A stretch of DNA of 64,000 bases, taken from contig CAWDEB010000026.1 in the NCBI GenBank assembly GCA_963801155.1, positions 24,038-88,037 of the forward strand. Direction: 5' to 3'. The notes under the pieces were generated by a model. The model did not search any database. It had not been told where the DNA came from and saw only the letters and a list, made by a program, of their open reading frames with translations. The DNA is from an uncultured Actinomycetes bacterium (GTDB lineage: Bacteria > Actinomycetota > Actinomycetes > Streptosporangiales > Streptosporangiaceae). The position numbers were made by a program, and so were the translations under genes. Below, one piece after another: positions 1 through 64,000 of the stretch. Each line of letters opens with the position of its first letter. The stretch's first letter is position 1.

Positions 1-1072
1 GGCCAAGATCGGGCTGTACTCGCTGGACTTCTACACCCGCAGTACCTGGAACCGTCCGGGCTCGGCATTCCGGTCGTGTTCGAGGAACTGTTCTGGGGCG
101 ACGCGGGCATCGGGATGTCGCTGGCGGGCAGCACGCTGGCGGTGCTCTCGGTGGTGGCCAACGGGACGCCGGAGCAGGTCGGGGAGTGGTGCCCGCAGAT
201 GTTCGGCGGGCCGGGGGACGTGAAGCTGGGGGCGTTCTGCTCCTCGGAACCCGATGCGGGCAGCGACGTGGCCGCGATCAGGACGCGGGCGACCTACGAC
301 GCCGCGGCCGGCGAGTGGGTGCTGAACGGGGTGAAGACCTGGGCCACCAACGGCGGCATCGCCGACGTGCACGTGGTCGTGGCGTCGGTGGACCCGTCGC
401 TCGGCTCGCGCGGGCAGGCCAGCTTCGTCGTGCCGCCGGGCACGCCCGGGCTGTCCATGGGGCAGAAGTTCCGCAAGCACGGCATCCGGGCCTCGCATAC
501 CGCCGAGGTCGTGCTGTCCGACGTCCGGGTGCCCGGGCGGTGCCTGCTCGGCGGCCGGGACCGGCTCGAGGAGCGGCTGGCCCGGGTCCGGGAGGGCGGC
601 CGCGCGGGTGAGCAGGCCGCGATGAGGACATTCGAGGCCTCCCGGCCCGGCGTGGCGGCGATGGCGGTGGGGATCGCGCGGGCCGCGGCGGAGTACGCCG
701 CCGAGTACTCGACCCGGCGGGTCCAGTTCGGCCGCCCCATCGGGCAGAACCAGGCCGTGGCGTTCATGCTCGCGGACATGCAGGCCGCGGTCGACGCGGC
801 CCGCCTGCTGGCCTGGCGGGCGGCCTGGATGGCGCGGCACGGCCGGCCGTTCCGGCGGGCCGAGGGGTCGATGTCCAAGCTGGTCGCGGGGGAGACCGCG
901 GTCCGGGTCACCGAGCAGGCCATCCAGATCCTCGGGCGGGAACGGGTACACCCGGGAGTTCCCGGTGGAGCGCTGGCACCGGGACGCGAAGATCTTCACC
1001 ATCTTCGAGGGCACCTCGGAGATCCAGCGCCTGATCATCGGCCGCGCCATCACCGGGCTGGACGTCCGGTAG
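1..1072 (+). CDS. acyl-CoA dehydrogenase (5' end outside window; frame disrupted near 935)
   Basis: ORF 76..1149 translates to ACAD middle and C-terminal domains ([40 protein letters not shown]). The canonical C-terminus [44 protein letters not shown] is read only after a 1-nt shift at about 935 and ends at TAG 1070-1072. The first ~60 nt read better in another frame ([11 protein letters not shown]). Confidence 0.85.
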
Positions 1073-1075
1073 CGC

Positions 1076-1109
1076 GAACGGGCCCTCAGCCGGGGCTGAG
1101 GGCCCGTTC
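1076..1109. terminator. bidirectional hairpin between convergent genes
   Basis: Perfect 15-bp inverted repeat GAACGGGCCCTCAGC-cggg-GCTGAGGGCCCGTTC directly after the ACAD stop and before the stop of the minus-strand gene at 1125. Confidence 0.6.
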
Positions 1110-1124
1110 TAGAGCGGGCCCGCC

Positions 1125-2910
1125 CTACGTGGCGCAGGGGTTGTTGTAGGTGGCCCCTATGAACTGCGGGTAGCCGTACGTGGCGAACTGGTCTGTCCCG
1201 TACTGCGCGTCCTCGCCGAAGGTGGTCAGGCCGAACCCGGAGGACACGTTGCCGAACTCCAGCGAGCAGCCGCCGTACTGCTGGGCTTGCGTCCAGTATG
1301 GGTAGAACCCGCCCGGCCCTTGGGGCGGCACCGTGCATCCGGCCGCGCTGGCGCTGGCGTTGGCATAGTTCCCGCCGCCGCACTCGTACTCGCTCAGGGC
1401 GATGTCGGTCTGGAAGTGGAACTGCGAGTACTGCTGGCCGTTCGAGGTGGGGAAATGTTCCACGAACGTCGACGGGTAGCTGGCTCGTCGGCGTGGGCCC
1501 GGTGGGCCATGATCCGGCCTGTAGTACGGGCGTGCCGTCGAAGTCCAGGTCGCCGTTCTGGAACAGATTGTCCTGGCAGCCGGTCATCTCGGTCCGGTTG
1601 TGTTGACGTGCCCGCCCCGTCGTAGCCCGGGTGGGTGTCGCCCGCGTAGTAGCAGACCGCGTCACCGATCTCGGCCGAGGTCCGGCTGATCGCCGGGCGC
1701 GTTCTCGTATGGGCTCGAGCACGTCGTTGTACAGGTGCGCCGGTGTCGTCGGGTCGAGCGGGTTGGGGTGATCTGGTCGCTGAGCGAGGTGCAGGGCTCC
1801 CAGTGGCCGGTCTCGAACTCGGTGCTGATGTCGGCCTGGTCCGCGCCCCACGGGTTGATGTTGCCGGGCTTGGCCGTGTTGAACTCCGGCTGGAAGTTGA
1901 ACGGCGTGCCCGAGCAGTCGGCACTCGAGGTGGTCTGGAAGCCGTTGGCCGCGGAGGCCTGCATGAACCCGCTCTGGTGCGTCGTGAGGTCGTCCATGAC
2001 CACTTCGAAGGCGTCACCACCTCCCGGCGCGGGCGCGTCGAACATGTGGAACCTGATCGTGTCGCCGGGGTTCATCAGCAGCGTCTCGTTGTTGGGCATC
2101 ATCGGTGTGCGGTGTCGGCGTCCTGCGGCGCCGGCGGCCCGGTCGGCACGCCGTTCCTCTGGATGAAGGCGAAGTTGACGGGCTCCTCGCAGTTGTTGTT
2201 ACAGCTCGCGAAGCCGGCGCGTGCACTCCAGGCTGTCGATGGTCAGGGCCGCGCACCAGTGCGTGTCGTCGCAGCTCGGGCTGTCGATGAAGGGCGGGTT
2301 GCCCGGCGGGTAGAACTGCATCTCCATGAAGGCCGAACCGCCACCCGAGGCCGCTGGTGCAATTCGGGCCGACGCAGGTGGGGGCGTTGCGAGTCCGATT
2401 CGGCGTGCACGAGGTCTGGGGGAACGAGTTGGGGTCGCACAGGGCCATCGAGAACCACGGCGCGGGGCTGAGCTCGAACCAGTGCCGTGACGTCGTGGCC
2501 CGGGTCGACGTCGGTGGGCGCGGCCTCGGGTCTCTTGCCGAGGGTGACCGTCCAGGTCACGTTGTTGCCGGAGCCGGCGGGTGCTGGAGGAAAACGTCGG
2601 TGTTGGGCTCGTCGTGGCCGATGTAGTGGCCGTTGTCGTAGAATCTGCCGTCCCAGGTGTTGGCGTTTGCCTTGCTGGCACCGCGGATATCGGTGCAGGT
2701 GCGATTGCCCGCAACGGCTTCTGCACCGGGCTGAACGCCGTTGCAGTCCAGCTCACCCCGTGCCGCCGGGGTGTAGCTGGTTGATGCCGCCGTGCTGGCC
2801 GCTGCCGGAATCCCGCTGGTCCAGGCGATGCCAAGTAGGAGCGCGATGGCGCTCAATCCCCCCATCAGGATGCTCGATCGTGGTCTGCGCACGTGCGATC
2901 GTGCCCTCAT
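1125..2910 (-). pseudogene. secreted hypothetical protein, reading frame broken into at least 6 pieces
   Basis: N-terminus at 2910 has a signal peptide (MRARSHVRRPRSSILMGGLSAIALLLGIAWTSGIPAAAS). Protein-like segments continue across ORFs 2557..2910, 2243..2560, 2014..2448, 2199..2834, 1662..2102, 1394..2020, 31..1851 and 1125..1463. Examples: DNGHYIGHDEPN, AFMEMQFYPPGNPPFIDSPSCDDTHWCAALTIDSLEC, MMPNNETLLMNPGDTIRFHMFDAP, EHFPTSNGQQYSQFHFQTDIALSEYECGGG. No family recognised. Confidence 0.6.
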
Positions 2911-3249
2911 GGTGTCTGCTCCCGTCGTATACCGCTAGGTATTGGGACGAACTGTTCATAGTCCTCCCAACCGGTCAGATCAAGGGGGTTCACGCCAAAT
3001 TTGACAAATCGGTAATACGACGCAAGTTGTGCTGTTCACAGGGGTCGACGGAGGCATAAACATGCTCATCAGTCCCGGCGCGTGCCGACGGTGCGGATCG
3101 TCACTCGCCGCGCACGCTGGCGGTCATGCCGGCCAGGTGGATGTCGAGAACGCGGGGCCCCGTTTGGGGCTCGTACCACACTACAACCCCCAATAGACGG
3201 GGCCGGTGGCACACACGCCCCACGCGGAGGCGAACGCCGTGTCGGCGGT

Positions 3250-3843
3250 TTACCCGGCCGAACCGAGGCTAGCGCGGTCTGCCGTTTGCCCCAGAGCGAG
3301 GCTAGCGGGGCCTGCGGTCTGTCCCGGACCGGGGGTTGCCCCTTGCTGTATCGTTACCACCTGGTCGAAATCGGGAGATTTGTGTAGCGCATTGGCGACG
3401 AGGGTTATCGCCGCCGTTGTGATCGTAATAATGGCCGAATTCCATATAATGTCATAGCGCGGGAAATACTTGAGCGGCGTATCGGGCAGAGCGAAGGCCC
3501 ACGCGGCGAATGCGATCGTCGCGGCTATCATTTCAAACCAGGGAAGACTGAATTTCCCTGACTGCGTCTTTGCCATTACCAGAAGAATGACGACGACCGG
3601 GTTGCTGCCGACGATCAGCCAGAAAAGCAGCCAGCGGCTGGTATAAGACGGGTTATGCTGCGCCAGCGGCGCAAGCAGGGGAAGGAGCGCAACATACACC
3701 GTTACCGTCTCGGTGGGAATCCACCGCGTTATTTGATTGAAGAGGCTCGTTGAAACGCCTACCGGCTGACTGGGGCTGTCTTGATTTGGATCGTTAGCTT
3801 GGTCGCGGGCGAGCTTCGTATCTACCATGGAGACGATACTCAT
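3250..3843 (-). CDS. hypothetical integral membrane protein (about 4 TM) encoded in a low-GC islet
   Basis: 197-aa ORF with hydrophobic helices (VTVYVALLPLLAPLA, WLLFWLIVGSNPVVVILLVMA, MIAATIAFAAWAFAL, IIWNSAIITITTAAITLVA). Codon usage is A/T-ending, unlike all neighbours. The C-terminal tail carries a 27-nt imperfect direct repeat (QTAGPASLALGQTADRASLG). Confidence 0.6.
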   Translation of the reverse strand: MSIVSMVDTKLARDQANDPNQDSPSQPVGVSTSLFNQITRWIPTETVTVYVALLPLLAPLAQHNPSYTSRWLLFWLIVGSNPVVVILLVMAKTQSGKFSLPWFEMIAATIAFAAWAFALPDTPLKYFPRYDIIWNSAIITITTAAITLVANALHKSPDFDQVVTIQQGATPGPGQTAGPASLALGQTADRASLGSAG

Positions 3844-4019
3844 AGGGTTCTCCGATTTATCTTGCGGGTGGCATGCTTACCTCGGTGTGCGCTGGCAGCC
3901 GGGGCATTCAATAATCGAACCGGGTCGAGGCCAGTCTGCCAGCGCGTCGCCATCTCGACCGCGCCATCAGATAAACGGACAACATCGAACTGGCCTCTTC
4001 GTCGTCGGCACTGTTTCAT
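3840..4019 (-). CDS. possible 59-codon basic ORF translationally coupled (ATGA) to the membrane protein
   Basis: My own reverse-strand translation gives MKQCRRRRGQFDVVRLSDGAVEMATRWQTGLDPVRLLNAPAASAHRGKHATRKINRRTL*. Its TGA overlaps the ATG of the 3843 gene. It is below the ORF-track length cut-off and I recognise no homology. Confidence 0.2.
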   Translation of the reverse strand: MKQCRRRRGQFDVVRLSDGAVEMATRWQTGLDPVRLLNAPAASAHRGKHATRKINRRTL

Positions 4020-4246
4020 GAACGCCCCTAGCTGATGTCGCTGTCATCGTCCTACGAGTCAGCCCATTTGTCACCAGCCTCAATGCGCGCACGCTTCACC
4101 CAGGCGTTACGCCCGCCAGCGTCGTCAGCCGGTGCGGGGCGGAGGCTATGGCGTCGTGGGCCATCGGAAGGCGAGCACCACGGCCCGTTCGGACAAAATT
4201 TCTTGCTGACTATGGCGGTAGCCTTCCGCGGTGCCCAGCCTGCAGG

Positions 4247-5700
4247 TCAGGACGGAGGCCAGGGCGCCTCGATGAGGCGCTCGAGGTCCTCGCCGAACGG
4301 CCGGTCGCCCTCGATCGGGCTGATGATGCCCGCCAGCCAGTCCAGCAGCGTCCGGGAGCCTGCCGGCGGCGGACGACCGGACAGCGCCGCGGCCTGGTAG
4401 CCGGCCAGCAGCTCGCAGGCCGTGACCGCGCGGGCGTGCCGCAGCGCGGCGGCGAGCTTCTCGGCGGCTTCCCAGGCGAACGACTGCACGTCCTCCTGGC
4501 CGCCGGAGGTCTCGATCAGGCCGACCGGGGTGGCGGTGGCCAGGCGCCGCATGGCGTGGACCTCGCCGGCGGCCCGCTTGTGCACCGGCGTCAGCCCGGC
4601 CTGCGGGCCCGGCTCGCGGGCGAGCTGCGCGGGCAGCCCGGTGACGGCGGGATCCAGCAGCCGGTGTACGCGAGCCGCCGCCACCTCGGCCGCGTGGCAC
4701 AACGCCGCGGTGAGCTGGTCGCAGTGCGCGGACAGGTCGATGCCGTGGAACCCGGCGGTGCCGGTGAACTGCCCCTCGAGGTAGGCGGGGGAGTCGGTGA
4801 CCCCGGTCAGGGCGCGGCGCACCGCCGCCTCGAGCAGGCCGGCTGCAGCGCACGACCTGGGTGAGGACCGGGCCGGCCACCCGGAACGAAACCGGCGCCT
4901 GCAGCGACCGCGGCGCCGGGTCATCGCCGATTGCCGCGCGGAGCCGGCCGAGGACCGCGGCGAGCACGTCGTCACCGCGGGCGCAGGCGGCACGGTACGG
5001 ATCCCGTGACGCCCGGGCGGCGACGATGGCCAGCGCCGCCGACCCTTCCATGAGCGAGGTGAGCGCGGCGGCCTCGCCGAGGCGCAGCGCGCACAGGCCG
5101 GTCGTCCCGGGCACGCCCTGGATCAGGGCGATGCCCTCCTTAGGGCCGAGCGTGAACTCACCGAGCCCGGCCTCGCGCAGCGCCTGGCTCGCCGGGATGG
5201 CGGTTCTGCCCGGCCCAAGGACCCGGCCGATGCCCGCCACGGGTCCGAACGCGTGGGCCAGCTGCATGATCTCGCCCGCCGCCCCGGCGCCAGTGCGGGG
5301 CACGGCGGGCACGACGCCGCGGTTGAGGAACTCGGCGAGCCGCTGGCAGAGCTCGCCGGACACGGCGGCGTCGCCGGACAGGAACGTCAGCAGCCTGACC
5401 ATGACGACCGCCCGCGCCTCGGGCACCTCCAGCCACGGCGGACCGCCCGTCGCCCGCGCCAGCAGCAGGTTGCGCTGGTGCGAACGCTGCTGCCGCTCGG
5501 TCAGGCGGACCGAGGACAGCGCGCCCATGCCCGTGTTCACGCCATACACCAGCCGCCCGTCGGCCAGCGCGTGCGTGGCCTCGGCGCGCTGCCGCCGCAC
5601 CGCGGCCAGCAACCCGGGCCCGATGCGGACGGCCTGCCCCGCGGCCACGGAGCGGATCTGGCCGAGATCCGCTCTCGGTGATCTCCAGGGCGGGCGTCAT
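4247..5700 (-). CDS. histidine/aromatic-amino-acid ammonia-lyase family protein lacking the Ala-Ser-Gly MIO motif (two frame disruptions)
   Basis: HAL/PAL-like sequence (YGVNTGMGALSS, ..GIALIQGVPGTTG.., ..SFRVAGPVL.., TSGGQEDVQSF). ATG 5700 overlaps the upstream gene stop as ATGA. Frames switch near 5670 and near 4853. The motif position reads GAGAAGEIMQLAH, with AAG at 5274-5282 where ASG is expected. The stop lies after PWPPS at 4247. Confidence 0.75.
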
Positions 5701-6719
5701 GGGCGGTAGCGGAGCATCGTCCCGGCGCCCTGCTGCTCGGCCCGGCGCAAGATGGCCAGGCCGACGGCGATGTCGAGGATGGCCAGCCCGCGGTGCCAGA
5801 ACAGGATCCGCTCGTCGTCGCGTTCCCGGCCGGGCCGCGCGCCGGTGACGATCTGGCCCAGCTCGGCGTGCAGTGACGCGGCCGAGAGCCGGCCGGTGTC
5901 GACGTGACGGCGCAGCGCGCCGAAGCGCCCCGACTGTGCTTCCCGCCAGTCGTCCACTACCACCTTGTCCATCACGTCGAGCAGGTCGAGTTCCACCGCG
6001 CTGACCGTGCCGTAGGGGACGACGAAGGCACCGGGCCTGACCCAGGCGGTGTGCAGCAGCGGCTCGGGCACACTCAGCCGCGACGCCTCGACCAGGATGT
6101 CGGCGCCTTCGAAGACCTCCTCGGCCGAGGCGGCCACTTGGATGTGCGTGCCGGTCACCGCGGCCAGCTGGCGCGCGAAGGCCTCCCGGGACTCGGGCCG
6201 CCGGCTGGTGATCCGGATCTCGTGGAGGTCGAACAGCTCGTCGAGCAGCACGACGTTCCAGAACGCCGTCCCGCGGGCGCCGACGTGGCCGAGTACCCGG
6301 GCGTCCCGCCGGGCCAGGTAGTGGGCTCCTACGGCGGTCATCGCGCCGGTCCGGCAGGCGGTGATCATGGTGGCGTCCATGATCGCCAGGGGGACGCCAG
6401 TCTGCGGGTCGTACAGCGTCAGCAACCCGAGCTCGCTGGGCAGCCCGGCGGCGTAGTTCGACACGAAGTCGCCGACCACCTTGACGCCGCTCACCCCGGG
6501 CACCGACAGGTGGCCGCGCAGCACGTTGAAATGGCCGGCGCCGTCGTTGTCGGGGACGAGGTGCACCCGCGGCTCGACCACCACGCGCCCGGCACCGTGC
6601 GCATGCACGGCGTCGGTGACCGCGGCGACGATCTCGGCGTTGGTGAGGCCGAGCGAGTCGATGTCCGGCCCGGACAGGAACCGGAGCCACAAACCCCCGG
6701 CCGTCTGGTTCACGTTCAC
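5697..6719 (-). CDS. ornithine cyclodeaminase / mu-crystallin family NAD-dependent enzyme
   Basis: 340-aa ORF with typical OCD family features (TACRTGAMTAVGAHYLAR, Rossmann GHVGARGTAFWNV, ILFWHRGLAILDIAVG). Confidence 0.8.
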   Translation of the reverse strand: MNVNQTAGGLWLRFLSGPDIDSLGLTNAEIVAAVTDAVHAHGAGRVVVEPRVHLVPDNDGAGHFNVLRGHLSVPGVSGVKVVGDFVSNYAAGLPSELGLLTLYDPQTGVPLAIMDATMITACRTGAMTAVGAHYLARRDARVLGHVGARGTAFWNVVLLDELFDLHEIRITSRRPESREAFARQLAAVTGTHIQVAASAEEVFEGADILVEASRLSVPEPLLHTAWVRPGAFVVPYGTVSAVELDLLDVMDKVVVDDWREAQSGRFGALRRHVDTGRLSAASLHAELGQIVTGARPGRERDDERILFWHRGLAILDIAVGLAILRRAEQQGAGTMLRYRP

Positions 6720-6790
6720 TCCAGCAACCTACGCTCGGCTGGTGGCGGGAGTTAGCCTGAGGAGAGCCAGCCGCTGACCCAGGGGGCATC

Positions 6791-7027
6791 GTGACCCACG
6801 CCAGCTTCCGCGTCCACGTCGATCCCGACAAGTGCCAGGGGCATAACCGCTGCTACAGCGTGTCGCCCGAGTTGTTCGAACTGGACGACCTGGGGATGTC
6901 CAGCGAAGTCGGCGCGGGCCTGGTGCCCGCGGCCCTGGTCGGCCAGGCCCGGCTGGCGGTCGACAACTGCCCCGAGCGCGCGATCTCGCTGACCGAGACG
7001 AGGCAGGCCGGGGAGGGACAGCCGTGA
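6791..7027 (+). CDS. small single-cluster ferredoxin (P450 redox partner type)
   Basis: 78 aa with C-x2-H-x2-C ... CP pattern (DKCQGHNRCYSVSPELF ... DNCPERAISL). Its stop overlaps the P450 start (GTGA). Confidence 0.8.
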   Translation: MTHASFRVHVDPDKCQGHNRCYSVSPELFELDDLGMSSEVGAGLVPAALVGQARLAVDNCPERAISLTETRQAGEGQP

Positions 7028-8244
7028 CCAGCCGCCACCCCCCGGTGCGGGACTTTGCCACCGACTTCGATCACACCGACCCGGCGTGGGTCGCCGACCC
7101 GTACCCGATCTGGGACGACCTGCGGCAGCGGTGCCCGGTCGCGCACAGCGGCCGGTACGGCGGCGCGTGGCTGCCGGTCACCCACGACCTGGTGTCGGAG
7201 GTGGCCTACGACCACGAGCACTTCACCTCCCGGTCGGTGGTGGTCAGCGAGCGCCGGCCGGGTCCCGACGACCTGCCCGCGCCGATCGGGCTGTCCCCGC
7301 CGATCAGCTCGGACCCGCCCTATCACGGCCTCGTCCGGCGGATGCTGCTGCCGGCGTTCGCGCCCAGGCCGACCGCTGCCCTCGAGCCGTTCACCCGGGA
7401 GCTGTGCCGCGAACTGCTGGCGGCCACCGACGGCCGGACGAGCTTCGACGCGGCGCTCGAGTACGCGCAGCACATCCCGGTGCGGGTCATCGTCAGGTAC
7501 CTCGGCTTCCCCCAGGAGGACGCCGACCTGTTCCGCGGCTTCATCCGCCTGGTCCTCGAGGAGGTCGACCTTCCCCTCGAGGAGCGGGAGGAGCGGTTCA
7601 CCGAAGTCGACGCGTACATGGACGCCCAGATCGAGGACCACATCGCCCGCCCGAGGGACGACCTCACCTCGTTCCTGCTCGGTGCCGAGATCGGCGGCCG
7701 GAAACTGCCGGTCGAGCAGGTCCGCGGCACCATGATCCTGCTGATGATCGCGGGGATCGACACCACCTGGTCGGCTGTCGGCGCCTCCCTCTGGCACCTG
7801 GCCCAGCACCCGGACGACCGCCGCCGGCTGGCCGCCGAACCCGAGCTGATGGGCACCGCCCTGGAAGAACTGCTCCGGGCCTACGCGCCGGTCACGATGG
7901 CACGCCTGGTCGCGGCGGACTTCGATTTCCACGGCCACCCGTTCAAGGGGGGCGACTGGCTGCTGCTCCCGTTCCCGGCGGCCAACCGGGACCCGGCCGT
8001 CTTCGAGGACCCGGGCCTGGTGCGGCTCGACCGGACCCGGAACCGCCACGCGGCCTTCGGGCTGGGCCGTCATCGCTGTCTCGGATCCAACCTGGCCCGG
8101 ATGGAGCTCCGGGTCGCCCTGGAGGAATGGCTGGCCCGCTACCCGGACTTCGAGCTGTCCGATCCCGCCGCCGTCACCTGGTCCGCCGGGCAGGTGCGCG
8201 GGCCGCGCACGCTCCCGGTCACGATCGTGGGCGACGGCAGGTGA
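7024..8244 (+). CDS. cytochrome P450
   Basis: 406 aa with I-helix AGIDTT, ExxR (EELLR) and heme loop FGLGRHRCLGSNLA. Confidence 0.9.
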   Translation: MTSRHPPVRDFATDFDHTDPAWVADPYPIWDDLRQRCPVAHSGRYGGAWLPVTHDLVSEVAYDHEHFTSRSVVVSERRPGPDDLPAPIGLSPPISSDPPYHGLVRRMLLPAFAPRPTAALEPFTRELCRELLAATDGRTSFDAALEYAQHIPVRVIVRYLGFPQEDADLFRGFIRLVLEEVDLPLEEREERFTEVDAYMDAQIEDHIARPRDDLTSFLLGAEIGGRKLPVEQVRGTMILLMIAGIDTTWSAVGASLWHLAQHPDDRRRLAAEPELMGTALEELLRAYAPVTMARLVAADFDFHGHPFKGGDWLLLPFPAANRDPAVFEDPGLVRLDRTRNRHAAFGLGRHRCLGSNLARMELRVALEEWLARYPDFELSDPAAVTWSAGQVRGPRTLPVTIVGDGR

Positions 8245-8278
8245 AACCGGTACCAACGCGACCTGTCATGCTGGTCAG

Positions 8279-9486
8279 GTGACCGATCAGCCTCCGCCGC
8301 AGGGTCGCCTGGCCCGCCTGTGGGCCTACGCCGACGCCCGGCACGTCCCGCTGCGGACCATTGTGGTCACGGTGGCGGTGGTGGCGGCCACGTACCTGGC
8401 GGGCAAGCTGATCTACCGGCTGCGGGACATCGTCCTGCTCATGGCGGTGGCCGGGTTCCTGGCGCTGCTGCTCAACCCGATGGTGGTCTTCCTGGAGCAG
8501 AAGCTGGCCCTGCGCCGGGCCCTGGCGGTGACGATCGTCAGCCTGCTGGCCGCGCTGGCCTTCCTCGCCCTGGCCCTGGTCTTCGGGTATCCGCTGGTGA
8601 ACGGGATCACCCACCTGGCCAACCGGCTGCCCAACTACGTCGCCAGCGCCGAGTCGGGCAAGGGCTGGATCGGGCACATTGCGCGCAAGTACCACATCCT
8701 GACCTGGGTACAGCGGAACACGCCCAAGCTGGTGAGCTACGCGCAGTCGCTCAGCAAGCGGCCCTGACCATCGGCAAGGGCGCCGTCTCGCTGGTCATCG
8801 AGCTGTTCACGATCTTCGTTCTGGTCCTCCTGCTGCTGCTCGAGGGCTCGAAGATGCGGCGCTGGATGCTGAGCCAGATGCCGAAGCAGCGCGCGGATGC
8901 GGTCACCCGGGTGGCCGGCGAGGTGAACCGGTCCGTCATCGGATACATGCTGGGGAACCTGCTGACCTCGATCATCGCGGGGGTGGTGGTGTTCGTGACG
9001 CTGATGATCGTCGGCGTGCCGTTCCCCCAGTTGTGGGGGCTGTGGGTCGCCCTGGTGGACTTCCTGCCCATGATCGGCGGCGCCCTGGCCGGCATCCCCA
9101 CCGTGCTGTTCGCCTTCACCCAGGGCGTCACCGCCGGCGTCGTCACCCTGGTGGTCTTCCTGATCTACACCCAGGTCGAGAACCACATCCTGAACCCGGT
9201 GATCATGAGCCGGACGGTGAAGATCAGCCCGCTGCTGGTGCTGATAGCGGTGCTGGTCGGCGCCTCGCTCGGCAGCCTGATCGGCGGGGTGTTCGGCGGT
9301 TTCGTCGCCGCCCTGCTGGCCATCCCCGCGGCCGGCGCCCTGCAGGTGCTGGTCCGCGAGGTGTGGCGGGCAACGGACCCCAAGACGCCGCCCGCGCCCG
9401 CCGTACCCGTCACGCCGGAAGACACCCCGGGACCAGCCGCCGGGCTCTTCCCCGTCGCGCCGGAGGCGAGGGAGCATGGCAGTTAA
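8279..9486 (+). CDS. AI-2E family transporter (PerM-like), one frame disruption near 8760
   Basis: ORF 8279..8767 plus the second half of ORF 8320..9486 give a continuous multi-TM AI-2E-like protein (FLPMIGGALAGIPTVLFAF, IYTQVENHILNPVIMSRTV). Confidence 0.8.
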
Positions 9487-9510
9487 CCCGAAACCACGTC
9501 AGGAGGGCTC

Positions 9511-10751
9511 ATGCCGGAGCGGTCCGTACTGGGAATCGTGCTCGCTGGCGGCGCGGGCACGCGCCTGAGTCCGCTGACCGCGGACCGGGCCAAACCCGCT
9601 GTCCCGTTCGGCGGTGTGTACCGGCTGATCGATTTCGCGTTGTCCAACCTGGCCAACGGCGGTATCCGCAAGATCTGCGTGCTGACCCAGTACAAGAGCC
9701 ACAGCCTGGACCGCCACATCTCCACCACGTGGCGGATGAGTGCCCTGCTCGGCAACTACGTGACGCCGGTCCCGGCGCAGCAGCGGCTGGGTCCGCACTG
9801 GTACACCGGCTCGGCGGACGCCATCTTCCAGTCGATGAACCTGATCAACGACGAGCAGCCGGACATCGTGATCGTCTTCGGCGCGGACCACGTGTACCGG
9901 ATGGACCCGACGCAGATGATCGATCACCACGTGGAGCACGGGGCCGGGGTGACCGTGGCCGCCATCCCGGTGCCCCGGCACGAGGCCTCCGCGTTCGGCA
10001 TCGTCAGGGTCGGGGCGGACGGCCGGACGATCGACGCGTTCCTGGAGAAGCCCGCCGACCCGCCGCCCATGCCGGGCAACCCCGAGTATGAGCTACTCGT
10101 CCATGGGCAATTACGTGTTCGACACCGACGTGCTGGTCGACGCGCTGCGCAAGGACGCCGAGGACGACTCGAGCCGGCACGACATCGGCGGCAACATCAT
10201 CCCGAACCTGGTGCAGAACGGCAGCGCGCAAGCGTACGACTTCATGCTCAACGAGGTCCCGGGGGCGGGCCCGCGGGACGCGGGCTACTGGCGCGACGTC
10301 GGCACGCTCGACTCCTACTTCGAGGCCCATCATGGACCTGTGCGCGGTGGAGCCGATCTTCAACCTGTACAACGACAGGTGGCCGATCCTGACGTCGGTG
10401 CCGTCGCTGCCGCCGGCCAAGTTCGTACACGAATCGGGCGACCGGGTTGGGCGCGCGCTCGACAGCCTGGTCAGTCCGGGGGTGGTGATCTCCGGCGGCC
10501 TGGTGCGCCAGTCAGTGCTCTCTCCCGGGGTGCGGGTGAACAGCTGGGCCACCGTGGAGCGGTCGGTTCTGCTGCACAACACCGAGATCGGCCGCCACGC
10601 CGTGGTCAGGGACGCGATCATCGACAAGAACGTCACGGTGCCGGAGTGGGCGCAGGTGGGCGTGGACAAGGACCGTGACCGGCAGCGCGGCTTCGTGGTC
10701 TCGGCCGACGGGATCACCGTGGTGGGCAAGGGCCAGGAGGTCATCCCGTGA
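9511..10751 (+). CDS. glgC: glucose-1-phosphate adenylyltransferase (two frame disruptions near 10085 and 10330)
   Basis: N-terminus [29 protein letters not shown]. The sequence continues in ORF 10088.. ([32 protein letters not shown]) and ORF 10332..10751 (left-handed beta-helix part). Confidence 0.9.
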
Positions 10752-11941
10752 CGGCTCATTCTGTGGAGGGCCGGCTGCGCGTCGCCCTGCTGACCCGCGA
10801 GTATCCGCCCGAGGTGTACGGCGGCGCGGGCGTGCACGTCACCTACCTGGCCCGCGAGCTGGCCCCGCTGGTGGACCTGACCGTGCACTGCCAGGGCGCG
10901 GACCGCCCTGGCGCCGTCGCCCACCGGCCCTGGGACCTGCTGGACGGCGCCAACCAGGCGCTGCAGGTGATGTCCACCGACCTGTCCATGACCGCCGCCC
11001 TGTCCGGTCCCGGCGGGCCGGAAATGGGCGGGGCCCAGCTGGTCCACTCGCACACCTGGTACACCAACCTGGCCGGCCACCTCGCGGCCATGCTGTACGG
11101 CATCCCGCACGTCATGACCATGCACTCGCTCGAGGCGCTGCGCCCGTGGAAGGCCGAGCAGCTCGGCGGGGGTTATCGGCTGTCCACCTGGTGCGAGCGC
11201 GAATCGGCGGCCTCAGCCGCCGCGGTGGTAGCCGTGTCGGACGGCATGCGCGCCGACATCATGACCGTTTACCCCGAGATTTCGGCCGAACGAATCCGGG
11301 TGATACGCAACGGGATCGACACCACCGAGTACCACCCGGATCCGAACACCGACGTGCTCAAGCGGCACGGCATCGAGCTGAGCCGCCCCTACGTGATCTT
11401 CGTCGGCCGGATCACCCGGCAGAAGGGCGTGCCAGTACTGCTCCGCGCGGCGTCCGGCCTGGTTCCGCAGGCGCAGCTGGTGCTGTGCGCGGGGCAGGCC
11501 GACACACCGGAGCTCGAGGCTGAGGTGACCGGGCTGGTGGACGGCCTGCGCGCGTCCCGGTCCGGCGTGGTGTGGATCCCGGAGATGCTGCCCAAGCGTG
11601 AAGTGATCCAGCTGCTCACGCACGCCACGGTGTTCGCCTGCCCGTCGATCTACGAGCCGCTCGGCATCGTGAACCTGGAGGCGATGGCGTGCGGGACCGC
11701 GGTGGTGGGGTCCCGCACCGGCGGGATCCCGGAGGTGGTGGCCGACGGCGAGACCGGCCTGCTGGTGCCGCCGGGCGAACCCGAACCGCTGGCCGCGGCG
11801 CTGAACGCCCTGGTCAGTGACCCGGCCCGGGCCGTGGCGATGGGCGAGGCGGGCCGCAAGCGCGCGGTCGCCGAGTTCGGCTGGGCCGCCATCGCCGCCC
11901 AGACCGCCGCCCTCTACGCAGAGCTGGTCACCGGGGCATAA
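10748..11941 (+). CDS. glgA: GT4-type glycogen synthase / alpha-maltose-1-phosphate synthase
   Basis: 397 aa with [18 protein letters not shown], a GT4 C-terminal [18 protein letters not shown] motif and a GTGA overlap with glgC. Confidence 0.85.
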
Positions 11942-12049
11942 ATCTCCGTTCTCGGCGTGGCGCCGGTACAGCGGGTGTAAACCGGTGCCTATTCTTTCGC
12001 GTCCATGCATTGGGGAGCATGGGTCATAAGTCACCTAGAGAGGCAGTTG

Positions 12050-12901
12050 ATGATGCAGGGAATACGTCGTCTTGTCGTCTATGCGGCAGCGACCGGCCTG
12101 CTCGCGGCCGGGGCAGTCAGCGCGAGCCTGCAAGTGGCCCACGCCGACACCTTTGCCGCTGCCTGCGGCGGGAACGGGGGTAACGGCTATATCTGCAATC
12201 TGGACGCGACGATTCCCTCGCCGGGCTCGATATCGGTGAGCCGTGGATTCCGGCAGCCGCCAGCGAGAACGTCGATGTGAACTGGACGGTGAGCTGTGCC
12301 GACAGCAGCGGCTCTCAGAACCAGCTGGGCGCCACCGCTAACGCCACGACACCCCTCACCGTTCCGCTGACGCCGCTGCCCCCTACCGCCGCTGACGGCA
12401 ATTGCCCGGTGAACGTGGGCATAAGCCTGCCGAAAGCCGACGTCACCCCGAAGATCATTTACACCGGCACGCTGAGCTACACGCCCGCTGGCACGTCCAG
12501 CTCTGGTGGCTCCGCGCCGGTGCACCCGGTCAAGGGCTCCGGCGGGAAGTGCGTGGATGACAAGGGCAACAGCTCGGCCAACCGGGCCAAGATCCATGAT
12601 CTGGGGCTGCAGCGGCTCTGACCAGGCCGAGAACTGGAAGTACAGCAGCAGCGAGCTCGTCCACAACGGCAAGTGCCTGAACGACAAGGGGAACGGCGGC
12701 AGCGGCAGCAAGGTCATCTTGTACTCCTGCAACGGCGGGTCGAACGAGAAGTGGAGCCAGCTGTCCAACGGCGAGCTCAAGCTGGCGGCCCACGGCGGCA
12801 CGCTCTGCCTGGATGACCCGCGCTCCTCGACGACGAACGGCACGCAGCTGATCGTCTACACCTGCAAGGACAGCGCCAACCAGAAGTGGTCGCTGCCGTA
12901 G
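12050..12901 (+). pseudogene. secreted ricin-B-lectin domain protein, copy 1 (two frameshifts)
   Basis: Signal peptide MMQGIRRLVVYAAATGLLAAGAVSA. Frames change near 12240 and at about 12595. At the second site copy 1 reads ATCCATGATCTGGGG where copy 2 reads ATCCAGATCTGGGG, an extra base outside any homopolymer. The C-terminal ricin domain is nearly identical to copy 2. Confidence 0.7.
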
Positions 12902-13110
12902 CGGACAGCACCCGGCCGCGGGCGCCCCGCCGTCCTCCCGTTAACCGAGGGTGACGGTCGTGGGCGCCTTCGGCTCTTTTACCCAGAGTTGGTCACCGGG
13001 GCATATATCTCCGTTCTCGGCGCGGCGCCGGTGCGGCGGGTGTAAACCGGTGCCTATTCTTCCGAGTCCTGCATTGGGGGGCATGGGACTTAAGCAACGA
13101 AGAGAGGCAG

Positions 13111-13995
13111 TTGATAATGCGGGGAATTCGTCGTCTTGTCGTCTACGGGGCAGTGACCGGGCTGCTCGCCGCCGGGGCCGTCAGCGCGAGCATGGGGGTC
13201 GCCCACGCGAACTTCGCCGACCTCTGCGACGGGAGCTCAACGAGCACTCCCACCGCCTGGAGCTGCGTCGTGACAGGGACGATTCCCTCCCCGTCCGCGA
13301 TAACGGTGAGCGTCACCGACGAGACCGCCAACGCCACCGAGAATGTCCTGGTGAACTGGACGGTCGACTGCACGGATAGCACCAACGGCACGCTGGGGAC
13401 TGCGGGCGCTCCCACGGACGCCACTCCGGCTACCGTCAACCTCACGCTGCCCGCCTCCGCCGACGGGCAGTGCACCGCAACGGCGACCGTGAGCCTGCCG
13501 GGTAGCGAGCTCAGCACCAACGGCTTCACTCCCACCGACTTCACCGCCCAGCTGACCTACACGCCGGCTGCCTCGGCGTCTCCCAGCCCGTCGCCCACCC
13601 CCGCTAGCGCTTCGGTGCACCCGGTCAAGGGGTACGACGGGAAGTGCGTGGACGACAACGGCAACAGCTCGGCCAACCGGGCCAAGATCCAGATCTGGGG
13701 CTGCAGCGGCTCTGACCAGGCCGAGAACTGGAAGTACAGCAGCAGCGAGCTCGTCCACAACGGCAAGTGCCTGAACGACAAGGGGAACGGCGGCAGCGGC
13801 AGCAAGGTCATCTTGTACTCCTGCAACGGCGGGTCGAACGAGAAGTGGAGCCAGCTGTCCAACGGCGAGCTCAAGCTGGCGGCCCACGGCGGCACGCTCT
13901 GCCTGGATGACCCGCGTTCGTCCAAGACGAACGGCACCCAGCTGATCGTCTACACCTGCAAGGACAGCGCCAACCAGAAGTGGTCGCTGCCGTAG
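13111..13995 (+). CDS. secreted ricin-B-lectin domain protein, copy 2 (intact)
   Basis: 294 aa with a signal peptide, a Thr/Ala-rich unknown N-domain, a PSPSPTP linker and a ricin-type domain (KCVDDNGNSSANRAKIQIWGCSGSDQAENW ... QKW repeats). Confidence 0.8.
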   Translation: MIMRGIRRLVVYGAVTGLLAAGAVSASMGVAHANFADLCDGSSTSTPTAWSCVVTGTIPSPSAITVSVTDETANATENVLVNWTVDCTDSTNGTLGTAGAPTDATPATVNLTLPASADGQCTATATVSLPGSELSTNGFTPTDFTAQLTYTPAASASPSPSPTPASASVHPVKGYDGKCVDDNGNSSANRAKIQIWGCSGSDQAENWKYSSSELVHNGKCLNDKGNGGSGSKVILYSCNGGSNEKWSQLSNGELKLAAHGGTLCLDDPRSSKTNGTQLIVYTCKDSANQKWSLP

Positions 13996-14044
13996 CGGAC
14001 AGCACCCGGCCGCGGGCGCCCCGCCGTCCTCCCGTTAACGTGGA

Positions 14045-15844
14045 GTGATGGTCGTGGGCGCCTCCGGCCGACTGGTGTCGGTCAACGTCGGACTACCCCA
14101 GGATGTGAGCTGGCACGGCCGCACGGTGCGCACCGCGGTGTGGAAACGGCCGGTCGGCGGCCCCTGCCTGGCGCGGCGGCTGAACCTCGAGGGCGACGGC
14201 CAGGGTGACCTGGCCGGGCACGGCGGGGAGCAGCGCGCCGTGTTCGTGTACCAGCTCGGCTCCTACGATCACTGGCGGCGCCAGCTGGGCCGGGATGACT
14301 TCGAGTTCGGGCAGTTCGGGGAGAACTTCACCGTCGAGGGCCTGGCCGACGATCAGGTGTGCGTGGGTGACCGCTACCAGATCGGCGAGGCGCTGTTTGA
14401 GGTCACCCAGCCCCGGGTGACGTGCTACCGGGTCGGCATCCGGATGAACGACGCGCGCATGCCGGCCCTGCTGGTATCCCATCACCGGCCGGGCTTCTAC
14501 TTCCGGGTACTGCACGAGGGCGCGGTCCAGGCCGGGGACGAGATCGTCAAGGTGGCCGCCGGGGAGCAGGCCATGACCGTGGCCGAGATCGACGCCCTGC
14601 TCTACCTGCCGGGCCATCCCCGGGAGCAGGTCCAGCGCGCGCTGCGCATACCCGCGCTGTCGCCCGGCTGGCAGGCCTCCTTCCGGGCCATCGCCCAGCA
14701 GGCACCGTCTTCTGGCGGCGGTGCCGCGGGTTCCGGCCTGGCCGCGGGCAACGCCGGGCTGACCGCGGTGAGCCCGCCGCCGGCCTGGCCCGGGTTCCGG
14801 CCGCTGGCGGTGGCCGCGGTGGACCGGGAGAGCGTGTCGGTGATCTCGCTGACCCTGGCTGACCCCCACGGCGCCGCCCTGCCGGCCGCCCTGCCCGGGC
14901 AGTTCCTCACCCTGCGGCTGGACGTTGGCGGTGGCGCGAAGCCGTTGCTGCGCAGCTATTCACTGTCCGGCCCGCCCGGGGCAGCTTCCTACCGGGTCAG
15001 CGTCAAGCGCGAGCCGCACGGCGCGGGCAGCCAGTTCGTGCACTCCCGGGTCCGGGTCGGCGACCTGCTGGACGCGGCCGCCCCGCGCGGTACCTTCGTG
15101 CTCCAGCCGGGAGAGGGGCCGGTCCTGCTGATCAGCGCGGGCGTCGGGGCGACTCCGGTCCTGGCCATGCTGCACGCCCTGGCCGCCAGCGGATCAGGTC
15201 GCGACGTCTGGTGGCTGCACGGGGCTCGCAGCCGGGCCGAGGAACCGTTCGCCGCGGAGTCGAGATCCCTGCTGGCCGGCCTGGCCCGCGGGCACCGGTA
15301 CGTCTGCTACAGCCGGCCGGGGCCCGCCGACGTCCTCGGGCGCGATTATCAGGCGCCGGGTCGGCTGTCGGCCTCCATGCTGGCCGCCCTGGGCCTGCCG
15401 CGGGACGCCGACGCCTACGTCTGCGGGCCGGCGGCGTTCATGGCCGAGGTGTCGGCGGCCCTGGCGGACGAGGGCATCGATCCCAGCCGGGTGCGGACCG
15501 AGATCTTCGGCGCCGCCCCGCCGCAGACGCCCGGCATCGCGTCGGCCGCCGCCCGGCCGCCGCACCAGCCGGCGGGGGAGCCAGGTGACGGCCCGGAGAT
15601 CGCGTTCGCGCGCAGCGGCCTGACCGTCCGCTGGGGGGCGGGCTACGCCAGCCTGCTGGAACTGGCCGAAGCCTGCGACGTGCCGGTGCGCTGGTCATGC
15701 CGGACCGGCGTATGCCATACCTGCGACACCGACGTGATATCGGGAACGGTCGGCTACGCTCCCGACCCGGTCGACGAGCCCGCCGAGGGCAGCGCGCTGA
15801 TCTGCTGCTCCCAGCCCCGCGGCGACCTGGTCCTGGACCTGTAG
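14045..15844 (+). CDS. MOSC domain / FAD-NAD(P) oxidoreductase / 2Fe-2S ferredoxin fusion protein
   Basis: 599 aa. N-terminal MOSC (GENFTVEGL, QPRVTCYRV), a central FNR-like part (RSYSLS, LLISAGVGATP) and a C-terminal plant-type ferredoxin motif (CRTGVCHTCDT ... LICCS). Confidence 0.8.
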   Translation: MMVVGASGRLVSVNVGLPQDVSWHGRTVRTAVWKRPVGGPCLARRLNLEGDGQGDLAGHGGEQRAVFVYQLGSYDHWRRQLGRDDFEFGQFGENFTVEGLADDQVCVGDRYQIGEALFEVTQPRVTCYRVGIRMNDARMPALLVSHHRPGFYFRVLHEGAVQAGDEIVKVAAGEQAMTVAEIDALLYLPGHPREQVQRALRIPALSPGWQASFRAIAQQAPSSGGGAAGSGLAAGNAGLTAVSPPPAWPGFRPLAVAAVDRESVSVISLTLADPHGAALPAALPGQFLTLRLDVGGGAKPLLRSYSLSGPPGAASYRVSVKREPHGAGSQFVHSRVRVGDLLDAAAPRGTFVLQPGEGPVLLISAGVGATPVLAMLHALAASGSGRDVWWLHGARSRAEEPFAAESRSLLAGLARGHRYVCYSRPGPADVLGRDYQAPGRLSASMLAALGLPRDADAYVCGPAAFMAEVSAALADEGIDPSRVRTEIFGAAPPQTPGIASAAARPPHQPAGEPGDGPEIAFARSGLTVRWGAGYASLLELAEACDVPVRWSCRTGVCHTCDTDVISGTVGYAPDPVDEPAEGSALICCSQPRGDLVLDL

Positions 15845-15889
15845 GCTCGATCCGCAAGGTCCTCAGTATCCGGGGGTTCCGGACTGGTC

Positions 15890-18688
15890 ATGAGTGAGTC
15901 ATCCCCTTTGCGCGGCCGTGACGGCGAGTCCGCGCTGATCGGCCAGTTGCTCGCCGCGGCCTCGCGGGGCGAGGGCTCGATCGTGGTGATCGAGGGCCCG
16001 GCCGGCTTCGGCAAGACCAGGCTGCTGCGGTCGGCGGTCGAGCAGGCCGCCGCGGCGGGGATCCGCACCGGCTGGGGCGGCGCGACGGACGGCGCCCAGG
16101 CCGCGCCGATGCTGACGCTGATGTCCGCGTTGTTCGAGGGACGCGAGCCGTTGCTGGACAGGGCCGAGCTCCGCGAGCTCCCCGAGGCGCAAGAGCAGCG
16201 GTTCTGGCTGCTGCAGCAGCTCGCCGGGCTGCTGGAGGCGGCCGCACTCGACGGGCCGCTGCTGATCTGCCTGGATGACCTGCAGTGGGCCGACCCGGGG
16301 ACGCTGGCCGCGGTGCGGTCCCTGCCGGAGCAGCTTGCCGACCTTCCTGTCGTCTGGATGGTGGCTCTGCGGCCAGAGGGAGCGCCGAAAAGCGTTCTGA
16401 CGGTGATCGAGGCTCTGGGCGAGCTGGACGCCCGCCAGATGCACGTGGGACCGCTGGGGCCAGAGGCGGTCGAGCAGATTCTCGCCGACATTCTCGGCGC
16501 GGAGGCTGAGCAGAACCTGTCCGGCGTGGCCGCCAGCACCGACGGAAATCCGTTCCTGCTGGCAGAGCTGCTGCGCGGGCTGCGAGATGAGGGTCGCCTG
16601 CGGTTCGGTGCCGGGCGGGTGAACCTGGTGGGTACGCAGCTTCCGGTCCGGCTGCGACAATCGATGCGGCTCCGGCTCGGTTCCCGGTCACCAGTAGCCC
16701 AGCAGCTGGTGGCGGTCGCCGCCGTGCTCGGCCGGAGCTTTTCCCACGATCAGCTGGCGGCCATGCTCGGCCGGCCTGCCACCGCGCTGCTCGCCCCGGT
16801 CGAGGAGATGATGGACGCGGGCCTGATCACGGAGGATGGCGAGCGCCTGGCCTTCAGGCACGACCTCATCCGGGAGGCCGTGCTCGAGACCCTGTCCGCT
16901 TCCTCGCGGCGCGCCCTGCAGCGCCGCGCGGTGGACGTCTTCCTCGCCGAGGGAGCGCCGCCGGCCGATATAGCCCGCCAGCTGGCCGACAGCGCTGACC
17001 CGGGCGACCGCGCGGCGGTCTCACTTCTGTCGCGCGCGGCGGAGGCGCTGCGCATGCTCGACTCCGCGGCCGCCGCCGACATCGCCGTGAAGGCTCTGGA
17101 GCTCGCGGCACCTGACGACACGATGCGCGGGCCGCTGGTCGCCCAGGCCGCCATCTTGCTGTTTGCCGCGGGCCGGTCCGCTGAGGGGCAGGCACTGGCC
17201 CAGGGCGCCTTGCGTGAGCTGCTGCGTGCCGAGCAGCAAGCCGAGATATGCCTCGCGATTTCCGCCATGCTCTCCGTCCCGGCGGACGTCCGGGAGGAAG
17301 CCTGCCGCCGGGCACTCCAGCTGGATGGCCTGTCCGAGGTCATGCGCCTGCGACTTCAGGCACGGCTCGTCTATTCCGTCGTGCACGTGGGCAAGCTGGC
17401 CGAAGCCCAGCAGATGATTGACCGCATCGAGCCAAAGGTCGCGACCACCGATGACGTGACCGCGAGGTTCGCGTTCGAGATCGCTCGGCAATCCCTCGCT
17501 GTGATGGAAGATCGCTTCCAAGACGCCCTCGATGCCGCGCGCGCCTCCCGCGTCAGCGTGCCCACCAAGACGCCGATACCGGCTTACATGACCGACGTGA
17601 TCGTCATCGAATCACTCGCCCTGCAGGACAACTTCGACGAGGCCCTCCAGATGATCGCGTCTGGCGTGGCCGCCGCCCAGCGCGACGACCAGCTCTGGGT
17701 CGCGCGCTCGCTTGAACTCAACCGGGGCAGATACTGGGCTGCGACGGGGCGTCTCGAGGACGCGGCGGCGGCGCTCGAGAGCATATCTCCCACCCTGGAG
17801 CCCCGCCAGGTGCGGAACTCCGGAGACGCCGCCGTCCTGACCGCCCTGGGGCGCGTCGCACTGCACACGGGCAACCGGCGGCAATCAGGTATGTGCGCGC
17901 GCGCCGCGCGCCAGGCGCTGGGCACGCTGCCGCCCGAGCCGCGCCAGCACGCGGCGTGGCTGATCGCGTTGCTGCAGATGGCCGACGGTGATGGCCGCGG
18001 CGCCCGCACCGTCCTCAGCCAGGGCCGCGACCCGGATATGCCCGTGCTGCCCCGGTTCTGGGCCGACCCCGCCGACCCGCCACAGCTCGTGCGTATCGCC
18101 CTGGCCTGCGGCGACGGCCAGCTCGCATCCGAGGCCGTGGCCATCGCCGAGCGGCGCGCCCAGCGGAACCCCGGTGTCGCCTCACTGGAGGCAATCACCG
18201 CGCACGCCCGGGGCATGCGCGACGACGACATCGCCGAACTCGGCCGTGCGGCGCAACGGTTCGCCCACAGCCCCCGGCGCCTGGCCAGGGCCTCAGCGAC
18301 CGAGGACCTGGGGCGCCTTCTCGTCCAAAGCGGGCAGCTAGCCGAGGGGATCCGCTGGCTGAACGAGGCCCTCGAGCTGTACGCCGGGATGGGCGCCACC
18401 TGGGATGCGACCCGGGTACGCGGGCGGCTGCGACGGCTGGGAGTACGGCGCAACCTGCAACCGCCCCGGCGGGCGCAGGGCTGGGCCGGCCTCACCGACT
18501 CCGAGCTGGCCGTGGTGCGGCTGGTCGCCGCGGGGCAGACGAACCGGCAGGTAGCCGCCCAGCTGTTTCTTTCCCCGAATACGATCAGCAGCCATCTTCG
18601 CCGCGTCTTCGCCAAGCTCGGTATCACCTCACGGGTCGAGCTCGTCCGCCTGTTCGTCGCCCACCACGAGGGGCCTCAACGCCCCTGA
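15890..18688 (+). CDS. LAL-type regulator 1 (P-loop ATPase + helical repeats + LuxR HTH)
   Basis: 932 aa with Walker A GPAGFGKTRL, Walker B LLICLDDLQWAD and a C-terminal LuxR HTH (LTDSELAVVRLVAAGQTNRQVAAQLFLSPNTISSHLRRVFAKLGI). Confidence 0.85.
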   Translation: MSESSPLRGRDGESALIGQLLAAASRGEGSIVVIEGPAGFGKTRLLRSAVEQAAAAGIRTGWGGATDGAQAAPMLTLMSALFEGREPLLDRAELRELPEAQEQRFWLLQQLAGLLEAAALDGPLLICLDDLQWADPGTLAAVRSLPEQLADLPVVWMVALRPEGAPKSVLTVIEALGELDARQMHVGPLGPEAVEQILADILGAEAEQNLSGVAASTDGNPFLLAELLRGLRDEGRLRFGAGRVNLVGTQLPVRLRQSMRLRLGSRSPVAQQLVAVAAVLGRSFSHDQLAAMLGRPATALLAPVEEMMDAGLITEDGERLAFRHDLIREAVLETLSASSRRALQRRAVDVFLAEGAPPADIARQLADSADPGDRAAVSLLSRAAEALRMLDSAAAADIAVKALELAAPDDTMRGPLVAQAAILLFAAGRSAEGQALAQGALRELLRAEQQAEICLAISAMLSVPADVREEACRRALQLDGLSEVMRLRLQARLVYSVVHVGKLAEAQQMIDRIEPKVATTDDVTARFAFEIARQSLAVMEDRFQDALDAARASRVSVPTKTPIPAYMTDVIVIESLALQDNFDEALQMIASGVAAAQRDDQLWVARSLELNRGRYWAATGRLEDAAAALESISPTLEPRQVRNSGDAAVLTALGRVALHTGNRRQSGMCARAARQALGTLPPEPRQHAAWLIALLQMADGDGRGARTVLSQGRDPDMPVLPRFWADPADPPQLVRIALACGDGQLASEAVAIAERRAQRNPGVASLEAITAHARGMRDDDIAELGRAAQRFAHSPRRLARASATEDLGRLLVQSGQLAEGIRWLNEALELYAGMGATWDATRVRGRLRRLGVRRNLQPPRRAQGWAGLTDSELAVVRLVAAGQTNRQVAAQLFLSPNTISSHLRRVFAKLGITSRVELVRLFVAHHEGPQRP

Positions 18689-21447
18689 CGCCGCTGGAAA
18701 ACTAACCCGGTCCGCTCGGCGGCCAGACGGGCCAGCTCGACCCGGGAACGGATGCCCAGCTTCCCGAACGCGTGGCGCAGGTGGGTGTTGATGGTGTCAG
18801 GGGCGAGAAACAGCTCACTGGCGGCCTCGCGGTTCGTCAGCCCCTTGGCGACCAGATCGACCACGGCCTGCTCGGCACGGGTCAGGCTAGCCCAGCCACC
18901 CCGCGAGCGGGCGAGGCCGCTGCGCTGCTTGCGGACGCCCACCGCTCTCAGAGCGGCCCGGACCCGCGCGGCATCCCGGTGCGCGCCGATCCGGACATAG
19001 CAGTCATAGGCCCCCTCGAGCTGCCCGACCGCCGCCTCGCGCCCGGTGAGAGCCTGGCCCAGGTCCTCCCGGGCCGCGGCCTCGAGCAGGCGGTCCTCGC
19101 TGGCGGCGGCCTGCTCGACGGCCTCACGGAGCAGGCCGGTGTCGCTCTCGATTAGCGCCCGGGCGTGGGCGGCCGCCGCGGCGATCGCATTTACCTGTGG
19201 GTTCCGTCCGGCCTGCGCGACGGCCGCGGCCGCGAAGGCACGCGCCGAGTCCTCCTCGCCCGATCGGCGGGCGAGGTGCACGAGCTGCGGCAGGCGATGA
19301 TGCTGGTAATTGGCGAAGAAGAAGTTCCCGGCCTGGAGCTGCGCGCGGATGGGCGTGAAGGCCTGCACAGCCAGGGCCGCTTCGCCCCGCGCGTCCGCGA
19401 CCAGTGCCGCTGCCCAGTGGAGGTCGGGAAGCACGCCGTGGGCATCACGGGCGTACCGGGCCAGCACCGACTGGGCCGTGGCCAGGTCGCCCCGGCGCAG
19501 CGCAGTCTCGGTCATGACCGACAGCGGTAGGGCCACCCGGTTGGGGTAGCCGAGCTCCGTCGGCAGGTCGATCACGCTCCGTGCCTCCGCGTCGGCGTCG
19601 TCCAGATGACCCTGGCTGAGCAGCATGGCCGCACGGAGGCGGCGATAGCGGAAGATCAGCCCCGCCCGGCCTGCCGCGTTAGCGGCGGCGAGCGCAGGTC
19701 GCATTCTCGCCAGCGCGTCCGAGATCCGGCCGCTCGCGGTCAGGGCGGCCACGACCATCTCCTCGTACATCCCAGGATCCCGCTCGTCCTGGACCATCCG
19801 TGCGGTCGCCAGCGCGGCCTCGGCCCGCGCCAGAGCTTCGCCGAAGCGGCCGCGGAGCAGCGAGTTGAGCACGCGCAGCTGAGTGATCACCGCGACCCCG
19901 GAGGCGTAGCCGCTCGCGCCGGCGATGAGCATGGCCGCGTCCAGCGCCCGATCGACCTCTTCCCCGTGGCCGCGCAGGATGCCGGCCATCTGGTCAAGGG
20001 CCGCGAGCGTGGCGGCCACGCCCGGGTCGACCGCCGGGTCGGCCAGCAGGGGAGCGGGCAGTGAGACCGGATACGGCTCCAGGCGGTCGACGACCCAGGG
20101 CCTTCTCAGCTCGAGCTGCAGCTCCGCCTCCGCCTTAGCCGGGAGCCTATGGGTGGCCAGGTAACGCTCCCCGGCCTCGCGCGCCTCGGCGACCCGTCCG
20201 GCCAGCCCAAGGGCCAACGCGGCCGAACGGACCAGTTCCAGACCGCCCTCATCGCGGTCACCGATCAGCTCCAGCGCCCGCACCGCGAGGTCGGCCGCCG
20301 CGTTCGGAGACGATGGCGCCAGTTCCGCCGCCGCCTGCCCGATCGTGGCGGCGGCCGCCGCATCGCCAGGACGCGCTCCGATGGCCAGCTGCGCGGCGAT
20401 GCGGACCACCGGCGCGCCGGTCCGGCGCAGCGCCTCGCCCGCCTCCCGGTGCAGGGCCAGCCGCGCCGAGGCAGGCAGGCTCTCGTACGCTGCCTCGCGC
20501 AGCAGGTCATGCCGGAAGGCCAGCCCAGCCGGTGTCCCGGCCAGCATCTCGGCCCGCAGCGCCTCTTCGACCGCCGCGGTCAGGTCGCTGGCCGGCCGGG
20601 CCGTCAGGGCCGCGACCTCGGTCACGGTGAACTCCCGGCCCAGGACCGAAGCGACCTGCAGGAAACGGCGGGCATCATCTGACAGCAGCCGCAGGTGTCG
20701 CGCGATCGCGGTGCGCGCGCTGGCCGGGACAGTGCCGCCGGGGCGGCCGTCGGCCTGCTGCCGGACCGCCTTCAGCAGCTGGAGGATGTAGAACGGGTTG
20801 CCTTCGGCGTCCGCGATCAGCTTTGCCAGGTCGATCCCGGTATCCGTCAGCCGGACGTCCCGGGCGAGCGCCAGGGCGTCGGCGGCCCAAAGCGGCCCGA
20901 GATGCAGACGGACGGCGCCGATCGTCTCCAGGCGTTCCAGCACGCCGTCCAGGGCGGGATTGGCCGGCAGCGGGCGTCGCGCGAGCAGCCACCCCACCGG
21001 GTAGGAGAACAACGCGACCGGCAGCGAGCCCAGGGCCAGTAGTGAGGCTGAGTCCGCCCACTGCAGGTCATCCAGCACCACCAGCAGCGGCCGGGATGCC
21101 GCGCCCTGCTCCAGCGCCGCCCTCATACGCTCGAGCACCGCGAGGCGCTGATCGGTCAGGCCGCGGACCGACTCCAGGTGAGCCGCGGGCATGATCGGCG
21201 GATCGCTCGAAGACAGGGCGCGCAGGAGCATTCCCCACGAGGTCACCTGGTCCAGCTCATCCGCGCCTCCAGACGCGACCAGCAGGCCGGCGGCGGCCGC
21301 GTGCCGGCCCGCCTCGGCCAGCAGCCGCGACTTGCCGATCCCGGCCGCGCCCTCCACCACGGCCACGCCACCCGCACCCTCGAGCGCCGCGGAAGCCACC
21401 GCCTCCAACCGGGCCAGCTCGGCGTCACGCCCGCGCAGTGGCGTCAT
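18676..21447 (-). CDS. LAL-type regulator 2
   Basis: Same architecture: GAAGIGKSRLL, LLVVLDDLQWAD, LTRAEQAVVDLVAKGLTNREAASELFLAPDTINTHLRHAFGKLGI. The probable start is MTPLRGRD at 21447; the longest ORF starts at 21489. Its 3' end overlaps regulator 1 by 13 nt. Confidence 0.85.
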   Translation of the reverse strand: MTPLRGRDAELARLEAVASAALEGAGGVAVVEGAAGIGKSRLLAEAGRHAAAAGLLVASGGADELDQVTSWGMLLRALSSSDPPIMPAAHLESVRGLTDQRLAVLERMRAALEQGAASRPLLVVLDDLQWADSASLLALGSLPVALFSYPVGWLLARRPLPANPALDGVLERLETIGAVRLHLGPLWAADALALARDVRLTDTGIDLAKLIADAEGNPFYILQLLKAVRQQADGRPGGTVPASARTAIARHLRLLSDDARRFLQVASVLGREFTVTEVAALTARPASDLTAAVEEALRAEMLAGTPAGLAFRHDLLREAAYESLPASARLALHREAGEALRRTGAPVVRIAAQLAIGARPGDAAAAATIGQAAAELAPSSPNAAADLAVRALELIGDRDEGGLELVRSAALALGLAGRVAEAREAGERYLATHRLPAKAEAELQLELRRPWVVDRLEPYPVSLPAPLLADPAVDPGVAATLAALDQMAGILRGHGEEVDRALDAAMLIAGASGYASGVAVITQLRVLNSLLRGRFGEALARAEAALATARMVQDERDPGMYEEMVVAALTASGRISDALARMRPALAAANAAGRAGLIFRYRRLRAAMLLSQGHLDDADAEARSVIDLPTELGYPNRVALPLSVMTETALRRGDLATAQSVLARYARDAHGVLPDLHWAAALVADARGEAALAVQAFTPIRAQLQAGNFFFANYQHHRLPQLVHLARRSGEEDSARAFAAAAVAQAGRNPQVNAIAAAAAHARALIESDTGLLREAVEQAAASEDRLLEAAAREDLGQALTGREAAVGQLEGAYDCYVRIGAHRDAARVRAALRAVGVRKQRSGLARSRGGWASLTRAEQAVVDLVAKGLTNREAASELFLAPDTINTHLRHAFGKLGIRSRVELARLAAERTGLVFQRRQGR

Positions 21448-21569
21448 GCCAACAGTGTCCCATGCGCGTGCCACTGCTTCCCGGTTCACATGAACGGGTG
21501 ATGCGCTACCCAGGCCGATGCAGGATGGTGAACATATCGACCGACCAACCTGCCCCCGGTGGCGAGGCG

Positions 21570-24359
21570 ATGACCGCTGTTGTCGTGGATGACATGCTGG
21601 AGACCGGCCAGGCCGTGGCGCTCGCCGGACGTGACCGAGATCTCAGCGCCATCCGGGCGTTCCTCGACGAGATGTTCGTCGCGGGCACGGCACTGCTGCT
21701 GACGGGCGAGCCAGGCGTGGGCAAGTCGGCTCTCCTGGATGCGGCGAACGAGATGGCGATGGCTCTCGGCGCCCGGGTGCTGCGCGCGGCCGGCGTGGAG
21801 TTCGAGGCGGACGTGAGCTTTTCGGGCCTCAACCAGGTCCTCCTTCCCCTCGGCGAGGAACTGGCACAGCTCAGTACCACGCACCGCCACGCCCTGCAGG
21901 TCGCCTTGGGCCTGACCACCGGCCCGCCCTCCGACCGGCTGGTGGTCTCGAACGCGGCGCTCGCCCTGCTGAGCCGGGCAGCCACGGACCGGCCGCTGCT
22001 CGTGATCCTCGACGACCTGCCGTGGCTGGACCGAGCCAGCTCCCTGGTCCTCGGATTCGTCGCCCGACGCCTGGGCGGCTCCCGGATGGGACTGCTGGCC
22101 GCGGCGCGGACCCGGGCCGCTACCCTCTTCGGCGGCAGCGGCCTGCCCGAGCGTGAACTGCGGCCGCTGGACAGCGAGGCGGCGGCCGGCCTTCTCGACG
22201 CCCAGTTTCCCGAACTCGCTCCCGGCGTCCGCCGACGCATCCTGGCCGACGCGGAGGGTAACCCGCTGGCTCTCCTCGATCTCCCCGCGACCTTGAGCGA
22301 CCCGCAGCGCTGCGCGCTGGCCGAGCTACCGCCGACCCTGCCGCTCAGCCGCCGGCTCCAGGCTCTGTTCACGTCAAGGACCGCCGATCTGCCCGCCCTC
22401 ACCCGTTACCTGCTACTGATCGCCGCGCTGGAAGGCAGCGGAGATCTCGCCGTACTGCAGGCGGCCGTAGCCGGTCATCGGGAGATCGACGCTCTGGCTG
22501 CCGCGGAACAGGCAGGCCTGGTGTACATCGGGGAGAACACGGGCCGGCTAGCCTTCCGCCATCCGCTGATCAGGTCGGCGGTGATCGAACTGGCCGTCAG
22601 TGAGGACCTGCGCCGGGCTCACCGGGCGCTGGCCGCCCAGTTTGGCAATCAGCCCGAGCGGCGGGCGTGGCATCTGGCCAGCGCGGCCCTTGGCCCTGAT
22701 GAGGATGTGGCCAGGCTGCTGACGCGGGTCGCGCGGGAAATGCTGCGCCGCGGTGACGCCGCTGACGCGGCGGCCGCGCTGCTTCGCTCCGCCCAGCTCA
22801 GCCCGCGAAACTGTGACCGGAGCCTGCGGCTCGCCGAGGCGGCGTGTGTCAGCGCGACCGTGACCGGTGAGCTGTCCCGGGTCCGGCAGCTGCTCGCCGA
22901 CGCACGCCAGGCGATGCCGGACCTCGACCGGTCGCTGCATGCCTCCGTGGCAGCGACCCACCTGCTTCTCAACTCCGATGGTGACATCGACGCCGTCCAC
23001 GGCCGGCTGGTCAGCGCGATCGGGAAGATGGCCCGGCCCTACGACGCTCGCGACCCCGCGCTTATGGCCTGGCTGCACACGATGCTCATGGTGTGCTCCT
23101 TCGGCGCATGCCCGGAACTGTGGGCGCCGTTCGACGAGATCATCTCGTCCGTCATGCCGCAGGGCCCCGCCGACGTGCACCTGCTCGTCCGAACCTACGC
23201 CGACCCGGTTCGTTCCGCGATACCGGTACTCGACGAGCTGGATGCCGCGATTACCGGGCTGTCCGCCGAGGCGGACCAGTGGCGAGTCCTGATCATCAGC
23301 TCGGCGGCGGTCCACACCGACCGGCTCGCTGGCTGCCGCGAGGCCCTGCGGCGGGTGGTCAGCGACGGCCGGGAGGGCAGCGCCGTCCTCCCGGTGATCA
23401 GCGCGCTCACCCTCTTGTCCCTCGATGCGTTCATGGCCGGCCGATGGGACGATGTCCAGCGGCTGGCCGGCGAATGCCTCGACGCAGCCCAGGCCCGCGG
23501 TTATCCCCTGCGGGCCTGGATGGCCCAAGAACTGCAAGCCCTGCTAGCGGCCGCGCGCGGCGACCACAACGCGGTCCGGGAGCTGACCGGGCAGATGATC
23601 CGCTGGGCTCTCCCGCGCGGGATCGTCCAGGCTCGGCTGGCCGCCCACCACGCGAGCTCGCTAGCCGCACTCGGCCGCGGCGATTTTGAGGAGGCCTATC
23701 AGGAGGCGGCCGCGATCAGCCCACCCGGGATCCTCGCCTCTCACGTGCCTTATGCCCTGCGGGTACCGATGGACCTGGTGGAAGCGGCCGTCCGCACCGG
23801 CCGTCACGAGGAGGCGGCTGCTCACGTGGCGGCCCTGCGTCAGGCGGGCCTGGCCCGGATCTCGCCCCGGCTCGCCATGCTGACCAGCGCGTCAGCAGCG
23901 CTGGCCGCTCCCGCCGATGAGGCCGGCCCGCTGTTTGCCGAGGCGCTGGCCGTTCCCGCCGCCGACCGGTGGCCCTTCGAGCTGGCGCGGGTCCGGCTGG
24001 CCTACGGAGAGCACCTGCGCCGGGCCCGGGCTACCTCCGACGCCCGCAGCCATCTCGGTTCCGCCCTCACCACCTTCGAAGCCCTCGGGGCCAGGCCCTG
24101 GGCCATCCGGGCCGGCCACGAACTGCGAGCCACCGGACTGGCCGCCGTCCGCGCCGACGGCCACGGGCCAGCTGCGCTCACCGCCCAGGAACGCCAGGTC
24201 GCCGCGCTCGCGGCGGCTGGCCTGACCAACAAGCAGATCGGCGAGCGCCTGTACCTGTCCCACCGCACCGTGGCCGCCCACCTGTACCAGATCTTCCCCC
24301 GGCTCGGCATCACCTCCCGGGCCGCGCTGCGCGACGCCCTGGCTGGCCTGCCGGCCTAG
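21570..24359 (+). CDS. LAL-type regulator 3
   Basis: GEPGVGKSALLDAA, LLVILDDLPWLD, LTAQERQVAALAAAGLTNKQIGERLYLSHRTVAAHLYQIFPRLGI. The start is chosen at ATG 21570 (MTAVVVDD) because the longest ORF from 21438 would overlap regulator 2. It is a close paralogue of regulator 4. Confidence 0.8.
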   Translation: MTAVVVDDMLETGQAVALAGRDRDLSAIRAFLDEMFVAGTALLLTGEPGVGKSALLDAANEMAMALGARVLRAAGVEFEADVSFSGLNQVLLPLGEELAQLSTTHRHALQVALGLTTGPPSDRLVVSNAALALLSRAATDRPLLVILDDLPWLDRASSLVLGFVARRLGGSRMGLLAAARTRAATLFGGSGLPERELRPLDSEAAAGLLDAQFPELAPGVRRRILADAEGNPLALLDLPATLSDPQRCALAELPPTLPLSRRLQALFTSRTADLPALTRYLLLIAALEGSGDLAVLQAAVAGHREIDALAAAEQAGLVYIGENTGRLAFRHPLIRSAVIELAVSEDLRRAHRALAAQFGNQPERRAWHLASAALGPDEDVARLLTRVAREMLRRGDAADAAAALLRSAQLSPRNCDRSLRLAEAACVSATVTGELSRVRQLLADARQAMPDLDRSLHASVAATHLLLNSDGDIDAVHGRLVSAIGKMARPYDARDPALMAWLHTMLMVCSFGACPELWAPFDEIISSVMPQGPADVHLLVRTYADPVRSAIPVLDELDAAITGLSAEADQWRVLIISSAAVHTDRLAGCREALRRVVSDGREGSAVLPVISALTLLSLDAFMAGRWDDVQRLAGECLDAAQARGYPLRAWMAQELQALLAAARGDHNAVRELTGQMIRWALPRGIVQARLAAHHASSLAALGRGDFEEAYQEAAAISPPGILASHVPYALRVPMDLVEAAVRTGRHEEAAAHVAALRQAGLARISPRLAMLTSASAALAAPADEAGPLFAEALAVPAADRWPFELARVRLAYGEHLRRARATSDARSHLGSALTTFEALGARPWAIRAGHELRATGLAAVRADGHGPAALTAQERQVAALAAAGLTNKQIGERLYLSHRTVAAHLYQIFPRLGITSRAALRDALAGLPA

Positions 24360-24497
24360 GCGACAGCAGCGAGCGAGTACGTCCCCATCCAGGGCGGCTC
24401 GCGGCCCATGCTGCACCCACGCCGAGGAGGTCAACGCCGGACTCTCAGGTTCTTCAAGTAGCGCAGGAGACGGGCGTTCTCGTGACAGCATGACGGC

Positions 24498-25400
24498 ATG
24501 CAGGTGCTACGCACGCCCGAGGACCGTTTCGCTGATCTGCCCGGCTTCGGCTACCCACCGCGGTACGCCGATGTCGACGGCCTGCGGCTGGCATATGTGG
24601 AAGCGGGGCCGGCCGACGGCGAGCCGGTGCTGCTGCTGCACGGCGAGCCGAGCTGGTCGTTCCTGTACCGCAGGGTCATGCCAGTCCTCGCCGAGGCCGG
24701 CCTGCGGGTCATCGCGGCCGACCTGGCCGGATTCGGCCGCTCGGACAAGCCAGCTGATATCGCGGACCACAGTTACGCGCGGCACGTGGAGTGGATCCGC
24801 GCGCTCGCCCTCGACCGCCTCGACCTGCGCCGGCTGACTCTGGTCGGGCAGGACTGGGGCGGTCTGATCGGACTGCGGCTGGTGGCCGAGCACCCTGACC
24901 GGTTCGCCCGGGTGGTGGCCGCCAACACCGGGCTGCCCACCGGTGACCAGCCGATGCCCGATGTCTGGCTGCGATTCCGCGAGGTCGTCCGTACGACCCC
25001 GGACCTGAGCGTATCCCGGCTGGTGCAGTCTGGCTGCCAGACGCCGCTGGCTCCTGAGGTGCTGGCCGCCTACGAAGCACCGTTTCCCGACCCGACGTAC
25101 GCCGCCGCGGTGCGGGCGATGCCGAACCTGGTGCCGACGACCCCCGACGACCCGGCGGCCGAGGCCAATCGGGCCGCCTGGCGGCGGCTGGCCGCTTGGG
25201 ACAAGCCGTTCCTGGTGGCTTTCAGCGACCGGGACCCGATCACCGGTGGCATGGCCCCCATCCTGAAACGCGTGATCCCCGGCGCGGTGGGCATCGAGCA
25301 CCCGGTGATCTCGGGGGCCGGACACTTCCTGCAGGAAGACGCCGGCGAACGGCTCGGCGCGGTGATCGCCGACTTCATCCGCGCTCACCCCCTCGCATAG
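24498..25400 (+). CDS. haloalkane dehalogenase-type alpha/beta hydrolase (HLD-I-like)
   Basis: 300 aa with LHGEPSWSFLYRRVMP, nucleophile elbow GQDWGGLIG and a C-terminal GAGHFLQEDAG. Confidence 0.8.
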   Translation: MQVLRTPEDRFADLPGFGYPPRYADVDGLRLAYVEAGPADGEPVLLLHGEPSWSFLYRRVMPVLAEAGLRVIAADLAGFGRSDKPADIADHSYARHVEWIRALALDRLDLRRLTLVGQDWGGLIGLRLVAEHPDRFARVVAANTGLPTGDQPMPDVWLRFREVVRTTPDLSVSRLVQSGCQTPLAPEVLAAYEAPFPDPTYAAAVRAMPNLVPTTPDDPAAEANRAAWRRLAAWDKPFLVAFSDRDPITGGMAPILKRVIPGAVGIEHPVISGAGHFLQEDAGERLGAVIADFIRAHPLA

Positions 25401-25501
25401 GCCACCGCCGGACCGGTCCCGGGCCCTTAATTAGTTGCCTCTTTCTCCCAGGGGCAGAGCCATGCGAGCCTGGCAGCGAGACCGAGACCGGGGAAGGATC
25501 C

Positions 25502-28500
25502 ATGTCAGACCTCGTGGGGCGTGATCAGGAACTGGCGCTCATCGCCTCCTTCCTCACGGGGGTCGCGGCCGAGGGCGGGACGCTGCTGTTCACTGGCGAG
25601 CCGGGCGTCGGCAAGACCGCGCTCCTGGATGCGGCGGAAGAAGCCGCGCAAGCCGCGGGCCTGCATGTCCTGCGCGTAACGGGCAGTGAATTCGGAACCC
25701 AGGTGAATTTCTCCGGTCTCGCCCAGCTCTTGCAGCCTTTGTCGGACGACCTTCGCTCGCTGAGCTCGGTGCACCGTCGCGCGCTGGCGGCGGTGGGAGG
25801 CGACGCCGGCGAAGCGCCTCAGGACCGGCTGATCGTTTTCCAGGCGACGCTGGCTTTGCTCGCCCAGGCGGCCGGGCGGCGTCCGCTGCTGACAATCGTC
25901 GATGACCTGCAGTGGCTGGACCGGTCGAGCGCTAGTGCACTCGGCTTCGTGGCTCGCCGCCTGGCCGGCCTGCGAATCGGGTTCCTGGCCGTGTCCCGGT
26001 CCGGGGCCGGAGAGCTTCTCCGAGCGGGCCGGCCTGACCGAACACGAGCTGCGGCCGCTGGACCCCGCGTCCGCGGCGAAGCTGCTCAGCACCCGGTTTC
26101 CCGATCTGGCTGCGCGGGTCAGGCAGCGGCTGCTGGCCGAGGCGCAAGGTAACCCGCTGGCCCTGATCGAACTGCCTGCCCTGCTCAGCGGCCCGCAGCG
26201 GGCCGCGCTGGCTCCGTTGCCCTCGGTGCTGCCGCTCGGGCAACGGCTGCAAGCCATGTTCGCCTCTCAGGTCACCGCACTGCCCACCCGGGTCCGCTGG
26301 CTGCTGCTGCTCGCCGCCCTGGATGGTAGCGGCGACCTTCACGTGCTGCAGGCCGCCGGATCCGGCTGGACCGATGATCTGGCCCAGGCTGAGCGAGCGC
26401 GGCTGGCCCGCATCGACGAAGCCACCGGTCGGCTGACGTTCCGTCACCCGCTCGTCCGGTCCGCCGTCGTTCAGCTCGCGACCGGTGAGGATCGCCGTCA
26501 GGCTCACCGGGCCCTAGCCGAGCTGCTGGCCGATCAACCCGAGCGCCGCGCGTGGCATCTCGGCGAGGCGGCCGCCGGACCCGACGAGTCGGTCGCGGCC
26601 CTGCTCGAAGAGGTGGCGACCCAGATCATGCGACGGGGCGACGCCGCCGGCGCCGTATCCGCGCTGCTGCGCGCGGCCGAGCTGAGCCCGGCGCGGTCGG
26701 ACCGGAGCTGCCGGCTGGCCCACGCCGCCATGGTGGGAGCGGCCTTCACTATGGAGGTCGGTACGGTCTCGCCCTTGCTCGCCGACGCGGGCCAGGGCGA
26801 GCCGGAGTCTGGCATCTCGCTCATGTCGGCGGTCGCCGCCGCCTTCATGCTGCTGAACGGAGACGGTGATGTCCTCACCGCCCACCGCCTGCTGACTCAA
26901 GCCATCGCGGAGCAGCCCGGACCGGACCACCCCGGGCCCGAACGGATCGGCGACGTCGGCCTGTTCGGGGCGGTGTCGGCGCTGTTCGTGCTGTGCGAGC
27001 TCGGCGGACGGGCCGAATTGTGGGCCCCGTTCCACGCCGCCGTCAGCCGGTTCGCGGCAGGCCTCCCGGCGGAGCTGCGTCTGCTCGACCAGGCCTATGC
27101 CGACCCGGCCCGTAGCGCGGCGGCGGTGCTTTCCCAGCTCGACGACGCCATCGCCAGCCTGAGCGGCGAGACCGACCAGTTGCGCATCCTGACCATCAGC
27201 AGGAGCACCCACTTCACTGACCGGCAGGCGGGCTGTCGCGAGGCGCTGTGGCAGGTCGTACGCGAAGGCCGTCAGGGCAGCGCGGTCGCCCCGCTGATCA
27301 CTGCGCTCGAGCATCTCAGTTTCGATAGCTGGATGACCGGGCAGTGGGATCAGGCGCAGGAGCTCGCGGATGAGTGCCTCGAGCTCTGCCTGGCCCATGG
27401 TTACCTGCCTTTGACATGGACGGTCCGCTATCGCCAGGCCCTGCTCGCCGCGGCTCGCGGCGCGTACGACACGGCGGACGCACTGACCGCCGAGATGACC
27501 GAATGGGCCGCGCCCCGGCGGATCGGCCAAGCCGAGCTGGCCGCCCGCCATGTCCGGTCGGTCGCGGCGCTGGGACGCGGCGACTTCGCCGCGGCCTACC
27601 AGCACGCCGCGGCGATCAGCCCAGCGGGCGTCCTCGCGTCCCATGTCGGCTACGCCCTCTGGGTCCTGCTGGATCTGGTCGAGGCCGCGGTCCGGACCGG
27701 CCGCCGAGCGGAAGCCGCCGCGCACGTACAGGCCATGCGGGACGCCGGTCTGGGCGCGATCTCGTCCCGGCTGTCCCTCATCGTGGCGGCGGCGGCGGCT
27801 CTGACCACCTCCCGTGATCGGGCGCGCGGCCTGTTCGAGACGGCGGTGGTCACTCCAGGAGCCGATCAGTGGCCTTTCGACCTGGCCCGGGTCCGGCTCC
27901 TGTACGGCGAGTGGCTGCGCCGGGAGCGATCGACCACCGAGGCACGCGCGCAGCTCAGCGCGGCAAACAGGACGTTCCAGCAGCTCGGCGCGCTGCCGTG
28001 GCAGGCCAGGGCCGCAAACGAGCTCCGCGCCGCTGGCCTCGCGGTCCCGGCCGCCGAACCGGGATCCCGCGCAATACCCGGGCCTGTGCTGCTGACACCG
28101 CTCGACCGGCAGATCGCTGAGCTCGCCGCCGCCGGGCTGACCAACAAGCAGATCGGTGAGCGCCTCTACCTCTCCCACCGGACGGTAGCCGCTCACCTGT
28201 ACCAGCTCTTCCCCCGGCTCGGCATCACCTCTCGTGCCGCCCTCCGTGATGTGCTGGACGCTCTGGACGGGCCGGGGCGTGCTGAGTTACGGTGCGGCGG
28301 CCTGTGGCCCAGTCAGATGACAGATGCCGCCGCGCGGATGCCGGCGCACCATGGTGTACCTGACCGAGGAGACAGGACGATGACCGAGAACACGACCGTG
28401 ACCGAGCCCGACGTCACTACCAAGTTCAGCCACCTATCGGTGGCCGACACCACCTCGAAGCTCACCGGCATGATCACCGCCAAGAGAATGAAGCTGTTCG

Positions 28501-28784
28501 GGGTGATCGACCAGGCGGCCGAGGCTCGCCGGGTAGGCCTGTCGCTCCGGGAGACTGTCCTGGTCATCTTCGGCAGCCCGGTGGCGGGCACGCCGGTGAT
28601 GGCGGCGTCGCCGCTGTCCGCGCTCGACCTGCCGCTCAAGGTACTGATCTGGTCCGACGACGGGCAGACCAAGGTCTCGTACTACGCGCCGGCCGCGCTC
28701 GCCGCCCGGCACCAGCTTCCCCCGGAGCTGGCCAGCAACCTGGCCGGGATCAACGGGCTCACCGACGCCCTCGTGGCCACCTAG
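25502..28784 (+). CDS. LAL-type regulator 4 (frame disruption near 26010); as written it reads in frame into the DUF302 module
   Basis: MSDLVGRDQEL.., GEPGVGKTALLDAA, LLTIVDDLQWLD, then ORF 25902..28784 with the LuxR HTH (LTNKQIGERLYLSHRTVAAHLYQLFPRLGI). No in-frame stop follows the HTH. Out-of-frame TGAs lie at 28283-28285 and at about 28318. Confidence 0.75.
28380..28784 (+). CDS. DUF302 domain protein (probably separately translated)
   Basis: GAGGAGACAGGACG precedes ATG 28380. The translation MTENTTVTEPDVTTKFSHLSVADTTSKLTGMITAKRMKLFGVIDQAAEA..LPLKVLIW is DUF302-like. Confidence 0.65.
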   Translation: MTENTTVTEPDVTTKFSHLSVADTTSKLTGMITAKRMKLFGVIDQAAEARRVGLSLRETVLVIFGSPVAGTPVMAASPLSALDLPLKVLIWSDDGQTKVSYYAPAALAARHQLPPELASNLAGINGLTDALVAT

Positions 28785-28880
28785 GTCCCCTCCGCACCAT
28801 AGTCATTTGACTGATGACGGGCCCGTAGCCCGATTCCACACTGGAGCTAGCCATGTGATGGCCAGAGCTGGGAGAACACC

Positions 28881-30473
28881 ATGAGCGTCAGCAGTAGCGC
28901 CAGCGCCGGCGGCCGGTCGAAGAGCCTGGTTCTGACGGCGATGATTTTCGCGGTCGCGATGACGTTCATCGATCAGACGATCGTCTCGATCGCCGCGCCT
29001 ACCATTCAGCATGATCTGGGCCTGTCGTCCAGCGGGATGCAGTGGGCGATCAATGCCTACCTGCTGACGCTGGCGGCCTTGTTCGCGTTCGGCGGCCGGC
29101 TGGCCGACATCGCCGGGCACCGGCGGATGGTGGTGCTCGGGGTGATCATCTTCGCGGGTGCGTCGGCGCTGTGCGGCGCCACGCCGCGCGGCGGCGCCGC
29201 GGAGGCGTGGCTGGTGGCGTTCCGCGCGGTGCAGGGTGCGGGCGGGGCGATCATGTTCCCGGCCGCGATCGCTATCGTGGTGGTGACCTTCGACCTGCGC
29301 TCGCGCGGCCGGGCCCTGGCCTTGTTCTTCGGCATCGCCGGGGCGCTGACCGCGATCGGCCCGATCGCGGGCGGGTACCTGATCGAGTGGACCTGGCGGT
29401 CGATCTTCTGGATCAACATCCCGGTCGCCTTGATCGCGCTGGCGCTGATCGCCATCTCCAAGCCGCCCAACCAGTGCCGCCCGGCCCCGATGGACTACCG
29501 CGGCCTGGCCCTGATCACCGCCGGGGTGGGGCTGTCGGTGTTCGGCTTGCAGCAGTCGGCCCTGTGGGGCTGGGGCGACCCGGCCATCTGGGTGGGCATC
29601 GCGGCCGGCCTGCTGCTGCTGATCGTGTTCTTCGCCGTCGAGCGCCGGACCTCCTCGCCGCTGATCAACGTGCGGATCTTCAGTAACCGGGCGTTCCTGG
29701 CCGAGAACATCATCCTGGGCGTGGCGATGATGGCGTTCATCCCGGTGTTCTTCTTCGCCGCCCTGTACGGGCAGGTCGCCCTGGCCGAGAAGGCCACCAC
29801 GTCCAGCCTGCTCATCTTGTACTTCTTCCTCGGCTTCGTGGTCTGCGCGCAGATCGGCGGCCGGATGCTGGACCGGATCGGCGCCAAGCGGCCCGTGGTC
29901 CTGGGCAGCGCGCTGGCCGCCGTGGGGTTCGGGCTGTGGGCCGGGCGGGCCACCGATCTGCACGTCGGCGGCCAGGTCATCTACATCGTGATGGCCGGGG
30001 CCGGGATGGGCCTCATGCTGGGCCAGGCCAACACCGACGCGATCAACCGGGCCTCCCGGTACTCCTACGGCGAGGCCACCGGCATCACCCAGACCGTCCG
30101 CAACTACGGCGCCAGTCTCGGCTTCGCCATCCTGGGCACGATCTTGATCACCGGGTTCCGGTCCGCGATCACCTCCTCGCTGACCGCCCGCGGCCTGCCC
30201 GGCCCCGCAGCATCCGCCGAGGCAGCCAAGATCGCCCAGCTGCAAGGCGGCAACGGCAACATCACCGCCATCCCGCAGTTCATCCGCGCCGACTTCGCCG
30301 GCGCCACCCGCGACGTGCTGTACGCCATGGCCGTCATCATGGCGGTCGCGACCGTCGTGGCGCTGCGCGGCCTCAAGCGCGGAGTCCAGGCAGACACACA
30401 AGCGGCCGCGGCCGACCGCGGGGACCAGCTTCGCGGCGAGGCCGAGGCCGACGCACACCCCGCCCGCTGGTAG
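28881..30473 (+). CDS. MFS transporter, 14-TM DHA2 (EmrB/QacA-like) drug:H+ antiporter type
   Basis: 530 aa with many TM helices, FIDQTIVSIAAPTIQHDLG at the N-terminus and GGRLADIAGHRRM as motif A. Confidence 0.85.
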   Translation: MSVSSSASAGGRSKSLVLTAMIFAVAMTFIDQTIVSIAAPTIQHDLGLSSSGMQWAINAYLLTLAALFAFGGRLADIAGHRRMVVLGVIIFAGASALCGATPRGGAAEAWLVAFRAVQGAGGAIMFPAAIAIVVVTFDLRSRGRALALFFGIAGALTAIGPIAGGYLIEWTWRSIFWINIPVALIALALIAISKPPNQCRPAPMDYRGLALITAGVGLSVFGLQQSALWGWGDPAIWVGIAAGLLLLIVFFAVERRTSSPLINVRIFSNRAFLAENIILGVAMMAFIPVFFFAALYGQVALAEKATTSSLLILYFFLGFVVCAQIGGRMLDRIGAKRPVVLGSALAAVGFGLWAGRATDLHVGGQVIYIVMAGAGMGLMLGQANTDAINRASRYSYGEATGITQTVRNYGASLGFAILGTILITGFRSAITSSLTARGLPGPAASAEAAKIAQLQGGNGNITAIPQFIRADFAGATRDVLYAMAVIMAVATVVALRGLKRGVQADTQAAAADRGDQLRGEAEADAHPARW

Positions 30474-30483
30474 GCCCTTGGCC

Positions 30484-30672
30484 TAGGTCGCCGGTGTGCA
30501 GCCAGCCGCCCCTGAGCGCCTCGGCGGTCTCGGCGGGCTGCGGCGCCGAACAGCCCAGTCCGCCAGCAGGACAGGTCGCGGTCGGCCAGGTCGGGCAGGC
30601 GCAGCAGGAACTGGTACATCGTCGGGACGCCGAAGAACATCAGCGACCGGTGCACCGTGCGATTGCGCCGAG
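30484..30672 (-). pseudogene. relic of an AMP-dependent synthetase/ligase (internally deleted fragment)
   Basis: Reverse translation gives ..SLMFFGVPTMYQFLLRLPDLADRDLSCWRTGLFGAA.. followed, after a frame change, by ..ETAEALRGGWLHTGDL. The GWLHTGD adenylate-forming signature lies directly next to the VPTMY/GxxGAA region, which is normally about 100 aa away. There is no N-terminal half and no C-terminal subdomain. Confidence 0.5.
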
Positions 30673-30685
30673 CCCGTCAGCGTCA

Positions 30686-30717
30686 TTGTACAAATAGATC
30701 GATATTGAAGTGTACGC
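30686..30717 (+). promoter_or_regulatory. candidate TA operator/promoter (two GTAC-centred palindromes in an AT-rich patch)
   Basis: TTGTACAA (30686-30693, a perfect palindrome) and GTGTACGC (30710-17) flank ATAGATCGATATTGAA immediately upstream of the antitoxin ATG. Confidence 0.3.
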
Positions 30718-30724
30718 TAAGAGC

Positions 30725-30985
30725 ATGGACGTAGCCGTGAGCGAGTTGAGGGCCCACCTCAGCGATTACCTCGACCGGGCCCGCGAAGGCGCCGAGGTAG
30801 TGATCACAGACAGGGGCGTGCCGATCGCCCGGCTGCTCGGCCTGACCGCCACCGCCACCCTAGAACGGCTGGCCGCCGAGGGCGTCATCGCCAGGGCCGC
30901 AGTGCCGCGTCCCAGGGCATCCGGACAACCCCGGCCCCGGTCCCGCCGGCCCGTCGCCGACATCGTCAGCGACCAGCGGCGCTGA
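30725..30985 (+). CDS. Phd/YefM-family type II antitoxin
   Basis: MDVAVSELRAHLSDYLDRAREGAEVVITDRGVPIARL. The stop lies 2 nt before the toxin ATG. The longest ORF starts at GTG 30710. Confidence 0.8.
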   Translation: MDVAVSELRAHLSDYLDRAREGAEVVITDRGVPIARLLGLTATATLERLAAEGVIARAAVPRPRASGQPRPRSRRPVADIVSDQRR

Positions 30986-30987
30986 CG

Positions 30988-31464
30988 ATGGCGCTGATTT
31001 ACTTCGATTCCAGCGCCCTGGTCAAGCTCCTCGTGCAGGAGGAAGGCAGCGACCTGGCCGCCGAACTGTGGGACGGCTGCGATGCTGCCCTGGCCAGCCG
31101 GCTCGCCTATCCCGAGGTCTGCGCCGCGCTGGCCGCAGCCTGCCGCAACCATGACCTCAGCCAGGATGACCTGGACGTGGCCGAGCGGGCATGGGAGCGA
31201 TACTGGGCCTCGGTACGCCCGGTCGAACTCACCGCAGCCGTCGAACGCCAGGCTGGGCAACTCGCTCGCACGCACGCCCTGCGCGGTGCCGACGCCGTGC
31301 ACCTGGCCAGTGCGCTGGCCCTCGCCGACCCAGACCTCATCGTCGCCGCCTGGGACCGCCGGCTGCACGCCGGCGCGACCACCGCCGGGCTGCTCGTCGC
31401 CCCCGCAGAACTCCCTCGCGCTGACCTGCCAGCGCCACCAGTACAGCAGGCGACGGACTCCTGA
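30988..31464 (+). CDS. vapC: PIN-domain toxin (VapC-type)
   Basis: 158 aa starting MALIYFDSSALVKLLVQEEGS, with ..GADAVHLASAL.. and ..VAAWDRRL.. giving a typical PIN acidic-residue pattern. Confidence 0.75.
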   Translation: MALIYFDSSALVKLLVQEEGSDLAAELWDGCDAALASRLAYPEVCAALAAACRNHDLSQDDLDVAERAWERYWASVRPVELTAAVERQAGQLARTHALRGADAVHLASALALADPDLIVAAWDRRLHAGATTAGLLVAPAELPRADLPAPPVQQATDS

Positions 31465-31498
31465 ACGAGCGCCACCCGCGCCATGCAGCTCCAGGAGG

Positions 31499-31567
31499 GG
31501 ACTGATCTCGGATCTCGGACTGGTCAACCGCCTGGTCCCCGACGCCGAGGTCCGCGCCGCCCACCTA
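31499..31567 (+). pseudogene. possible short relic of an enoyl-CoA hydratase (crotonase) gene
   Basis: The frame reads GLISDLGLVNRLVPDAEVRAAHL. This resembles the crotonase signature (GLVNRVVP + D/E-L). Only about 23 codons are present, with no start, and the fragment runs into the convergent DUF4032 gene. Confidence 0.25.
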
Positions 31568-32860
31568 GGCCAGCTCGCCCGTCGCGGTGGCCGGCTCGTC
31601 CAGCGGCCCGGTCACCGCGTCGATGGGACCCGTCGCGTCGCCCAGCGTCTCATCCAGCGGCTGGGGCGCCTCGGGCAGCACCTGCTCGAGGTAGTCCCTG
31701 GTGGCCGCGGTCGTGCCGACGTCACGGCCGGCGGCCTCGGACATGTACCAGCGGTGCTCGAGGATCTCGTGGAAGATCTCCGCCGGGGGCAGCCGCCCAC
31801 GGAGATCTTCCGGGATCGCGGCGATGACCGGATCGTAGATCTCCTCCAGCCACCGGTTGGCCGTCACGATCTCCGAGACCGGGTGTCCCTCCTTCTGCTC
31901 CAGGTAGGCACGGAAGCCGGCGATGTCGTTGAGCAGCCTGCGCGCCTGGTTCTCCCCGGCGTCGATCCCGGTCCGCAGGAAGAGCTGCCGGGCGAAGTGC
32001 CCGGATTCCGAAACCCGGGTCCGCAGCCGCAGCTTGTTCCCCTCCGGGGTGGGGATGAGCTCGACCTCGTCGGCGTCGAAGCCCAGCTTGTTGAGCCGGT
32101 GCAGCCGCTCGGCGATCCGGCGCCGCTGATCCTCGGGGCGCAGGATCTCCTCGCGGGTCAGTTCCTGCCACAGGGACCGGTAGCGCTGGCCCAGCTCCTC
32201 GGCGATCTCGAACGGGTCCACCTCGTCCGGGAGCAGGTCGCCGGCCTGCAGGTCGAGCAGCTCGCCGGCCACTCGCTCGGTAGCCAGCTCGATGTCGTAC
32301 TTACGCTGCCCGTCGGATAGCGCCGGGTGCTGCTCGCTGGTCTCCGCGTCGACCAGGTAGGCCTCCAGCGTGCCCGCGTCGTGCCGGAACAGCGTGTTGG
32401 ATAGCGAGCAGTCGCCCCAGAAGAACCCGGACAGGTGCAGCCGGACGAGGAGCTCCACCAGGGCGTCCAGCAGCCCGTCGATGGGCTGGACGCCCCGCGG
32501 GTGGGAGAAGACCGCGCGGTACGTGGTCGCGTAGCTGAGAAACCTGGTGACCAGGATCGCGTCGGCGTCCGGGTGGTCAGGGTCCCGGTCGACCGCGATC
32601 CCGACCGCCTCGACGGCCGGGACGTTGAGGTCGGCCAGCGCCCGCAGCACCCGGTACTCCCGCCGGGCCAGCCGCTCGTTGAGTTCCTTCAGCGCGTACA
32701 GCGCGCCGTCGTCGTACACGAACCGCACCACATGCCGCGAGATGCCCCGCTGCCGGATCTCGACCAGCCGGTCGTCGTGCCATTCGGTCAGCGGCACGGA
32801 CCACGGCAGGGTCAGCAGCCCGGCCGCGTGGTCGGCGGGAGGGGTGAAGACGAACCGCAC
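31565..32860 (-). CDS. DUF4032 domain protein with kinase-like N-terminal half
   Basis: 431 aa with ..YALKELNERLARREYRVLRAL.., ..GFFWGDCSLSNTLF.., LVDAETSE. The second half is typical of actinobacterial DUF4032 proteins. Confidence 0.65.
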   Translation of the reverse strand: MRFVFTPPADHAAGLLTLPWSVPLTEWHDDRLVEIRQRGISRHVVRFVYDDGALYALKELNERLARREYRVLRALADLNVPAVEAVGIAVDRDPDHPDADAILVTRFLSYATTYRAVFSHPRGVQPIDGLLDALVELLVRLHLSGFFWGDCSLSNTLFRHDAGTLEAYLVDAETSEQHPALSDGQRKYDIELATERVAGELLDLQAGDLLPDEVDPFEIAEELGQRYRSLWQELTREEILRPEDQRRRIAERLHRLNKLGFDADEVELIPTPEGNKLRLRTRVSESGHFARQLFLRTGIDAGENQARRLLNDIAGFRAYLEQKEGHPVSEIVTANRWLEEIYDPVIAAIPEDLRGRLPPAEIFHEILEHRWYMSEAAGRDVGTTAATRDYLEQVLPEAPQPLDETLGDATGPIDAVTGPLDEPATATGELA

Positions 32861-32902
32861 GTGAACAGTCTTCCGTATCGTCGCCGCCTGCGGCGAGCGG
32901 TC

Positions 32903-33841
32903 CTAACCGAGCTGGGCCGGAGACATGTTCGCGCCGCTGATCACCACGGCGACGTGCTCGCCCGGGGCGGGCTTGTACACGCCGGCCAGCAGGGCCGCGA
33001 TCCCGACCGAGGCGGCGGGCTCCGCGGCGACCCGGAACGCCTGCCACAGGGCCCGCTGCGCCTCGAGGATCGAGGCGTCGTCGACGAGTACCACGTCCCC
33101 GACATGGGCCTGGGTGATGGGAAACACCAGCTCGCCGACCCGCCGCGGGGCCAGGGCATCTGCCGCGACGCTGCCCGCCGGGGCGTCGGCGGGCTGCCCG
33201 GCGGCCCGGGCGTAGCTGAGCGTGGGCGCGCCCTCGGGCTCCACCCCGATCACGCGGACGGCGCCCGCGAACCAGGCCGCGACGCCGGCGATCAGGCCGC
33301 CGCCGCCGACCGGCACCAGCACCGTGTCCAGATCGGTGGCCTGCTCGGCCAGCTCCAGGCCAAGGGTGCCCTGCCCGAGGATGGTCTCGCGCTGGTCGTA
33401 GGCATGTATGCTCATGGCGCCCGAGCTCCGCTCCCAGTCCTGGGCCGCGGCCAGGGCGTCGGCGTAGCGTTCCCCGGTGACGACCAGGTCGGCGCCGAGC
33501 CGGCGGATGCGCTCGATCTTGGCCGGCGTGGACACGGTGGGCACGAAGATCTTCGCCGGCACGCCGCGGCGGTGCGCCGCGTAGGCCACGGCTACGCCAT
33601 GATTGCCGCCGGACGCCGCCACCACCCCGGTCGGCGGCACCTCCCGCAGCAGCAGGTTCGTGAACGCGCCCCGGGCCTTGAACGAGCCGGCGCACTGCAG
33701 CTGCTCCAGCTTGAGCGTGCCCGTCGGCAGCGTCGCGGCCGACTCGTCAAGCTCGCTGAGGTCGATCTGGACGACCGGCGTCCGGCGAATGTAGGGGCGG
33801 ATCGTGTCGTAGCACCGTCGGATATCGTCACGGGAGATCAC
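32903..33841 (-). CDS. PLP-dependent serine/threonine dehydratase family enzyme
   Basis: 312 aa with PLP-lysine motif GSFKARGAF, ASGGNHG and the GGGGL glycine loop. Confidence 0.85.
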   Translation of the reverse strand: MISRDDIRRCYDTIRPYIRRTPVVQIDLSELDESAATLPTGTLKLEQLQCAGSFKARGAFTNLLLREVPPTGVVAASGGNHGVAVAYAAHRRGVPAKIFVPTVSTPAKIERIRRLGADLVVTGERYADALAAAQDWERSSGAMSIHAYDQRETILGQGTLGLELAEQATDLDTVLVPVGGGGLIAGVAAWFAGAVRVIGVEPEGAPTLSYARAAGQPADAPAGSVAADALAPRRVGELVFPITQAHVGDVVLVDDASILEAQRALWQAFRVAAEPAASVGIAALLAGVYKPAPGEHVAVVISGANMSPAQLG

Positions 33842-33879
33842 CTCTGCACTGTATGCCTCCGGGGGAGGAGACTAGCTTC

Positions 33880-34428
33880 ATGACTGAGCACACGCACCAC
33901 CAGGACGAAGACCCAGCCTGCGCGGTGGCCCACGGCGCCGTGCCCGCCCCGGCCTCGTCGGCTGCGGGGCAGCGCACGCTGGTAGCGGTCTTCGCCTCGC
34001 CGGTCGCCGGTTACCTGCTGAGATACGGTGCGGACCTGGGGTTCCGCGGGTTCTTGCTCGAACCCGACGAGGCGCGTGCCGCCGGGGCCGCCGCGCTCGG
34101 GTTTCCCCTGATCACGGTCCCGCCAGAGGACCTGGATGACTCGGCCGACGTGGTGGTGACCGACCATCACCGGCCCGAGCTCGGCGTCGTGCTCCGCGAC
34201 GCGCTGGCCACCAAGGCGAGGTGGATCGGGGTCATGGGCAACCCGCGGCACGTCGGGCCGCACGTGGCGATGCTCACCGAACTCGGTGTCCCGCCGGAAG
34301 AGATCGCTCGCGTGCACCGGCCGATCGGGCTCAACATCGGCTCGCGGACGCCGCCCGAGATCGCGATCGCCGCCCTGGCCGGGCTGCTGGCCGACCGCAA
34401 CGGCCGCTCCGGCGGGTTCGAGTTCTGA
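33880..34428 (+). CDS. XdhC-family (Rossmann-like accessory) protein
   Basis: GGAGGAG precedes ATG 33880. The C-terminal part reads [47 protein letters not shown], as in XdhC/CoxI. Confidence 0.65.
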
Positions 34429-34508
34429 TCCGGCGCTCCAAGACGGCCAAATGTCAGTACCGGGGGTTAATCTCAGGCTCGGTATTGGACCAGGAGCGTG
34501 ATGAGTTG

Positions 34509-35153
34509 ATGGCCGACTACGGCGCGCAGGCTCGGCCTGCCAGACCCGGCGACGTCCCGCGGCCGAAGGGGTCGAAGGGGTCGAAGGGCCGGCCGGGACG
34601 TAAGCCGAAGGGCAGTGTGCCCGTGTTTGCCCCGGAAACTACGCCGGACAAGCCCGATCCCGACCACGTGCTGACCTGGCGGCAACGCAAGATCCTCCGG
34701 GCGATCCGGGAGTCGGTGCAGAACCGCGGCTACCCCCCGTCCATGCGGGAGATCGGCAACGCGGTCGGCCTGACCAGCACAGCGAGCGTCGGGTACCAGC
34801 TCAGCACCCTGCAGCGCAAGGGTTACCTGCACCGGGACGTGGGCCGGGCACGGACCGTGGAGGTACGCCTGCCTGGGCGACCGGAAGGGGCGGTCGGTGA
34901 GAGTACCCGCGCTGACCAGCGGGATGCCGCCCTGAGCAGCCGTGAACTGATCACCTGGCTGGCGGACCGGCGCTCTGAGCTGGGTCTCTCGCAGGCCGAG
35001 GTGGCGCAGCGGATGCGGACGTCGCAGCCTGCGGTGGCACGGCTGGAATCTCAGCGATATGACGCCCAGCTCTCGACGCTGGCGCTTTACGTGGAAGCTC
35101 TGGGACTCTCACTGGATTTCCTGCTCAGAGAGAAGCCGACGAGCGGCGCCTGA
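34509..35153 (+). CDS. chimeric regulator: LexA-type N-terminal winged-helix DNA-binding domain + C-terminal XRE-family HTH; no S24 peptidase domain
   Basis: [61 protein letters not shown] matches LexA_DNA_bind. The C-terminus [56 protein letters not shown] is an XRE HTH. There is no Ala-Gly cleavage site and no Ser/Lys dyad region. Confidence 0.75.
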
Positions 35154-35154
35154 C

Positions 35155-35210
35155 CGCGGCGTCCGGGCATACCCCCTCCGCGGCGTCCGGGCATACCCCC
35201 TCCGCGGCGA
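35155..35210 (+). repeat. 24-bp tandem direct repeat, 2.3 copies
   Basis: CCGCGGCGTCCGGGCATACCCCCT occurs at 35155-35178 and 35179-35202, with a partial third copy. It is intergenic, directly after the stop of the LexA-XRE gene. Confidence 0.9.
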
Positions 35211-35298
35211 TCGGTGGCACCCCATAGCGGTCGGCGCACTTGCGCCCGTTAGGCTGAAACTAGCCGAAGCGGGGGCAAAGGCACACGGGAGGCAGGCT

Positions 35299-37107
35299 GT
35301 GGCCGGGGCGTTCTTCCGGCACCGGGGACTCATCGCGTTCTCCGCCGGAGGCGCGATGGCCGAAACCACCGTGCTCTCGTTCCTGGCGCCCTCCGCCCGT
35401 CCGCTCGCACCGCAGGTCACGGCGCTCCCGCCGCTCGCGGCTTATCACGACCTCCGCTGGCTGTTCGCGTTCAACCAGTCCTGGCTCGGCTTCACCGCCG
35501 TGCTCGTGCTGCTGGTGCTGGCCCGGGCGGCCGTGGACGCGATCCTGGTCCAGCTGGCCTGGCCACGCCAGGCCGATCCGGCGGCGCCCCGCCTGCCCAG
35601 ACCGCGCTTCCTCACCTCGGTTGTGTCCTGTGCCGTGCTGACCTTCCTGGTGGGGCTGGTGCTGTCCCCGGTGGTCACGCTGATGTTCGGGGTGGCCCTG
35701 CTGCCGTTCTCCTGGCCGTATTTGGCCGCGGTGCCCATCCTGCTCGGCACCACGGTGGCACTGAGCCAGGGCGGCGTCGGCCAGGCGTGGTGGCGACGGC
35801 TGCCCCCGGTGCGTACCGCGGCGTGGGTGGTCGCGACCTTCCTGATCTTGTCCCTGGCCTCGGCGCTGATGGCGCATCTGGACACGCCCGGCATCGTGGC
35901 CGTGGCCGGGCTGGCCGGGGTGGTGGACGCCCGGGCCTGGTACGGGCTCACCGCCGCCGCGGTTGCCAGGGGGGTCCCAAGAGGGGCCAGGGGGTCCCAA
36001 GGGGGGTCCGGGGGGATGGGTCTGTCCCAAGGGGGGTCTGGGGGGATGGGTCCCCCCAGGAGCGGGGGGGGGGTTGGGGGGGGTCGTCCCCCCCGGGGTA
36101 TCTGGCTGCCGGTGGCGCCGCTGGCCGCGATGATGGTCCTCGCCGTGATGGTGGGGATGACCCGGCTGGCCTTCACCGGCACCGTGCATTTCGCCACTGG
36201 CACGAGCGGCGCAATCGCCGGGGCGGTCACCAGTGCCGACCAGGGAGCCGGGCTGACGACGGGGACGGCCGGTGGGGCCGGCGGGAACGGCGGCGGCAAA
36301 GGCGGTGCCGCCACCGGCGCGGCCAAGCCCCGGGGGGCGGTGCTGGTGGTCGAGGGCTTCGGGTCGAGTTGCTGCCACGCCGCCGACACCCTGCGGGCGG
36401 CCGAGCCGGGCATGCCCGTGCGCCAGTTCTCCTATCTGGGCCTGAACGCCGCCGGGCAGCCGGTCCCGTACGGCCCGGCGGCCGGGGACCTGTCCATCCA
36501 GGCGCTCGGCGACCGGATGGCCGCCCAGGTGGAAAGCCTGTACGACCAGGTTGGCGTGCCGGTGGACGTCGTTGCCGAGAGCGAGGGCACCCTCGGTCTG
36601 TACGCGATGCTGGCCCGGCACCCGCATGTGCCGGTCAAGTCGGTGACGCTGCTGAGCCCCATCGTCGAACCGGGCCAGCTGGGCCAGGCGGACGGCACCG
36701 TTCCGGGTGCCGCGCTGACCACGCTGAACAACCTGGTCGGCGGCATGTCGCCGTACGGCAGCTCGGGGGCCGACGCGCTGATCGACTCGGTCAGCCAGGT
36801 TGGTGCCCGGTATTTCGAGCTGGTCAGCCGCCAGCGGTCGCTGCCCTGGCTGGCGGTGATCCCGCTCGCCGACGCGGTGACCCTGCCCGCGTGCCCGTGG
36901 CCGCAAAACGTGATCTTCGTCGACGGCTTCCACGGCGGTCTGCTCGGCTACGCCTCCGTCCGCCAGCTGGTCGAAGCCTTCCTGTCCGGCGGCACCGCGA
37001 GCGCGGACAGCGCCTCCCAGCGGGAGCTTCGGACCACGGCCCAGCTCATCGCGTCGGCGGCCACGGCCTGGCGGATGCCCGAGCTCCACCAGGCCTGCCC
37101 GGGCTGA
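35299..37107 (+). CDS. membrane-anchored alpha/beta-hydrolase-like protein with G/P-rich insert
   Basis: GGGAGG sits 6 nt before GTG 35299 (alternative ATG 35356). The N-terminal half has about 6 TM helices. The C-terminal half reads VLVVEGFGSSCCH ... VVAESEGTLGLYAMLARHP, with a nucleophile-elbow-like AESEG. Confidence 0.65.
   Translation: MAGAFFRHRGLIAFSAGGAMAETTVLSFLAPSARPLAPQVTALPPLAAYHDLRWLFAFNQSWLGFTAVLVLLVLARAAVDAILVQLAWPRQADPAAPRLPRPRFLTSVVSCAVLTFLVGLVLSPVVTLMFGVALLPFSWPYLAAVPILLGTTVALSQGGVGQAWWRRLPPVRTAAWVVATFLILSLASALMAHLDTPGIVAVAGLAGVVDARAWYGLTAAAVARGVPRGARGSQGGSGGMGLSQGGSGGMGPPRSGGGVGGGRPPRGIWLPVAPLAAMMVLAVMVGMTRLAFTGTVHFATGTSGAIAGAVTSADQGAGLTTGTAGGAGGNGGGKGGAATGAAKPRGAVLVVEGFGSSCCHAADTLRAAEPGMPVRQFSYLGLNAAGQPVPYGPAAGDLSIQALGDRMAAQVESLYDQVGVPVDVVAESEGTLGLYAMLARHPHVPVKSVTLLSPIVEPGQLGQADGTVPGAALTTLNNLVGGMSPYGSSGADALIDSVSQVGARYFELVSRQRSLPWLAVIPLADAVTLPACPWPQNVIFVDGFHGGLLGYASVRQLVEAFLSGGTASADSASQRELRTTAQLIASAATAWRMPELHQACPG
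35965..36100 (-). repeat. G6/C6-tract element copy (reverse orientation) plus 30-bp tandem duplication, inside the CDS and in frame
   Basis: GTCCCAAGGGGGGTCYGGGGGGATGGGTC occurs twice (35994-36023 and 36024-36053). It is followed by AGCGGGGGGGGGGTTGGGGGGGGTCGTCCCCCCCGGGG. The reverse complement matches the core of the 50622 and 53461 copies. It encodes GSQGGSGGMGLSQGGSGGMGPPRSGGGVGGGRPPRG. Confidence 0.75.
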
Positions 37108-37151
37108 AACACGTAACCCGTGCGTCGGCCCCTGCTGGCGGGACACCAACT

Positions 37152-37180
37152 TTGAACAAGACACCGCGATCCGCTACGCT
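37152..37180 (+). promoter_or_regulatory. candidate sigma-70-type promoter of the trp leader (leaderless transcript)
   Basis: TTGAAC (37152-57), a 17-nt spacer and TACGCT (37175-80). The leader-peptide GTG lies 8 nt downstream of the -10. Confidence 0.5.
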
Positions 37181-37187
37181 GATCCGC

Positions 37188-37229
37188 GTGACGCGAGCAG
37201 CCCGGCTTCAGTGGTGGCGCCGCCGGTAG
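37188..37229 (+). CDS. trpL: trp leader peptide, 13 codons with tandem Trp codons
   Basis: GTG ACG CGA GCA GCC CGG CTT CAG TGG TGG CGC CGC CGG TAG translates to MTRAARLQWWRRR*. It lies directly upstream of anthranilate synthase. Confidence 0.6.
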   Translation: MTRAARLQWWRRR

Positions 37230-37260
37230 GCGGCCCGCTGACTTGCGCTCAGACACCGAA

Positions 37261-37294
37261 GCGACCGCCCGGAAACGGCGGCCGCTTTCCTTTT
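37261..37294 (+). terminator. attenuator terminator of the trp leader
   Basis: GCGACCGCC-cggaaac-GGCGGCCGC pairs at 8 of 9 positions and is followed by TTTCCTTTT. The upstream segment GGCGGCCCGC (about 37229-37239) can pair alternatively with GCGACCGCC. Confidence 0.55.
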
Positions 37295-37335
37295 CCCGGC
37301 CACCCCCTCCGGGCCTGAACCCAGGAAGGGGCCAC

Positions 37336-39542
37336 GTGGACGTCCACCGCACGGAACTCACGACCCGCGGCGGCGTGCGGGTCACCCGCACCGCCACCCC
37401 GTTCGACCCAGCTGAGCTCGGCCGGATCGCGGCGCTCGTGGATGAGCGCCGCGGCGGCGTGATGAGCTCGGGCATGGAGTACCCCGGGCGGTACAGCCGC
37501 TGGCACATGGCCTACGCCGACCCGTGCGCCGAGCTCATCGCCACCGGCCGGCGGATCACCGCGCGGGCCCTGAACGACCGCGGCCGGGTGCTGCTGCCGG
37601 CGATCCACGCGGCCATGGCCCGGGCGGGGGAAGCCGTGGATCAAGGCGCGGTGGTCATCCCGGAGCCCGGCCGGGACTACACCGAGGAGGAGCGGAGCCG
37701 GCGGCCCACGGTGTTCAGCGCGCTTCGGGAGATCGCGGCGGTGTTCGGCTGCGCGGACCCGCATCTGGGGCTGTACGGGGCGTTCGGCTATGACCTGGCC
37801 TTCCAGTTCGAGCCGGTACGGCTGCGCCGCGAGCGCCCAGCCGGCCAGCGGGACCTGGTCCTGCACCTGCCCGACGAGATCTGGGTGCTGGACCGCAAGC
37901 GCGAGGAGGCGGTCAGGTACGCCTACGAGTTCGAGGTGGACGGCGAGTCGACCGCCGGGCTCGAGCGCCTGACGGCACGCACGGGCCCGGAGCACGCACC
38001 AGCGTCCGTTCGGGATAAAGATCTTCCGCCGCCGCCGGAGCCGGGCAGCTACGCGCGGGTCGTGACCGGCGCACGGGAGCGGTTCGCCTGCGGCGACCTG
38101 TTCGAGGTGGTGCCGAGCCATGTGTTCCACGGGCGGTGCGCATCGCCGGCCGCGTTCTACGAGCTGCTGCGGCACCGTAACCCGGCTCCGTACGAGTTCC
38201 TGTTCAACCTGGGCGAGGGGGAGTACCTGGTCGGCGCGTCGCCCGAGATGTACGTCCGGGTCACCGGGGACCGGGTCGAGACCTGCCCGATCGCGGGCAC
38301 GATCGCGCGCGGCGAGGACACGCTGGAGGACGCGGCGAACATCGCGACCCTGCTCGGCTCGGCCAAGGAGGAATCCGAGCTGACCATGTGCACCGACGTG
38401 GACCGCAACGACAAGGCGCGCGTCTGCGTGCCCGGCACGGTCAAGGTGATCGGGCGGCGCCAGATAGAGATGTACAGCCGCCTCATCCACACCGTGGACC
38501 ACATCGAGGGCCGGCTGCGGCCCGGGTTCGACGCGCTCGACGCCTTCCTGACCCACATGTGGGCGGTCACCGTGACCGGCGCGCCAAAGACCTGGGCCAT
38601 GCAGTTCATCGAGGATCACGAGCAGACCCCGCGCCGCTGGTACGGCGGAGCGGTAGGCAAGATCGGCTTCGACGGGTCGATGAACACCGGGCTCACCCTG
38701 CGGACCGCCCACATCACGGGCGGGATCGCCGCCGTGCGCGCGGGCGCGACGCTGCTGTACGACTCGATCCCCGACGCCGAGGAGAAGGAGACCCACATCA
38801 AGGCCCGGGCCTTGCTGGAGACCCTGGCCGAGGCCGGGCGGCTCGCGCAGGGCGAGGCGAGCCCGGCGACCCGGGCGGCCGCTGCGGTGGCTCCTGTGAT
38901 GGCCGGGGCGCCCGACCCGAGACCGCGGGCCGCAGCCTGCGGGTCCTGCTCGTCGATCACCAGGACTCGTTCGTGCACACCCTGGGCGACTACTTCCGGC
39001 AGCACGGGGCGGAGGTGACGACGCTGCGGTTCGGGTTCTCCCCGGCGCTGCTCGACTCCTACGCGCCGGACCTCGTGGTGCTGTCGCCGGGGCCAGGGCG
39101 GCCGGCCGACTTCGGCTGCGCGGGGCTGCTGGACGAGGTGTACGCGCGGGGCCTGCCGGCCTTCGGCGTGTGTCTCGGGCTGCAGGCCATGGTGGAGCAC
39201 GCCGGGGGCACGCTGTCGCTGCTGCCCGAGCCCGCGCACGGCAAGCCCGGCCTGGTGCGGGTGGCCGGGGGAAAGCGAGAACTGCTGGCCGGGCTGCCCG
39301 GCGAGTTCACCGCCGGCCGTTATCACAGCCTGTACGCGCCCGCCGGCGAGGTCCGGGGCGGTTTCGCCGTCACCGCGGCCACGCCGGACGGGGTCGTGAT
39401 GGCCATCGAGGACTCCGAGGCCGGGCGGTGGGCGGTGCAATTCCACCCGGAGTCGATCCTGACCGCCTCCGGCCGGGCCGGGCACCAGATCATCGGCAAC
39501 GTCCTGGACCTGTGCCGGGCCCGGGCCGGCGCCGTCCGCTGA
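37336..39542 (+). CDS. trpE: anthranilate synthase, fused component I-component II (TrpE(G)); frame disruption near 38930
   Basis: GGAAGGGG precedes GTG 37336. TrpE-like chorismate-binding part: ..LFEVVPSH.., GAPKTWAMQFIE, RRWYGGAVG. ORF 38388..39542 then supplies the GATase part (LRVLLVDHQDSFVHTL, GVCLGLQAM, VQFHPESI). Confidence 0.9.
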
Positions 39543-39612
39543 TCCGGCGCGAAGCCATCGGTCTGTGTCGGTCGCCGCCGAGGGCAGGTGCCGAGCTGTA
39601 GTGTGCTATGGC

Positions 39613-40401
39613 ATGAGGAGCGTGGAACCCGAGGTTTTCCTGGTCGCCCGGCCCAAGGTCGACTATGAGGCGATGGCCGCCTACCTCCGCGAGGTGGGCG
39701 GTGAACGCTGGCTGGAGCGGCTGGACCGCGATCAGCTCGGCAACGACGCGCAGGACCTCGCCGAGTTCGCTGGGAAAATTTGCTACCGCTCCTGGGAACC
39801 CGGGCTCAACCCCAACGTCCGCAAAGTCCGCGACGATCAGGCGGCCTATCTGCAGAACATCCTGAAGCAGGCGCACGGCTCGGTGCTCGAGCACGCGAGT
39901 TTCAGTTTTGTCTTGCACAACGTAAGTCGTGTTTTTTCTCATGAGGTCGTAAGGCATCGGCCGGGGACGGCGGTGTCGCAGGAGTCGCTGCGCTTCGTCC
40001 GGCTGGATGAGCTGCCGTTCTGGTTCCCGGAGTGGGCGCTGGCGGACGCGGAGCTGATGAAGCGGGCGACGGCGCTGCTGACCGAGCTCGAGCAGTTCCA
40101 GCTGTGGATGGCCGGGCACTTCGGGCTGGACGATGACGGCACCAAGATGCACGAGAAGAAGGCCAAGACCTCGTTCATGCGCCGGTTCGCCCCGGAAGGG
40201 GTGGCCACCGGGCTGGTCTGGACGGCGAACATCCGCACACTGCGGCACACCATCGAGGCGCGGACCGACCAGGGTGCCGAGGAGGAGATCCGCCTGGTGT
40301 TCGGGAAGATCGGCGAGATCATGCGAGGCGAGGCGCCGGCCCTGTTCGGGGACTACACGGTGACCGACGGCACGTGGACCCCCGGCTGGCGCAAGGTCTG
40401 A
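39613..40401 (+). CDS. ThyX-family (FAD-dependent thymidylate synthase-like) protein with variant signature
   Basis: About 263 aa with HGSVLEHASFSF and RHRPGTAVSQESLRF. The latter resembles the ThyX RHRxxSxxxxSxRY motif but has Thr and one extra residue. Later comes NIRTLRHTIEAR. Confidence 0.55.
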   Translation: MRSVEPEVFLVARPKVDYEAMAAYLREVGGERWLERLDRDQLGNDAQDLAEFAGKICYRSWEPGLNPNVRKVRDDQAAYLQNILKQAHGSVLEHASFSFVLHNVSRVFSHEVVRHRPGTAVSQESLRFVRLDELPFWFPEWALADAELMKRATALLTELEQFQLWMAGHFGLDDDGTKMHEKKAKTSFMRRFAPEGVATGLVWTANIRTLRHTIEARTDQGAEEEIRLVFGKIGEIMRGEAPALFGDYTVTDGTWTPGWRKV

Positions 40402-40443
40402 CGCAAGGCTCGCATTCGAGATCATCGACGCGGCCCGTGCCTG

Positions 40444-40512
40444 GACTCGTGGCAGCGGATCTTCGCGTTCTTCGGCGAGCACCTGCGATCCGTCCCGGCT
40501 GCGGGTACCTAG
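40444..40512 (+). pseudogene. possible 3' relic of a dienelactone-hydrolase-like gene
   Basis: The frame reads DSWQRIFAFFGEHLRSVPAAGT*, resembling the usual C-terminus (..aW.r...FF..HL) of DLH-family proteins. There is no upstream body because the ThyX-like gene ends at 40401. Confidence 0.2.
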
Positions 40513-41703
40513 TCGGCCTGATCGCCCAGGTCGTAGTGGATCAGGTGGCGGGGGACGCCGCGCCCTTTCAGCACCTTCACGGTCCTGACGATCATCGCGT
40601 CCGGGCCGCTGATGTAGATGTCCCGGTCAGCCGAGGTGGCCTTGGCGGCGAGCTCGGGCACGGTGCCGTACATGACCTCGTCGCGGGCCGACTCGTCGGA
40701 GACCGCCGGGATGACCTGCAGCCACGGGTAGGCAAGCTCCATCTCGTGCAGTTCGGCCAGGTCGTACAGGTCCTGGTGGCGGCGCGCGCCGAAGTAGAGC
40801 ACGATCTCGCGCCGGCGGCCCGGCGCCGGCGCGTGGGTTATCGCCTCGATGATGGCCTTGATGGGAGCCAGCCCGGTGCCGCCGGCCAGGCACAAAACAT
40901 CCCGTGGCGAGTCCGTGTCGGCGGTCATCACGCCGTCCGGCGCGCCGAGCACCAGCGGGTCCCCGGCCCGCACGTGATGGACCAGGGCGGGGCTGACCAG
41001 GCCTCCCGCGATGGCGCGGACGTGCAGGCGCAGCGTCCCGTCCGGCCTCGGGGCGTTCGCGATGGAGTACCTGCGCCACAGCCTGGGCCAGTGCGGCGTC
41101 TGCACGCTGACGTACTGGCCGGGCCGGTAGCTCAGCGGCTGCTCGGGCGCCACGGTGAGCAGCGCGAGGTCGGGCCCGCGCAGTTCGGTGGCGGTAACCG
41201 TGGCGATCCACCAGGCCGGGGCGTGCCGGGCATCACGTTCGGCGGCGTCGATCATGACGTCCACGGCGCGGTCGAACGCGCGTTCCCAGGCCTGCTGCGT
41301 CGCCTCGTCCCAGGCCGGCCCGGCGAACCGAGTGCAGCGTGGCCAGCAGCGCCCGGCGGAACACCCCGTAGTGCCGCTCGCGGACCCCGAACTTGCGATG
41401 CGCGCGCCCGAGTTGCTCCAGGTAGGGCACGAGCACGGCCGCGTCCCCCTGGTCCTGGACGATGCGGACCAGGGCGCGGAAGAACCGCTTGCGCTGCACG
41501 TCCATGGCGGCCGGGAACATCGCCCGGATCTCGGTGTCCATGGCGAACAGTTGCCCGTAGAAATAGGTCATGGCCGCGTCGGAGGTCGGCTGGAGCAACA
41601 ACAATGAAGCCTGAGCAGGATTCCCAGCCGCCCCACCGGTACCGTTGAACCGGCCGGAACCCCCGTCATAACGGGGCGATCCGCCACCTGCCAACATCGT
41701 CAC
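40509..41703 (-). CDS. globin domain fused to FAD/NAD(P)-binding ferredoxin-reductase-like domain (frame disruption near 41320)
   Basis: ORF 41233..41703 gives the globin-like part (MTYFYGQLFAMDTEIRAMFPAAMDVQRKRFFRALV ... LGRAHRKFGV). ORF 40509..41264 gives the FNR-like part (RRYSIAN, LCLAGGTGLAP). Confidence 0.7.
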
Positions 41704-41752
41704 ACTCTCAGTGTTGCATTAGGAGCGGAACGCTACCATCGATTCCCGGCGA

Positions 41753-41794
41753 CTCGGGATCAACCGGTGCGGGCTCGGGATCAACCGGTCCGGG
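41753..41794 (+). repeat. 21-bp tandem direct repeat in the divergent promoter region
   Basis: CTCGGGATCAACCGGTGCGGG (41753-73) and CTCGGGATCAACCGGTCCGGG (41774-94) lie between the globin-FNR start (41703) and the GATase-like start (41876). Confidence 0.85.
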
Positions 41795-41875
41795 CGATTT
41801 TCCCGGTGGGCGGGCCTGGCGTGGGCGTGATGGACCATTATGGGCAGTAGAACTTAATGTGCAGGAGGACGATGG

Positions 41876-42652
41876 ATGGGCCGCCCGATAATCGGCATCA
41901 CCGGCGAGCTCGAGGCAGCTCGCTGGCGCAACTGGATTCGCGAAGCGGTCGTCTCGCCGGTGAGCTACACGCGAGCCGTCGAGCGCGCTGGGGGAGCGCC
42001 AGTCGTCCTGCCGCCGGTTCCCTCCAGTTCCGTGTCCAGCCTGATCGCCAAGATTGACGCCCTGGTCGTGGCGGGCGGGAGGGATGTCGATCCCTCGCTC
42101 TACGAGGAGAGCCCGCACGAGCAGAACGACGTGCCCGACCACCGGCGGGACCGGTTCGAGATCCTCATGATCCGGGCGGCGATCGAGGCCGACCTGCCCT
42201 TCCTCGCCATCAGCCGTGGCATGCACATCCTCAACGTGGCCCGCGGCGGCACCCTGATCCAGCATCTCCCCGACCGGCTGGGCAGCGAGAGCCACAAGCC
42301 GGACCCGGTGAAGCTGACCATCCACGACGTGCAGATCAGCGCGGCGAGCAAGCTCGGGCGGGTGCTCGGCGCGACCGCGCAGGTGCCCGCCGCTCATCAC
42401 CAGGCGATCGACCGGATCGGCAGCGGGCTCCTGACCGTGGCCTGGACGCCGGACCAGGTGGTGGAGGCAATCGAGTTGCAGGGACACAAGTTCGGCATCG
42501 GGGTGCAGTGGCGTCCCGAAGAGGGCGACGACATGCGGATCTTCGAGGCCCTGGTGGCGGCGGCCAAGACCGGGCCTGCCCCGCCGCCGGCCGCCGAGGT
42601 CACCGGCGGCCGGTCCAAGCGAGCCTCGAAACGGCACGCGGCGCGCTCCTGA
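41876..42652 (+). CDS. peptidase C26 / class-I glutamine amidotransferase-like protein with substituted catalytic Cys and His
   Basis: 258 aa and PuuD-like throughout (IIGITGE.., VVAGGRDVDPSLY, AHHQAID). It reads LAISRGMHILN instead of GICRG and VQWRPEE instead of QWHPE. Confidence 0.75.
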   Translation: MGRPIIGITGELEAARWRNWIREAVVSPVSYTRAVERAGGAPVVLPPVPSSSVSSLIAKIDALVVAGGRDVDPSLYEESPHEQNDVPDHRRDRFEILMIRAAIEADLPFLAISRGMHILNVARGGTLIQHLPDRLGSESHKPDPVKLTIHDVQISAASKLGRVLGATAQVPAAHHQAIDRIGSGLLTVAWTPDQVVEAIELQGHKFGIGVQWRPEEGDDMRIFEALVAAAKTGPAPPPAAEVTGGRSKRASKRHAARS

Positions 42653-42659
42653 CCCTGGG

Positions 42660-43517
42660 CTACAGCGGGGGCTGGTAGTTGCTGACCCAGTGGACCTGGA
42701 GCCAGGCCATGAAGGTGGACCAGGCGCCAGTTACCTCTAGCAGGCCGACGCAGACCAGCATGGCCCCGCCGATCCTGGTGACCAGGCGGGCCCGGCGCCG
42801 GGCGAAGGCGAACGCCCGCATCGCGTGCTGGAAGCCGAACGAGACGAGCAGGAACGGGATGCCCAGGCCTAGGGCGTACATAAAGGCGAGCAGGGCGCCC
42901 CGAGCCGCGGTACCGCTTACCGCCGACAGAGACAGCACGGCGGTAAGCGTCGGCCCGATGCAGGGGGTCCAGCCGAGCCCGAACATCACTCCGAGCAGCG
43001 GCGCGCCCGCCAGGCCCGCCTTCGGGCGGGCGGACGGGCGCACGATCCGGCCCGCGAAGGAGAACCGGTCGAAGACCCCGGCGAACAGCAGCCCGAGCAG
43101 GATCGTCAGGCCGCCCAGGATCCGCGTCAGCAGGCGGGCATGCCCGGTCAGCAGGTGGCCGAGCCCGCCGAGCGCCGCCCCGTAGGCGACGAACACCACC
43201 GAGAACCCCAGCACGAACAGCGCCGTCCCGGCCACCACCCGGACCCGGGGCGCGGGTGGCGAGGCGGAAATGGCGGGCGGCGCGGCCACCGCCACCGCAG
43301 GTCCCCCGAGGTCCAGCCCTCCCGGCGCCGCCGGAACCGGACGGCTGGCCACCGAAGCAGGCTGCGAGGCACCGGCCATGCCGGTGACGAACGATAGGTA
43401 TCCGGGCACCAGCGGCAGGCAGCACGGCGAGAGGAAGGTCACCGCGCCGGCCGCGGCCGCCACGGGCAGCGCCAGGATCAGCGGGCCGGAGGTGACCAGC
43501 TGGGCTGCTCCGCTCAT
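42660..43517 (-). CDS. ccdA: cytochrome c biogenesis protein CcdA (DsbD-family thiol:disulfide transporter)
   Basis: 285 aa, multi-TM, with FLSPCCLPLVPGYLSF and GWTPCIGPTL motifs. Confidence 0.85.
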   Translation of the reverse strand: MSGAAQLVTSGPLILALPVAAAAGAVTFLSPCCLPLVPGYLSFVTGMAGASQPASVASRPVPAAPGGLDLGGPAVAVAAPPAISASPPAPRVRVVAGTALFVLGFSVVFVAYGAALGGLGHLLTGHARLLTRILGGLTILLGLLFAGVFDRFSFAGRIVRPSARPKAGLAGAPLLGVMFGLGWTPCIGPTLTAVLSLSAVSGTAARGALLAFMYALGLGIPFLLVSFGFQHAMRAFAFARRRARLVTRIGGAMLVCVGLLEVTGAWSTFMAWLQVHWVSNYQPPL

Positions 43518-43957
43518 GTGCCCACTATGCCACGCAGGCCCAGACCGGTCGACAAGGGGCTACTACATAACGTAGTCGGAGTAGTCGAGGACCGGGCGGA
43601 CGCCGACGAGGGCAGGGCGAAGACCAGCACCACGTAGCAGGCCAGCGCGACCGCGAACGCCAGCGACATGCCCAGCGAAGCGCCGGCGGCGCCGCTGCCG
43701 GTGAACCCGAGCCCGGCGAAGCCCGCGCCGAGGATCGACAGCAGCCCGATGGCCGACAGCCAGATCGACAGCTTGTGCCGGGTGCCGATGGCCCGGACCA
43801 GCTGGCCCACCGCGGCGAGGAACAGCAAGATGCCCAGGATCACGTGCAGGGCCAGGTCCGGGCTGGAGAACAGCCCGATCGACTTGGTCGACGTCGGCGC
43901 CGTCCCGTACAGGTTGTAGATCATGCCCAGGATGAACTGGACGATCAGCATGACCAT
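43514..43957 (-). CDS. hypothetical membrane protein, ATGA-coupled to ccdA
   Basis: 147 aa with 3-4 hydrophobic helices. Its stop overlaps the ccdA ATG. The C-terminal about 35 aa look non-membrane, so a frame problem is possible. Confidence 0.5.
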   Translation of the reverse strand: MVMLIVQFILGMIYNLYGTAPTSTKSIGLFSSPDLALHVILGILLFLAAVGQLVRAIGTRHKLSIWLSAIGLLSILGAGFAGLGFTGSGAAGASLGMSLAFAVALACYVVLVFALPSSASARSSTTPTTLCSSPLSTGLGLRGIVGT

Positions 43958-44164
43958 GGGATCAGGCTGGATATCCGCAGCCGGGCGAGCCGCACCGCCC
44001 GGTCCCGCGCGGCCGTCCGCGTCCCAGAAGTGGCAGTGTGTGTCTCCGGCATCCCGTACCTCCCGACCGCGAAATCCTTACCAGGCTCCAAGTACACCAG
44101 AAAAGCAGCACGGGAAACTCCGCCAGATGGCCAGTGCCGGATCAACGCCGCGGCCGGAGCGGCT

Positions 44165-45631
44165 ATGGTTGGCCAGGTGAGATCGGTCCTCACCCGCCCG
44201 CAGTCCGCCGCCCGGCACGACAACGCGCCCCGCGGCTGGCTGCTGCTGCTGGTCGGCCTGGTCGCGTTCGGCGTGGCGCTCGGCGGCTACGTCATCTACA
44301 TGGTCGGCCACCCCAAGGGCTACACCATGGACCCGGTCGACCTGGCCGTGTACCGGGCCGGCGGGCTCATCGTGCGGCACATCCAGCCGTACTACGACCC
44401 CCGCGTGGCGTCGCCGCTGTACAACTGGGTCGGGTACGGCAAGCTGCACCTGCCCTTCACCTATACCCCGTTCGCGGCCGTCGCGTTCGCGCTTATCTCG
44501 TTCGTCCCGTATCAGCTGTCCCTGAAGCTGTCCGTGGCCGTGGACCTGGTCGCGCTGCTGGCGGTGGTCTGGTTCACCCTGGGCGGCCTCGGCTACCGTC
44601 GGCGCACCGTCGTACGGGCGGGCGCGACGCTGCTGGGCGCGGGAGCGCTCCTGTGGACCGAGCCCGTGCTGCGGACGATCTACCTCGGCCAGGTCAACCT
44701 GGTCCTGCTGGCCCTGATCATGTGGGACCTGTGCCAGCCCGACACCGGCAAGAGCCGCTGGTGGAAGGGCTTCGGCACCGGGGTCGCGGCCGGCATCAAG
44801 CTGACCCCGCTGATCTTCATCCCGTACCTGCTGGTGGCCAGGAAGTTCCGCCAGGCCGCGATGGTTCTCGCCGGGTTCGTGTTCACCGTCCTGCTCGGCT
44901 TCGCGATACTGCCGAAAGACTCCACCAAGTGGTGGTTCGACGGGCTGTTCGCGCAGGCCAAGCGGACCGGGTTCACCGGCTGGGCGGGCAACCAGTCGCT
45001 CGACGGCCTGATTACCCGGCTGGCCGGCAGCATTCACGCCGGAGAGCCCGCCTGGATCGCAGGCGCCGTCCTGGTCGCCGCGGCCGGGTCGGTGTGCGCC
45101 GGGCTGCTCGACCGCAAGGGGCACGCCATGCTCGGCCTGCTCATGGCCGCCCTGACCGGGCTGCTGATCTCGCCGATCAGCTGGGACCACCACTGGGTGT
45201 GGATCGTGCCCGGCGCGGTCGTGGCCGCCCACTACACGGTGCAGGCCTGGCGCCGGGGGGCCAGGCGAGCCGCCGCGGCCTGCGGAATCGCGGTCGTAGC
45301 CGTCGTGGCCTGGTTCGGCGCCTGGCCGACCAAGTTCTTCCACGTCACGCCGCCCAACCTCGGCACCGACTCACTCGGCCTGCTCTGGATCCCGAAGAAC
45401 ACCAACCCCTCCTGGTACCAGTGGTACGGCGACCAGCGCTGGTTCCCCGAGTACCGCTGGCACGGGTGGGCCCTCATCTGGGGCAACGCCTATATTCTCG
45501 CCGGCCTGGCCATCTTCGGGGTGCTGCTGGCCGTATCGCTGCTGCTGCCCGCGGCCAGGAAGGACCACGACGATGAGCCTGGGCGAGATCCAGCCGGTGA
45601 GCGAGGGCATCTACGCCTACCTGCAGCCTGA
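44165..45631 (+). CDS. GT87 (DUF2029) family membrane mannosyltransferase
   Basis: Start ATG 44165 (MVGQVRSV..), multi-TM. FTYTPFAAVAF, GIKLTPLIFIPYLL and ISWDHHWVW are typical of GT87. Confidence 0.8.
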   Translation: MVGQVRSVLTRPQSAARHDNAPRGWLLLLVGLVAFGVALGGYVIYMVGHPKGYTMDPVDLAVYRAGGLIVRHIQPYYDPRVASPLYNWVGYGKLHLPFTYTPFAAVAFALISFVPYQLSLKLSVAVDLVALLAVVWFTLGGLGYRRRTVVRAGATLLGAGALLWTEPVLRTIYLGQVNLVLLALIMWDLCQPDTGKSRWWKGFGTGVAAGIKLTPLIFIPYLLVARKFRQAAMVLAGFVFTVLLGFAILPKDSTKWWFDGLFAQAKRTGFTGWAGNQSLDGLITRLAGSIHAGEPAWIAGAVLVAAAGSVCAGLLDRKGHAMLGLLMAALTGLLISPISWDHHWVWIVPGAVVAAHYTVQAWRRGARRAAAACGIAVVAVVAWFGAWPTKFFHVTPPNLGTDSLGLLWIPKNTNPSWYQWYGDQRWFPEYRWHGWALIWGNAYILAGLAIFGVLLAVSLLLPAARKDHDDEPGRDPAGERGHLRLPAA

Positions 45632-46484
45632 CGGCAGCTGGTACCTGAACAACACCGGCTTCCTGGTCAGCCGCGACGGCGTGATCAGCGTCGACGCGAC
45701 CTCCACCGAACGGCGTACCCGTGCCTACCTGGACGCCATCGCCACCGTGACGCACAAGCCGGTCCGGACGCTGGTCAACACCCACCATCATGGCGACCAT
45801 ACGCACGGCAACTACCTGCTGAGCGGAGCCACCATCGTCGGCCACGAACGGTGCCGCGAGGCGATCCTCGGCACGCCCATGCCCCCTCCGCCCGGCGTCT
45901 GGACCGACGTGGACTGGGGGCACCTGGAGCCCGCGCCGCCGTTCCTGACCTACACCGACGGCGTCACGCTATGGTCCGGTGACCTGCGCTGCGAGATCCG
46001 CTACGTGGGTACCCCGGCGCACACCACCAACGACTCGATCGTCCACATCCCCGAACGTTCCGTGGTCTTCACCGGCGACCTCCTGTTCAACGGCGGCACC
46101 CCGTTCGCGCTCATGGGCTCGGTCAGCGGCTGGATCGAGGTGCTCGAGGGCGTGCTGCGCCCACTCGGCGCCCGGACCCTGGTGCCCGGCCACGGCCCGG
46201 TCTGCGGCCCCGAGGTCATCGACGACGTGCTGGCTTACCTGCGCTTCGTGCAGCACACCGCCCGCGAGGCCAAGGCCGCGGGCCTGTCTCCGCTAGAGGC
46301 CGCACGGGCTGTTGACCTGGGCGAGTTCAAAGATCTTCTTGATGCCGAACGAATCGTGGGGAATCTGCACCGGGCCTACCTCGAGCTGGACGGGGCCGAA
46401 CGCGGCGCCCCGGTCGACCTCGCCCGGGCCCTGGGCGACATGGTGGCCTACAACGGCGGCCGGCCCCTGACCTGCCACGCCTAA
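45573..46484 (+). CDS. MBL-fold metallo-hydrolase
   Basis: 303 aa with NTHHHGDHTHGN (HxHxDH) and ..PGHGP... Confidence 0.85.
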   Translation: MSLGEIQPVSEGIYAYLQPDGSWYLNNTGFLVSRDGVISVDATSTERRTRAYLDAIATVTHKPVRTLVNTHHHGDHTHGNYLLSGATIVGHERCREAILGTPMPPPPGVWTDVDWGHLEPAPPFLTYTDGVTLWSGDLRCEIRYVGTPAHTTNDSIVHIPERSVVFTGDLLFNGGTPFALMGSVSGWIEVLEGVLRPLGARTLVPGHGPVCGPEVIDDVLAYLRFVQHTAREAKAAGLSPLEAARAVDLGEFKDLLDAERIVGNLHRAYLELDGAERGAPVDLARALGDMVAYNGGRPLTCHA

Positions 46485-46542
46485 CCTGGTGACACCGCGA
46501 AGCCCGCACGAAGATCACCGGTGAGAAACGGTGCCCCCGGCG

Positions 46543-46558
46543 GTCTATAGGCATAGAC
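46543..46558. promoter_or_regulatory. candidate operator (6-4-6 inverted repeat in an AT-richer patch)
   Basis: GTCTAT-aggc-ATAGAC lies about 50 nt upstream of the next start codon. Confidence 0.2.
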
Positions 46559-46606
46559 AGCCGGATGGGTCCGGAAGGACACCATGGCAGGGCGGGAGGT
46601 CACGTG

Positions 46607-47324
46607 ATGGGTGAGCCGTCCCGCACGGCCCGGCCATGCTGCGAGGGCGGGCCCTCGGACGCGACCGCGCTGCTGGCCGGCGCGATCGCCTATGCGCTGG
46701 GCGCGTGCGCGCAGGTCGCGCCGGGGGAGATGACCCGGCCCACGCCGTGCCCGGACTGGGACCTGGCGGCGCTGCTGGCTCACCTGGCCGCGTCAATGTC
46801 CGACCTGGAATCGGCCATCCGCACCGGGCACCTCGACCTGCACCCCAATGGGCCCCAAGGACCCCAAGGACCCCAAGGGCCCCAAGGGCCCGACGAGCCC
46901 GGCGGACCCGGCACGGCCAGCCACCGGCCCCGGGGGCCTCGACGGCGGTGACCCGGTGGAGGCGCTCCGCGACCAGGCGGCGAACCTGCTGTTCTCGTGC
47001 TACGCCCACCACGGGCCCGGCCGTTTCGTCCTCGTGGGCGGCCTGCCGCTGCCCGCGGTCATCGTGGCCTGCACCGGAGCCGTCGAGATCGCCGTGCACG
47101 GCTGGGACGTCTCGGCGGCCCGGGGCCGCGGCGGCCCGATCCCGCCCGCGCTGGCCACCCGGATGCTCGGCTTGTGCCCGTTGCTCGTGGCGTCCCGCGC
47201 CGGCCTCTTCGCCCCTCCTGTGGGGGTGTCACCGCAGGCCAGCCCAGGTGACCGGCTGGTCGCCTACCTCGGGCGCAGCCCCGCAGCGCCTCCTGCACCT
47301 TTCGAACGAGCCATTACCGACTAG
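46607..47324 (+). CDS. DinB/MDMPI-N-like (TIGR03086-type) metal-binding protein with (GPQ)n insert and a frame disruption
   Basis: GGGAGGT precedes GTGATG. N-terminus ..PTPCPDWDLAALLAHL... The second half comes from ORF 46848..47324 (GAVEIAVHGWDV, ..GDRLVAYLGR). The frames switch between about 46850 and 46950. Confidence 0.65.
46843..46887 (+). repeat. 9-bp tandem repeat (CCCCAAGGR) x5 encoding GPQ repeats
   Basis: CCCCAATGG GCCCCAAGG ACCCCAAGG ACCCCAAGG GCCCCAAGG lies inside the CDS. Confidence 0.9.
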
Positions 47325-47329
47325 ACTTG

Positions 47330-47343
47330 TTACTGGTGAGTAA
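47330..47343. promoter_or_regulatory. candidate operator upstream of fadA-fadB
   Basis: TTACT-ggtg-AGTAA is an inverted repeat in the only AT-rich stretch (CTTGTTACTGGTGAGTAATTTCTTC) between the upstream stop and the fadA RBS (AGGGGAGG). Confidence 0.25.
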
Positions 47344-47368
47344 TTTCTTCAGTCAGGGGAGGCTGAGC

Positions 47369-48557
47369 ATGCCTCGTATCGCACGTGACGTCGTCTTCGT
47401 GGACGGCGTTCGCACCCCGTTCGGGAAGGCCGGGCCGAAGGGCCTGTACGCCGAGACCCGGGCCGACGACATGGTCGTCAGCGTGATCCGCGAACTGCTG
47501 CGGCGCAATCCCGCGCTGCCGCCGGAGCGGATCGGCGACGTGGCCATCGCCGCCACCACCCAGACCGGCGATCAGGGCCTGACCATCGGCCGCAGCGCGG
47601 CGGTCCTGGCCGGGCTGCCGAAGTCCGTCCCCGGGTACGCCATCGACCGGATGTGCGCGGGCGCGATGACCGCCGTGACCACGGCCGCCGGGTCGATCGC
47701 CTTCGGCGCCACCGACACCGCCATCGCGGGCGGCGTGGAGCACATGGGCCATCATCCGATGGGTTCCGGGGCCGACCCGAACCCCCGGTTCATCTCCGAC
47801 CGCCTGGTCGACCCGTCCGCGCTGGTGATGGGCTCGACGGCGGAAAACCTGCATGACCGGTTCCCGGAGATCACCCGCGGCCGGACCGACGCCTACGCGC
47901 TGGACAGCCAGCGCAAGGTCGCCGCGGCCTACGCCGCGGGCCAGATCCAGCCGGACCTGGTGCCGGTCGCGATCCGCAGCACGGAGCTCGGCTGGGGGCT
48001 GGCCACGGTGGACGAGCCGCCGCGCCCGGACACCACGCTGGAGGCTCTGGCCGGGCTGAAGACGCCGTTCCGGCCGCACGGCCGGGTCACCGCGGGTAAC
48101 TCCGCCGGGCTGAACGACGGCGCCTCCGGCTGCGTCATCGCGGCCGCGGACGTGGCCGCCGAACTTGGGCTGGGCGCCAGGATGCGGCTGGTCGACTTCT
48201 GCTACGCCGGGGTAGGCCCCGAGGTGATGGGCATCGGGCCAGTGCCGGCCACCGAGACCGTGCTGGCCCGCAACGACCTGACCATCGACGACATCGGGCT
48301 GATCGAGATCAACGAGGCGTTCGCCGTACAGGTCCTCGCGTTCCTCGACCACTTCAAGATCGCAGACGACGACCCGCGGGTGAACCCGTGGGGCGGCGCG
48401 ATCGCGGTCGGTCACCCGCTCGCCTCCTCCGGCGTCCGGCTGATGATCCAGCTGGCCCGAGAGTTCGCCGAGCAGCCGAACGCCCGTTTCGGCCTGACCA
48501 CGATGTGCATCGGGCTGGGCATGGGCGGCACCGTCTTGTGGGAGAACCTCAATGTGA
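47369..48557 (+). CDS. fadA: acetyl-CoA C-acyltransferase (thiolase); no in-frame stop as written
   Basis: MPRIARDVVFVDGVRTPFGKAG.., active-site region DRMCAGAM, NEAFAVQVL, GGAIAVGHPLASSG and CIGLGMGGTVLWEN. The frame stays open past 48557 into fadB. The nearest stop is an out-of-frame TGA at 48555-57. Confidence 0.85.
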
Positions 48558-50621
48558 TTGGACAACTCGGATCTCACCTCCCTGTACCCGGAGGAAGTAC
48601 TCACCAGGGCTCTGGTCCGCGACGTAGAGCTGCCGGACAGGGCCGGGACCATGGCCCTGATCACCCTGGACAACGGGTACGACTACACGCGGCCGAACAC
48701 CTTCGGCCCGGCGGGCCTGCTCGCGCTGCGGGACGCCCTGGCGGAGGTGGCCGGCCGGACCGACATCGCCGCGGTCGGCGTGACCGGCAAGCCGTTCATT
48801 TTCGCGGCCGGCGCCGACCTGGGCGTCGCCGCGCTGATCAGGTCGCGGGACGAGGCTCTGGCCGTGGGCCGGCTGGGGCAGAGGTGTTCCGCCGGTTCGG
48901 CGAGCTGAGCGTGCCGTCGTTCGCATTCGTCAACGGCGCCGCGCTCGGCGGCGGCCTCGAGCTCGCACTGCACTGCTCCTACCGGACGATCTCGTCGGGC
49001 GTCACCGCGGTTGCGTTCCCCGAGTGCTTCCTCGGCCTGGTGCCCGGCTGGGGCGGCACCTTCCTGCTGCCGCGCCTGATCGGCCCGGCCAAGGCGCTGA
49101 AGCTCATCATCGAGAACCCGCTCAGCCAGAACCGCATGCTGGGCGGAGCCCGAGGCCTTCTCGCTCGGCATCGCCGACGCCATGTTCGAGCCCGCCGACT
49201 TCCTGGCCGAGTCGCTGCGCTGGGCCGCCCGGGTCCTGAACGGATCGGTGAGCGTCTCGCGGGCTCCTCTCGAGGGGGACTGGGACGAGGCCGGGCCGCG
49301 GGCGAGGTTCTTCGCCGACGGGAAGCTGCACGGTGCTGCGCCCGCGCCGTACCGGGCCATCGAGCTGGTCGCCGCGGCCCGCGGCCGGACCCGTGACGAG
49401 GGGTTCGCCGCCGAGGACGAAGCGCTCGCGGACCTGCTGCTCAGCGATGAGTTGCAGGCCGGGCTGTACGCGTTCGACCTGACCCAGAAGCGGGCCCGTC
49501 ACGCGGCGGGCGCCCCGGACAAGTCCCTGGCCCGGCCGGTCACCAAGGTCGGCGTGGTGGGCGCGGGCCTGATGGCCGCGCAGATCGCGCTGCTGTTCGC
49601 GCGGCGGCTCGAGGTCCCGGTGGTGCTGACCGACCTGGACCAGGCGCGGCTGGATTCCGGCGTCGGCCATGTGCACGGCGAGATCGCCAAGCTGGCCAGC
49701 CGCGGCCGGATCGGCGCGGATGCGGCCGCGAGGCTGACCGCGCTGGTGACCGGGTCGCTGACCAAGGACGCGTTCGCGGACGCCGACTTCGTGATCGAGG
49801 CGGTATTCGAGGAGATCGCGGTCAAGCAGCGGGTGTTCGCCGAGGTCGAGGCGGTGGTCCGGCCGGACTGCGTGCTCGCCACCAACACCTCCTCGCTCTC
49901 GGTGACCGAGATGGCCGCCGGGCTGGCCCATCCTTCGCGGGTCGTAGGGTTCCACTTCTTCAATCCGGTGGCCATGATGCCGCTGGTGGAGGTGGTGCGC
50001 GGCGCCGCTACCGATGACGCGGCGCTGGCCACGGCGCTGGCCGTCGGGAAGGCGCTGAAGAAGAACTGCGTGCTGGTCAAGGACTCGCCCGCGTTCGTGG
50101 TCAACCGCCTGCTGACCAGGTTCCTCGGCGAGATCCTCAGCTGCGTCGATGAAGGTACGCCAGTCGAGGTGGCCGATCACGCCCCCGACCCGCTAGGCCT
50201 GCCGATGTCCCCGTTCCTCCTGCTCCAGCTGGTCGGCCCGGCGATCGCGCTGCACGTCACCGAGACGCTGCACACGGCCTTCCCCGACCGGTTCGGCGTA
50301 TCGCGGAAGCTCCGCGCCCTGGTGGCGGCGGGCCATACGGCTCTCTACCGGCCCGACTTCTCCGTCGACGAGTCCGTCGCGGTCCTGCTGGCCGGGGGGG
50401 ACCGCCCGTCCACCCCTGAGCAGGTGCGCGAGCGGGCCCTGGAGGCGCTGGCCGAGGAGATCAGGCTGATGCTCGACGAGGCGGTGATCGTCGCCCCGGA
50501 GGACATCGACCTGTGCATGATCCTCGGCGCCGGCTGGCCCTTCCACCTCGGCGGGATCACGCCCTACCTGGATCGCAGCGGCATCGCGGAAAAGGTCACC
50601 GGCACCCGGTTCCACCTGTAA
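48558..50621 (+). CDS. fadB: fatty-acid oxidation multifunctional enzyme: enoyl-CoA hydratase + 3-hydroxyacyl-CoA dehydrogenase (two frame disruptions, about 48875 and 49145)
   Basis: ORF 48558..48908 (crotonase N-part), the thiolase-frame segment (FAFVNGAALGGGLELALHC, GLVPGWGGT) and ORF 49182..50621 (VGVVGAGLMAAQIA, NTSSLSV, HFFNPV). Confidence 0.85.
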
Positions 50622-50705
50622 CCCCCGGGGGGACGATCCCCCCCAGACCCCCCCTGCTCTTGGGGGGAAACCGTTCCCCCCAAACCCCCTCGGCCCCCTG
50701 GGCCT
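50622..50705 (+). repeat. G6/C6-tract palindromic element copy (intergenic)
   Basis: CCCCCGGGGGGACGATCCCCCCCAGACCCCCCTGCTCTTGGGGGGAAACCGTTCCCCCCAAACCCCCTCGGCCCCCTGG. It shares its core with 53461-53510 and, reverse-complemented, with 36040-36098. Confidence 0.8.
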
Positions 50706-50720
50706 GGATAGGGTGGCGGG

Positions 50721-52352
50721 ATGACACCGGTGTTCAGGCTCTGCGATGACTACGTGACGCGGTGGGCGGCGCTGGATCCGGTCGCCGCGGGGATGCAGGG
50801 CCTGACCAGCGTGTTCGGCGCGGCCACCAACTACGGCCCGGATGGTTTCGCGGCGCGGGCTGAGCTCATCACCGCGACGCTGGACGCGCTCGAGCCGATG
50901 AGCCTGACCTCGGATGCCGACCGGCTGGCCGCCGGGTTGCTGCGTGAGCGGCTCGAGGCTCAGCTGGCCTGGCATCGGTGCGGCGAGCCGCTCCGGCTGC
51001 TGCGGGCGCCGATCGGCCTGGTCAGCGTGATCAGGGACAGCGTGGACCTGCTGCCGCGCGACGGCGACGACGGCTGGCGGAACATCGCGGCGCGCCTGGC
51101 CGCCATCCCGGTCATGTTCGCGAGCTGGCGAGCCAGCCTGGACGCCGGGCTCGGCCAGGGCCTGACCGCCGCGCGCAGGCAGGCGGTGCAGGCCGCGGTG
51201 GCCGCCGATCACTGCGTGGGAAGCCATGACGCCCTGGTCGCCTCCTACGGTGACGGCCCGCTCGCGGCCGAGCTCGCGGCGGCCGCCGCGCAGGCCTACC
51301 GCGGGTACACGGAGCTGGCCCGCTACCTGCGTGAGGACTACGCGCCGCGGGCCACGCAGGTGGACGGCGTTGGGACCGACCGGTACGCGGTCGCGGCCCG
51401 GCTCAACCTGGGCGCGGACATCGACCTCAAGGAGGCCTACGAGTGGGGCTGGGCCGAGCTGCGGCGGATCGAAGTCGAGATGGCCGCCGAAGCGGACGCC
51501 ATCAGTCCCGGCGCGAGCGTGGAGGAAGCGACGGCCATCCTCAACGAATCCGCCTACGTGACCGGAGAGGACGCGTACCTGGCCTGGCTCCAGGACCGGC
51601 ACGACTGGGCCATCGAGCAGCTTGACGGCGTGCACTTCGACATCCCCGCCCCGCTGCGCAGAATCGAGGTGGTCCTCGCCCGCGGCTCGACCTCGGGGGC
51701 GGCCTACTACACCGGGCCCAGCGAAGACCTGTCCAGGCCTGGACGTACCTGGTGGCCGCTGGGCGGCCGGGACCCCCAAGGGCGATTCCAGACCTGGGCC
51801 GAGCTGTCCACGGTCTTCCACGAGGGCGTCCCCGGTCACCACCTGCAGGTCGGCGCGGCCAGGACCGCCGGGGACAGGCTGTCGCGGTTCGCGAAATCCA
51901 ACTTCGTGAGCGGCCACGGGGAAGGCTGGGCCCTGTACGCCGAGCGCCTCGCCGATGAGCTGGGCTGGTTCGCCGAGCCGGGCACCCGGCTGGGCATGCT
52001 CGGCGGATCGGCGTTCCGCGCCGCGCGGGTGGTCATCGACATCGGCGTCCACCTGGACCTGCCCCTGCCCGACGGCTCCCGGTGGAGTTTCGAGCGGGCC
52101 TGTGAGGTACTGAGCAAGTCGGGCCGCGGCGAGCCGCACCGGATCCAGGCCGAGGTGGTCCGCTACTTCGGCTGGCCGGGCCAGGCCATCTCCTACAAGC
52201 TCGGCGAGCGCGGCTGGCTGACGGCCCGGGCCGAGGCGATGCGGCGTCCCGGTTTCGACCTGAAGCGCTGGCACACCGCCGCGCTGAGCCTCGGGCCGAT
52301 CGGCCTGGCCGGCCTGGCCGACGCGCTGGCCGGCGCCGACCTGAACCGGTAG
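50721..52352 (+). CDS. DUF885 family protein (metallopeptidase-like HExxH variant)
   Basis: 543 aa with ..VFHEGVPGHHLQ.. and EGWALYAE, typical of DUF885. Confidence 0.8.
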   Translation: MTPVFRLCDDYVTRWAALDPVAAGMQGLTSVFGAATNYGPDGFAARAELITATLDALEPMSLTSDADRLAAGLLRERLEAQLAWHRCGEPLRLLRAPIGLVSVIRDSVDLLPRDGDDGWRNIAARLAAIPVMFASWRASLDAGLGQGLTAARRQAVQAAVAADHCVGSHDALVASYGDGPLAAELAAAAAQAYRGYTELARYLREDYAPRATQVDGVGTDRYAVAARLNLGADIDLKEAYEWGWAELRRIEVEMAAEADAISPGASVEEATAILNESAYVTGEDAYLAWLQDRHDWAIEQLDGVHFDIPAPLRRIEVVLARGSTSGAAYYTGPSEDLSRPGRTWWPLGGRDPQGRFQTWAELSTVFHEGVPGHHLQVGAARTAGDRLSRFAKSNFVSGHGEGWALYAERLADELGWFAEPGTRLGMLGGSAFRAARVVIDIGVHLDLPLPDGSRWSFERACEVLSKSGRGEPHRIQAEVVRYFGWPGQAISYKLGERGWLTARAEAMRRPGFDLKRWHTAALSLGPIGLAGLADALAGADLNR

Positions 52353-52369
52353 ACCCTACACACGGGGGC

Positions 52370-52822
52370 TCAGGGGACGATGCACACGACCGCGATGGTC
52401 GCGGCGTGCCGGGCGCTGACGGTCACCGACAACGGCTGTGAGCAGGTCTGCTCCACGGTCTTGCCCGAGCTGGTAACGGTTTCGATGTCCGGGGAACGGC
52501 CGGCTACGCGGTAGCGGCCGGGCGGCAGCCAGGCCGAGAACTTCCCGGCGGTCCCGACCCCGACCGAGACCGGCCGGTGCCCGGCCGCGGTGAAGGTGAC
52601 CGTGCCGGGAATGGGCCGCTCGCCCGGCTGCCGCCCGCCGGTACCGATCGGCCCGCCCTCGATAAGCAGCCGGCCGGTCACGTGGCCGGCCGCCCGAGCC
52701 TGGTTACCCGCGGCGTGCCCGGATGCGGGGTGCTCGGCCGCGCCCGCGGCCGCGCCCGCGGCCGTGCATCCGGTCAGCAGCAGGGCCACCACCAGGCAGG
52801 CGCAGGCTCGCAGCTGGCTCAT
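52370..52822 (-). CDS. lipoprotein, unknown function
   Basis: Signal peptide with a lipobox (VVALLLTGC), then a beta-rich about 120-aa domain. Confidence 0.65.
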   Translation of the reverse strand: MSQLRACACLVVALLLTGCTAAGAAAGAAEHPASGHAAGNQARAAGHVTGRLLIEGGPIGTGGRQPGERPIPGTVTFTAAGHRPVSVGVGTAGKFSAWLPPGRYRVAGRSPDIETVTSSGKTVEQTCSQPLSVTVSARHAATIAVVCIVP

Positions 52823-52940
52823 GATTCCCCCTCGTATCGATGACTGGCTCTTTGACGCGCCCGCCCGCCCCGGGGTTGCGGCGTCTAGGCTCGTGCTGAA
52901 ATGTGATCACCCCGGTCCGCCCTGCCTCAGGAGGTCAGCG

Positions 52941-53240
52941 ATGGCGTCGTATGAGTCCGCTTCGCGCTCAGAAGCGGATCGCGATCTCGCGGCCCTGGCC
53001 GTCGTACTGCGGGACATCCGGAACGGTGACCGCCTGGCCGGCCGCGATGCGCCGCAGCCCGGCCCAGCAGCCGCCGCCGCTCGTCACGGCCGGGGCCGCT
53101 ACGGTGGCACACCCGCGTCCGTGTCCGGCGAGGCTCCCGCCTCGCCGGCCCGCCGAGCCGCTAGGGTTTCCTGGTGGCCGAGCGGACAGCCAGCGTCACT
53201 GAGAAACGGGCGGCTCATGCCGACGTCAGCCCGGTCCTGA
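52941..53240 (+). CDS. possible short ORF, or the displaced N-terminus of the following gene
   Basis: A strong RBS (AGGAGGTCAGCG) precedes ATG 52941 (MASYESASRSEADRDLAALAVVLRDIRNG..). The later part is Arg/Pro/Ala-rich and unconvincing. It overlaps the 53174 ORF in another frame. Confidence 0.25.
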   Translation: MASYESASRSEADRDLAALAVVLRDIRNGDRLAGRDAPQPGPAAAAARHGRGRYGGTPASVSGEAPASPARRAARVSWWPSGQPASLRNGRLMPTSARS

Positions 53241-54130
53241 TCCGGTGCACCGCGCCGGACGCGCTGTCCAACCTCGTCGCCGTCCTGGAACTGGGCGCCG
53301 ACGGGCAGTTGGGGTGCAGCGCCGCCACCAGGCGGCCATCCGCGGCGACCGTGAAGCTGGTCGAGGATGTCCTCGTAGCGGGGGATTTCTACGGCGCCCG
53401 CGAGCCCATCGCCGCGTTCGCGTGGCCGCTGCTGATCCAGATGGGAGGGCTGGCAGTGTTGGCCCGGGGGGACGACCCCCCGGCCAGACCCCCCCGAGGG
53501 GGCATGGCCGGAACCCGGCTCGAGCTCTCCCCGCGCGGCCGGGCGACGCTGGCCAGGCCGTCCTACGACGCGCTCGGCGCGCTGTGGGCAAGGTGGCTGG
53601 GGAGCGTGTCGACCGACGAGCTGTCCCGGATCGACGCCATCAAGGGGCAGCGCAGGCCCGCCACCTTGACCTCTGCCGTCACCCGGCGCGCCGCGGTCGT
53701 CGCGGCCCTGGCCACACTGGAACCCGGCGCCTGGACGGGCACCGGCAGGCTGCTCGGTATTCTCCGGGCCCAGCGGCCGCCGCTGGTGGCGGCGAGGAGC
53801 CTGCGGGCGCTGTGGCGGCTGTACGTCATCGACTCCTACCACGGATCCCTCGGCCACGCCGGCTCGCGGGCCTGGGATCTCGTCGAGGGCAGGTACGCGC
53901 TGTGCGTGCTCTTCGAGTACGCGGCCACCGTCGGCCTCCTCGATGTGGCCTACGCCGACCCCCGCGGCGCACGCGACGATTACCGTGCCCTGTGGGGTGC
54001 GGACCAGCTCAGCTGCCTGTCCCGCTACGACGGCCTGGTCGCGGTCCGGGTCAACGAGCTGGGCGCCGCCGTGCTGCACGACCCCGGGGCCCTGCCCGGG
54101 CTGGGCCTGCCCGTCCCGCGCCGGGCGTGA
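53174..54130 (+). CDS. hypothetical protein carrying an in-frame G6/C6-element insert
   Basis: 318-aa ORF with protein-like composition (..LWARWLGSVSTDELSRIDAIKG.., ..LCVLFEYAATVGLLDVAY..). No family recognised. Confidence 0.55.
   Translation: MAERTASVTEKRAAHADVSPVLIRCTAPDALSNLVAVLELGADGQLGCSAATRRPSAATVKLVEDVLVAGDFYGAREPIAAFAWPLLIQMGGLAVLARGDDPPARPPRGGMAGTRLELSPRGRATLARPSYDALGALWARWLGSVSTDELSRIDAIKGQRRPATLTSAVTRRAAVVAALATLEPGAWTGTGRLLGILRAQRPPLVAARSLRALWRLYVIDSYHGSLGHAGSRAWDLVEGRYALCVLFEYAATVGLLDVAYADPRGARDDYRALWGADQLSCLSRYDGLVAVRVNELGAAVLHDPGALPGLGLPVPRRA
53461..53510 (+). repeat. G6/C6-tract element copy inside the CDS, in frame
   Basis: GGCCCGGGGGGACGACCCCCCGGCCAGACCCCCCCGAGGGGGCATGGCC encodes ARGDDPPARPPRGGMA and is flanked on both sides by TGGCC. 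Confidence 0.75.
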
Positions 54131-54244
54131 TCCGGGATCCTGGTCGCAGGGCGGATGTTCGCCCGAGACCCGGTGCAGCATTAATAAAGGCCCGGCGCGT
54201 CCCAACCAGAAGCCGGGCTGATCCGTCATAAGTTTGGGTGGGAG

Positions 54245-55208
54245 ATGACGAAGCGATCAGATGGAGGCGACATGAAGCGGTCATGGCTGACCCGCGGGGG
54301 ACTCGCGGCGTGCCTGGCCCTGCTCCTGCTCATCCCGGCGACGGCGGCCTGCTGCGGCCCCGGCCGGCGACGGACCGCCCGGGTTCTGGTGGGGCACGGA
54401 CAGCTTCCCGGTCTCGGTACCGGGCAGCGCGCCGTACAGCATGCCGTACCTGGGCGGGGCTTACGGCGGGTACATCGGGATGACCGGGAACTGGGCGTAC
54501 TGGCTGGGCTGCAAGGGCGGCTTCATCGCCTTCTCGGCGACCAACGCGGCGCAGGCGCACACCAACTTCACCCAGTACGACAAGGGCGTCGGCGTCGGCG
54601 CGTACTGGTTCATGGGCGGGCCGGGCGTGGACCCGCACTACAACGGGACCACGACCGAGGCCTCCGCATGGGGTGCGGCGCAGGCGGCCCGGGCGCTGTC
54701 CGACATCGCGAACGGCGCCTTCGACTACAAGGTCGTCTGGATGGATGTCGAACTGCCGGGCATCAAGCCCGCGCCGGACAACGGATGGAACAACGTCTAC
54801 ACCTCAGCGTGCAGCGGAGTGATCAAGAAGAGCGGCATCCCGGCGGCCGTGGACCGCGCCGATTTCAACGGGTTCGCCAACTACGTCACCGCTCACTCCT
54901 CGTACAAGGTGGGCGTCTACTCCACCGCGAGCGTCTGGACCTCGATCTTCGGCACCGGGACGGACTCGCTGATCCCGAACACCTACGAATGGACCTACGA
55001 GCCTGAGACCACCAACTACACCGGCGCCTACCCGTATGGCTGGTGCCTGAACCACGGATCCGGCCCGTGCGCGCAGTTCTTCGGCGGCCAGACCAGCTCC
55101 AGCAGCCACGCGCTCATGTGGCAGTGGTCCGGCGGCGGCGGCGTCACCAACGGCATCGGCGGCTTCAACGGCGACCTCGACCAGATCGACTCGAGCCGGC
55201 TGGGCTAG
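54245..55208 (+). CDS. secreted protein, possibly GH25/DUF1906-like glycoside-hydrolase fold (frame disruption about 54360-54440)
   Basis: Signal peptide MKRSWLTRGGLAACLALLLLIPATAA. The body comes from ORF 54441..55208 (VVWMDVELPG, KVGVYSTASVW, ALMWQWSGGGG..GDLDQID). It resembles lysozyme-like TIM-barrel proteins only loosely. Confidence 0.55.
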
Positions 55209-55218
55209 CGGGCACCAC

Positions 55219-55255
55219 GGCCCGTTCGGCTCAAAGATTTTATACCGAACGGGCC
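55219..55255. terminator. bidirectional hairpin between convergent genes
   Basis: GGCCCGTTCGG-(15-nt AT-rich loop ctcaaagattttata)-CCGAACGGGCC is a perfect 11-bp stem. Confidence 0.6.
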
Positions 55256-55283
55256 GAAGTGCGTGCGGCGGGTTCTAGCGGGC

Positions 55284-56972
55284 TCAGCCTTCGTCGGCGA
55301 TCAGGGGCTCCAGCAGGATCTCCGGGTGCTCCCGCTGCAGCTGGCCGAGCCGCCACTTGTCGCTGAACAGCGCGAGCAGGGCGCCGTCGTGGCGGCGGGT
55401 CAGCACCTCGGTGGCGCGCTGCCCGGCCAGGGCCCGGGCGCCCTCGGCATCGGTCCGCCTGGCCAGCGTGTAGTCGAGGTGATCGAGTTCCGCGCGGGCG
55501 CCGAACTCGTGCTCGAGCCGGTGCAGCACCACGTCGAACTGCAGCGGACCGACGGCGGCCAGCACCGGGGCCTGGTCGCCGCGCAGGTCGGAGGCGAGGA
55601 CCTGGACGACGCCCTCGGTATCGAGCTGCTCGATCCCGCGCCGGAACTGCTTGGCCTTGCCCGCCTCCTTGCCGCGGACCACCGCGAAGTGCTCGGGTGC
55701 GAAGCTCGGGATGGGCGGGAACTCGACCGGGATCCTCCCACCCGCGTACAGCGTGTCGCCCGGCCGAAGGGCGGTCGCGTTGACCAGGCCGATCACGTCG
55801 CCCGGGAAGGCCTCCTCGACGGTCTCCCGGTCCTGGCCGAACATGGACTGGGCGTACTTGGTGGCGAAGGGGCGCCCGGTGGCGGCGTGGGTGAGCACCA
55901 TGCCGCGCTCGAACCGGCCCGAGCACACCCGCACGAACGCCATCCGGTCCCGGTGCGCCGGGTCCATGTTGGCCTGCACCTTGAACACCAGGCCGGAGAA
56001 CGGAGCGTCGAGGCGGCGCGGCTCGCCCTTGACGTCCTCCCGCGCGGCCGGCGGCGGAGCGAGCTCGGTCACCACGTCGAGCAGGCGGCGGACGCCGAAG
56101 TTCGGCAGCGCGGCCCCGAACAGCACCGGGCTCGACACCCCGGCCAGAAATGACGCCATGTCGACACCCGGGCCGTAGATCTCGTCGAGCAGGGCCAGTT
56201 CCTCCCGCGCCGCCGCGTAGGCCTCGCCACCTATGCCCTTCCCGCGTGCCGCGGCGGCCGCGGCGTCGAGCCGCGTCTCCAGGGCGCGCCCGGCCCCGCC
56301 CGGGGTCCTGGTGAAGGTGGTGTAGCCGCCGGTCGCCCGCTCGATCAGCCCGCGGAAGTCACCGGCCACGCCGACCGGCCAGTTCACCGGGGCCGGGCGG
56401 AGCCCGATCCGCTGCTCGATCTCGTCGAGCAGTTCCAGCGGTTCGCGGCCCGGCCGGTCCCACTTGTTCACGAACGTGATCACCGGGACGCCCCGGCTCC
56501 GGCACACGTCGAACAGCTTCAGCGTCTGCGGCTCGAGGCCCTTGGCCGAGTCGAGCAGCATGATCGCGCCGTCCACCGCGGACAGCACCCGGTAGGTATC
56601 CTCGGAGAAATCCGCGTGACCCGGGGTATCAAGCAGGTTCAGCACCATGTCCCGGTAATCGAAGCGGAGCGCCGCGGAGGTGATCGAGATGCCCCGGGCG
56701 CGTTCCATCGCCATCCAGTCCGAGGTCACACCGCGCCGGCCGGCCTTGCCGTGCACCGCGCCTGCCTGGGTAATCGCCGAGGCGTGCAGGGCCAGGGCCT
56801 CGGTCAGGGTGGACTTGCCCGCGTCGGGGTGGCTGATGACCGCGAACGCCCGGCGCTTGCCCGCTTCGGCCAGTACCTTCGAGTCGGGCACTCTCGGTGA
56901 AGAGGCATCGGGGAGGTGCGCGGAGCTATATGTGGGGGCACGCGGAGGCGCCCCCGTATCCGCCATGGTCAC
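55284..56972 (-). CDS. prfC: peptide chain release factor 3
   Basis: 562 aa with GTPase motifs AVISHPDAGKSTLTE, DTPGHADF and NKWD, with RF3-like sequence throughout. Confidence 0.9.
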   Translation of the reverse strand: MTMADTGAPPRAPTYSSAHLPDASSPRVPDSKVLAEAGKRRAFAVISHPDAGKSTLTEALALHASAITQAGAVHGKAGRRGVTSDWMAMERARGISITSAALRFDYRDMVLNLLDTPGHADFSEDTYRVLSAVDGAIMLLDSAKGLEPQTLKLFDVCRSRGVPVITFVNKWDRPGREPLELLDEIEQRIGLRPAPVNWPVGVAGDFRGLIERATGGYTTFTRTPGGAGRALETRLDAAAAAARGKGIGGEAYAAAREELALLDEIYGPGVDMASFLAGVSSPVLFGAALPNFGVRRLLDVVTELAPPPAAREDVKGEPRRLDAPFSGLVFKVQANMDPAHRDRMAFVRVCSGRFERGMVLTHAATGRPFATKYAQSMFGQDRETVEEAFPGDVIGLVNATALRPGDTLYAGGRIPVEFPPIPSFAPEHFAVVRGKEAGKAKQFRRGIEQLDTEGVVQVLASDLRGDQAPVLAAVGPLQFDVVLHRLEHEFGARAELDHLDYTLARRTDAEGARALAGQRATEVLTRRHDGALLALFSDKWRLGQLQREHPEILLEPLIADEG

Positions 56973-56993
56973 TTACGTGAGGATACTGGGTCC

Positions 56994-57572
56994 GTGGACC
57001 GTGTCCTGACGATCCCGAACGCGATCAGCGCGGCCCGGCTGGCTGGGGTCCCGGTCTTCCTGTGGCTGGTGCTCGGGCCCCGGACCGCCACCGCCGATTA
57101 CTGGGCGGTCGGGCTGCTCATCGTCGCGGGCGCCTCCGACTGGCTGGACGGCAAGATCGCCCGCGCGCTGAACCAGACCAGCCGGCTCGGCCAGGTGCTC
57201 GACCCGGCCGCGGACCGGCTGTACATCGCGGCGACCATCGTCGCGCTCGCGGTGCGGGAGATCATCCCGTGGTGGCTGGTCGCCATCCTCGCCGCCCGCG
57301 AGCTGGTCGTGGGCGCGGCCCTGGGCGTGCTCAAGCGCCGGGTCGGCTTCGGCACCCTGCAGGTCAGCCTGGTCGGGAAGGCCGCCACCTTGTGCCTGCT
57401 TTACGCCTTCCCGCTGCTGTTCCTCGGCGATCACCCTGGCTGGGGCGGAACGCTGGCCCGGGTCATAGGCTGGGCCTTCGCGATCTGGGGGACCGTCCTG
57501 TACTGGTGGGCCGCGATGCTGTACCTAACCCAGGTGAGAAGCTTGGCCGGCGGCGGTGGGGTACATACCTAG
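56994..57572 (+). CDS. CDP-alcohol phosphatidyltransferase (PgsA/cardiolipin-synthase type)
   Basis: GTG 56994. Signature DWLDGKIARALNQTSRLGQVLDPAADR (D-x2-DG-x2-AR...G-x3-D-x3-D). Multi-TM. Confidence 0.8.
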   Translation: MDRVLTIPNAISAARLAGVPVFLWLVLGPRTATADYWAVGLLIVAGASDWLDGKIARALNQTSRLGQVLDPAADRLYIAATIVALAVREIIPWWLVAILAARELVVGAALGVLKRRVGFGTLQVSLVGKAATLCLLYAFPLLFLGDHPGWGGTLARVIGWAFAIWGTVLYWWAAMLYLTQVRSLAGGGGVHT

Positions 57573-57590
57573 GGTGGGCTAGAGGGAGAA

Positions 57591-60125
57591 ATGGGGCCGG
57601 ATGCCGGGAAGGGAGCTGCGAAACCATTGAAGGCCGTCGTCATGGCAGGTGGGGAAGGGACACGGCTGCGGCCGATGACCGCTAACCAGCCCAAGCCCAT
57701 GCTTCCGGTGGCCAATCGGCCCATCATGGAACACGTGCTGCGGCTGCTCAAGCGGCACGGGTTCGATGAGACCATCGTGACCGTCCAGTTCCTCGCCGCG
57801 CTCGTCCGGAACTACTTCGGCGACGGCGAGGAGTTCGGGATGAGCCTGCAGTACGCCACCGAGGAGATGCCGCTGGGCACCGCGGGCAGCGTCAGGAACG
57901 CCGAGGACGCGCTGCGCGATGAGCCGTTCCTGGTCATCTCGGGCGACGCGCTGACCGACATGGACCTGACCGCGCTGGTCGACTTCCATAAGGAGAAGGG
58001 CGCGCTGGTCACCGTGGGCCTGGCCCGCATGCCCAACCCGCTGGAGTTCGGCATCGTGATCACCCAGGAGGACGGCCGGATCCAGCGCTTCCTCGAGAAG
58101 CCGACCTGGGGCCAGGTGTTCTCGGACACGGTCAACACCGGGCTGTACGTGATGGAGCCGGAAGTGCTGGCCGAGGTCCCGCCCGGCGAGATGGTCGACT
58201 GGTCTGGTGACGTCTTCCCTAAGCTGCTCAAGCGCGGCGCCCCGCTGTTCGGTTACATCTCCGACGGCTACTGGGAAGACGTGGGGACCCACGAGAGCTA
58301 CCTGAAGGCTCAGGCCGACGTGCTGGCCCGCCGGGTGCAGAGCGATATCGCCGGGTTCGAGGTGTCGCCCGGCGTCTGGGTCGCCGAGGGCGCCGAGGTC
58401 GACGCGGACGCGGTCCTTACCGGCCCGCTGTGCATCGGGGACTACGCCCGGATCGAGGCGGGCGCGCACCTGCGCGAATACACGGTGATCGGCAGCAACG
58501 TGGTGGTCAAGGAGGGTGCCTTCATTCATCGGGCGGTGGTGCACAACAACGTCTACGTCGGCCAGGGTGTCACCCTGCGCGGCTGCGTGATCGGGAAGAA
58601 CACCGATGTCATGCGGCTGGCCAGGATCGAGGAGGGCGCGATCGTCGGGGACGAGTGCGTCATCGAGCCCGAGGCCTACTTGTCCGCCAAGGTGAAGGTC
58701 TACCCGTTCAAGACCATCGAGGCCGGCGCGGTGGTGAACAACAGCGTGATCTGGGAGTCCCGGGGCCAGCGCACCCTGTTCGGCCCGCGGGGCGTGTCGG
58801 GTCTGATCAACGTGGAGGTCACCCCCGAGCTGGCGGTGCGCCTGGCCAGCGCCTATGCCACCATGCTGCGCAAGGGCTCCACGGTTACCACGTCCAGGGA
58901 CGCGTCGCGGGCCGCGCGGACGCTGAAGCGGGCCGTGCAGTCAGCGCTGAACGCCAGCGCGATCAACGTCGTCGACCTGGAGGCCCAGCCGCTTCCCGTC
59001 GTCCGGTTCGAGACGGCCCGTGAACACTACAGCGGGGGCGTCGCCATCCGCACCACGCCCGGCGACCCGCAGTCCGTCGACATCATCTTCCTCGACGAGC
59101 GCGGCGCCGAGCTGTCCCAGGCAGACCAGCGCAAGCTGGAGCGCGTCTTCTCCCGGCAGGAGTTCCGCCGGGCCTTCCCCGGTGAGATCGCCGAACTCAG
59201 CTACCCGCCCAGGGTGGTCGAGTCGTACACCCGCGAACTGCTCAGGTGCATCGATATGAGCGGCGTCAGCGAGGCCAACCTGAAGGTGGTCGCGGACTGC
59301 GCGGGCGGGACCACCTCCCTGGTACTGCCCAGCCTGCTCGGGACGATCGGGGTAGGCGTGCTCACGCTCAACAACCGGCTGGATGAGATATCACCGACCG
59401 AGACCATCGCGCAGCAGCGGGCGGGCCTGCAGCGCCTGGCCGAGATGGTCTCGTCGTCACGGGCCGCGTTCGGCGTCAGGTTCGACCCGGTCGGGGAGCG
59501 GATACAGCTCGTGGACGAGAAGGGCGAGCTGGTCAGCGAGGACCGGGCGCTGCTGTCCGTGCTCGACCTGGTGGCGGCCGAGCGTAAGTCCGGCCGGGTG
59601 GCCCTGCCGGTGACCACTACCCGGGTGGCCGAACAGGTCTGCCGTTTCCACGGGGTCCAGGTGACCTGGACGCCGACGTCGATGGACGCGCTGACCGTGG
59701 CGGCGGCCAGCGAGGACGTGATCTTCGCGGCCGACGGGCGCGGCGGGTTCGTGGTGCCAGAGTGCGCCCGCACGGTGGACGGCCTCGCGGCCTTCGTCCG
59801 GCTGCTCGGCCTGGTGGCCCGAACCAGGCTCACGCTCAGCCAGATTGACGCCAGGATCCCGGTCGCGCATATGCTCAAGCGGTCCATCCCGACGCTGTGG
59901 GCGGCCAAGGGCAGCGTGATGCGGACCGTCGTCGAGGCCGCGGGCAGCCACGAGATCGACACCACGGACGGGGTGCGGGTCGTAGTGCCGGATCGCGGCT
60001 GGGTGCTCGCGCTGCCGGACCCGGCCGACGCCGTCACCCACCTGTGGGCGGAGGGCAATGATGCCGATAACGCCCAGCTGCTCATGGACGAGTGGGCCGA
60101 GGTGGTGGAGCAGGCGGGTCGCTAG
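57591..60125 (+). CDS. bifunctional sugar-1-phosphate nucleotidyltransferase (ManC-like) / phosphomannomutase-phosphoglucomutase-like protein
   Basis: 844 aa with N-terminus AVVMAGGEGTRLRPMT.., a hexapeptide-repeat middle and a C-terminal PGM/PMM-like four-domain region. Confidence 0.8.
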   Translation: MGPDAGKGAAKPLKAVVMAGGEGTRLRPMTANQPKPMLPVANRPIMEHVLRLLKRHGFDETIVTVQFLAALVRNYFGDGEEFGMSLQYATEEMPLGTAGSVRNAEDALRDEPFLVISGDALTDMDLTALVDFHKEKGALVTVGLARMPNPLEFGIVITQEDGRIQRFLEKPTWGQVFSDTVNTGLYVMEPEVLAEVPPGEMVDWSGDVFPKLLKRGAPLFGYISDGYWEDVGTHESYLKAQADVLARRVQSDIAGFEVSPGVWVAEGAEVDADAVLTGPLCIGDYARIEAGAHLREYTVIGSNVVVKEGAFIHRAVVHNNVYVGQGVTLRGCVIGKNTDVMRLARIEEGAIVGDECVIEPEAYLSAKVKVYPFKTIEAGAVVNNSVIWESRGQRTLFGPRGVSGLINVEVTPELAVRLASAYATMLRKGSTVTTSRDASRAARTLKRAVQSALNASAINVVDLEAQPLPVVRFETAREHYSGGVAIRTTPGDPQSVDIIFLDERGAELSQADQRKLERVFSRQEFRRAFPGEIAELSYPPRVVESYTRELLRCIDMSGVSEANLKVVADCAGGTTSLVLPSLLGTIGVGVLTLNNRLDEISPTETIAQQRAGLQRLAEMVSSSRAAFGVRFDPVGERIQLVDEKGELVSEDRALLSVLDLVAAERKSGRVALPVTTTRVAEQVCRFHGVQVTWTPTSMDALTVAAASEDVIFAADGRGGFVVPECARTVDGLAAFVRLLGLVARTRLTLSQIDARIPVAHMLKRSIPTLWAAKGSVMRTVVEAAGSHEIDTTDGVRVVVPDRGWVLALPDPADAVTHLWAEGNDADNAQLLMDEWAEVVEQAGR

Positions 60126-60443
60126 CTGTGTGCGGGTAAGCTGTGTCTCTCGCGCGCGATGATGCGAAACGCTCGAACTACGCGAAATTCGCAAATAGTG
60201 AGAGAATCGCGCCCACTGCGGTGTGAAGGGATTTCGCCCGGCGGTCATCGCCCGCCGTGAGCGACGGGTGCATGGCTGGTGGACGACGGAGGTGAGACGG
60301 CGGTGTGGCGGAAGCGTCGCGGAGGCAAGAAGAAACGTGGCGGGCGCGGTCTGTTCGCGTGGCGCATGGACCGCCGAGCCTCCGCCCAGGTACCTTGGGC
60401 TGGGTCGCCTGATGAGCTCACCGAGGGGAGGTCGACCGGAGGC

Positions 60444-61025
60444 ATGCCACCCATCTACTGCGCCCGGTGCGGCCGGCCGAATTCCGACGGTGCCCGGTTC
60501 TGCTCGAATTGCGGTACCCAGCTGGCCAGGACCGGGACGACGTCGGCTGTTCCCGGACTCGGCGCTCGCCCGGGCGAGACCACGTCGACGCTGTCGCTGA
60601 ACCGGCCAGACGACGCCGATTTGGGCGACGACCTTTTCCCGGACTCCGCCTCGCTCGGTGCCCTGCCGGAAGGCAGCGCGCTGCTCCTGGTCATGCGCGG
60701 CCCGAACGCGGGCAGCAGGTTCCGGCTGGATGGCGAGCTGACCACGGCAGGCAGGCACCCGGACAGCGACATCTTCCTCGACGACGTCACGGTCTCGCGA
60801 CGGCACGCGGAGTTCTACCGCCGGGGCGCCTTTTTCACCGTCCGGGATGTGGGCAGCCTCAATGGCACCTATGTCAACCGGGAGCGCATCGAGGAGGCGC
60901 AGCTGACCGGAGGGGACGAGGTCCAGATCGGCAAGTTCCGGCTGCTGTTCCTGACTAGCCAGAACCTTGACCCGAGAACGCCCTCGGTCGACCCTCGCGG
61001 CAGGGGCGCGCAGGACTACGCGTGA
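60444..61025 (+). CDS. FHA-domain protein with N-terminal zinc ribbon (GarA/OdhI-neighbourhood type)
   Basis: MPPIYCARCGRPNSDGARFCSNCG.. then FHA (..TAGRHPDSDIFLDDVTVSRRHAEF..VRDVGSLNGTYVN). The ORF-track start at 60279 is probably too early. Confidence 0.8.
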   Translation: MPPIYCARCGRPNSDGARFCSNCGTQLARTGTTSAVPGLGARPGETTSTLSLNRPDDADLGDDLFPDSASLGALPEGSALLLVMRGPNAGSRFRLDGELTTAGRHPDSDIFLDDVTVSRRHAEFYRRGAFFTVRDVGSLNGTYVNRERIEEAQLTGGDEVQIGKFRLLFLTSQNLDPRTPSVDPRGRGAQDYA

Positions 61026-61032
61026 GAGCGGC

Positions 61033-61962
61033 ATGAGCGATCAGCCCGCGCGCGGCCAGTTCGGTATTAGCGAGGTGCTGGCGCAGCTGCTTCCGGAATT
61101 TCCCGACATCAGTACCTCCAAGATCCGCTTCCTCGAGGCCAAAGGGCTGATCGAGCCGGCCAGGTCGCGATCGGGCTACCGCCGGTTCTCGGCGGAGGAC
61201 ATCGACCGGCTGCGCTACATCCTCACCGTGCAGCGCGACTCGTACCTTCCGTTGCAGGTGATCAGGGAACGGCTCGCCGACGGCGCGGGGAACCCCAGGA
61301 ACCCCGGAGGTAACGGAGTCCCGGGTGCCGACGGCGGCTCCGGGCGTGTGCCCGCTGACATGTCCCGGCGCCAGCTGCTCGAGGCGGCGGGCATCGAGGA
61401 CGAGGAGCTGACCGAGCTCGAGGACTACGGCCTGATCCGCCGGGTCGGCCGGCAGTACGGCCCGGAGGCGCTCGCGGTCGCCCGTGCGGTGGCCGCGCTT
61501 CGCCAGTACGGGGTGCAGGCCCGGCACCTACGGGCGGTCAAGGCTGCGGCCGATCGGGAGGCCAACCTGATCGAGCAGGTGGTGGCGCCGCAGCTCCGCC
61601 AGCGCGACCCTGGAGCCAGGGATGCGGCGGCGCGGACCGCCTGGCAGATCGCGGATCTCACCTTGCGGCTGCATGCGACGCTGGTCGAATCAGCGCTGGC
61701 GGAGGCCGGACTGCCCGCGGCTCCCGGCCGCGCCAGCCGATACGAGCCGGAGCCCGGTCTGCCGGAGCAGGTCGCTGATTCCTCCGGACCCCAGGCGGGG
61801 GGCCTGAGGTCGGCTTCCGGGCGATTACGGGTGTACCTTGGCAAAGGGAGAGGTGGCCAGCAAAGGTTCGCCAGGCACGTGAGGACGGAGCTGCAGTGCG
61901 GCAGATGGAGGTCATCGGCGTCCGAGTCGAGATGCCGTCAAACAGCCCCATCGTCTTGCTGA
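61033..61962 (+). CDS. MerR-family regulator (Rv1828/FtsR-like); 3' end uncertain
   Basis: ISEVLAQLLPEFPDISTSKIRFLEAKGLIEPARSRSGYRRFSAEDIDRLRYIL. The last about 85 codons are low-quality sequence overlapping the next gene by 67 nt. Confidence 0.7.
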   Translation: MSDQPARGQFGISEVLAQLLPEFPDISTSKIRFLEAKGLIEPARSRSGYRRFSAEDIDRLRYILTVQRDSYLPLQVIRERLADGAGNPRNPGGNGVPGADGGSGRVPADMSRRQLLEAAGIEDEELTELEDYGLIRRVGRQYGPEALAVARAVAALRQYGVQARHLRAVKAAADREANLIEQVVAPQLRQRDPGARDAAARTAWQIADLTLRLHATLVESALAEAGLPAAPGRASRYEPEPGLPEQVADSSGPQAGGLRSASGRLRVYLGKGRGGQQRFARHVRTELQCGRWRSSASESRCRQTAPSSC

Positions 61963-62366
61963 AGGAGGCGCAGGGGGATCGGTACCTGCCCATCTGGATC
62001 GGGGCGGTCGAGGCAACGGCAATCGCCTTCGCCCAGCAGGGCATGGTGTCCGTCCGGCCGTTGACGCACGATCTGTTCAAGGACGTGCTCGAGGTTCTGA
62101 ACATCCAGCTGCGCACCGTGAATATCACTGAGCTGCGCGACGGGATCTTCTACGCGGATCTCGTGTTCTCCAATGGCGCCGAGGTGAGCGCGCGGCCGTC
62201 GGACTCGATCGCGCTGGCGCTGCGCACCGGCGCGCAGATCTTCGCCAGCGAGGAGATTCTGGACGAGGTCGGCGTGGCCATCCCGGACGAGCAGGAGGAC
62301 GAAGTGGAGAAGTTCCGGGAATTCCTCGACACCATCTCCCCTGAGGACTTCGGCCGGGCCACGTGA
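61896..62366 (+). CDS. bifunctional nuclease family protein (DUF151, Rv1829-like)
   Basis: MEVIGVRVEMPSNSPIVLLKE..RYLPIWIGAVEATAIA..RPLTHDL... An alternative start is ATG 61905. Confidence 0.8.
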   Translation: MRQMEVIGVRVEMPSNSPIVLLKEAQGDRYLPIWIGAVEATAIAFAQQGMVSVRPLTHDLFKDVLEVLNIQLRTVNITELRDGIFYADLVFSNGAEVSARPSDSIALALRTGAQIFASEEILDEVGVAIPDEQEDEVEKFREFLDTISPEDFGRAT

Positions 62367-62464
62367 ACCGGCGCGCCCGGCGAGCCCGTCGGCCTCATGC
62401 GTCCGGGTATGCCACAGTGCTATCCGATGAGGGCGGGAATGTTGCGACGCGCCGTACGGGGTCG

Positions 62465-62494
62465 TTGACGCCGCCACCCAGGTCGGCTTACGGT
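62465..62494 (+). promoter_or_regulatory. candidate promoter of the second MerR gene
   Basis: TTGACG (62465-70), an 18-nt spacer and TACGGT (62489-94). Confidence 0.3.
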
Positions 62495-62520
62495 GCGAAT
62501 GCCGTGGGTAGTCAGCTCCC

Positions 62521-63186
62521 GTGGAGGTAGGTGTGGCGGTGACCAGGGATGCCAGCGACGACGGGACGTCCGCCGCTGACGACCCGCGTGGCACCCAGGG
62601 GACCCTTTTCGAGGCTGACGAGGCGCTCGGGACCTCCCGCGTCGGCGCCGGATCGGCGGACATCGGCTACCGCGGCCCGACCGCGTGCGCGGCGGCCGGG
62701 ATCACCTACCGTCAGCTTGACTACTGGGCGCGCACGGGCCTGGTCGAGCCCAGCGTGCGGGCCGCTCACGGTTCCGGCTCCCAGCGCCTGTACGGTTTCC
62801 GCGACATTCTGGTGCTCAAGGTCGTGAAGCGGCTGCTTGACACGGGGATCTCATTGCAGCAGATCCGGGCCGCGGTCCAGCACCTGCGCGATCGCGGCAC
62901 CGAGGACCTGGCCCAGGTCACGCTGATGAGCGACGGGGTCAGCGTCTACGAGTGCACGTCGGCGGACGAGGTGGTGGACCTGCTCCAGGGCGGCCAGGGT
63001 GTGTTCGGCATCGCGCTCGGCCGGGTCTGGCGCGAGGTGGAGGGTGACCTGGCGGTGCTGCCCGCCGTGCGGGCGGAGGACGGTTTCGTTGCCGTCGACC
63101 CACGGGGCTCCGATGGCTCCTACGGCTCCGGGTCCGCGGTCGGCCAGGACGATCTGGCCAAGCGCCGCCTCCGCCGCACCAGCTGA
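62521..63186 (+). CDS. MerR-family regulator (Rv1830-like)
   Basis: GITYRQLDYWARTGLVEPSVRAAHGSGSQRLYGFRDILVLKVVKRLLDTGISLQQIR. Confidence 0.8.
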   Translation: MEVGVAVTRDASDDGTSAADDPRGTQGTLFEADEALGTSRVGAGSADIGYRGPTACAAAGITYRQLDYWARTGLVEPSVRAAHGSGSQRLYGFRDILVLKVVKRLLDTGISLQQIRAAVQHLRDRGTEDLAQVTLMSDGVSVYECTSADEVVDLLQGGQGVFGIALGRVWREVEGDLAVLPAVRAEDGFVAVDPRGSDGSYGSGSAVGQDDLAKRRLRRTS

Positions 63187-63558
63187 GACGGCGATCGCGC
63201 CTCACCCGCGCCATCCCCGCGAAAGCGCCGAATTCGGGACATATCGGCCATGTCTGTCCGGGGGTGACAGTGGCGAGCAGGTCTGTTTAAATGCTCCCAT
63301 CGCTGATCCGAGTGCTTTGGTCGAGGGTGCTCACCGGTCGGCGGGAATGTGACTGCTGTCGCATGCTCCCGGGTCGAGGACGTGCGTCTGGAGGGGGATC
63401 AAGTGACCAGTATGCCGTGGGACGCGCAGGGCGAGGCACAGGCGGCATCGCGCACCATCGTGGCCGAATCCGCGGTACGGGCCCCCGGCCGGCGTCGATC
63501 GCCGTCACAGGGTTTCCTAGCTGGCTGATGCCGGTCAGCTCGGAAAGGAAGCCACGAC

Positions 63559-64000
63559 GTGATTAGCGATCCGTTGATGCCAGGAGACGGCGTGAAGAGG
63601 CGCCCGTGGCTGGCCCTGACGGCCTCGCAGTTGGGAGCCGCGCACCAGGCCGCGGGCCTGCCCAACCAGGATGCGGTCGCAGCCCATCAGATCCGCCCGG
63701 ATGTACTGGTCGCGGCCGTGGCCGACGGGCATGGTCACCGCCGCCATTTCCGGAGCGCCCGCGGTTCGCGGTTCGCGGTGGCCGTCGCCTGCGAGGCCGC
63801 CCGGGAACTGGCCGCGCGGCTGGACGACTTCGAGACGGCTGGGCAGATCGAATCCGAGGCGCTGCGAAGGCTCGTCCCGGCCATCACCGGGCCATGGCGT
63901 GATGCCGTGCGCGAGGATGTTGCCGCCGATCCCTTTACCGCCCGGGAAGAGGCCGCCCGCGCCAAGGGCGACGATGCGCTCATCGCTTACGGATCCACCC
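63559..64000 (+). CDS. PP2C-like protein phosphatase domain protein (3' end outside window)
   Basis: An open frame to the window edge, translated by hand: VISDPLMPGDGVKRRPWLALTASQLGAAHQAAGLPNQDAVAAHQ..VAAVADGHGH... GGAAAGGAAG lies 7 nt before GTG 63559. Alternative starts are 63577 and 63592. Confidence 0.55.
   Translation, partial: MISDPLMPGDGVKRRPWLALTASQLGAAHQAAGLPNQDAVAAHQIRPDVLVAAVADGHGHRRHFRSARGSRFAVAVACEAARELAARLDDFETAGQIESEALRRLVPAITGPWRDAVREDVAADPFTAREEAARAKGDDALIAYGST

Follow-up and report, generated by a model that had tools for sequence, protein, structure and literature searches.

The genome of an uncultured soil actinomycete of the family Streptosporangiaceae (GenBank assembly GCA_963801155.1) harbours, besides its own lexA, a second gene with a LexA-type DNA-binding domain (DBD), whose product continues into an XRE-type helix-turn-helix (HTH) and lacks the S24 autoprotease. 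The gene lies in the window analysed here, a stretch of 64,000 nucleotides of contig CAWDEB010000026.1 (positions 24,038 to 88,037, forward strand). We refer to the DBD-XRE order as L-X and to the order XRE-DBD-S24 as X-L-S. L-X fails four defining tests of a LexA, namely the S24 domain, the cleavage site, the model cut-off and autoregulation through an SOS box, and is best called a LexA-DBD/XRE paralogue. It belongs to an undescribed modular family of narrow distribution and weak constraint. As for its function, the reading that we favour tentatively, with a confidence a little short of even, is that L-X is a RecA-insensitive dimeric regulator with two HTH domains, in which the XRE domain would replace S24 as the dimeriser and possibly serve as a second reader of DNA.

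Domain architecture and the genome's own lexA

The features of the L-X gene and its surroundings are listed in Table 1. Pfam assigned LexA_DNA_bind to the N-terminal half of the protein with an E-value of 2.3e-24 (85.4 bits, cut-off 23.7). The LexA winged helix that the initial annotation had placed at about residues 55-120 is thus supported at residues 54-116, and the AlphaFold2 (AF2) and Foldseek results agree. In the AF2 model, which was built on 68 family members, the DBD comprises helices at residues 57-73, 79-86 and 91-104 and a beta wing of two strands (pLDDT 85-90). Taken alone, the DBD half matches the LexA N-terminal structures 3k2z and 3jso (Foldseek, phmmer). The basic extension in front of it, described at first as actinobacterial, aligns in tblastn with the N-terminus of the genome's own LexA, so that both proteins have it in common. 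It is absent from the orthologues L004 and L005. Judged by its motif, the GRP core of this extension may be AT-hook-like. The perfect 9-bp repeat of the coding sequence is missing from L006, L008 and L048 in the alignment.

An XRE-type HTH had also been predicted behind the LexA DBD, and it was recovered by Pfam as HTH_3 (PF01381) at residues 153-205 (E-value 1.5e-9, 38.1 bits, cut-off 23) and by AF2 as a five-helix fold. A profile of the XRE half found its best structural match in Mycobacterium tuberculosis HigA3 (6lty, E-value 2.3e-9) and also matched HigA2 and HigA, while Foldseek retrieved HipB, the 434 repressor, ClgR and DdrO for the same half. As modelled, L-X consists of two separate and confidently predicted folds that are joined by a flexible, disordered linker.

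Table 1. Coordinates of the L-X gene, its domains, neighbouring genes and non-coding elements in the window
Feature	Position	Strand	Details
L-X gene (LexA-DBD/XRE paralogue), CDS	34509..35153	+	214 aa; open frame without stop; orthologues 63-90% identity, same synteny
Basic disordered N-terminal extension	34509..34643	+	residues 1-45; pLDDT <50 at residues 1-43
9-bp x 2.8 perfect tandem repeat in L-X CDS	34564..34588	+	encodes KGSKGSKG; TRF
LexA winged helix-turn-helix DBD	34668..34856	+	residues 54-116; Pfam PF01726 (LexA_DNA_bind)
Inter-domain linker	34872..34931	+	residues 122-141; disordered, pLDDT <50 (AF2)
Five-helix XRE (HTH_3) domain, HigA/ClgR/434-repressor type	34938..35126	+	residues 144-206; AF2 pLDDT 76-92
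XdhC_C (Rossmann domain) protein, upstream neighbour	33853..34428	+	Pfam 84 bits; upstream in all orthologous loci
~600-aa membrane protein, downstream neighbour	35299..37107	+	presumed GTG start; after L-X in all loci
L-X own upstream region	34429..34508	+	conserved ATGTCAGTACCG block; alignment of six orthologous loci
-10-like TAATCT	34468-34473	+	upstream of L-X
RBS AGGAG	34492-34496	+	upstream of L-X
2-codon mini-ORF ATGAGTTGA	overlaps L-X start	+	within conserved upstream region
24-bp x 2.3 perfect tandem repeat	35154..35209	.	TRF; variable spacer, not conserved
Conserved non-coding block before 600-aa gene	35215..35298	+	more conserved than coding sequence (alignment)
14-bp palindrome GGCGCAcTTGCGCC	35233-35246	+	between -35 and -10 positions of downstream gene
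-10-like TAGGCT	35250-35255	+	in 35215-35298 block, with RBS GGGAGG

Repressor inactivation by self-cleavage has its textbook example in LexA. In the 214 residues of L-X, Peptidase_S24 (PF00717) gave no Pfam match and no Ala-Gly dipeptide was found, in agreement with the missing cleavage site and Ser/Lys region noticed earlier. In its linker, L-X shows no relationship to the VPLIGRIAAGGP motif that the LexA of the same genome carries. The NCBIfam model of the lexA equivalog, TIGR00498, aligned with L-X at model positions 3-69 only and scored 75.1 bits against a cut-off of 110.95. Since neither the cleavage site nor the catalytic dyad is present, inactivation by RecA* would be impossible, and we infer that L-X is insensitive to RecA*-stimulated self-cleavage.

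The source assembly is a MAG of 40 contigs with a completeness of 78%. It possesses only two LexA-type DBDs, that of L-X and that of the canonical lexA on contig C10. The canonical gene encodes 273 aa, scores 234.9 bits with TIGR00498, and carries the AAG cleavage site (IAAGGP), the GDSM motif and the Lys residue. It adjoins a LysM-like gene and nrdR. The L-X locus therefore lies outside the usual lexA/nrdR context, as had been suspected. When the full canonical LexA was searched against the whole assembly with tblastn, the L-X contig was matched by residues 17-120 only, which means that no S24 remnant is present in any frame on this contig. An S24 domain downstream in an alternative frame, as expected from a frameshifted ordinary lexA and raised as a possibility at the outset, is thereby ruled out.

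Distribution, origin and selective constraint

Six assemblies obtained from other samples (L003, L004, L005, L006, L008 and L048) carry the L-X gene with the gene order of the window around it. A word-indexed protein search yielded 3339 matches, ordinary LexAs included, and the 103 best clusters were aligned. The XRE subtype was present in 101 of these 103 clusters, and their motif order was L-X in about 67, X-L-S in 33, XRE-DBD in four and DBD-XRE-S24 in one. Clustering at 90% identity gives more than 60 clusters that have the L-X architecture in an intact frame; the domain combination, for which a search in other genomes had been recommended, is hence not unique to the source genome. XRE/LexA-DBD fusions related to L-X are common in metagenomes. 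Among the 50%-identity representatives, an exhaustive search revealed an L-X that is only distantly related (41% identity), proteins in which two LexA DBDs are combined with S24, and one XRE-LexA_DBD-WYL-WCX protein, whose tail is PafBC-like.

Among the 151 species-representative genomes of the same family, L-X was detected in one, the source genome itself. A profile of the XRE half, searched against 185,579 species genomes, detected one further L-X (L048) and four X-L-S proteins, all of them in soil MAGs classified as "uncultured Actinomycetes". L-X is restricted to roughly one genus-level clade. The X-L-S genes adjoin genes for IS605 TnpB, integrase or DDE transposase, and an SOS-like box follows shortly 3' of the stop codon in four of six of them. 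The XRE domains of the X-L-S proteins are 58-73% identical to that of L-X. A full-text literature search found no description of a protein combining the LexA DBD with an XRE domain.

The DBD of L-X is 82% identical to that of the genome's own LexA in amino acids and 90% in nucleotides, with a dS of 0.21. This value is similar to those of lexA between two species of the genus (0.26) and of L-X orthologues (0.09-0.30), so that the duplication is young, of roughly genus depth. Two metagenomes contain a DBD-XRE-S24 protein (P0035) encoded directly 3' of XdhC_C, and it has a conserved 5' end (..GCGTGATGAGcTGATG) in common with L-X. Its position and this 5' end identify it as a positional orthologue of L-X that retained S24. 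P0035 has a DBD with canonical signatures and, at the cleavage site, AAY in place of AAG. In L113, the upstream neighbour of the DBD-XRE-S24 form (L-X-S) is XdhC_C. Because the positional orthologue retains all three modules, we conclude that the XRE domain was inserted in the linker and S24 lost later.

The long read-through tail of L006 starts like the P0035 linker (nine of 18 residues) and includes, out of frame, 14 nt that are identical to codons for the GPILAE cleavage region. The similarity at protein level is weak, and the tail is suggestive of an S24 remnant. The simplest history is that lexA was duplicated, that XRE entered the linker, and that first the cleavage site and then S24 were lost. 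In the DBD tree, based on 80 columns, L-X forms two well-supported clades, and the backbone, which holds the canonical and X-L-S sequences, shows no clear branching order. In one well-supported L-X subclade (31 of 119 tree rows), 5 aa are deleted behind the recognition helix of the XRE domain, and helix 5 is missing. In G102, a genome of the same genus, XdhC_C is directly followed by the 600-aa gene and L-X is absent. This genome retains the spacer found downstream of L-X in other loci, which indicates that the L-X gene was deleted there.

Selection on L-X was measured as dN/dS (omega) against five orthologues. The DBD gave 0.28-0.46, the XRE domain 0.17-0.57 and the linker 0.9-1.9, with Fisher p values of 0.002-0.08 for the domains versus neutrality. 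Both domains are under purifying selection (omega about 0.2-0.5) and the linker is near neutral. For the DBD of canonical LexA in the same family, omega is 0-0.14, mostly around 0.03. The constraint on the L-X DBD is thus about ten times weaker than on canonical LexA, and the protein evolves about ten times faster. With omegas well above those of canonical LexA, yet below 1, L-X is a paralogue that is constrained but much relaxed.

These data bear on the idea that L-X is a by-product of lexA duplication or domain shuffling that is heading for loss and has no important function. Such decay would explain the stepwise reduction of the gene, from the loss of S24 through the erosion of XRE in one subclade, the deletion of the N-terminal extension in L004 and L005 and the variable read-through tails to the absence in G102. 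An omega about ten times that of lexA and the perfect slippage repeats in and after the gene fit it as well. Nonetheless, we consider it unlikely, since omega is significantly below 1 in both domains and near 1 in the linker, the frame is intact in the more than 60 clusters, and 46 columns are invariant over the 68 aligned family members.

The eroded XRE of one subclade, the same-genus genome without the gene and the relaxed constraint on the DBD also weigh against a regulator as proposed above. The selective value of L-X appears modest. Its physiological weight may be small, given its confinement to one genus-level clade, its relaxed constraint and its dispensability in a sister species.

DNA recognition, locus and proposed mode of action

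The recognition helix of L-X reads STASVGYQL, compared with STSSVSYQL in canonical LexA, and differs from it at two of eight positions. The canonical helix is invariant in 12 related genomes. The two differing positions align with Asn41 and Glu44 of Escherichia coli LexA, of which Glu44 is presumably a base-contacting position according to structure 3JSO. Across the L-X family, L, G, A or S occupies the Glu44 position, and some members have A or G at the Asn41 position. In the E. coli LexA complex, water mediates the contact of Asn41 with operator bases (PMC5999292). With a recognition helix that is both altered and variable, the specificity of L-X may differ from the SOS box.

SOS-like boxes were searched as TCGAAC-N4-GTTCGA with up to two mismatches. 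No such box was found within several kb of L-X, either in five orthologous loci or between 28 and 41 kb of the window. The only match nearby, at 41272, lies inside a flavohaemoglobin-like gene. All canonical lexA loci of the source genome and 11 relatives possess one to four SOS boxes, those of the genome's own lexA promoter being TCGTACGCCTGTTCGA and CGAACAGATGTTTG. According to the initial annotation, L-X could occupy SOS operators beyond the reach of removal by RecA*, or bridge two different operators; this is plausible, with evidence on either side. The 82% identity of the DBD to that of the genome's own LexA speaks for SOS operators as targets. The changes in the helix, the lack of a nearby SOS box, the fast evolution and the loss in G102 speak against them.

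LexA requires dimerisation, supplied by S24, for binding to its palindromes. In the proposed RecA-insensitive regulator, the XRE domain would take the place of S24 as dimerisation module and may itself read DNA, and two LexA-type winged helices would be positioned on palindromes that resemble the LexA box or are slightly altered. Repression by L-X at a subset of sites could then persist irrespective of damage, or L-X could act as an activator in the manner of gp6 of phage GIL01. M. tuberculosis HigA3, the nearest relative of solved structure, forms a homodimer through alpha1/alpha4 of its HTH domain, and a salt bridge joins Arg45 and Glu71; Cro/C1-type domains also use alpha1/alpha4 to dimerise (PMC7340258). 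In the alignment with HigA3, Arg155, Glu180 and the alpha4 hydrophobics of L-X are invariant or nearly so throughout the family, and by analogy dimerisation of L-X through its XRE domain is plausible. The beta-lid that tightens the HigA3 dimer has no counterpart in L-X.

The orthologous loci are arranged as DUF4032 (-), PALP (-), XdhC_C (+), L-X (+), the ~600-aa membrane protein (+), PabB-like (+) and ThyX (+). The membrane protein gave no Pfam or NCBIfam match. A consensus sigma-70 scan found no promoter for L-X, and the promoter assigned to it is therefore putative. The inverted repeat TCAGTACCG...CGGTACTGA around its -10 element is a candidate element; it is strong in the closest orthologues only, and its genome-wide 11-mer count is at chance. 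The 24-bp tandem repeat reported behind the gene is real, with 2.3 perfect copies. The closest orthologue, L003, has one copy of its unit, and in the other orthologues the unit is different or absent. A role as operator, recombination scar or terminator was rejected for this repeat, which is specific to the window and shows no terminator-like site. Both the 24-bp and the 9-bp repeat are products of recent slippage without conserved function.

The locus itself would suggest a local regulator that reads DNA mainly through its XRE domain and controls the 600-aa, pabB and thyX genes or its own promoter, with the LexA wing as an auxiliary. The gene order is strictly conserved, the downstream genes are co-directional, and a very conserved block has a 14-bp palindrome between the -35 and -10 positions of the downstream gene. 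Promoter palindromes close to the protein's own gene are the typical binding sites of the XRE/HigA type (PMC7340258). However, G102, a genome without L-X, conserves the block to the same degree, so that the block gives no evidence for regulation by L-X. In addition, the block is absent in the next genus, the exact palindrome has one further occurrence in the genome, and the promoters of L-X and of the downstream gene have no repeated operator in common. On balance a local role seems improbable to us, and the palindrome GGCGCAnnTGCGCC is weakened as a candidate L-X operator by its presence in G102 and its one other genomic copy.

The nearest free-standing relatives of the XRE domain (50-67% identity, ~85-110 aa) are distributed across Actinomycetota, especially Acidimicrobiia. 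In 52 out of 75 loci, the free-standing XRE gene is followed by a ClpP-like ORF on the same strand. The source genome possesses one such XRE/ClpP-like pair, on contig C33; in the ClpP-like protein of this pair, the catalytic Ser and His are replaced by Gly and Ala. The ClpP-like association, as seen in gene order, would link the XRE module to antitoxin-like or ClgR-like regulators. Beside L-X no toxin-like, ClpP-like or clp gene was detected in the examined loci and no small toxin ORF was called. A toxin-antitoxin reading was discarded, as the neighbours in all loci are XdhC_C and the 600-aa membrane protein. The C-terminus of L-X (..TSGA) is variable among orthologues and carries no ClgR-type Ala-Ala degron.

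These relatives raise the question of partner control, where a protein partner or a protease (the dead ClpP-like protein being one example) would use the XRE domain as a handle and, in place of RecA*, release L-X from DNA. The frequent ClpP-like ORF and the C33 pair are in line with this, as are the solved relatives, which are antitoxins or Clp-linked regulators (HigA3, ClgR). It is very unlikely nevertheless, because the N-terminal motif RRHEPVFPGF.EMA of the free-standing XREs is missing from L-X, no toxin-like or ClpP-like gene adjoins L-X, and the connection is one of association only. We give a similarly low chance to L-X as a LexA-type operator binder that is released by a signal other than DNA damage, with the XRE domain as both dimeriser and receiver of a partner (the dead ClpP-like protein or Clp proteolysis). 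If this held, a subset of SOS-type sites would stay repressed during RecA activation and be opened by a different stress. Together with the X-L-S, DBD-XRE-S24, XRE-LexA-WYL-WCX and double-DBD forms, it would then indicate that uncultured soil actinomycetes have rewired their SOS and PafBC damage networks in a modular fashion.

That L-X is an artefact, either a frameshifted lexA or a chimera of lexA with an XRE gene, has practically no probability left, as S24 is absent from every frame of the contig, a separate intact lexA is present in the genome, and the same junction and synteny in six independent assemblies of different samples, along with more than 60 protein clusters, exclude the misassembly against which the initial annotation had cautioned.

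Significance and comparison with known systems

As a LexA-type DBD separated from its protease, L-X is a natural experiment on what S24 contributes in terms of dimerisation, spacing and inducibility. It also shows a way in which SOS networks can acquire branches that do not respond to damage. The forms found at this locus build an unusually complete series, from a DBD-XRE-S24 protein with a spoiled cleavage site to DBD-XRE, to an eroded XRE and finally to loss. The LexA-DBD fusions, including the WYL-WCX form, suggest that damage regulators are more modular in uncultured soil actinomycetes than in model organisms.

Similar to canonical LexA, L-X possesses the winged-helix DBD (82% identity), the basic N-terminal extension and a flexible linker after the wing. 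In contrast to canonical LexA, it lacks S24, the Ala-Gly site and the Ser/Lys dyad, and would accordingly undergo neither RecA*-stimulated cleavage nor S24-mediated dimerisation. Its promoter has no SOS box, it is not located beside nrdR, two residues of its recognition helix are substituted and its evolution is about ten times faster.

The truncated LexA homologue gp6 of phage GIL01 consists of a DBD only, is 44% identical to the host LexA, and activates a late promoter (PMC6182141). Both gp6 and L-X have a LexA-type DBD without autoprotease, and gp6 acts as a sequence-specific regulator. By this precedent, gp6 shows that a LexA DBD lacking S24 can be an active regulator, even an activator, and the same may apply to L-X. 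Unlike gp6, which is phage-encoded, L-X is chromosomal and carries a second HTH domain.

The XRE subtype of L-X, with the recognition helix TSQxAVxRLE, is that of the HigA antitoxins and of ClgR-PopR (6lty; Corynebacterium glutamicum ClgR, 3f51/3f52). The residues of the Arg-Glu salt bridge and the alpha4 hydrophobics are common to these proteins and L-X. The HigA and ClgR proteins themselves are homodimers that bind promoter palindromes. L-X differs from them in having no adjacent toxin or clp gene, no beta-lid and no C-terminal dimerisation extension, and in the fusion of its XRE domain behind a LexA DBD. To the Clp regulators ClgR and PopR it is similar in fold only.

The CI/HdiR-type repressors, which combine an XRE HTH with S24, and the X-L-S paralogues draw on a common set of XRE, LexA DBD and S24 modules. 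Whereas L-X has the order DBD-XRE without S24, the X-L-S proteins have an N-terminal XRE domain, have kept S24 and are presumably cleavable, and their genes lie beside transposase or integrase genes with SOS-like boxes nearby.

The LexA paralogue gene and its 3′ neighbourhood

The gene of the window's LexA paralogue (L-X), which joins a LexA DNA-binding domain (DBD) to an XRE domain, has a start codon overlapped by a two-codon mini-ORF. This mini-ORF is retained in the orthologous loci L003, L004 and L006, as well as in the metagenome locus L113. Translation of the orthologues in L008 and L048 begins at the first ATG itself, which there belongs to the reading frame of the gene. The 9-bp repeat (see table) yields a longer basic N-extension in L-X (KGSKGSKG). 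A near-copy is present in the protein sequence of L003 (KGSKGPKN), and the repeat is absent from the orthologues in L006, L008 and L048.

Conservation of the non-coding block 3′ of L-X exceeds that of the adjoining coding DNA. The block contains the palindrome GGCGCAcTTGCGCC, TAGGCT, and the inverted repeat GGCTG..CAGCC, both arms of which co-vary across loci. It is also kept in the same-genus genome G102, which has no LexA paralogue. The ~600-aa gene that follows lies invariably between XdhC_C (or the LexA paralogue) and pabB-thyX. Its product had no match in Pfam or NCBIfam; in the C-terminal part, an AESEG motif resembles a hydrolase nucleophile elbow.

Coordinates and sizes of the described features
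Feature	Location	Strand	Size	Remarks
Mini-ORF ATG AGT TGA	window 34501-34511		two codons	overlaps L-X start codon (TGATG), 3′ of AGGAG site
Perfect tandem repeat	window 34564-34588		9 bp x 2.8	within L-X coding sequence
Non-coding block	window 35215-35298			precedes ~600-aa gene
Conserved protein	window 35299-37107		~600 aa	membrane segments N-terminal, Gly-rich repeats
P0035	L113:1390-2475			DBD-XRE-S24 form; same position as L-X, 3′ of XdhC_C
XRE-LexA_DBD-S24 paralogues	L009-L012, L025, L027, L029, L035		~350 aa	
XRE/ClpP-like gene pair	own genome, contig C33:200526-201529	-		outside window
P0124	metagenome		549 aa	HTH_3 + LexA_DNA_bind + WYL + WCX
P0206			369 aa	two LexA DBDs in tandem, then Peptidase_S24
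P0235			297 aa	two LexA DBDs in tandem, then Peptidase_S24

The XRE domain outside LexA fusions

Small free-standing XRE proteins, the nearest to the XRE domain of L-X, form a conserved two-gene cassette with a ClpP-like protein in contig C33 and among loci L030-L104. The XRE gene comes first, and its stop often overlaps the start of the ClpP-like gene. The XRE member is of the TSQSAVARLESG type, with the motif RRHEPVFPGF.EMA at the N-terminus. The C33 ClpP-like protein carries Gly and Ala in place of the catalytic Ser and His. The pair was found Actinomycetota-wide (52 of the 75 free-standing XRE loci), with Acidimicrobiia predominating, and none of the curated NCBIfam families matched it above cut-off.

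LexA-DBD proteins with other architectures

P0035 possesses an intact S24 domain, including GDSM and Lys, and its cleavage site is AAY, not AAG. Upstream of its gene lies an AT-rich palindrome (ATATCAA-AC-TTGATAT), atypical for the GC-rich DNA there. The XRE-LexA_DBD-S24 paralogues score above the TIGR00498 cut-off. Their host MAGs belong to uncultured Actinomycetes and each encode at least one further LexA-DBD gene. Genes for IS605 TnpB, integrases or DDE transposases are neighbours of these paralogues, and an SOS-like box was detected 50-340 nt 3′ of the stop codon in four out of six loci.

G151, the 6.8-Mb MAG carrying L048, gave a single match to LexA_DNA_bind, namely its eroded L-X gene. 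A canonical lexA was not detected there, which may be due to incompleteness of the MAG.

Besides the tandem-DBD proteins P0206 and P0235, the fusion P0124 was identified. PafBC is an actinobacterial damage regulator that is independent of LexA; P0124 has a ligand-sensing tail of the PafBC type, here joined to a LexA DBD.

Follow-up and report, generated by a model that had tools for sequence, protein, structure and literature searches.

Background

Several kinds of short palindromic repeats are dispersed through bacterial genomes. The REP sequences of proteobacteria, together with the BIME and REPIN arrangements, are G+C-rich palindromes of ~20-40 nt with a conserved 5' leader, and they are mobilised by RAYT tyrosine transposases. 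Rickettsia palindromic elements (RPEs) are longer –roughly 100-150 bp– and insert in-frame in intact protein genes, adding peptide segments, as well as in spacers. MITEs, such as Correia, Nezha, and RU-1/2/3, are small and non-autonomous. Among actinobacteria, MIRUs are units of 40-100 nt that occupy operon spacers and form head-to-tail arrays of variable copy number.

A fifth system is a structured RNA. The guanidine-II riboswitch (mini-ykkC, RF01068) is defined by hairpins with an ACGR tetraloop and two conserved closing G-C pairs; it needs two such hairpins joined by a linker of 7-40 nt in the 5' UTR of guanidine-related genes, and single isolated hairpins dimerise and bind guanidine in vitro (PMC5558903).

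Here we analysed a 64-kb stretch of actinomycete DNA (the window), in which a preliminary description had pointed out an element of alternating G and C tracts. The closest named protein relatives of the window, from searches for homologues of its ORFs, were MAGs labelled 'Streptosporangiaceae bacterium'.

Results

The three copies in the window

Copy A occupies positions 50622-50705 and, as first described, lies directly behind the stop codon (TAA, 50619-50621) of a FadB-like gene (3-hydroxyacyl-CoA dehydrogenase part, 49182-50621, plus strand; PF02737 and PF00725). Its head module (50622-50654, plus strand; nhmmer E 5e-5) reads C5, G6 (50627-50632), the loop ACGAT (50633-50637), C7 (50638-50644), AGA, and C7 (50648-50654); the sequence originally quoted was correct except for this second C tract, which has 7 C and not 6. 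The second module and tail (50655-50705, plus strand) continue with TGCTCTT, G6 (50662-50667), the loop AAACCGTT, and C6 (50676-50681), followed by AAA, C5, TCGG, C5, and TGGGCCT. Downstream, a -10-like TAGGGT, 6 nt, and the ATG of a DUF885 gene (50709-50723, plus strand) bound the variable spacer around copy A on its right, the distance from the end of the copy to the ATG being 15 nt. Judging by known actinobacterial promoter geometry, the DUF885 gene is probably leaderless.

Copy B (53452-53509, plus strand; nhmmer E 5e-8) lies in-frame in the plus-strand ORF 53174-54130. It starts with the leader GGCAGTGTTGGCC, continues with G6 (53466-53471), the loop ACGA, C6 (53476-53481), and the linker GGCCAGA, and ends with C7 (53489-53495) and the tail GAGGGGGCATGGCC. 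Its peptide product within the ORF is AVLARGDDPPARPPRGGMA.

Copy C lies on the minus strand (core at 36031-36098) within the plus-strand ORF 35299-37107 and thus runs antisense to the gene. In minus-strand reading, its head is G7-ACGA-C8-AA-C10 (36064-36094) and its second module GCTCCT-G6-ACCCAT-C6-AGA-C6 (36031-36063). An extension (35960-36030, minus strand) holds further partial units, TTGGGAC..ACCCAT-C6-GGA-C6 and TTGGGA-C5-TGG..., and adds 18 codons (SQGGSGGMG repeated) to the allele type seen in locus L210.

The recurrence of the core at two other places was borne out at 53464-53482 (plus strand) and 36077-36095 (minus strand), where the 19-mer CCGGGGGGACGAYCCCCCC aligns. Of the motifs in the core as first drawn, GCTC(T)T-G6 is restricted to copies A and C and AGA-C6-7 to copies A and B. 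The claim that two copies sit inside ORFs without breaking the frame also held, and both ORFs are real genes by their GC3 profiles and by having more than 1000 homologues each, with the frame kept. All three copies are open in all six frames. The same is true of the head consensus of the wider family, and a variant with a TAG leader has stops in two frames. Since the sequence has no stop in six frames, it can survive inside ORFs as linkers rich in Pro, Gly, Arg, and Asp.

The similarity between copies exceeds chance

The 18-mer CCGGGGGGACGAYCCCCC, with up to 1 mismatch, occurs three times in the window (50625 and 53464 on the plus strand, 36077 on the minus strand), a count reached by 0 of 100 shuffles. 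The 19-mer CCGGGGGGACGAYCCCCCC, with up to 3 mismatches, gave 5 matches against 0.49 expected (5 were likewise reached by 0 of 100 shuffles), and the three real copies were those with 0-1 mismatch. The unit formed by a G tract, a loop, a C tract, a linker, and another C tract, each tract of at least 5 nt, was found four times, against 0.07, 0.01, and 0.02 in Markov simulations of order 1, 3, and 5. Homopolymer content alone is therefore no explanation, because simulations that keep up to fifth-order composition give only 0.01-0.07 units.

We considered whether the copies might be low-complexity G/C homopolymers of a 71% G+C genome, or homopolymer errors of long reads. Short runs abound (the window has 118 runs of at least 5 G or C, and 91 of these are exactly 5 long), the fadA/fadB frames of the window look broken when compared to a relative whose orthologue is an intact FadB of 688 aa (L127), and dinucleotide shuffles fold nearly as stably as the whole copies, which fold very stably in many alternative ways (z -0.5 to -2.8). 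However, runs of at least 6 G or C are concentrated at the three copy sites, the non-homopolymer parts of the element are conserved, and the same element is found in JGI metagenome contigs and in isolate genomes. The three-way similarity first pointed out between the copies is reproduced neither by shuffles nor by Markov models (approximately no copies, against 3-4 observed). Together with the conserved flanks and the presence of the element at no fewer than 120 loci elsewhere, these controls refute chance or artefact as the source of the family, and we give that reading a negligible probability. Exact tract lengths are another matter: because the fadA/fadB frames look broken and the relatives' assemblies are presumably long-read, as judged from record names alone, the tract lengths of the copies may include homopolymer errors.

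A family across Streptosporangiales

Copies beyond the window, on which the idea of a dispersed family depended, were readily found. An exact scan for CCGGGGGGACGAYCCCCC with one genome per species retrieved at least 120 loci, almost all from Streptosporangiales. The named records among the matches listed were Trebonia, Streptosporangiaceae, Actinomadura, Actinoallomurus, Allonocardiopsis, and Nocardiopsis; the few taxonomic outliers among these matches were on very short contigs of other MAGs, and one MAG contained several of the matches listed. When 134 distinct instances were aligned, conservation reached from -11 to +28, past the searched 18-mer, and the head consensus (~40 nt) was GCnGTGCTnGCC-CGGGGGG-ACGA-CCCCCCGG-(G)AA-CCCCCC-G. 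Thus, not only the tracts are kept, but also the leader GCnGTGCTnGCC, the loop ACGA, and the linker GGAA/AGA. The head stem has 8 bp (CCGGGGGG/CCCCCCGG) and a 4-nt loop, with the conserved GCnGTGCTnGCC in front.

In its basic unit, the element has one G tract and two C tracts: a short loop separates the G tract from the first C tract, and 2-5 nt separate the two C tracts. Behind the head, the copies continue in four ways. In the first, another G-loop-C-linker-C module is added; copies A and C belong here, as do L053, L072, L073, L040, and L119, where modules like that of copy A (G6-ACCCAT-C6-AGA-C6 and similar) follow the heads. The second is a long hairpin, GCGCGCCCGATGGC...GCCATCGTATCGGGCGCGC. 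The third is a hairpin GGCTCGG..CCGAGCC, found in tandem arrays of 87-90 nt. The fourth, the type of copy B, consists of tandem units of 39-42 nt with GGGCATGG at the end. Heads are often amplified head-to-tail, and in the tandem arrays of L041 (five units of 87 nt), L125 (four units of 90 nt), and L007 (42-nt units) each repeat spans the whole unit, the stretch between hairpins as well. A CRISPR array was rejected for this reason, since the arrays have no unique spacers. Selection for reading frame was also considered for the tandem periods and discarded: only 9 of 16 arrays had periods that were multiples of 3, which is not significant.

A search with a head profile recovered the 3 copies of the window and 9 copies in 510 kb of loci fetched through neighbouring genes, that is, 1.8 per 100 kb. 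Extrapolating from these neighbour-fetched loci, a genome would carry roughly one or a few hundred copies. In a scan of viral contigs, one of six matches was a true head and the other five were an unrelated hairpin in contigs of 64% G+C. No match came up when a composite consensus was compared by BLAST with plasmid and phage collections, a negative that low-complexity masking may account for. Our literature search found no description of the sequence or of such repeats in these taxa.

The order of the tracts is constrained. G-C-C was counted 178 times in element-matched loci, against 13 and 39 for two control orders, and 13 times in neighbour-fetched loci, against 2 and 7. ACGA and close variants were the commonest loops (~16 of 28 hairpins with G and C tracts of at least 5) in loci that had not been selected for the loop.

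In an intramolecular C+.G-C triplex, a purine tract, a loop, a pyrimidine tract, a second loop, and a second pyrimidine tract follow each other. The G-C-C order could thus be read as the mark of a non-B structure at the DNA level –such a triplex, or a G-quadruplex with an i-motif– that modulates replication, recombination, or a promoter. Two-module copies such as copy A have at least 4 C tracts on one strand, element sites are rearrangement hot spots, and many carrier samples among the matches listed were labelled bog, palsa, or peat, all of which would agree with this. Single-module copies, however, offer only two G tracts on the complementary strand, and descent from one duplicated unit explains the tract order equally well. 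Moreover, the very stable Watson-Crick hairpin competes with other folds: the head hairpin alone is worth ~-18 kcal/mol, and the alternative in which the G tract pairs with the second C tract is ~5 kcal/mol weaker. We regard a role as a DNA-level structure as very improbable.

Gene context and orientation

Context was counted with a crude GC3-based gene caller that overcalls the class 'in ORF'. On these calls, 15 of 36 heads lay within 16 nt behind the stop of a co-directional upstream gene, and convergent spacers were the commonest intergenic setting (22, vs. 13 divergent). Between co-directional genes the orientation was unbiased (12 sense and 14 antisense). One head (L086) lies directly behind the 3' end of a tRNA. 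Adjacent heads, up to 250 nt apart, were direct in 27 pairs and inverted in 0, so these 27 pairs included no inverted doublets of the REPIN type.

Such a distribution invites the reading that selection maintains the elements as host signals where transcription units end. A very stable G/C hairpin with C-rich single-stranded RNA behind it would then terminate transcription without a U tract, load Rho, or stop 3' exonucleases, and the similarity between copies would reflect a functional consensus and not mobility. Copy A, directly behind the FadB-like stop and ending before the -10-like box of the next gene, is placed as such a signal should be, and the hairpins fold at -18 to -22 kcal/mol. The proximity of many heads to upstream stops, the head behind a tRNA, and the excess of convergent spacers point the same way. 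Against this, the orientation shows no bias on the crude calls, and two of the three window copies, with many elsewhere, lie in-frame in ORFs, a setting in which termination would do harm. Orthologous spacers lack the element, and a terminator hairpin needs neither a conserved 11-nt leader nor a conserved loop. The original statement that the element is neither a tRNA nor a terminator of the usual kind remains valid, as the window yielded no tRNA or tmRNA, and 50300-51000 contained no terminator-like site, the hairpin being followed by C tracts and not by a U tract. We consider selection as a host signal unlikely to explain the family; a terminal-hairpin role as a side effect can be compatible with a dispersed repeat.

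An enzyme that could mobilise the element did not emerge from its surroundings. All-against-all clustering of 762 ORFs from the 120 loci of 8 kb listed revealed no recurring mobilising enzyme near heads; the families that did recur we take, reading from sequence, to be housekeeping ones (ABC transporters, short-chain dehydrogenase, xanthine dehydrogenase, WhiB, and an FHA protein). No clean target-site duplication or terminal inverted repeat was visible at the copies. The left end (GCnGTGCT..) is not complementary to the right ends (..CCCCCCG or variable tails), and the palindrome is internal.

Filled and empty orthologous sites

Orthologous loci could have contained the same segment throughout, which would have argued against mobility; instead they are polymorphic, with empty sites among them. 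At the spacer of copy A (site A), 80 loci were retrieved via the DUF885 protein. The spacer is short and element-free in seven of them (L132, L134, L137, L138, L144, L153, and L175), has a head only in five (L135, L136, L139, L141, and L143), and contains two modules with differing loops and sequence in the window, L127, and L145. The flanks are 85-95% identical across these spacer states, and among four lineages with a DUF885 protein 96% identical to that of the window, no two share the same spacer. The motif TAnnGT-N6-ATG before DUF885, in turn, is conserved in ~50 orthologous loci despite the variable spacer upstream.

Copy B shows the same behaviour inside a protein gene (site B). Empty alleles read GGLARLAGTRLEL and the window allele GGLAVLARGDDPPARPPRGGMAGTRLEL, a net in-frame gain of 45 nt over the empty orthologues. 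The site is empty in 63 of 109 homologue clusters and holds 4-32 extra residues in the other 46, with duplications, nested inserts, and remnants among the inserts. When the tree is inferred with the insert left out, presence and absence must have changed at least 20 times along it. Empty alleles have Arg (CGG) where all filled ones carry Val, Met, or Ala (GTG and similar, that is, the element leader); because Arg is kept there, the empty alleles are not excision products. The element evidently overwrote ~9 nt of native sequence at this site. Copy B is bounded by TTGGCC and ATGGCC, against a single CTGGCC in empty alleles, so that TGGCC at both ends is only a hint of a target-site duplication; the left flank is also changed, from CGG to GTG, and therefore a replacement is indicated.

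At the position of copy C (site C), 109 of 118 homologue clusters have the native sequence (...RRSVxxPLHPWHWRATLQRIRRSLxDRxSW...) and 9 have element-derived sequence in at least 6 allele lengths. In the DNA alignment the native segment has given way to the element: in L210 the replacement matches it in length, in L211 it is only partial, and the window allele has extra tandem units (602 aa vs. 584 aa). A fourth polymorphic site is found in L156, with a head directly behind the stop of a Lactamase_B gene; the same site has no head in the window, L127, and L130.

These alignments show that, even among close relatives, a given site has gained or lost its copy or had it replaced or changed in size. 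The replacement at sites B and C would fit recombination better than classical transposition, because the element takes the place of native sequence and is not simply inserted. The recurrent filling of sites could represent transfer of alleles by homologous recombination between lineages, and not new insertions. The 9-mer CTGGCCCGG, the start of the head, is present in the native sequences at sites B and C, which might be a weak hint of homing to targets through this homology; it is, however, a common Leu-Ala-Arg codon 9-mer with 15 occurrences in 64 kb. The head profile gave no score on the native sites B and C.

Resemblance to guanidine-II hairpins

The preliminary description knew of no described family with this sequence. 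This is right for repeat families, but the core hairpin matches an RNA motif in Rfam. No match in the window reached gathering level; in permissive scans guanidine-II was the top match for all three copies, with 20.8, 20.8, and 20.3 bits for copies A, B, and C, below the cut-off of 32 and equivalent to one hairpin. The head CCGGGGGGACGACCCCCCGG aligns to the first hairpin of RF01068, ccgcggGGACGACCccgcgg, with the same 8-bp stem length. Copies B and C match the ACGR hairpin perfectly (GGGGGG-ACGA-CCCCCC), and copy A deviates in its ACGAT loop. Two loci exceed the cut-off: L028, with two heads 29 nt apart start to start (36.2 bits), and L053, with a head and a second module (36.9 bits). The guanidine-II resemblance was absent from the preliminary description.

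The heads could be functional hairpins of the guanidine-II type: guanidinium would bind the ACGA loops, closed by G-C pairs, and two hairpins, either from one tandem or from separate copies in trans, would kiss. Under this reading the fadAB transcript or the DUF885 gene downstream would be a target of regulation by copy A. Besides the alignment and the two loci above the cut-off, the prevalence of ACGA-type loops in unselected loci and the in vitro activity of single hairpins speak for it. The window copies, however, score as one hairpin only; in copy A, the head loop has 5 nt (ACGAU) and the second hairpin has the loop AAACCGUU. Copy C is antisense, and therefore its mRNA carries a UCGU loop. 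Tandem pairs number only 13, in 11 of the 120 loci listed. The genes downstream of these pairs, none of which is guanidine-related, encode a JAMM/MPN-like protein, as read from its sequence, and pyruvate dehydrogenase E1 alpha-like proteins. No SugE or EmrE match was found by tblastn over ~1.5 Mb of fetched loci. Copies are also found in ORFs, behind stops, and behind a tRNA, and they point either way with respect to the genes. The element is not a conserved regulator of DUF885, because many orthologous DUF885 spacers do not contain it. Hairpins of the form GGACGRCC (4 bp or more) are also expected by chance in such G+C-rich DNA, and the window has 7. We judge a functional guanidine-II role very unlikely. 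The gene context argues against a riboswitch, and most likely the match is a look-alike or an old derivation.

Discussion

Our analysis favours the view that the element first noticed behind a FadB-like gene is a member of a lineage-specific repeat family in Streptosporangiales, whose dispersed copies are short and non-coding and form hairpins, and we regard this as probable. Spacer copies often lie directly behind stop codons. To spread, the element would rely on an enzyme specific for the hairpin or the leader, or on microhomology-guided copying from other copies by template switch or gene conversion. Slippage between tracts would account for local growth and shrinkage. The element itself would be mainly selfish or neutral; as side effects, upstream transcripts would acquire a very stable 3' hairpin, and proteins would vary in length. 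A purely selfish model, nevertheless, leaves the conserved ACGA loop and the fixed G-C-C order without explanation.

We found no earlier description of this repeat family, which occurs in a large and little-studied group of soil actinomycetes, and its cultured carriers (Actinomadura, Actinoallomurus, and Allonocardiopsis) are open to experiments. The copies inside genes are natural examples of a non-coding repeat that generates in-frame protein length variation at recurrent hot spots, with dozens of alleles at one loop of one protein. The leader, the ACGA loop, the G-C-C order, the direct-only clustering, and the replacement junctions point to a spreading mechanism unlike that of RAYT and REP.

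The resemblance to guanidine-II is also an annotation hazard. Since tandem copies exceed the Rfam cut-off without a riboswitch context, riboswitch counts in these genomes, and possibly the family alignments, may be inflated. A bolder interpretation is that the heads are working single guanidine-II-type hairpins or a mobile derivative of them, or that the G-C-C order is a selected triplex or i-motif switch; we hold this to be highly improbable. If the family were of the guanidine-II type, guanidinium would drive kissing between copies within and between transcripts, coding-region copies included, and the genome would contain a genome-wide, ligand-dependent RNA-RNA interaction network.

Comparison with known systems

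The original comparison with REP, MITE, and Rickettsia palindromic elements stands as an analogy: the element is a short palindrome, is dispersed, and inserts in-frame. With guanidine-II riboswitches it shares the 8-bp G/C stem, the ACGA tetraloop, the two closing G-C pairs, and, in tandem heads, a score above the cut-off. It differs in usually having one hairpin, in lying outside the 5' UTRs of guanidine-related genes, in being polymorphic at orthologous sites, and in occurring in ORFs, behind stops, and in both orientations; the riboswitch, for its part, lacks the conserved leader and the second C tract. The element is unlike an intrinsic terminator in having C tracts and no U tract behind the hairpin, and unlike a CRISPR array in that its arrays repeat the whole unit, with the part between hairpins.

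MIRUs are similar in their actinobacterial host, their unit size and location, and their head-to-tail arrays of variable copy number. MIRUs are not known to be organised around a hairpin of G/C homopolymers; their sequences are unrelated to that of the element, and in-frame insertion into unrelated ORFs is not a feature known for them. MITEs resemble the element in their small size, non-autonomy, and presence/absence polymorphism, and in their occasional read-through intragenic copies. Filled and empty orthologous sites, a MITE feature, are seen at sites A, B, and C and at the L156 site. The element shows, however, neither terminal inverted repeats nor a clear target-site duplication, and is smaller than most MITEs.

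Rickettsia palindromic elements come close in being palindromic and in adding in-frame segments to intact proteins, with further copies in spacers. They are longer than our element (40-90 nt) and, by description, unrelated in sequence and host; the element is often tandem and replaces native sequence at sites B and C. As host, length, and composition differ, this resemblance would be one of analogy only.

REP, BIME, and REPIN elements are alike in the short G+C-rich palindrome with a conserved 5' leader, in many dispersed copies mostly in spacers at gene ends, in mosaic clusters with other motifs, in presence that varies between relatives, and in likely 3' mRNA hairpins. Unlike them, the element has neighbouring copies in direct orientation (27 vs. 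0), where those of REP alternate or are inverted, it sits inside ORFs and not extragenically in two of its three window copies, and neither RAYT nor another transposase was seen near it in the 120 loci listed. Its 5' motif is not of the GTAG type, its tracts are G/C/C homopolymers, and its head is conserved across an order and not species-specific. Because several defining features of REP/BIME and of MITEs fail, the best reading is that the element is a family of its own among short dispersed palindromic repeats, similar to REP and RPE.

Genomic context of the intergenic copy

At the level of gene order, several relatives (loci L129, L130, L140, L146, L147, L159, and L169) carried a gene other than fadB 5' of DUF885, in contrast to the window (about 50620). 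The break coincided exactly with the variable, repeat-holding spacer 5' of DUF885, and in L130 repeat modules, the variable units that follow the conserved head of about 40 nt, were present at the break. Thus, the repeats may mark rearrangement junctions.

A TAnnGT box 6 nt 5' of the DUF885 ATG was kept in the window (50709-50723) and in about 50 orthologous loci (among L127-L207), and everything 5' of the box was variable across this set. Such spacing between box and ATG is typical for leaderless actinobacterial transcripts. If the DUF885 transcript is leaderless, copy A (50622-50705, in the spacer between fadB and DUF885) would belong to the 3' part of the fadAB transcript rather than to a 5' UTR of DUF885.

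On the other side of copy A, the fadA/fadB reading frames seem disturbed (47327-50621): thiolase domains and a segment of enoyl-CoA hydratase are fused in one ORF (47327-49396), and a second, overlapping ORF (49182-50621) holds the 3HCDH part on its own. The orthologous locus L127 encodes both an intact thiolase (396 aa) and an intact FadB (688 aa). The disturbance in the window reflects either assembly indels or a pseudogene; if the former, it also bears on the trust to be placed in homopolymer lengths.

The repeat in related loci and other repeats in the window

In L086 (Actinoallomurus iriomotensis; about 6715-6760), a head begins a few bases past the 3' end of an apparent tRNA gene (..GGTTCGAATCCGGCCGGAGGCTCA), consistent with a role at transcript 3' ends. 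In L097 (about 5124-5172), the head provides the C-terminal residues (..IIAVLARGDDPPEPPAGPRSP) of a xanthine-dehydrogenase-like ORF; its reading frame is the one used by the window's copy B (53452-53509). Thus, the repeat is able to extend or terminate ORFs, besides lying within them.

Many heads in the Trebonia-type loci (L028, L030, L085, L087, L023, L047, L107, and L114) are followed by a recurrent second module, a long hairpin GCGCGCCCGATGGC-loop-GCCATCGTATCGGGCGCGC with the leader ATC(C)CC in place of GTGCTGGCC and the linker GTA. It may constitute a sub-family of its own or, alternatively, a composite element.

Apart from this element, a segment of about 1.07-1.09 kb is duplicated in tandem in the window (11915-13991; four repeat families, 85-98% identity, spacing 1064-1095 nt), probably representing two adjacent paralogous genes. 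Several direct repeats 3.9-5.7 kb apart (16256, 21993, and 25883; 24164 and 28079), e.g., CCGCTGCT..GATGACCTGCAGTGG..GACC, suggest a cluster of large paralogous genes at 16-29 kb. A long inverted repeat is found at 18479-18897 (181-nt arms, 72% complementarity, 57-nt gap).

Comparison with the guanidine-II riboswitch

At L028:3903-3947(-) and L053:7852-7902(+), where the repeat occurs in tandem or composite form, its copies exceeded the gathering score of RF01068, the Rfam guanidine-II (mini-ykkC) riboswitch, although in L028 a JAMM/MPN-like protein is encoded downstream. Both matches are probably systematic false positives for this family in Streptosporangiales.
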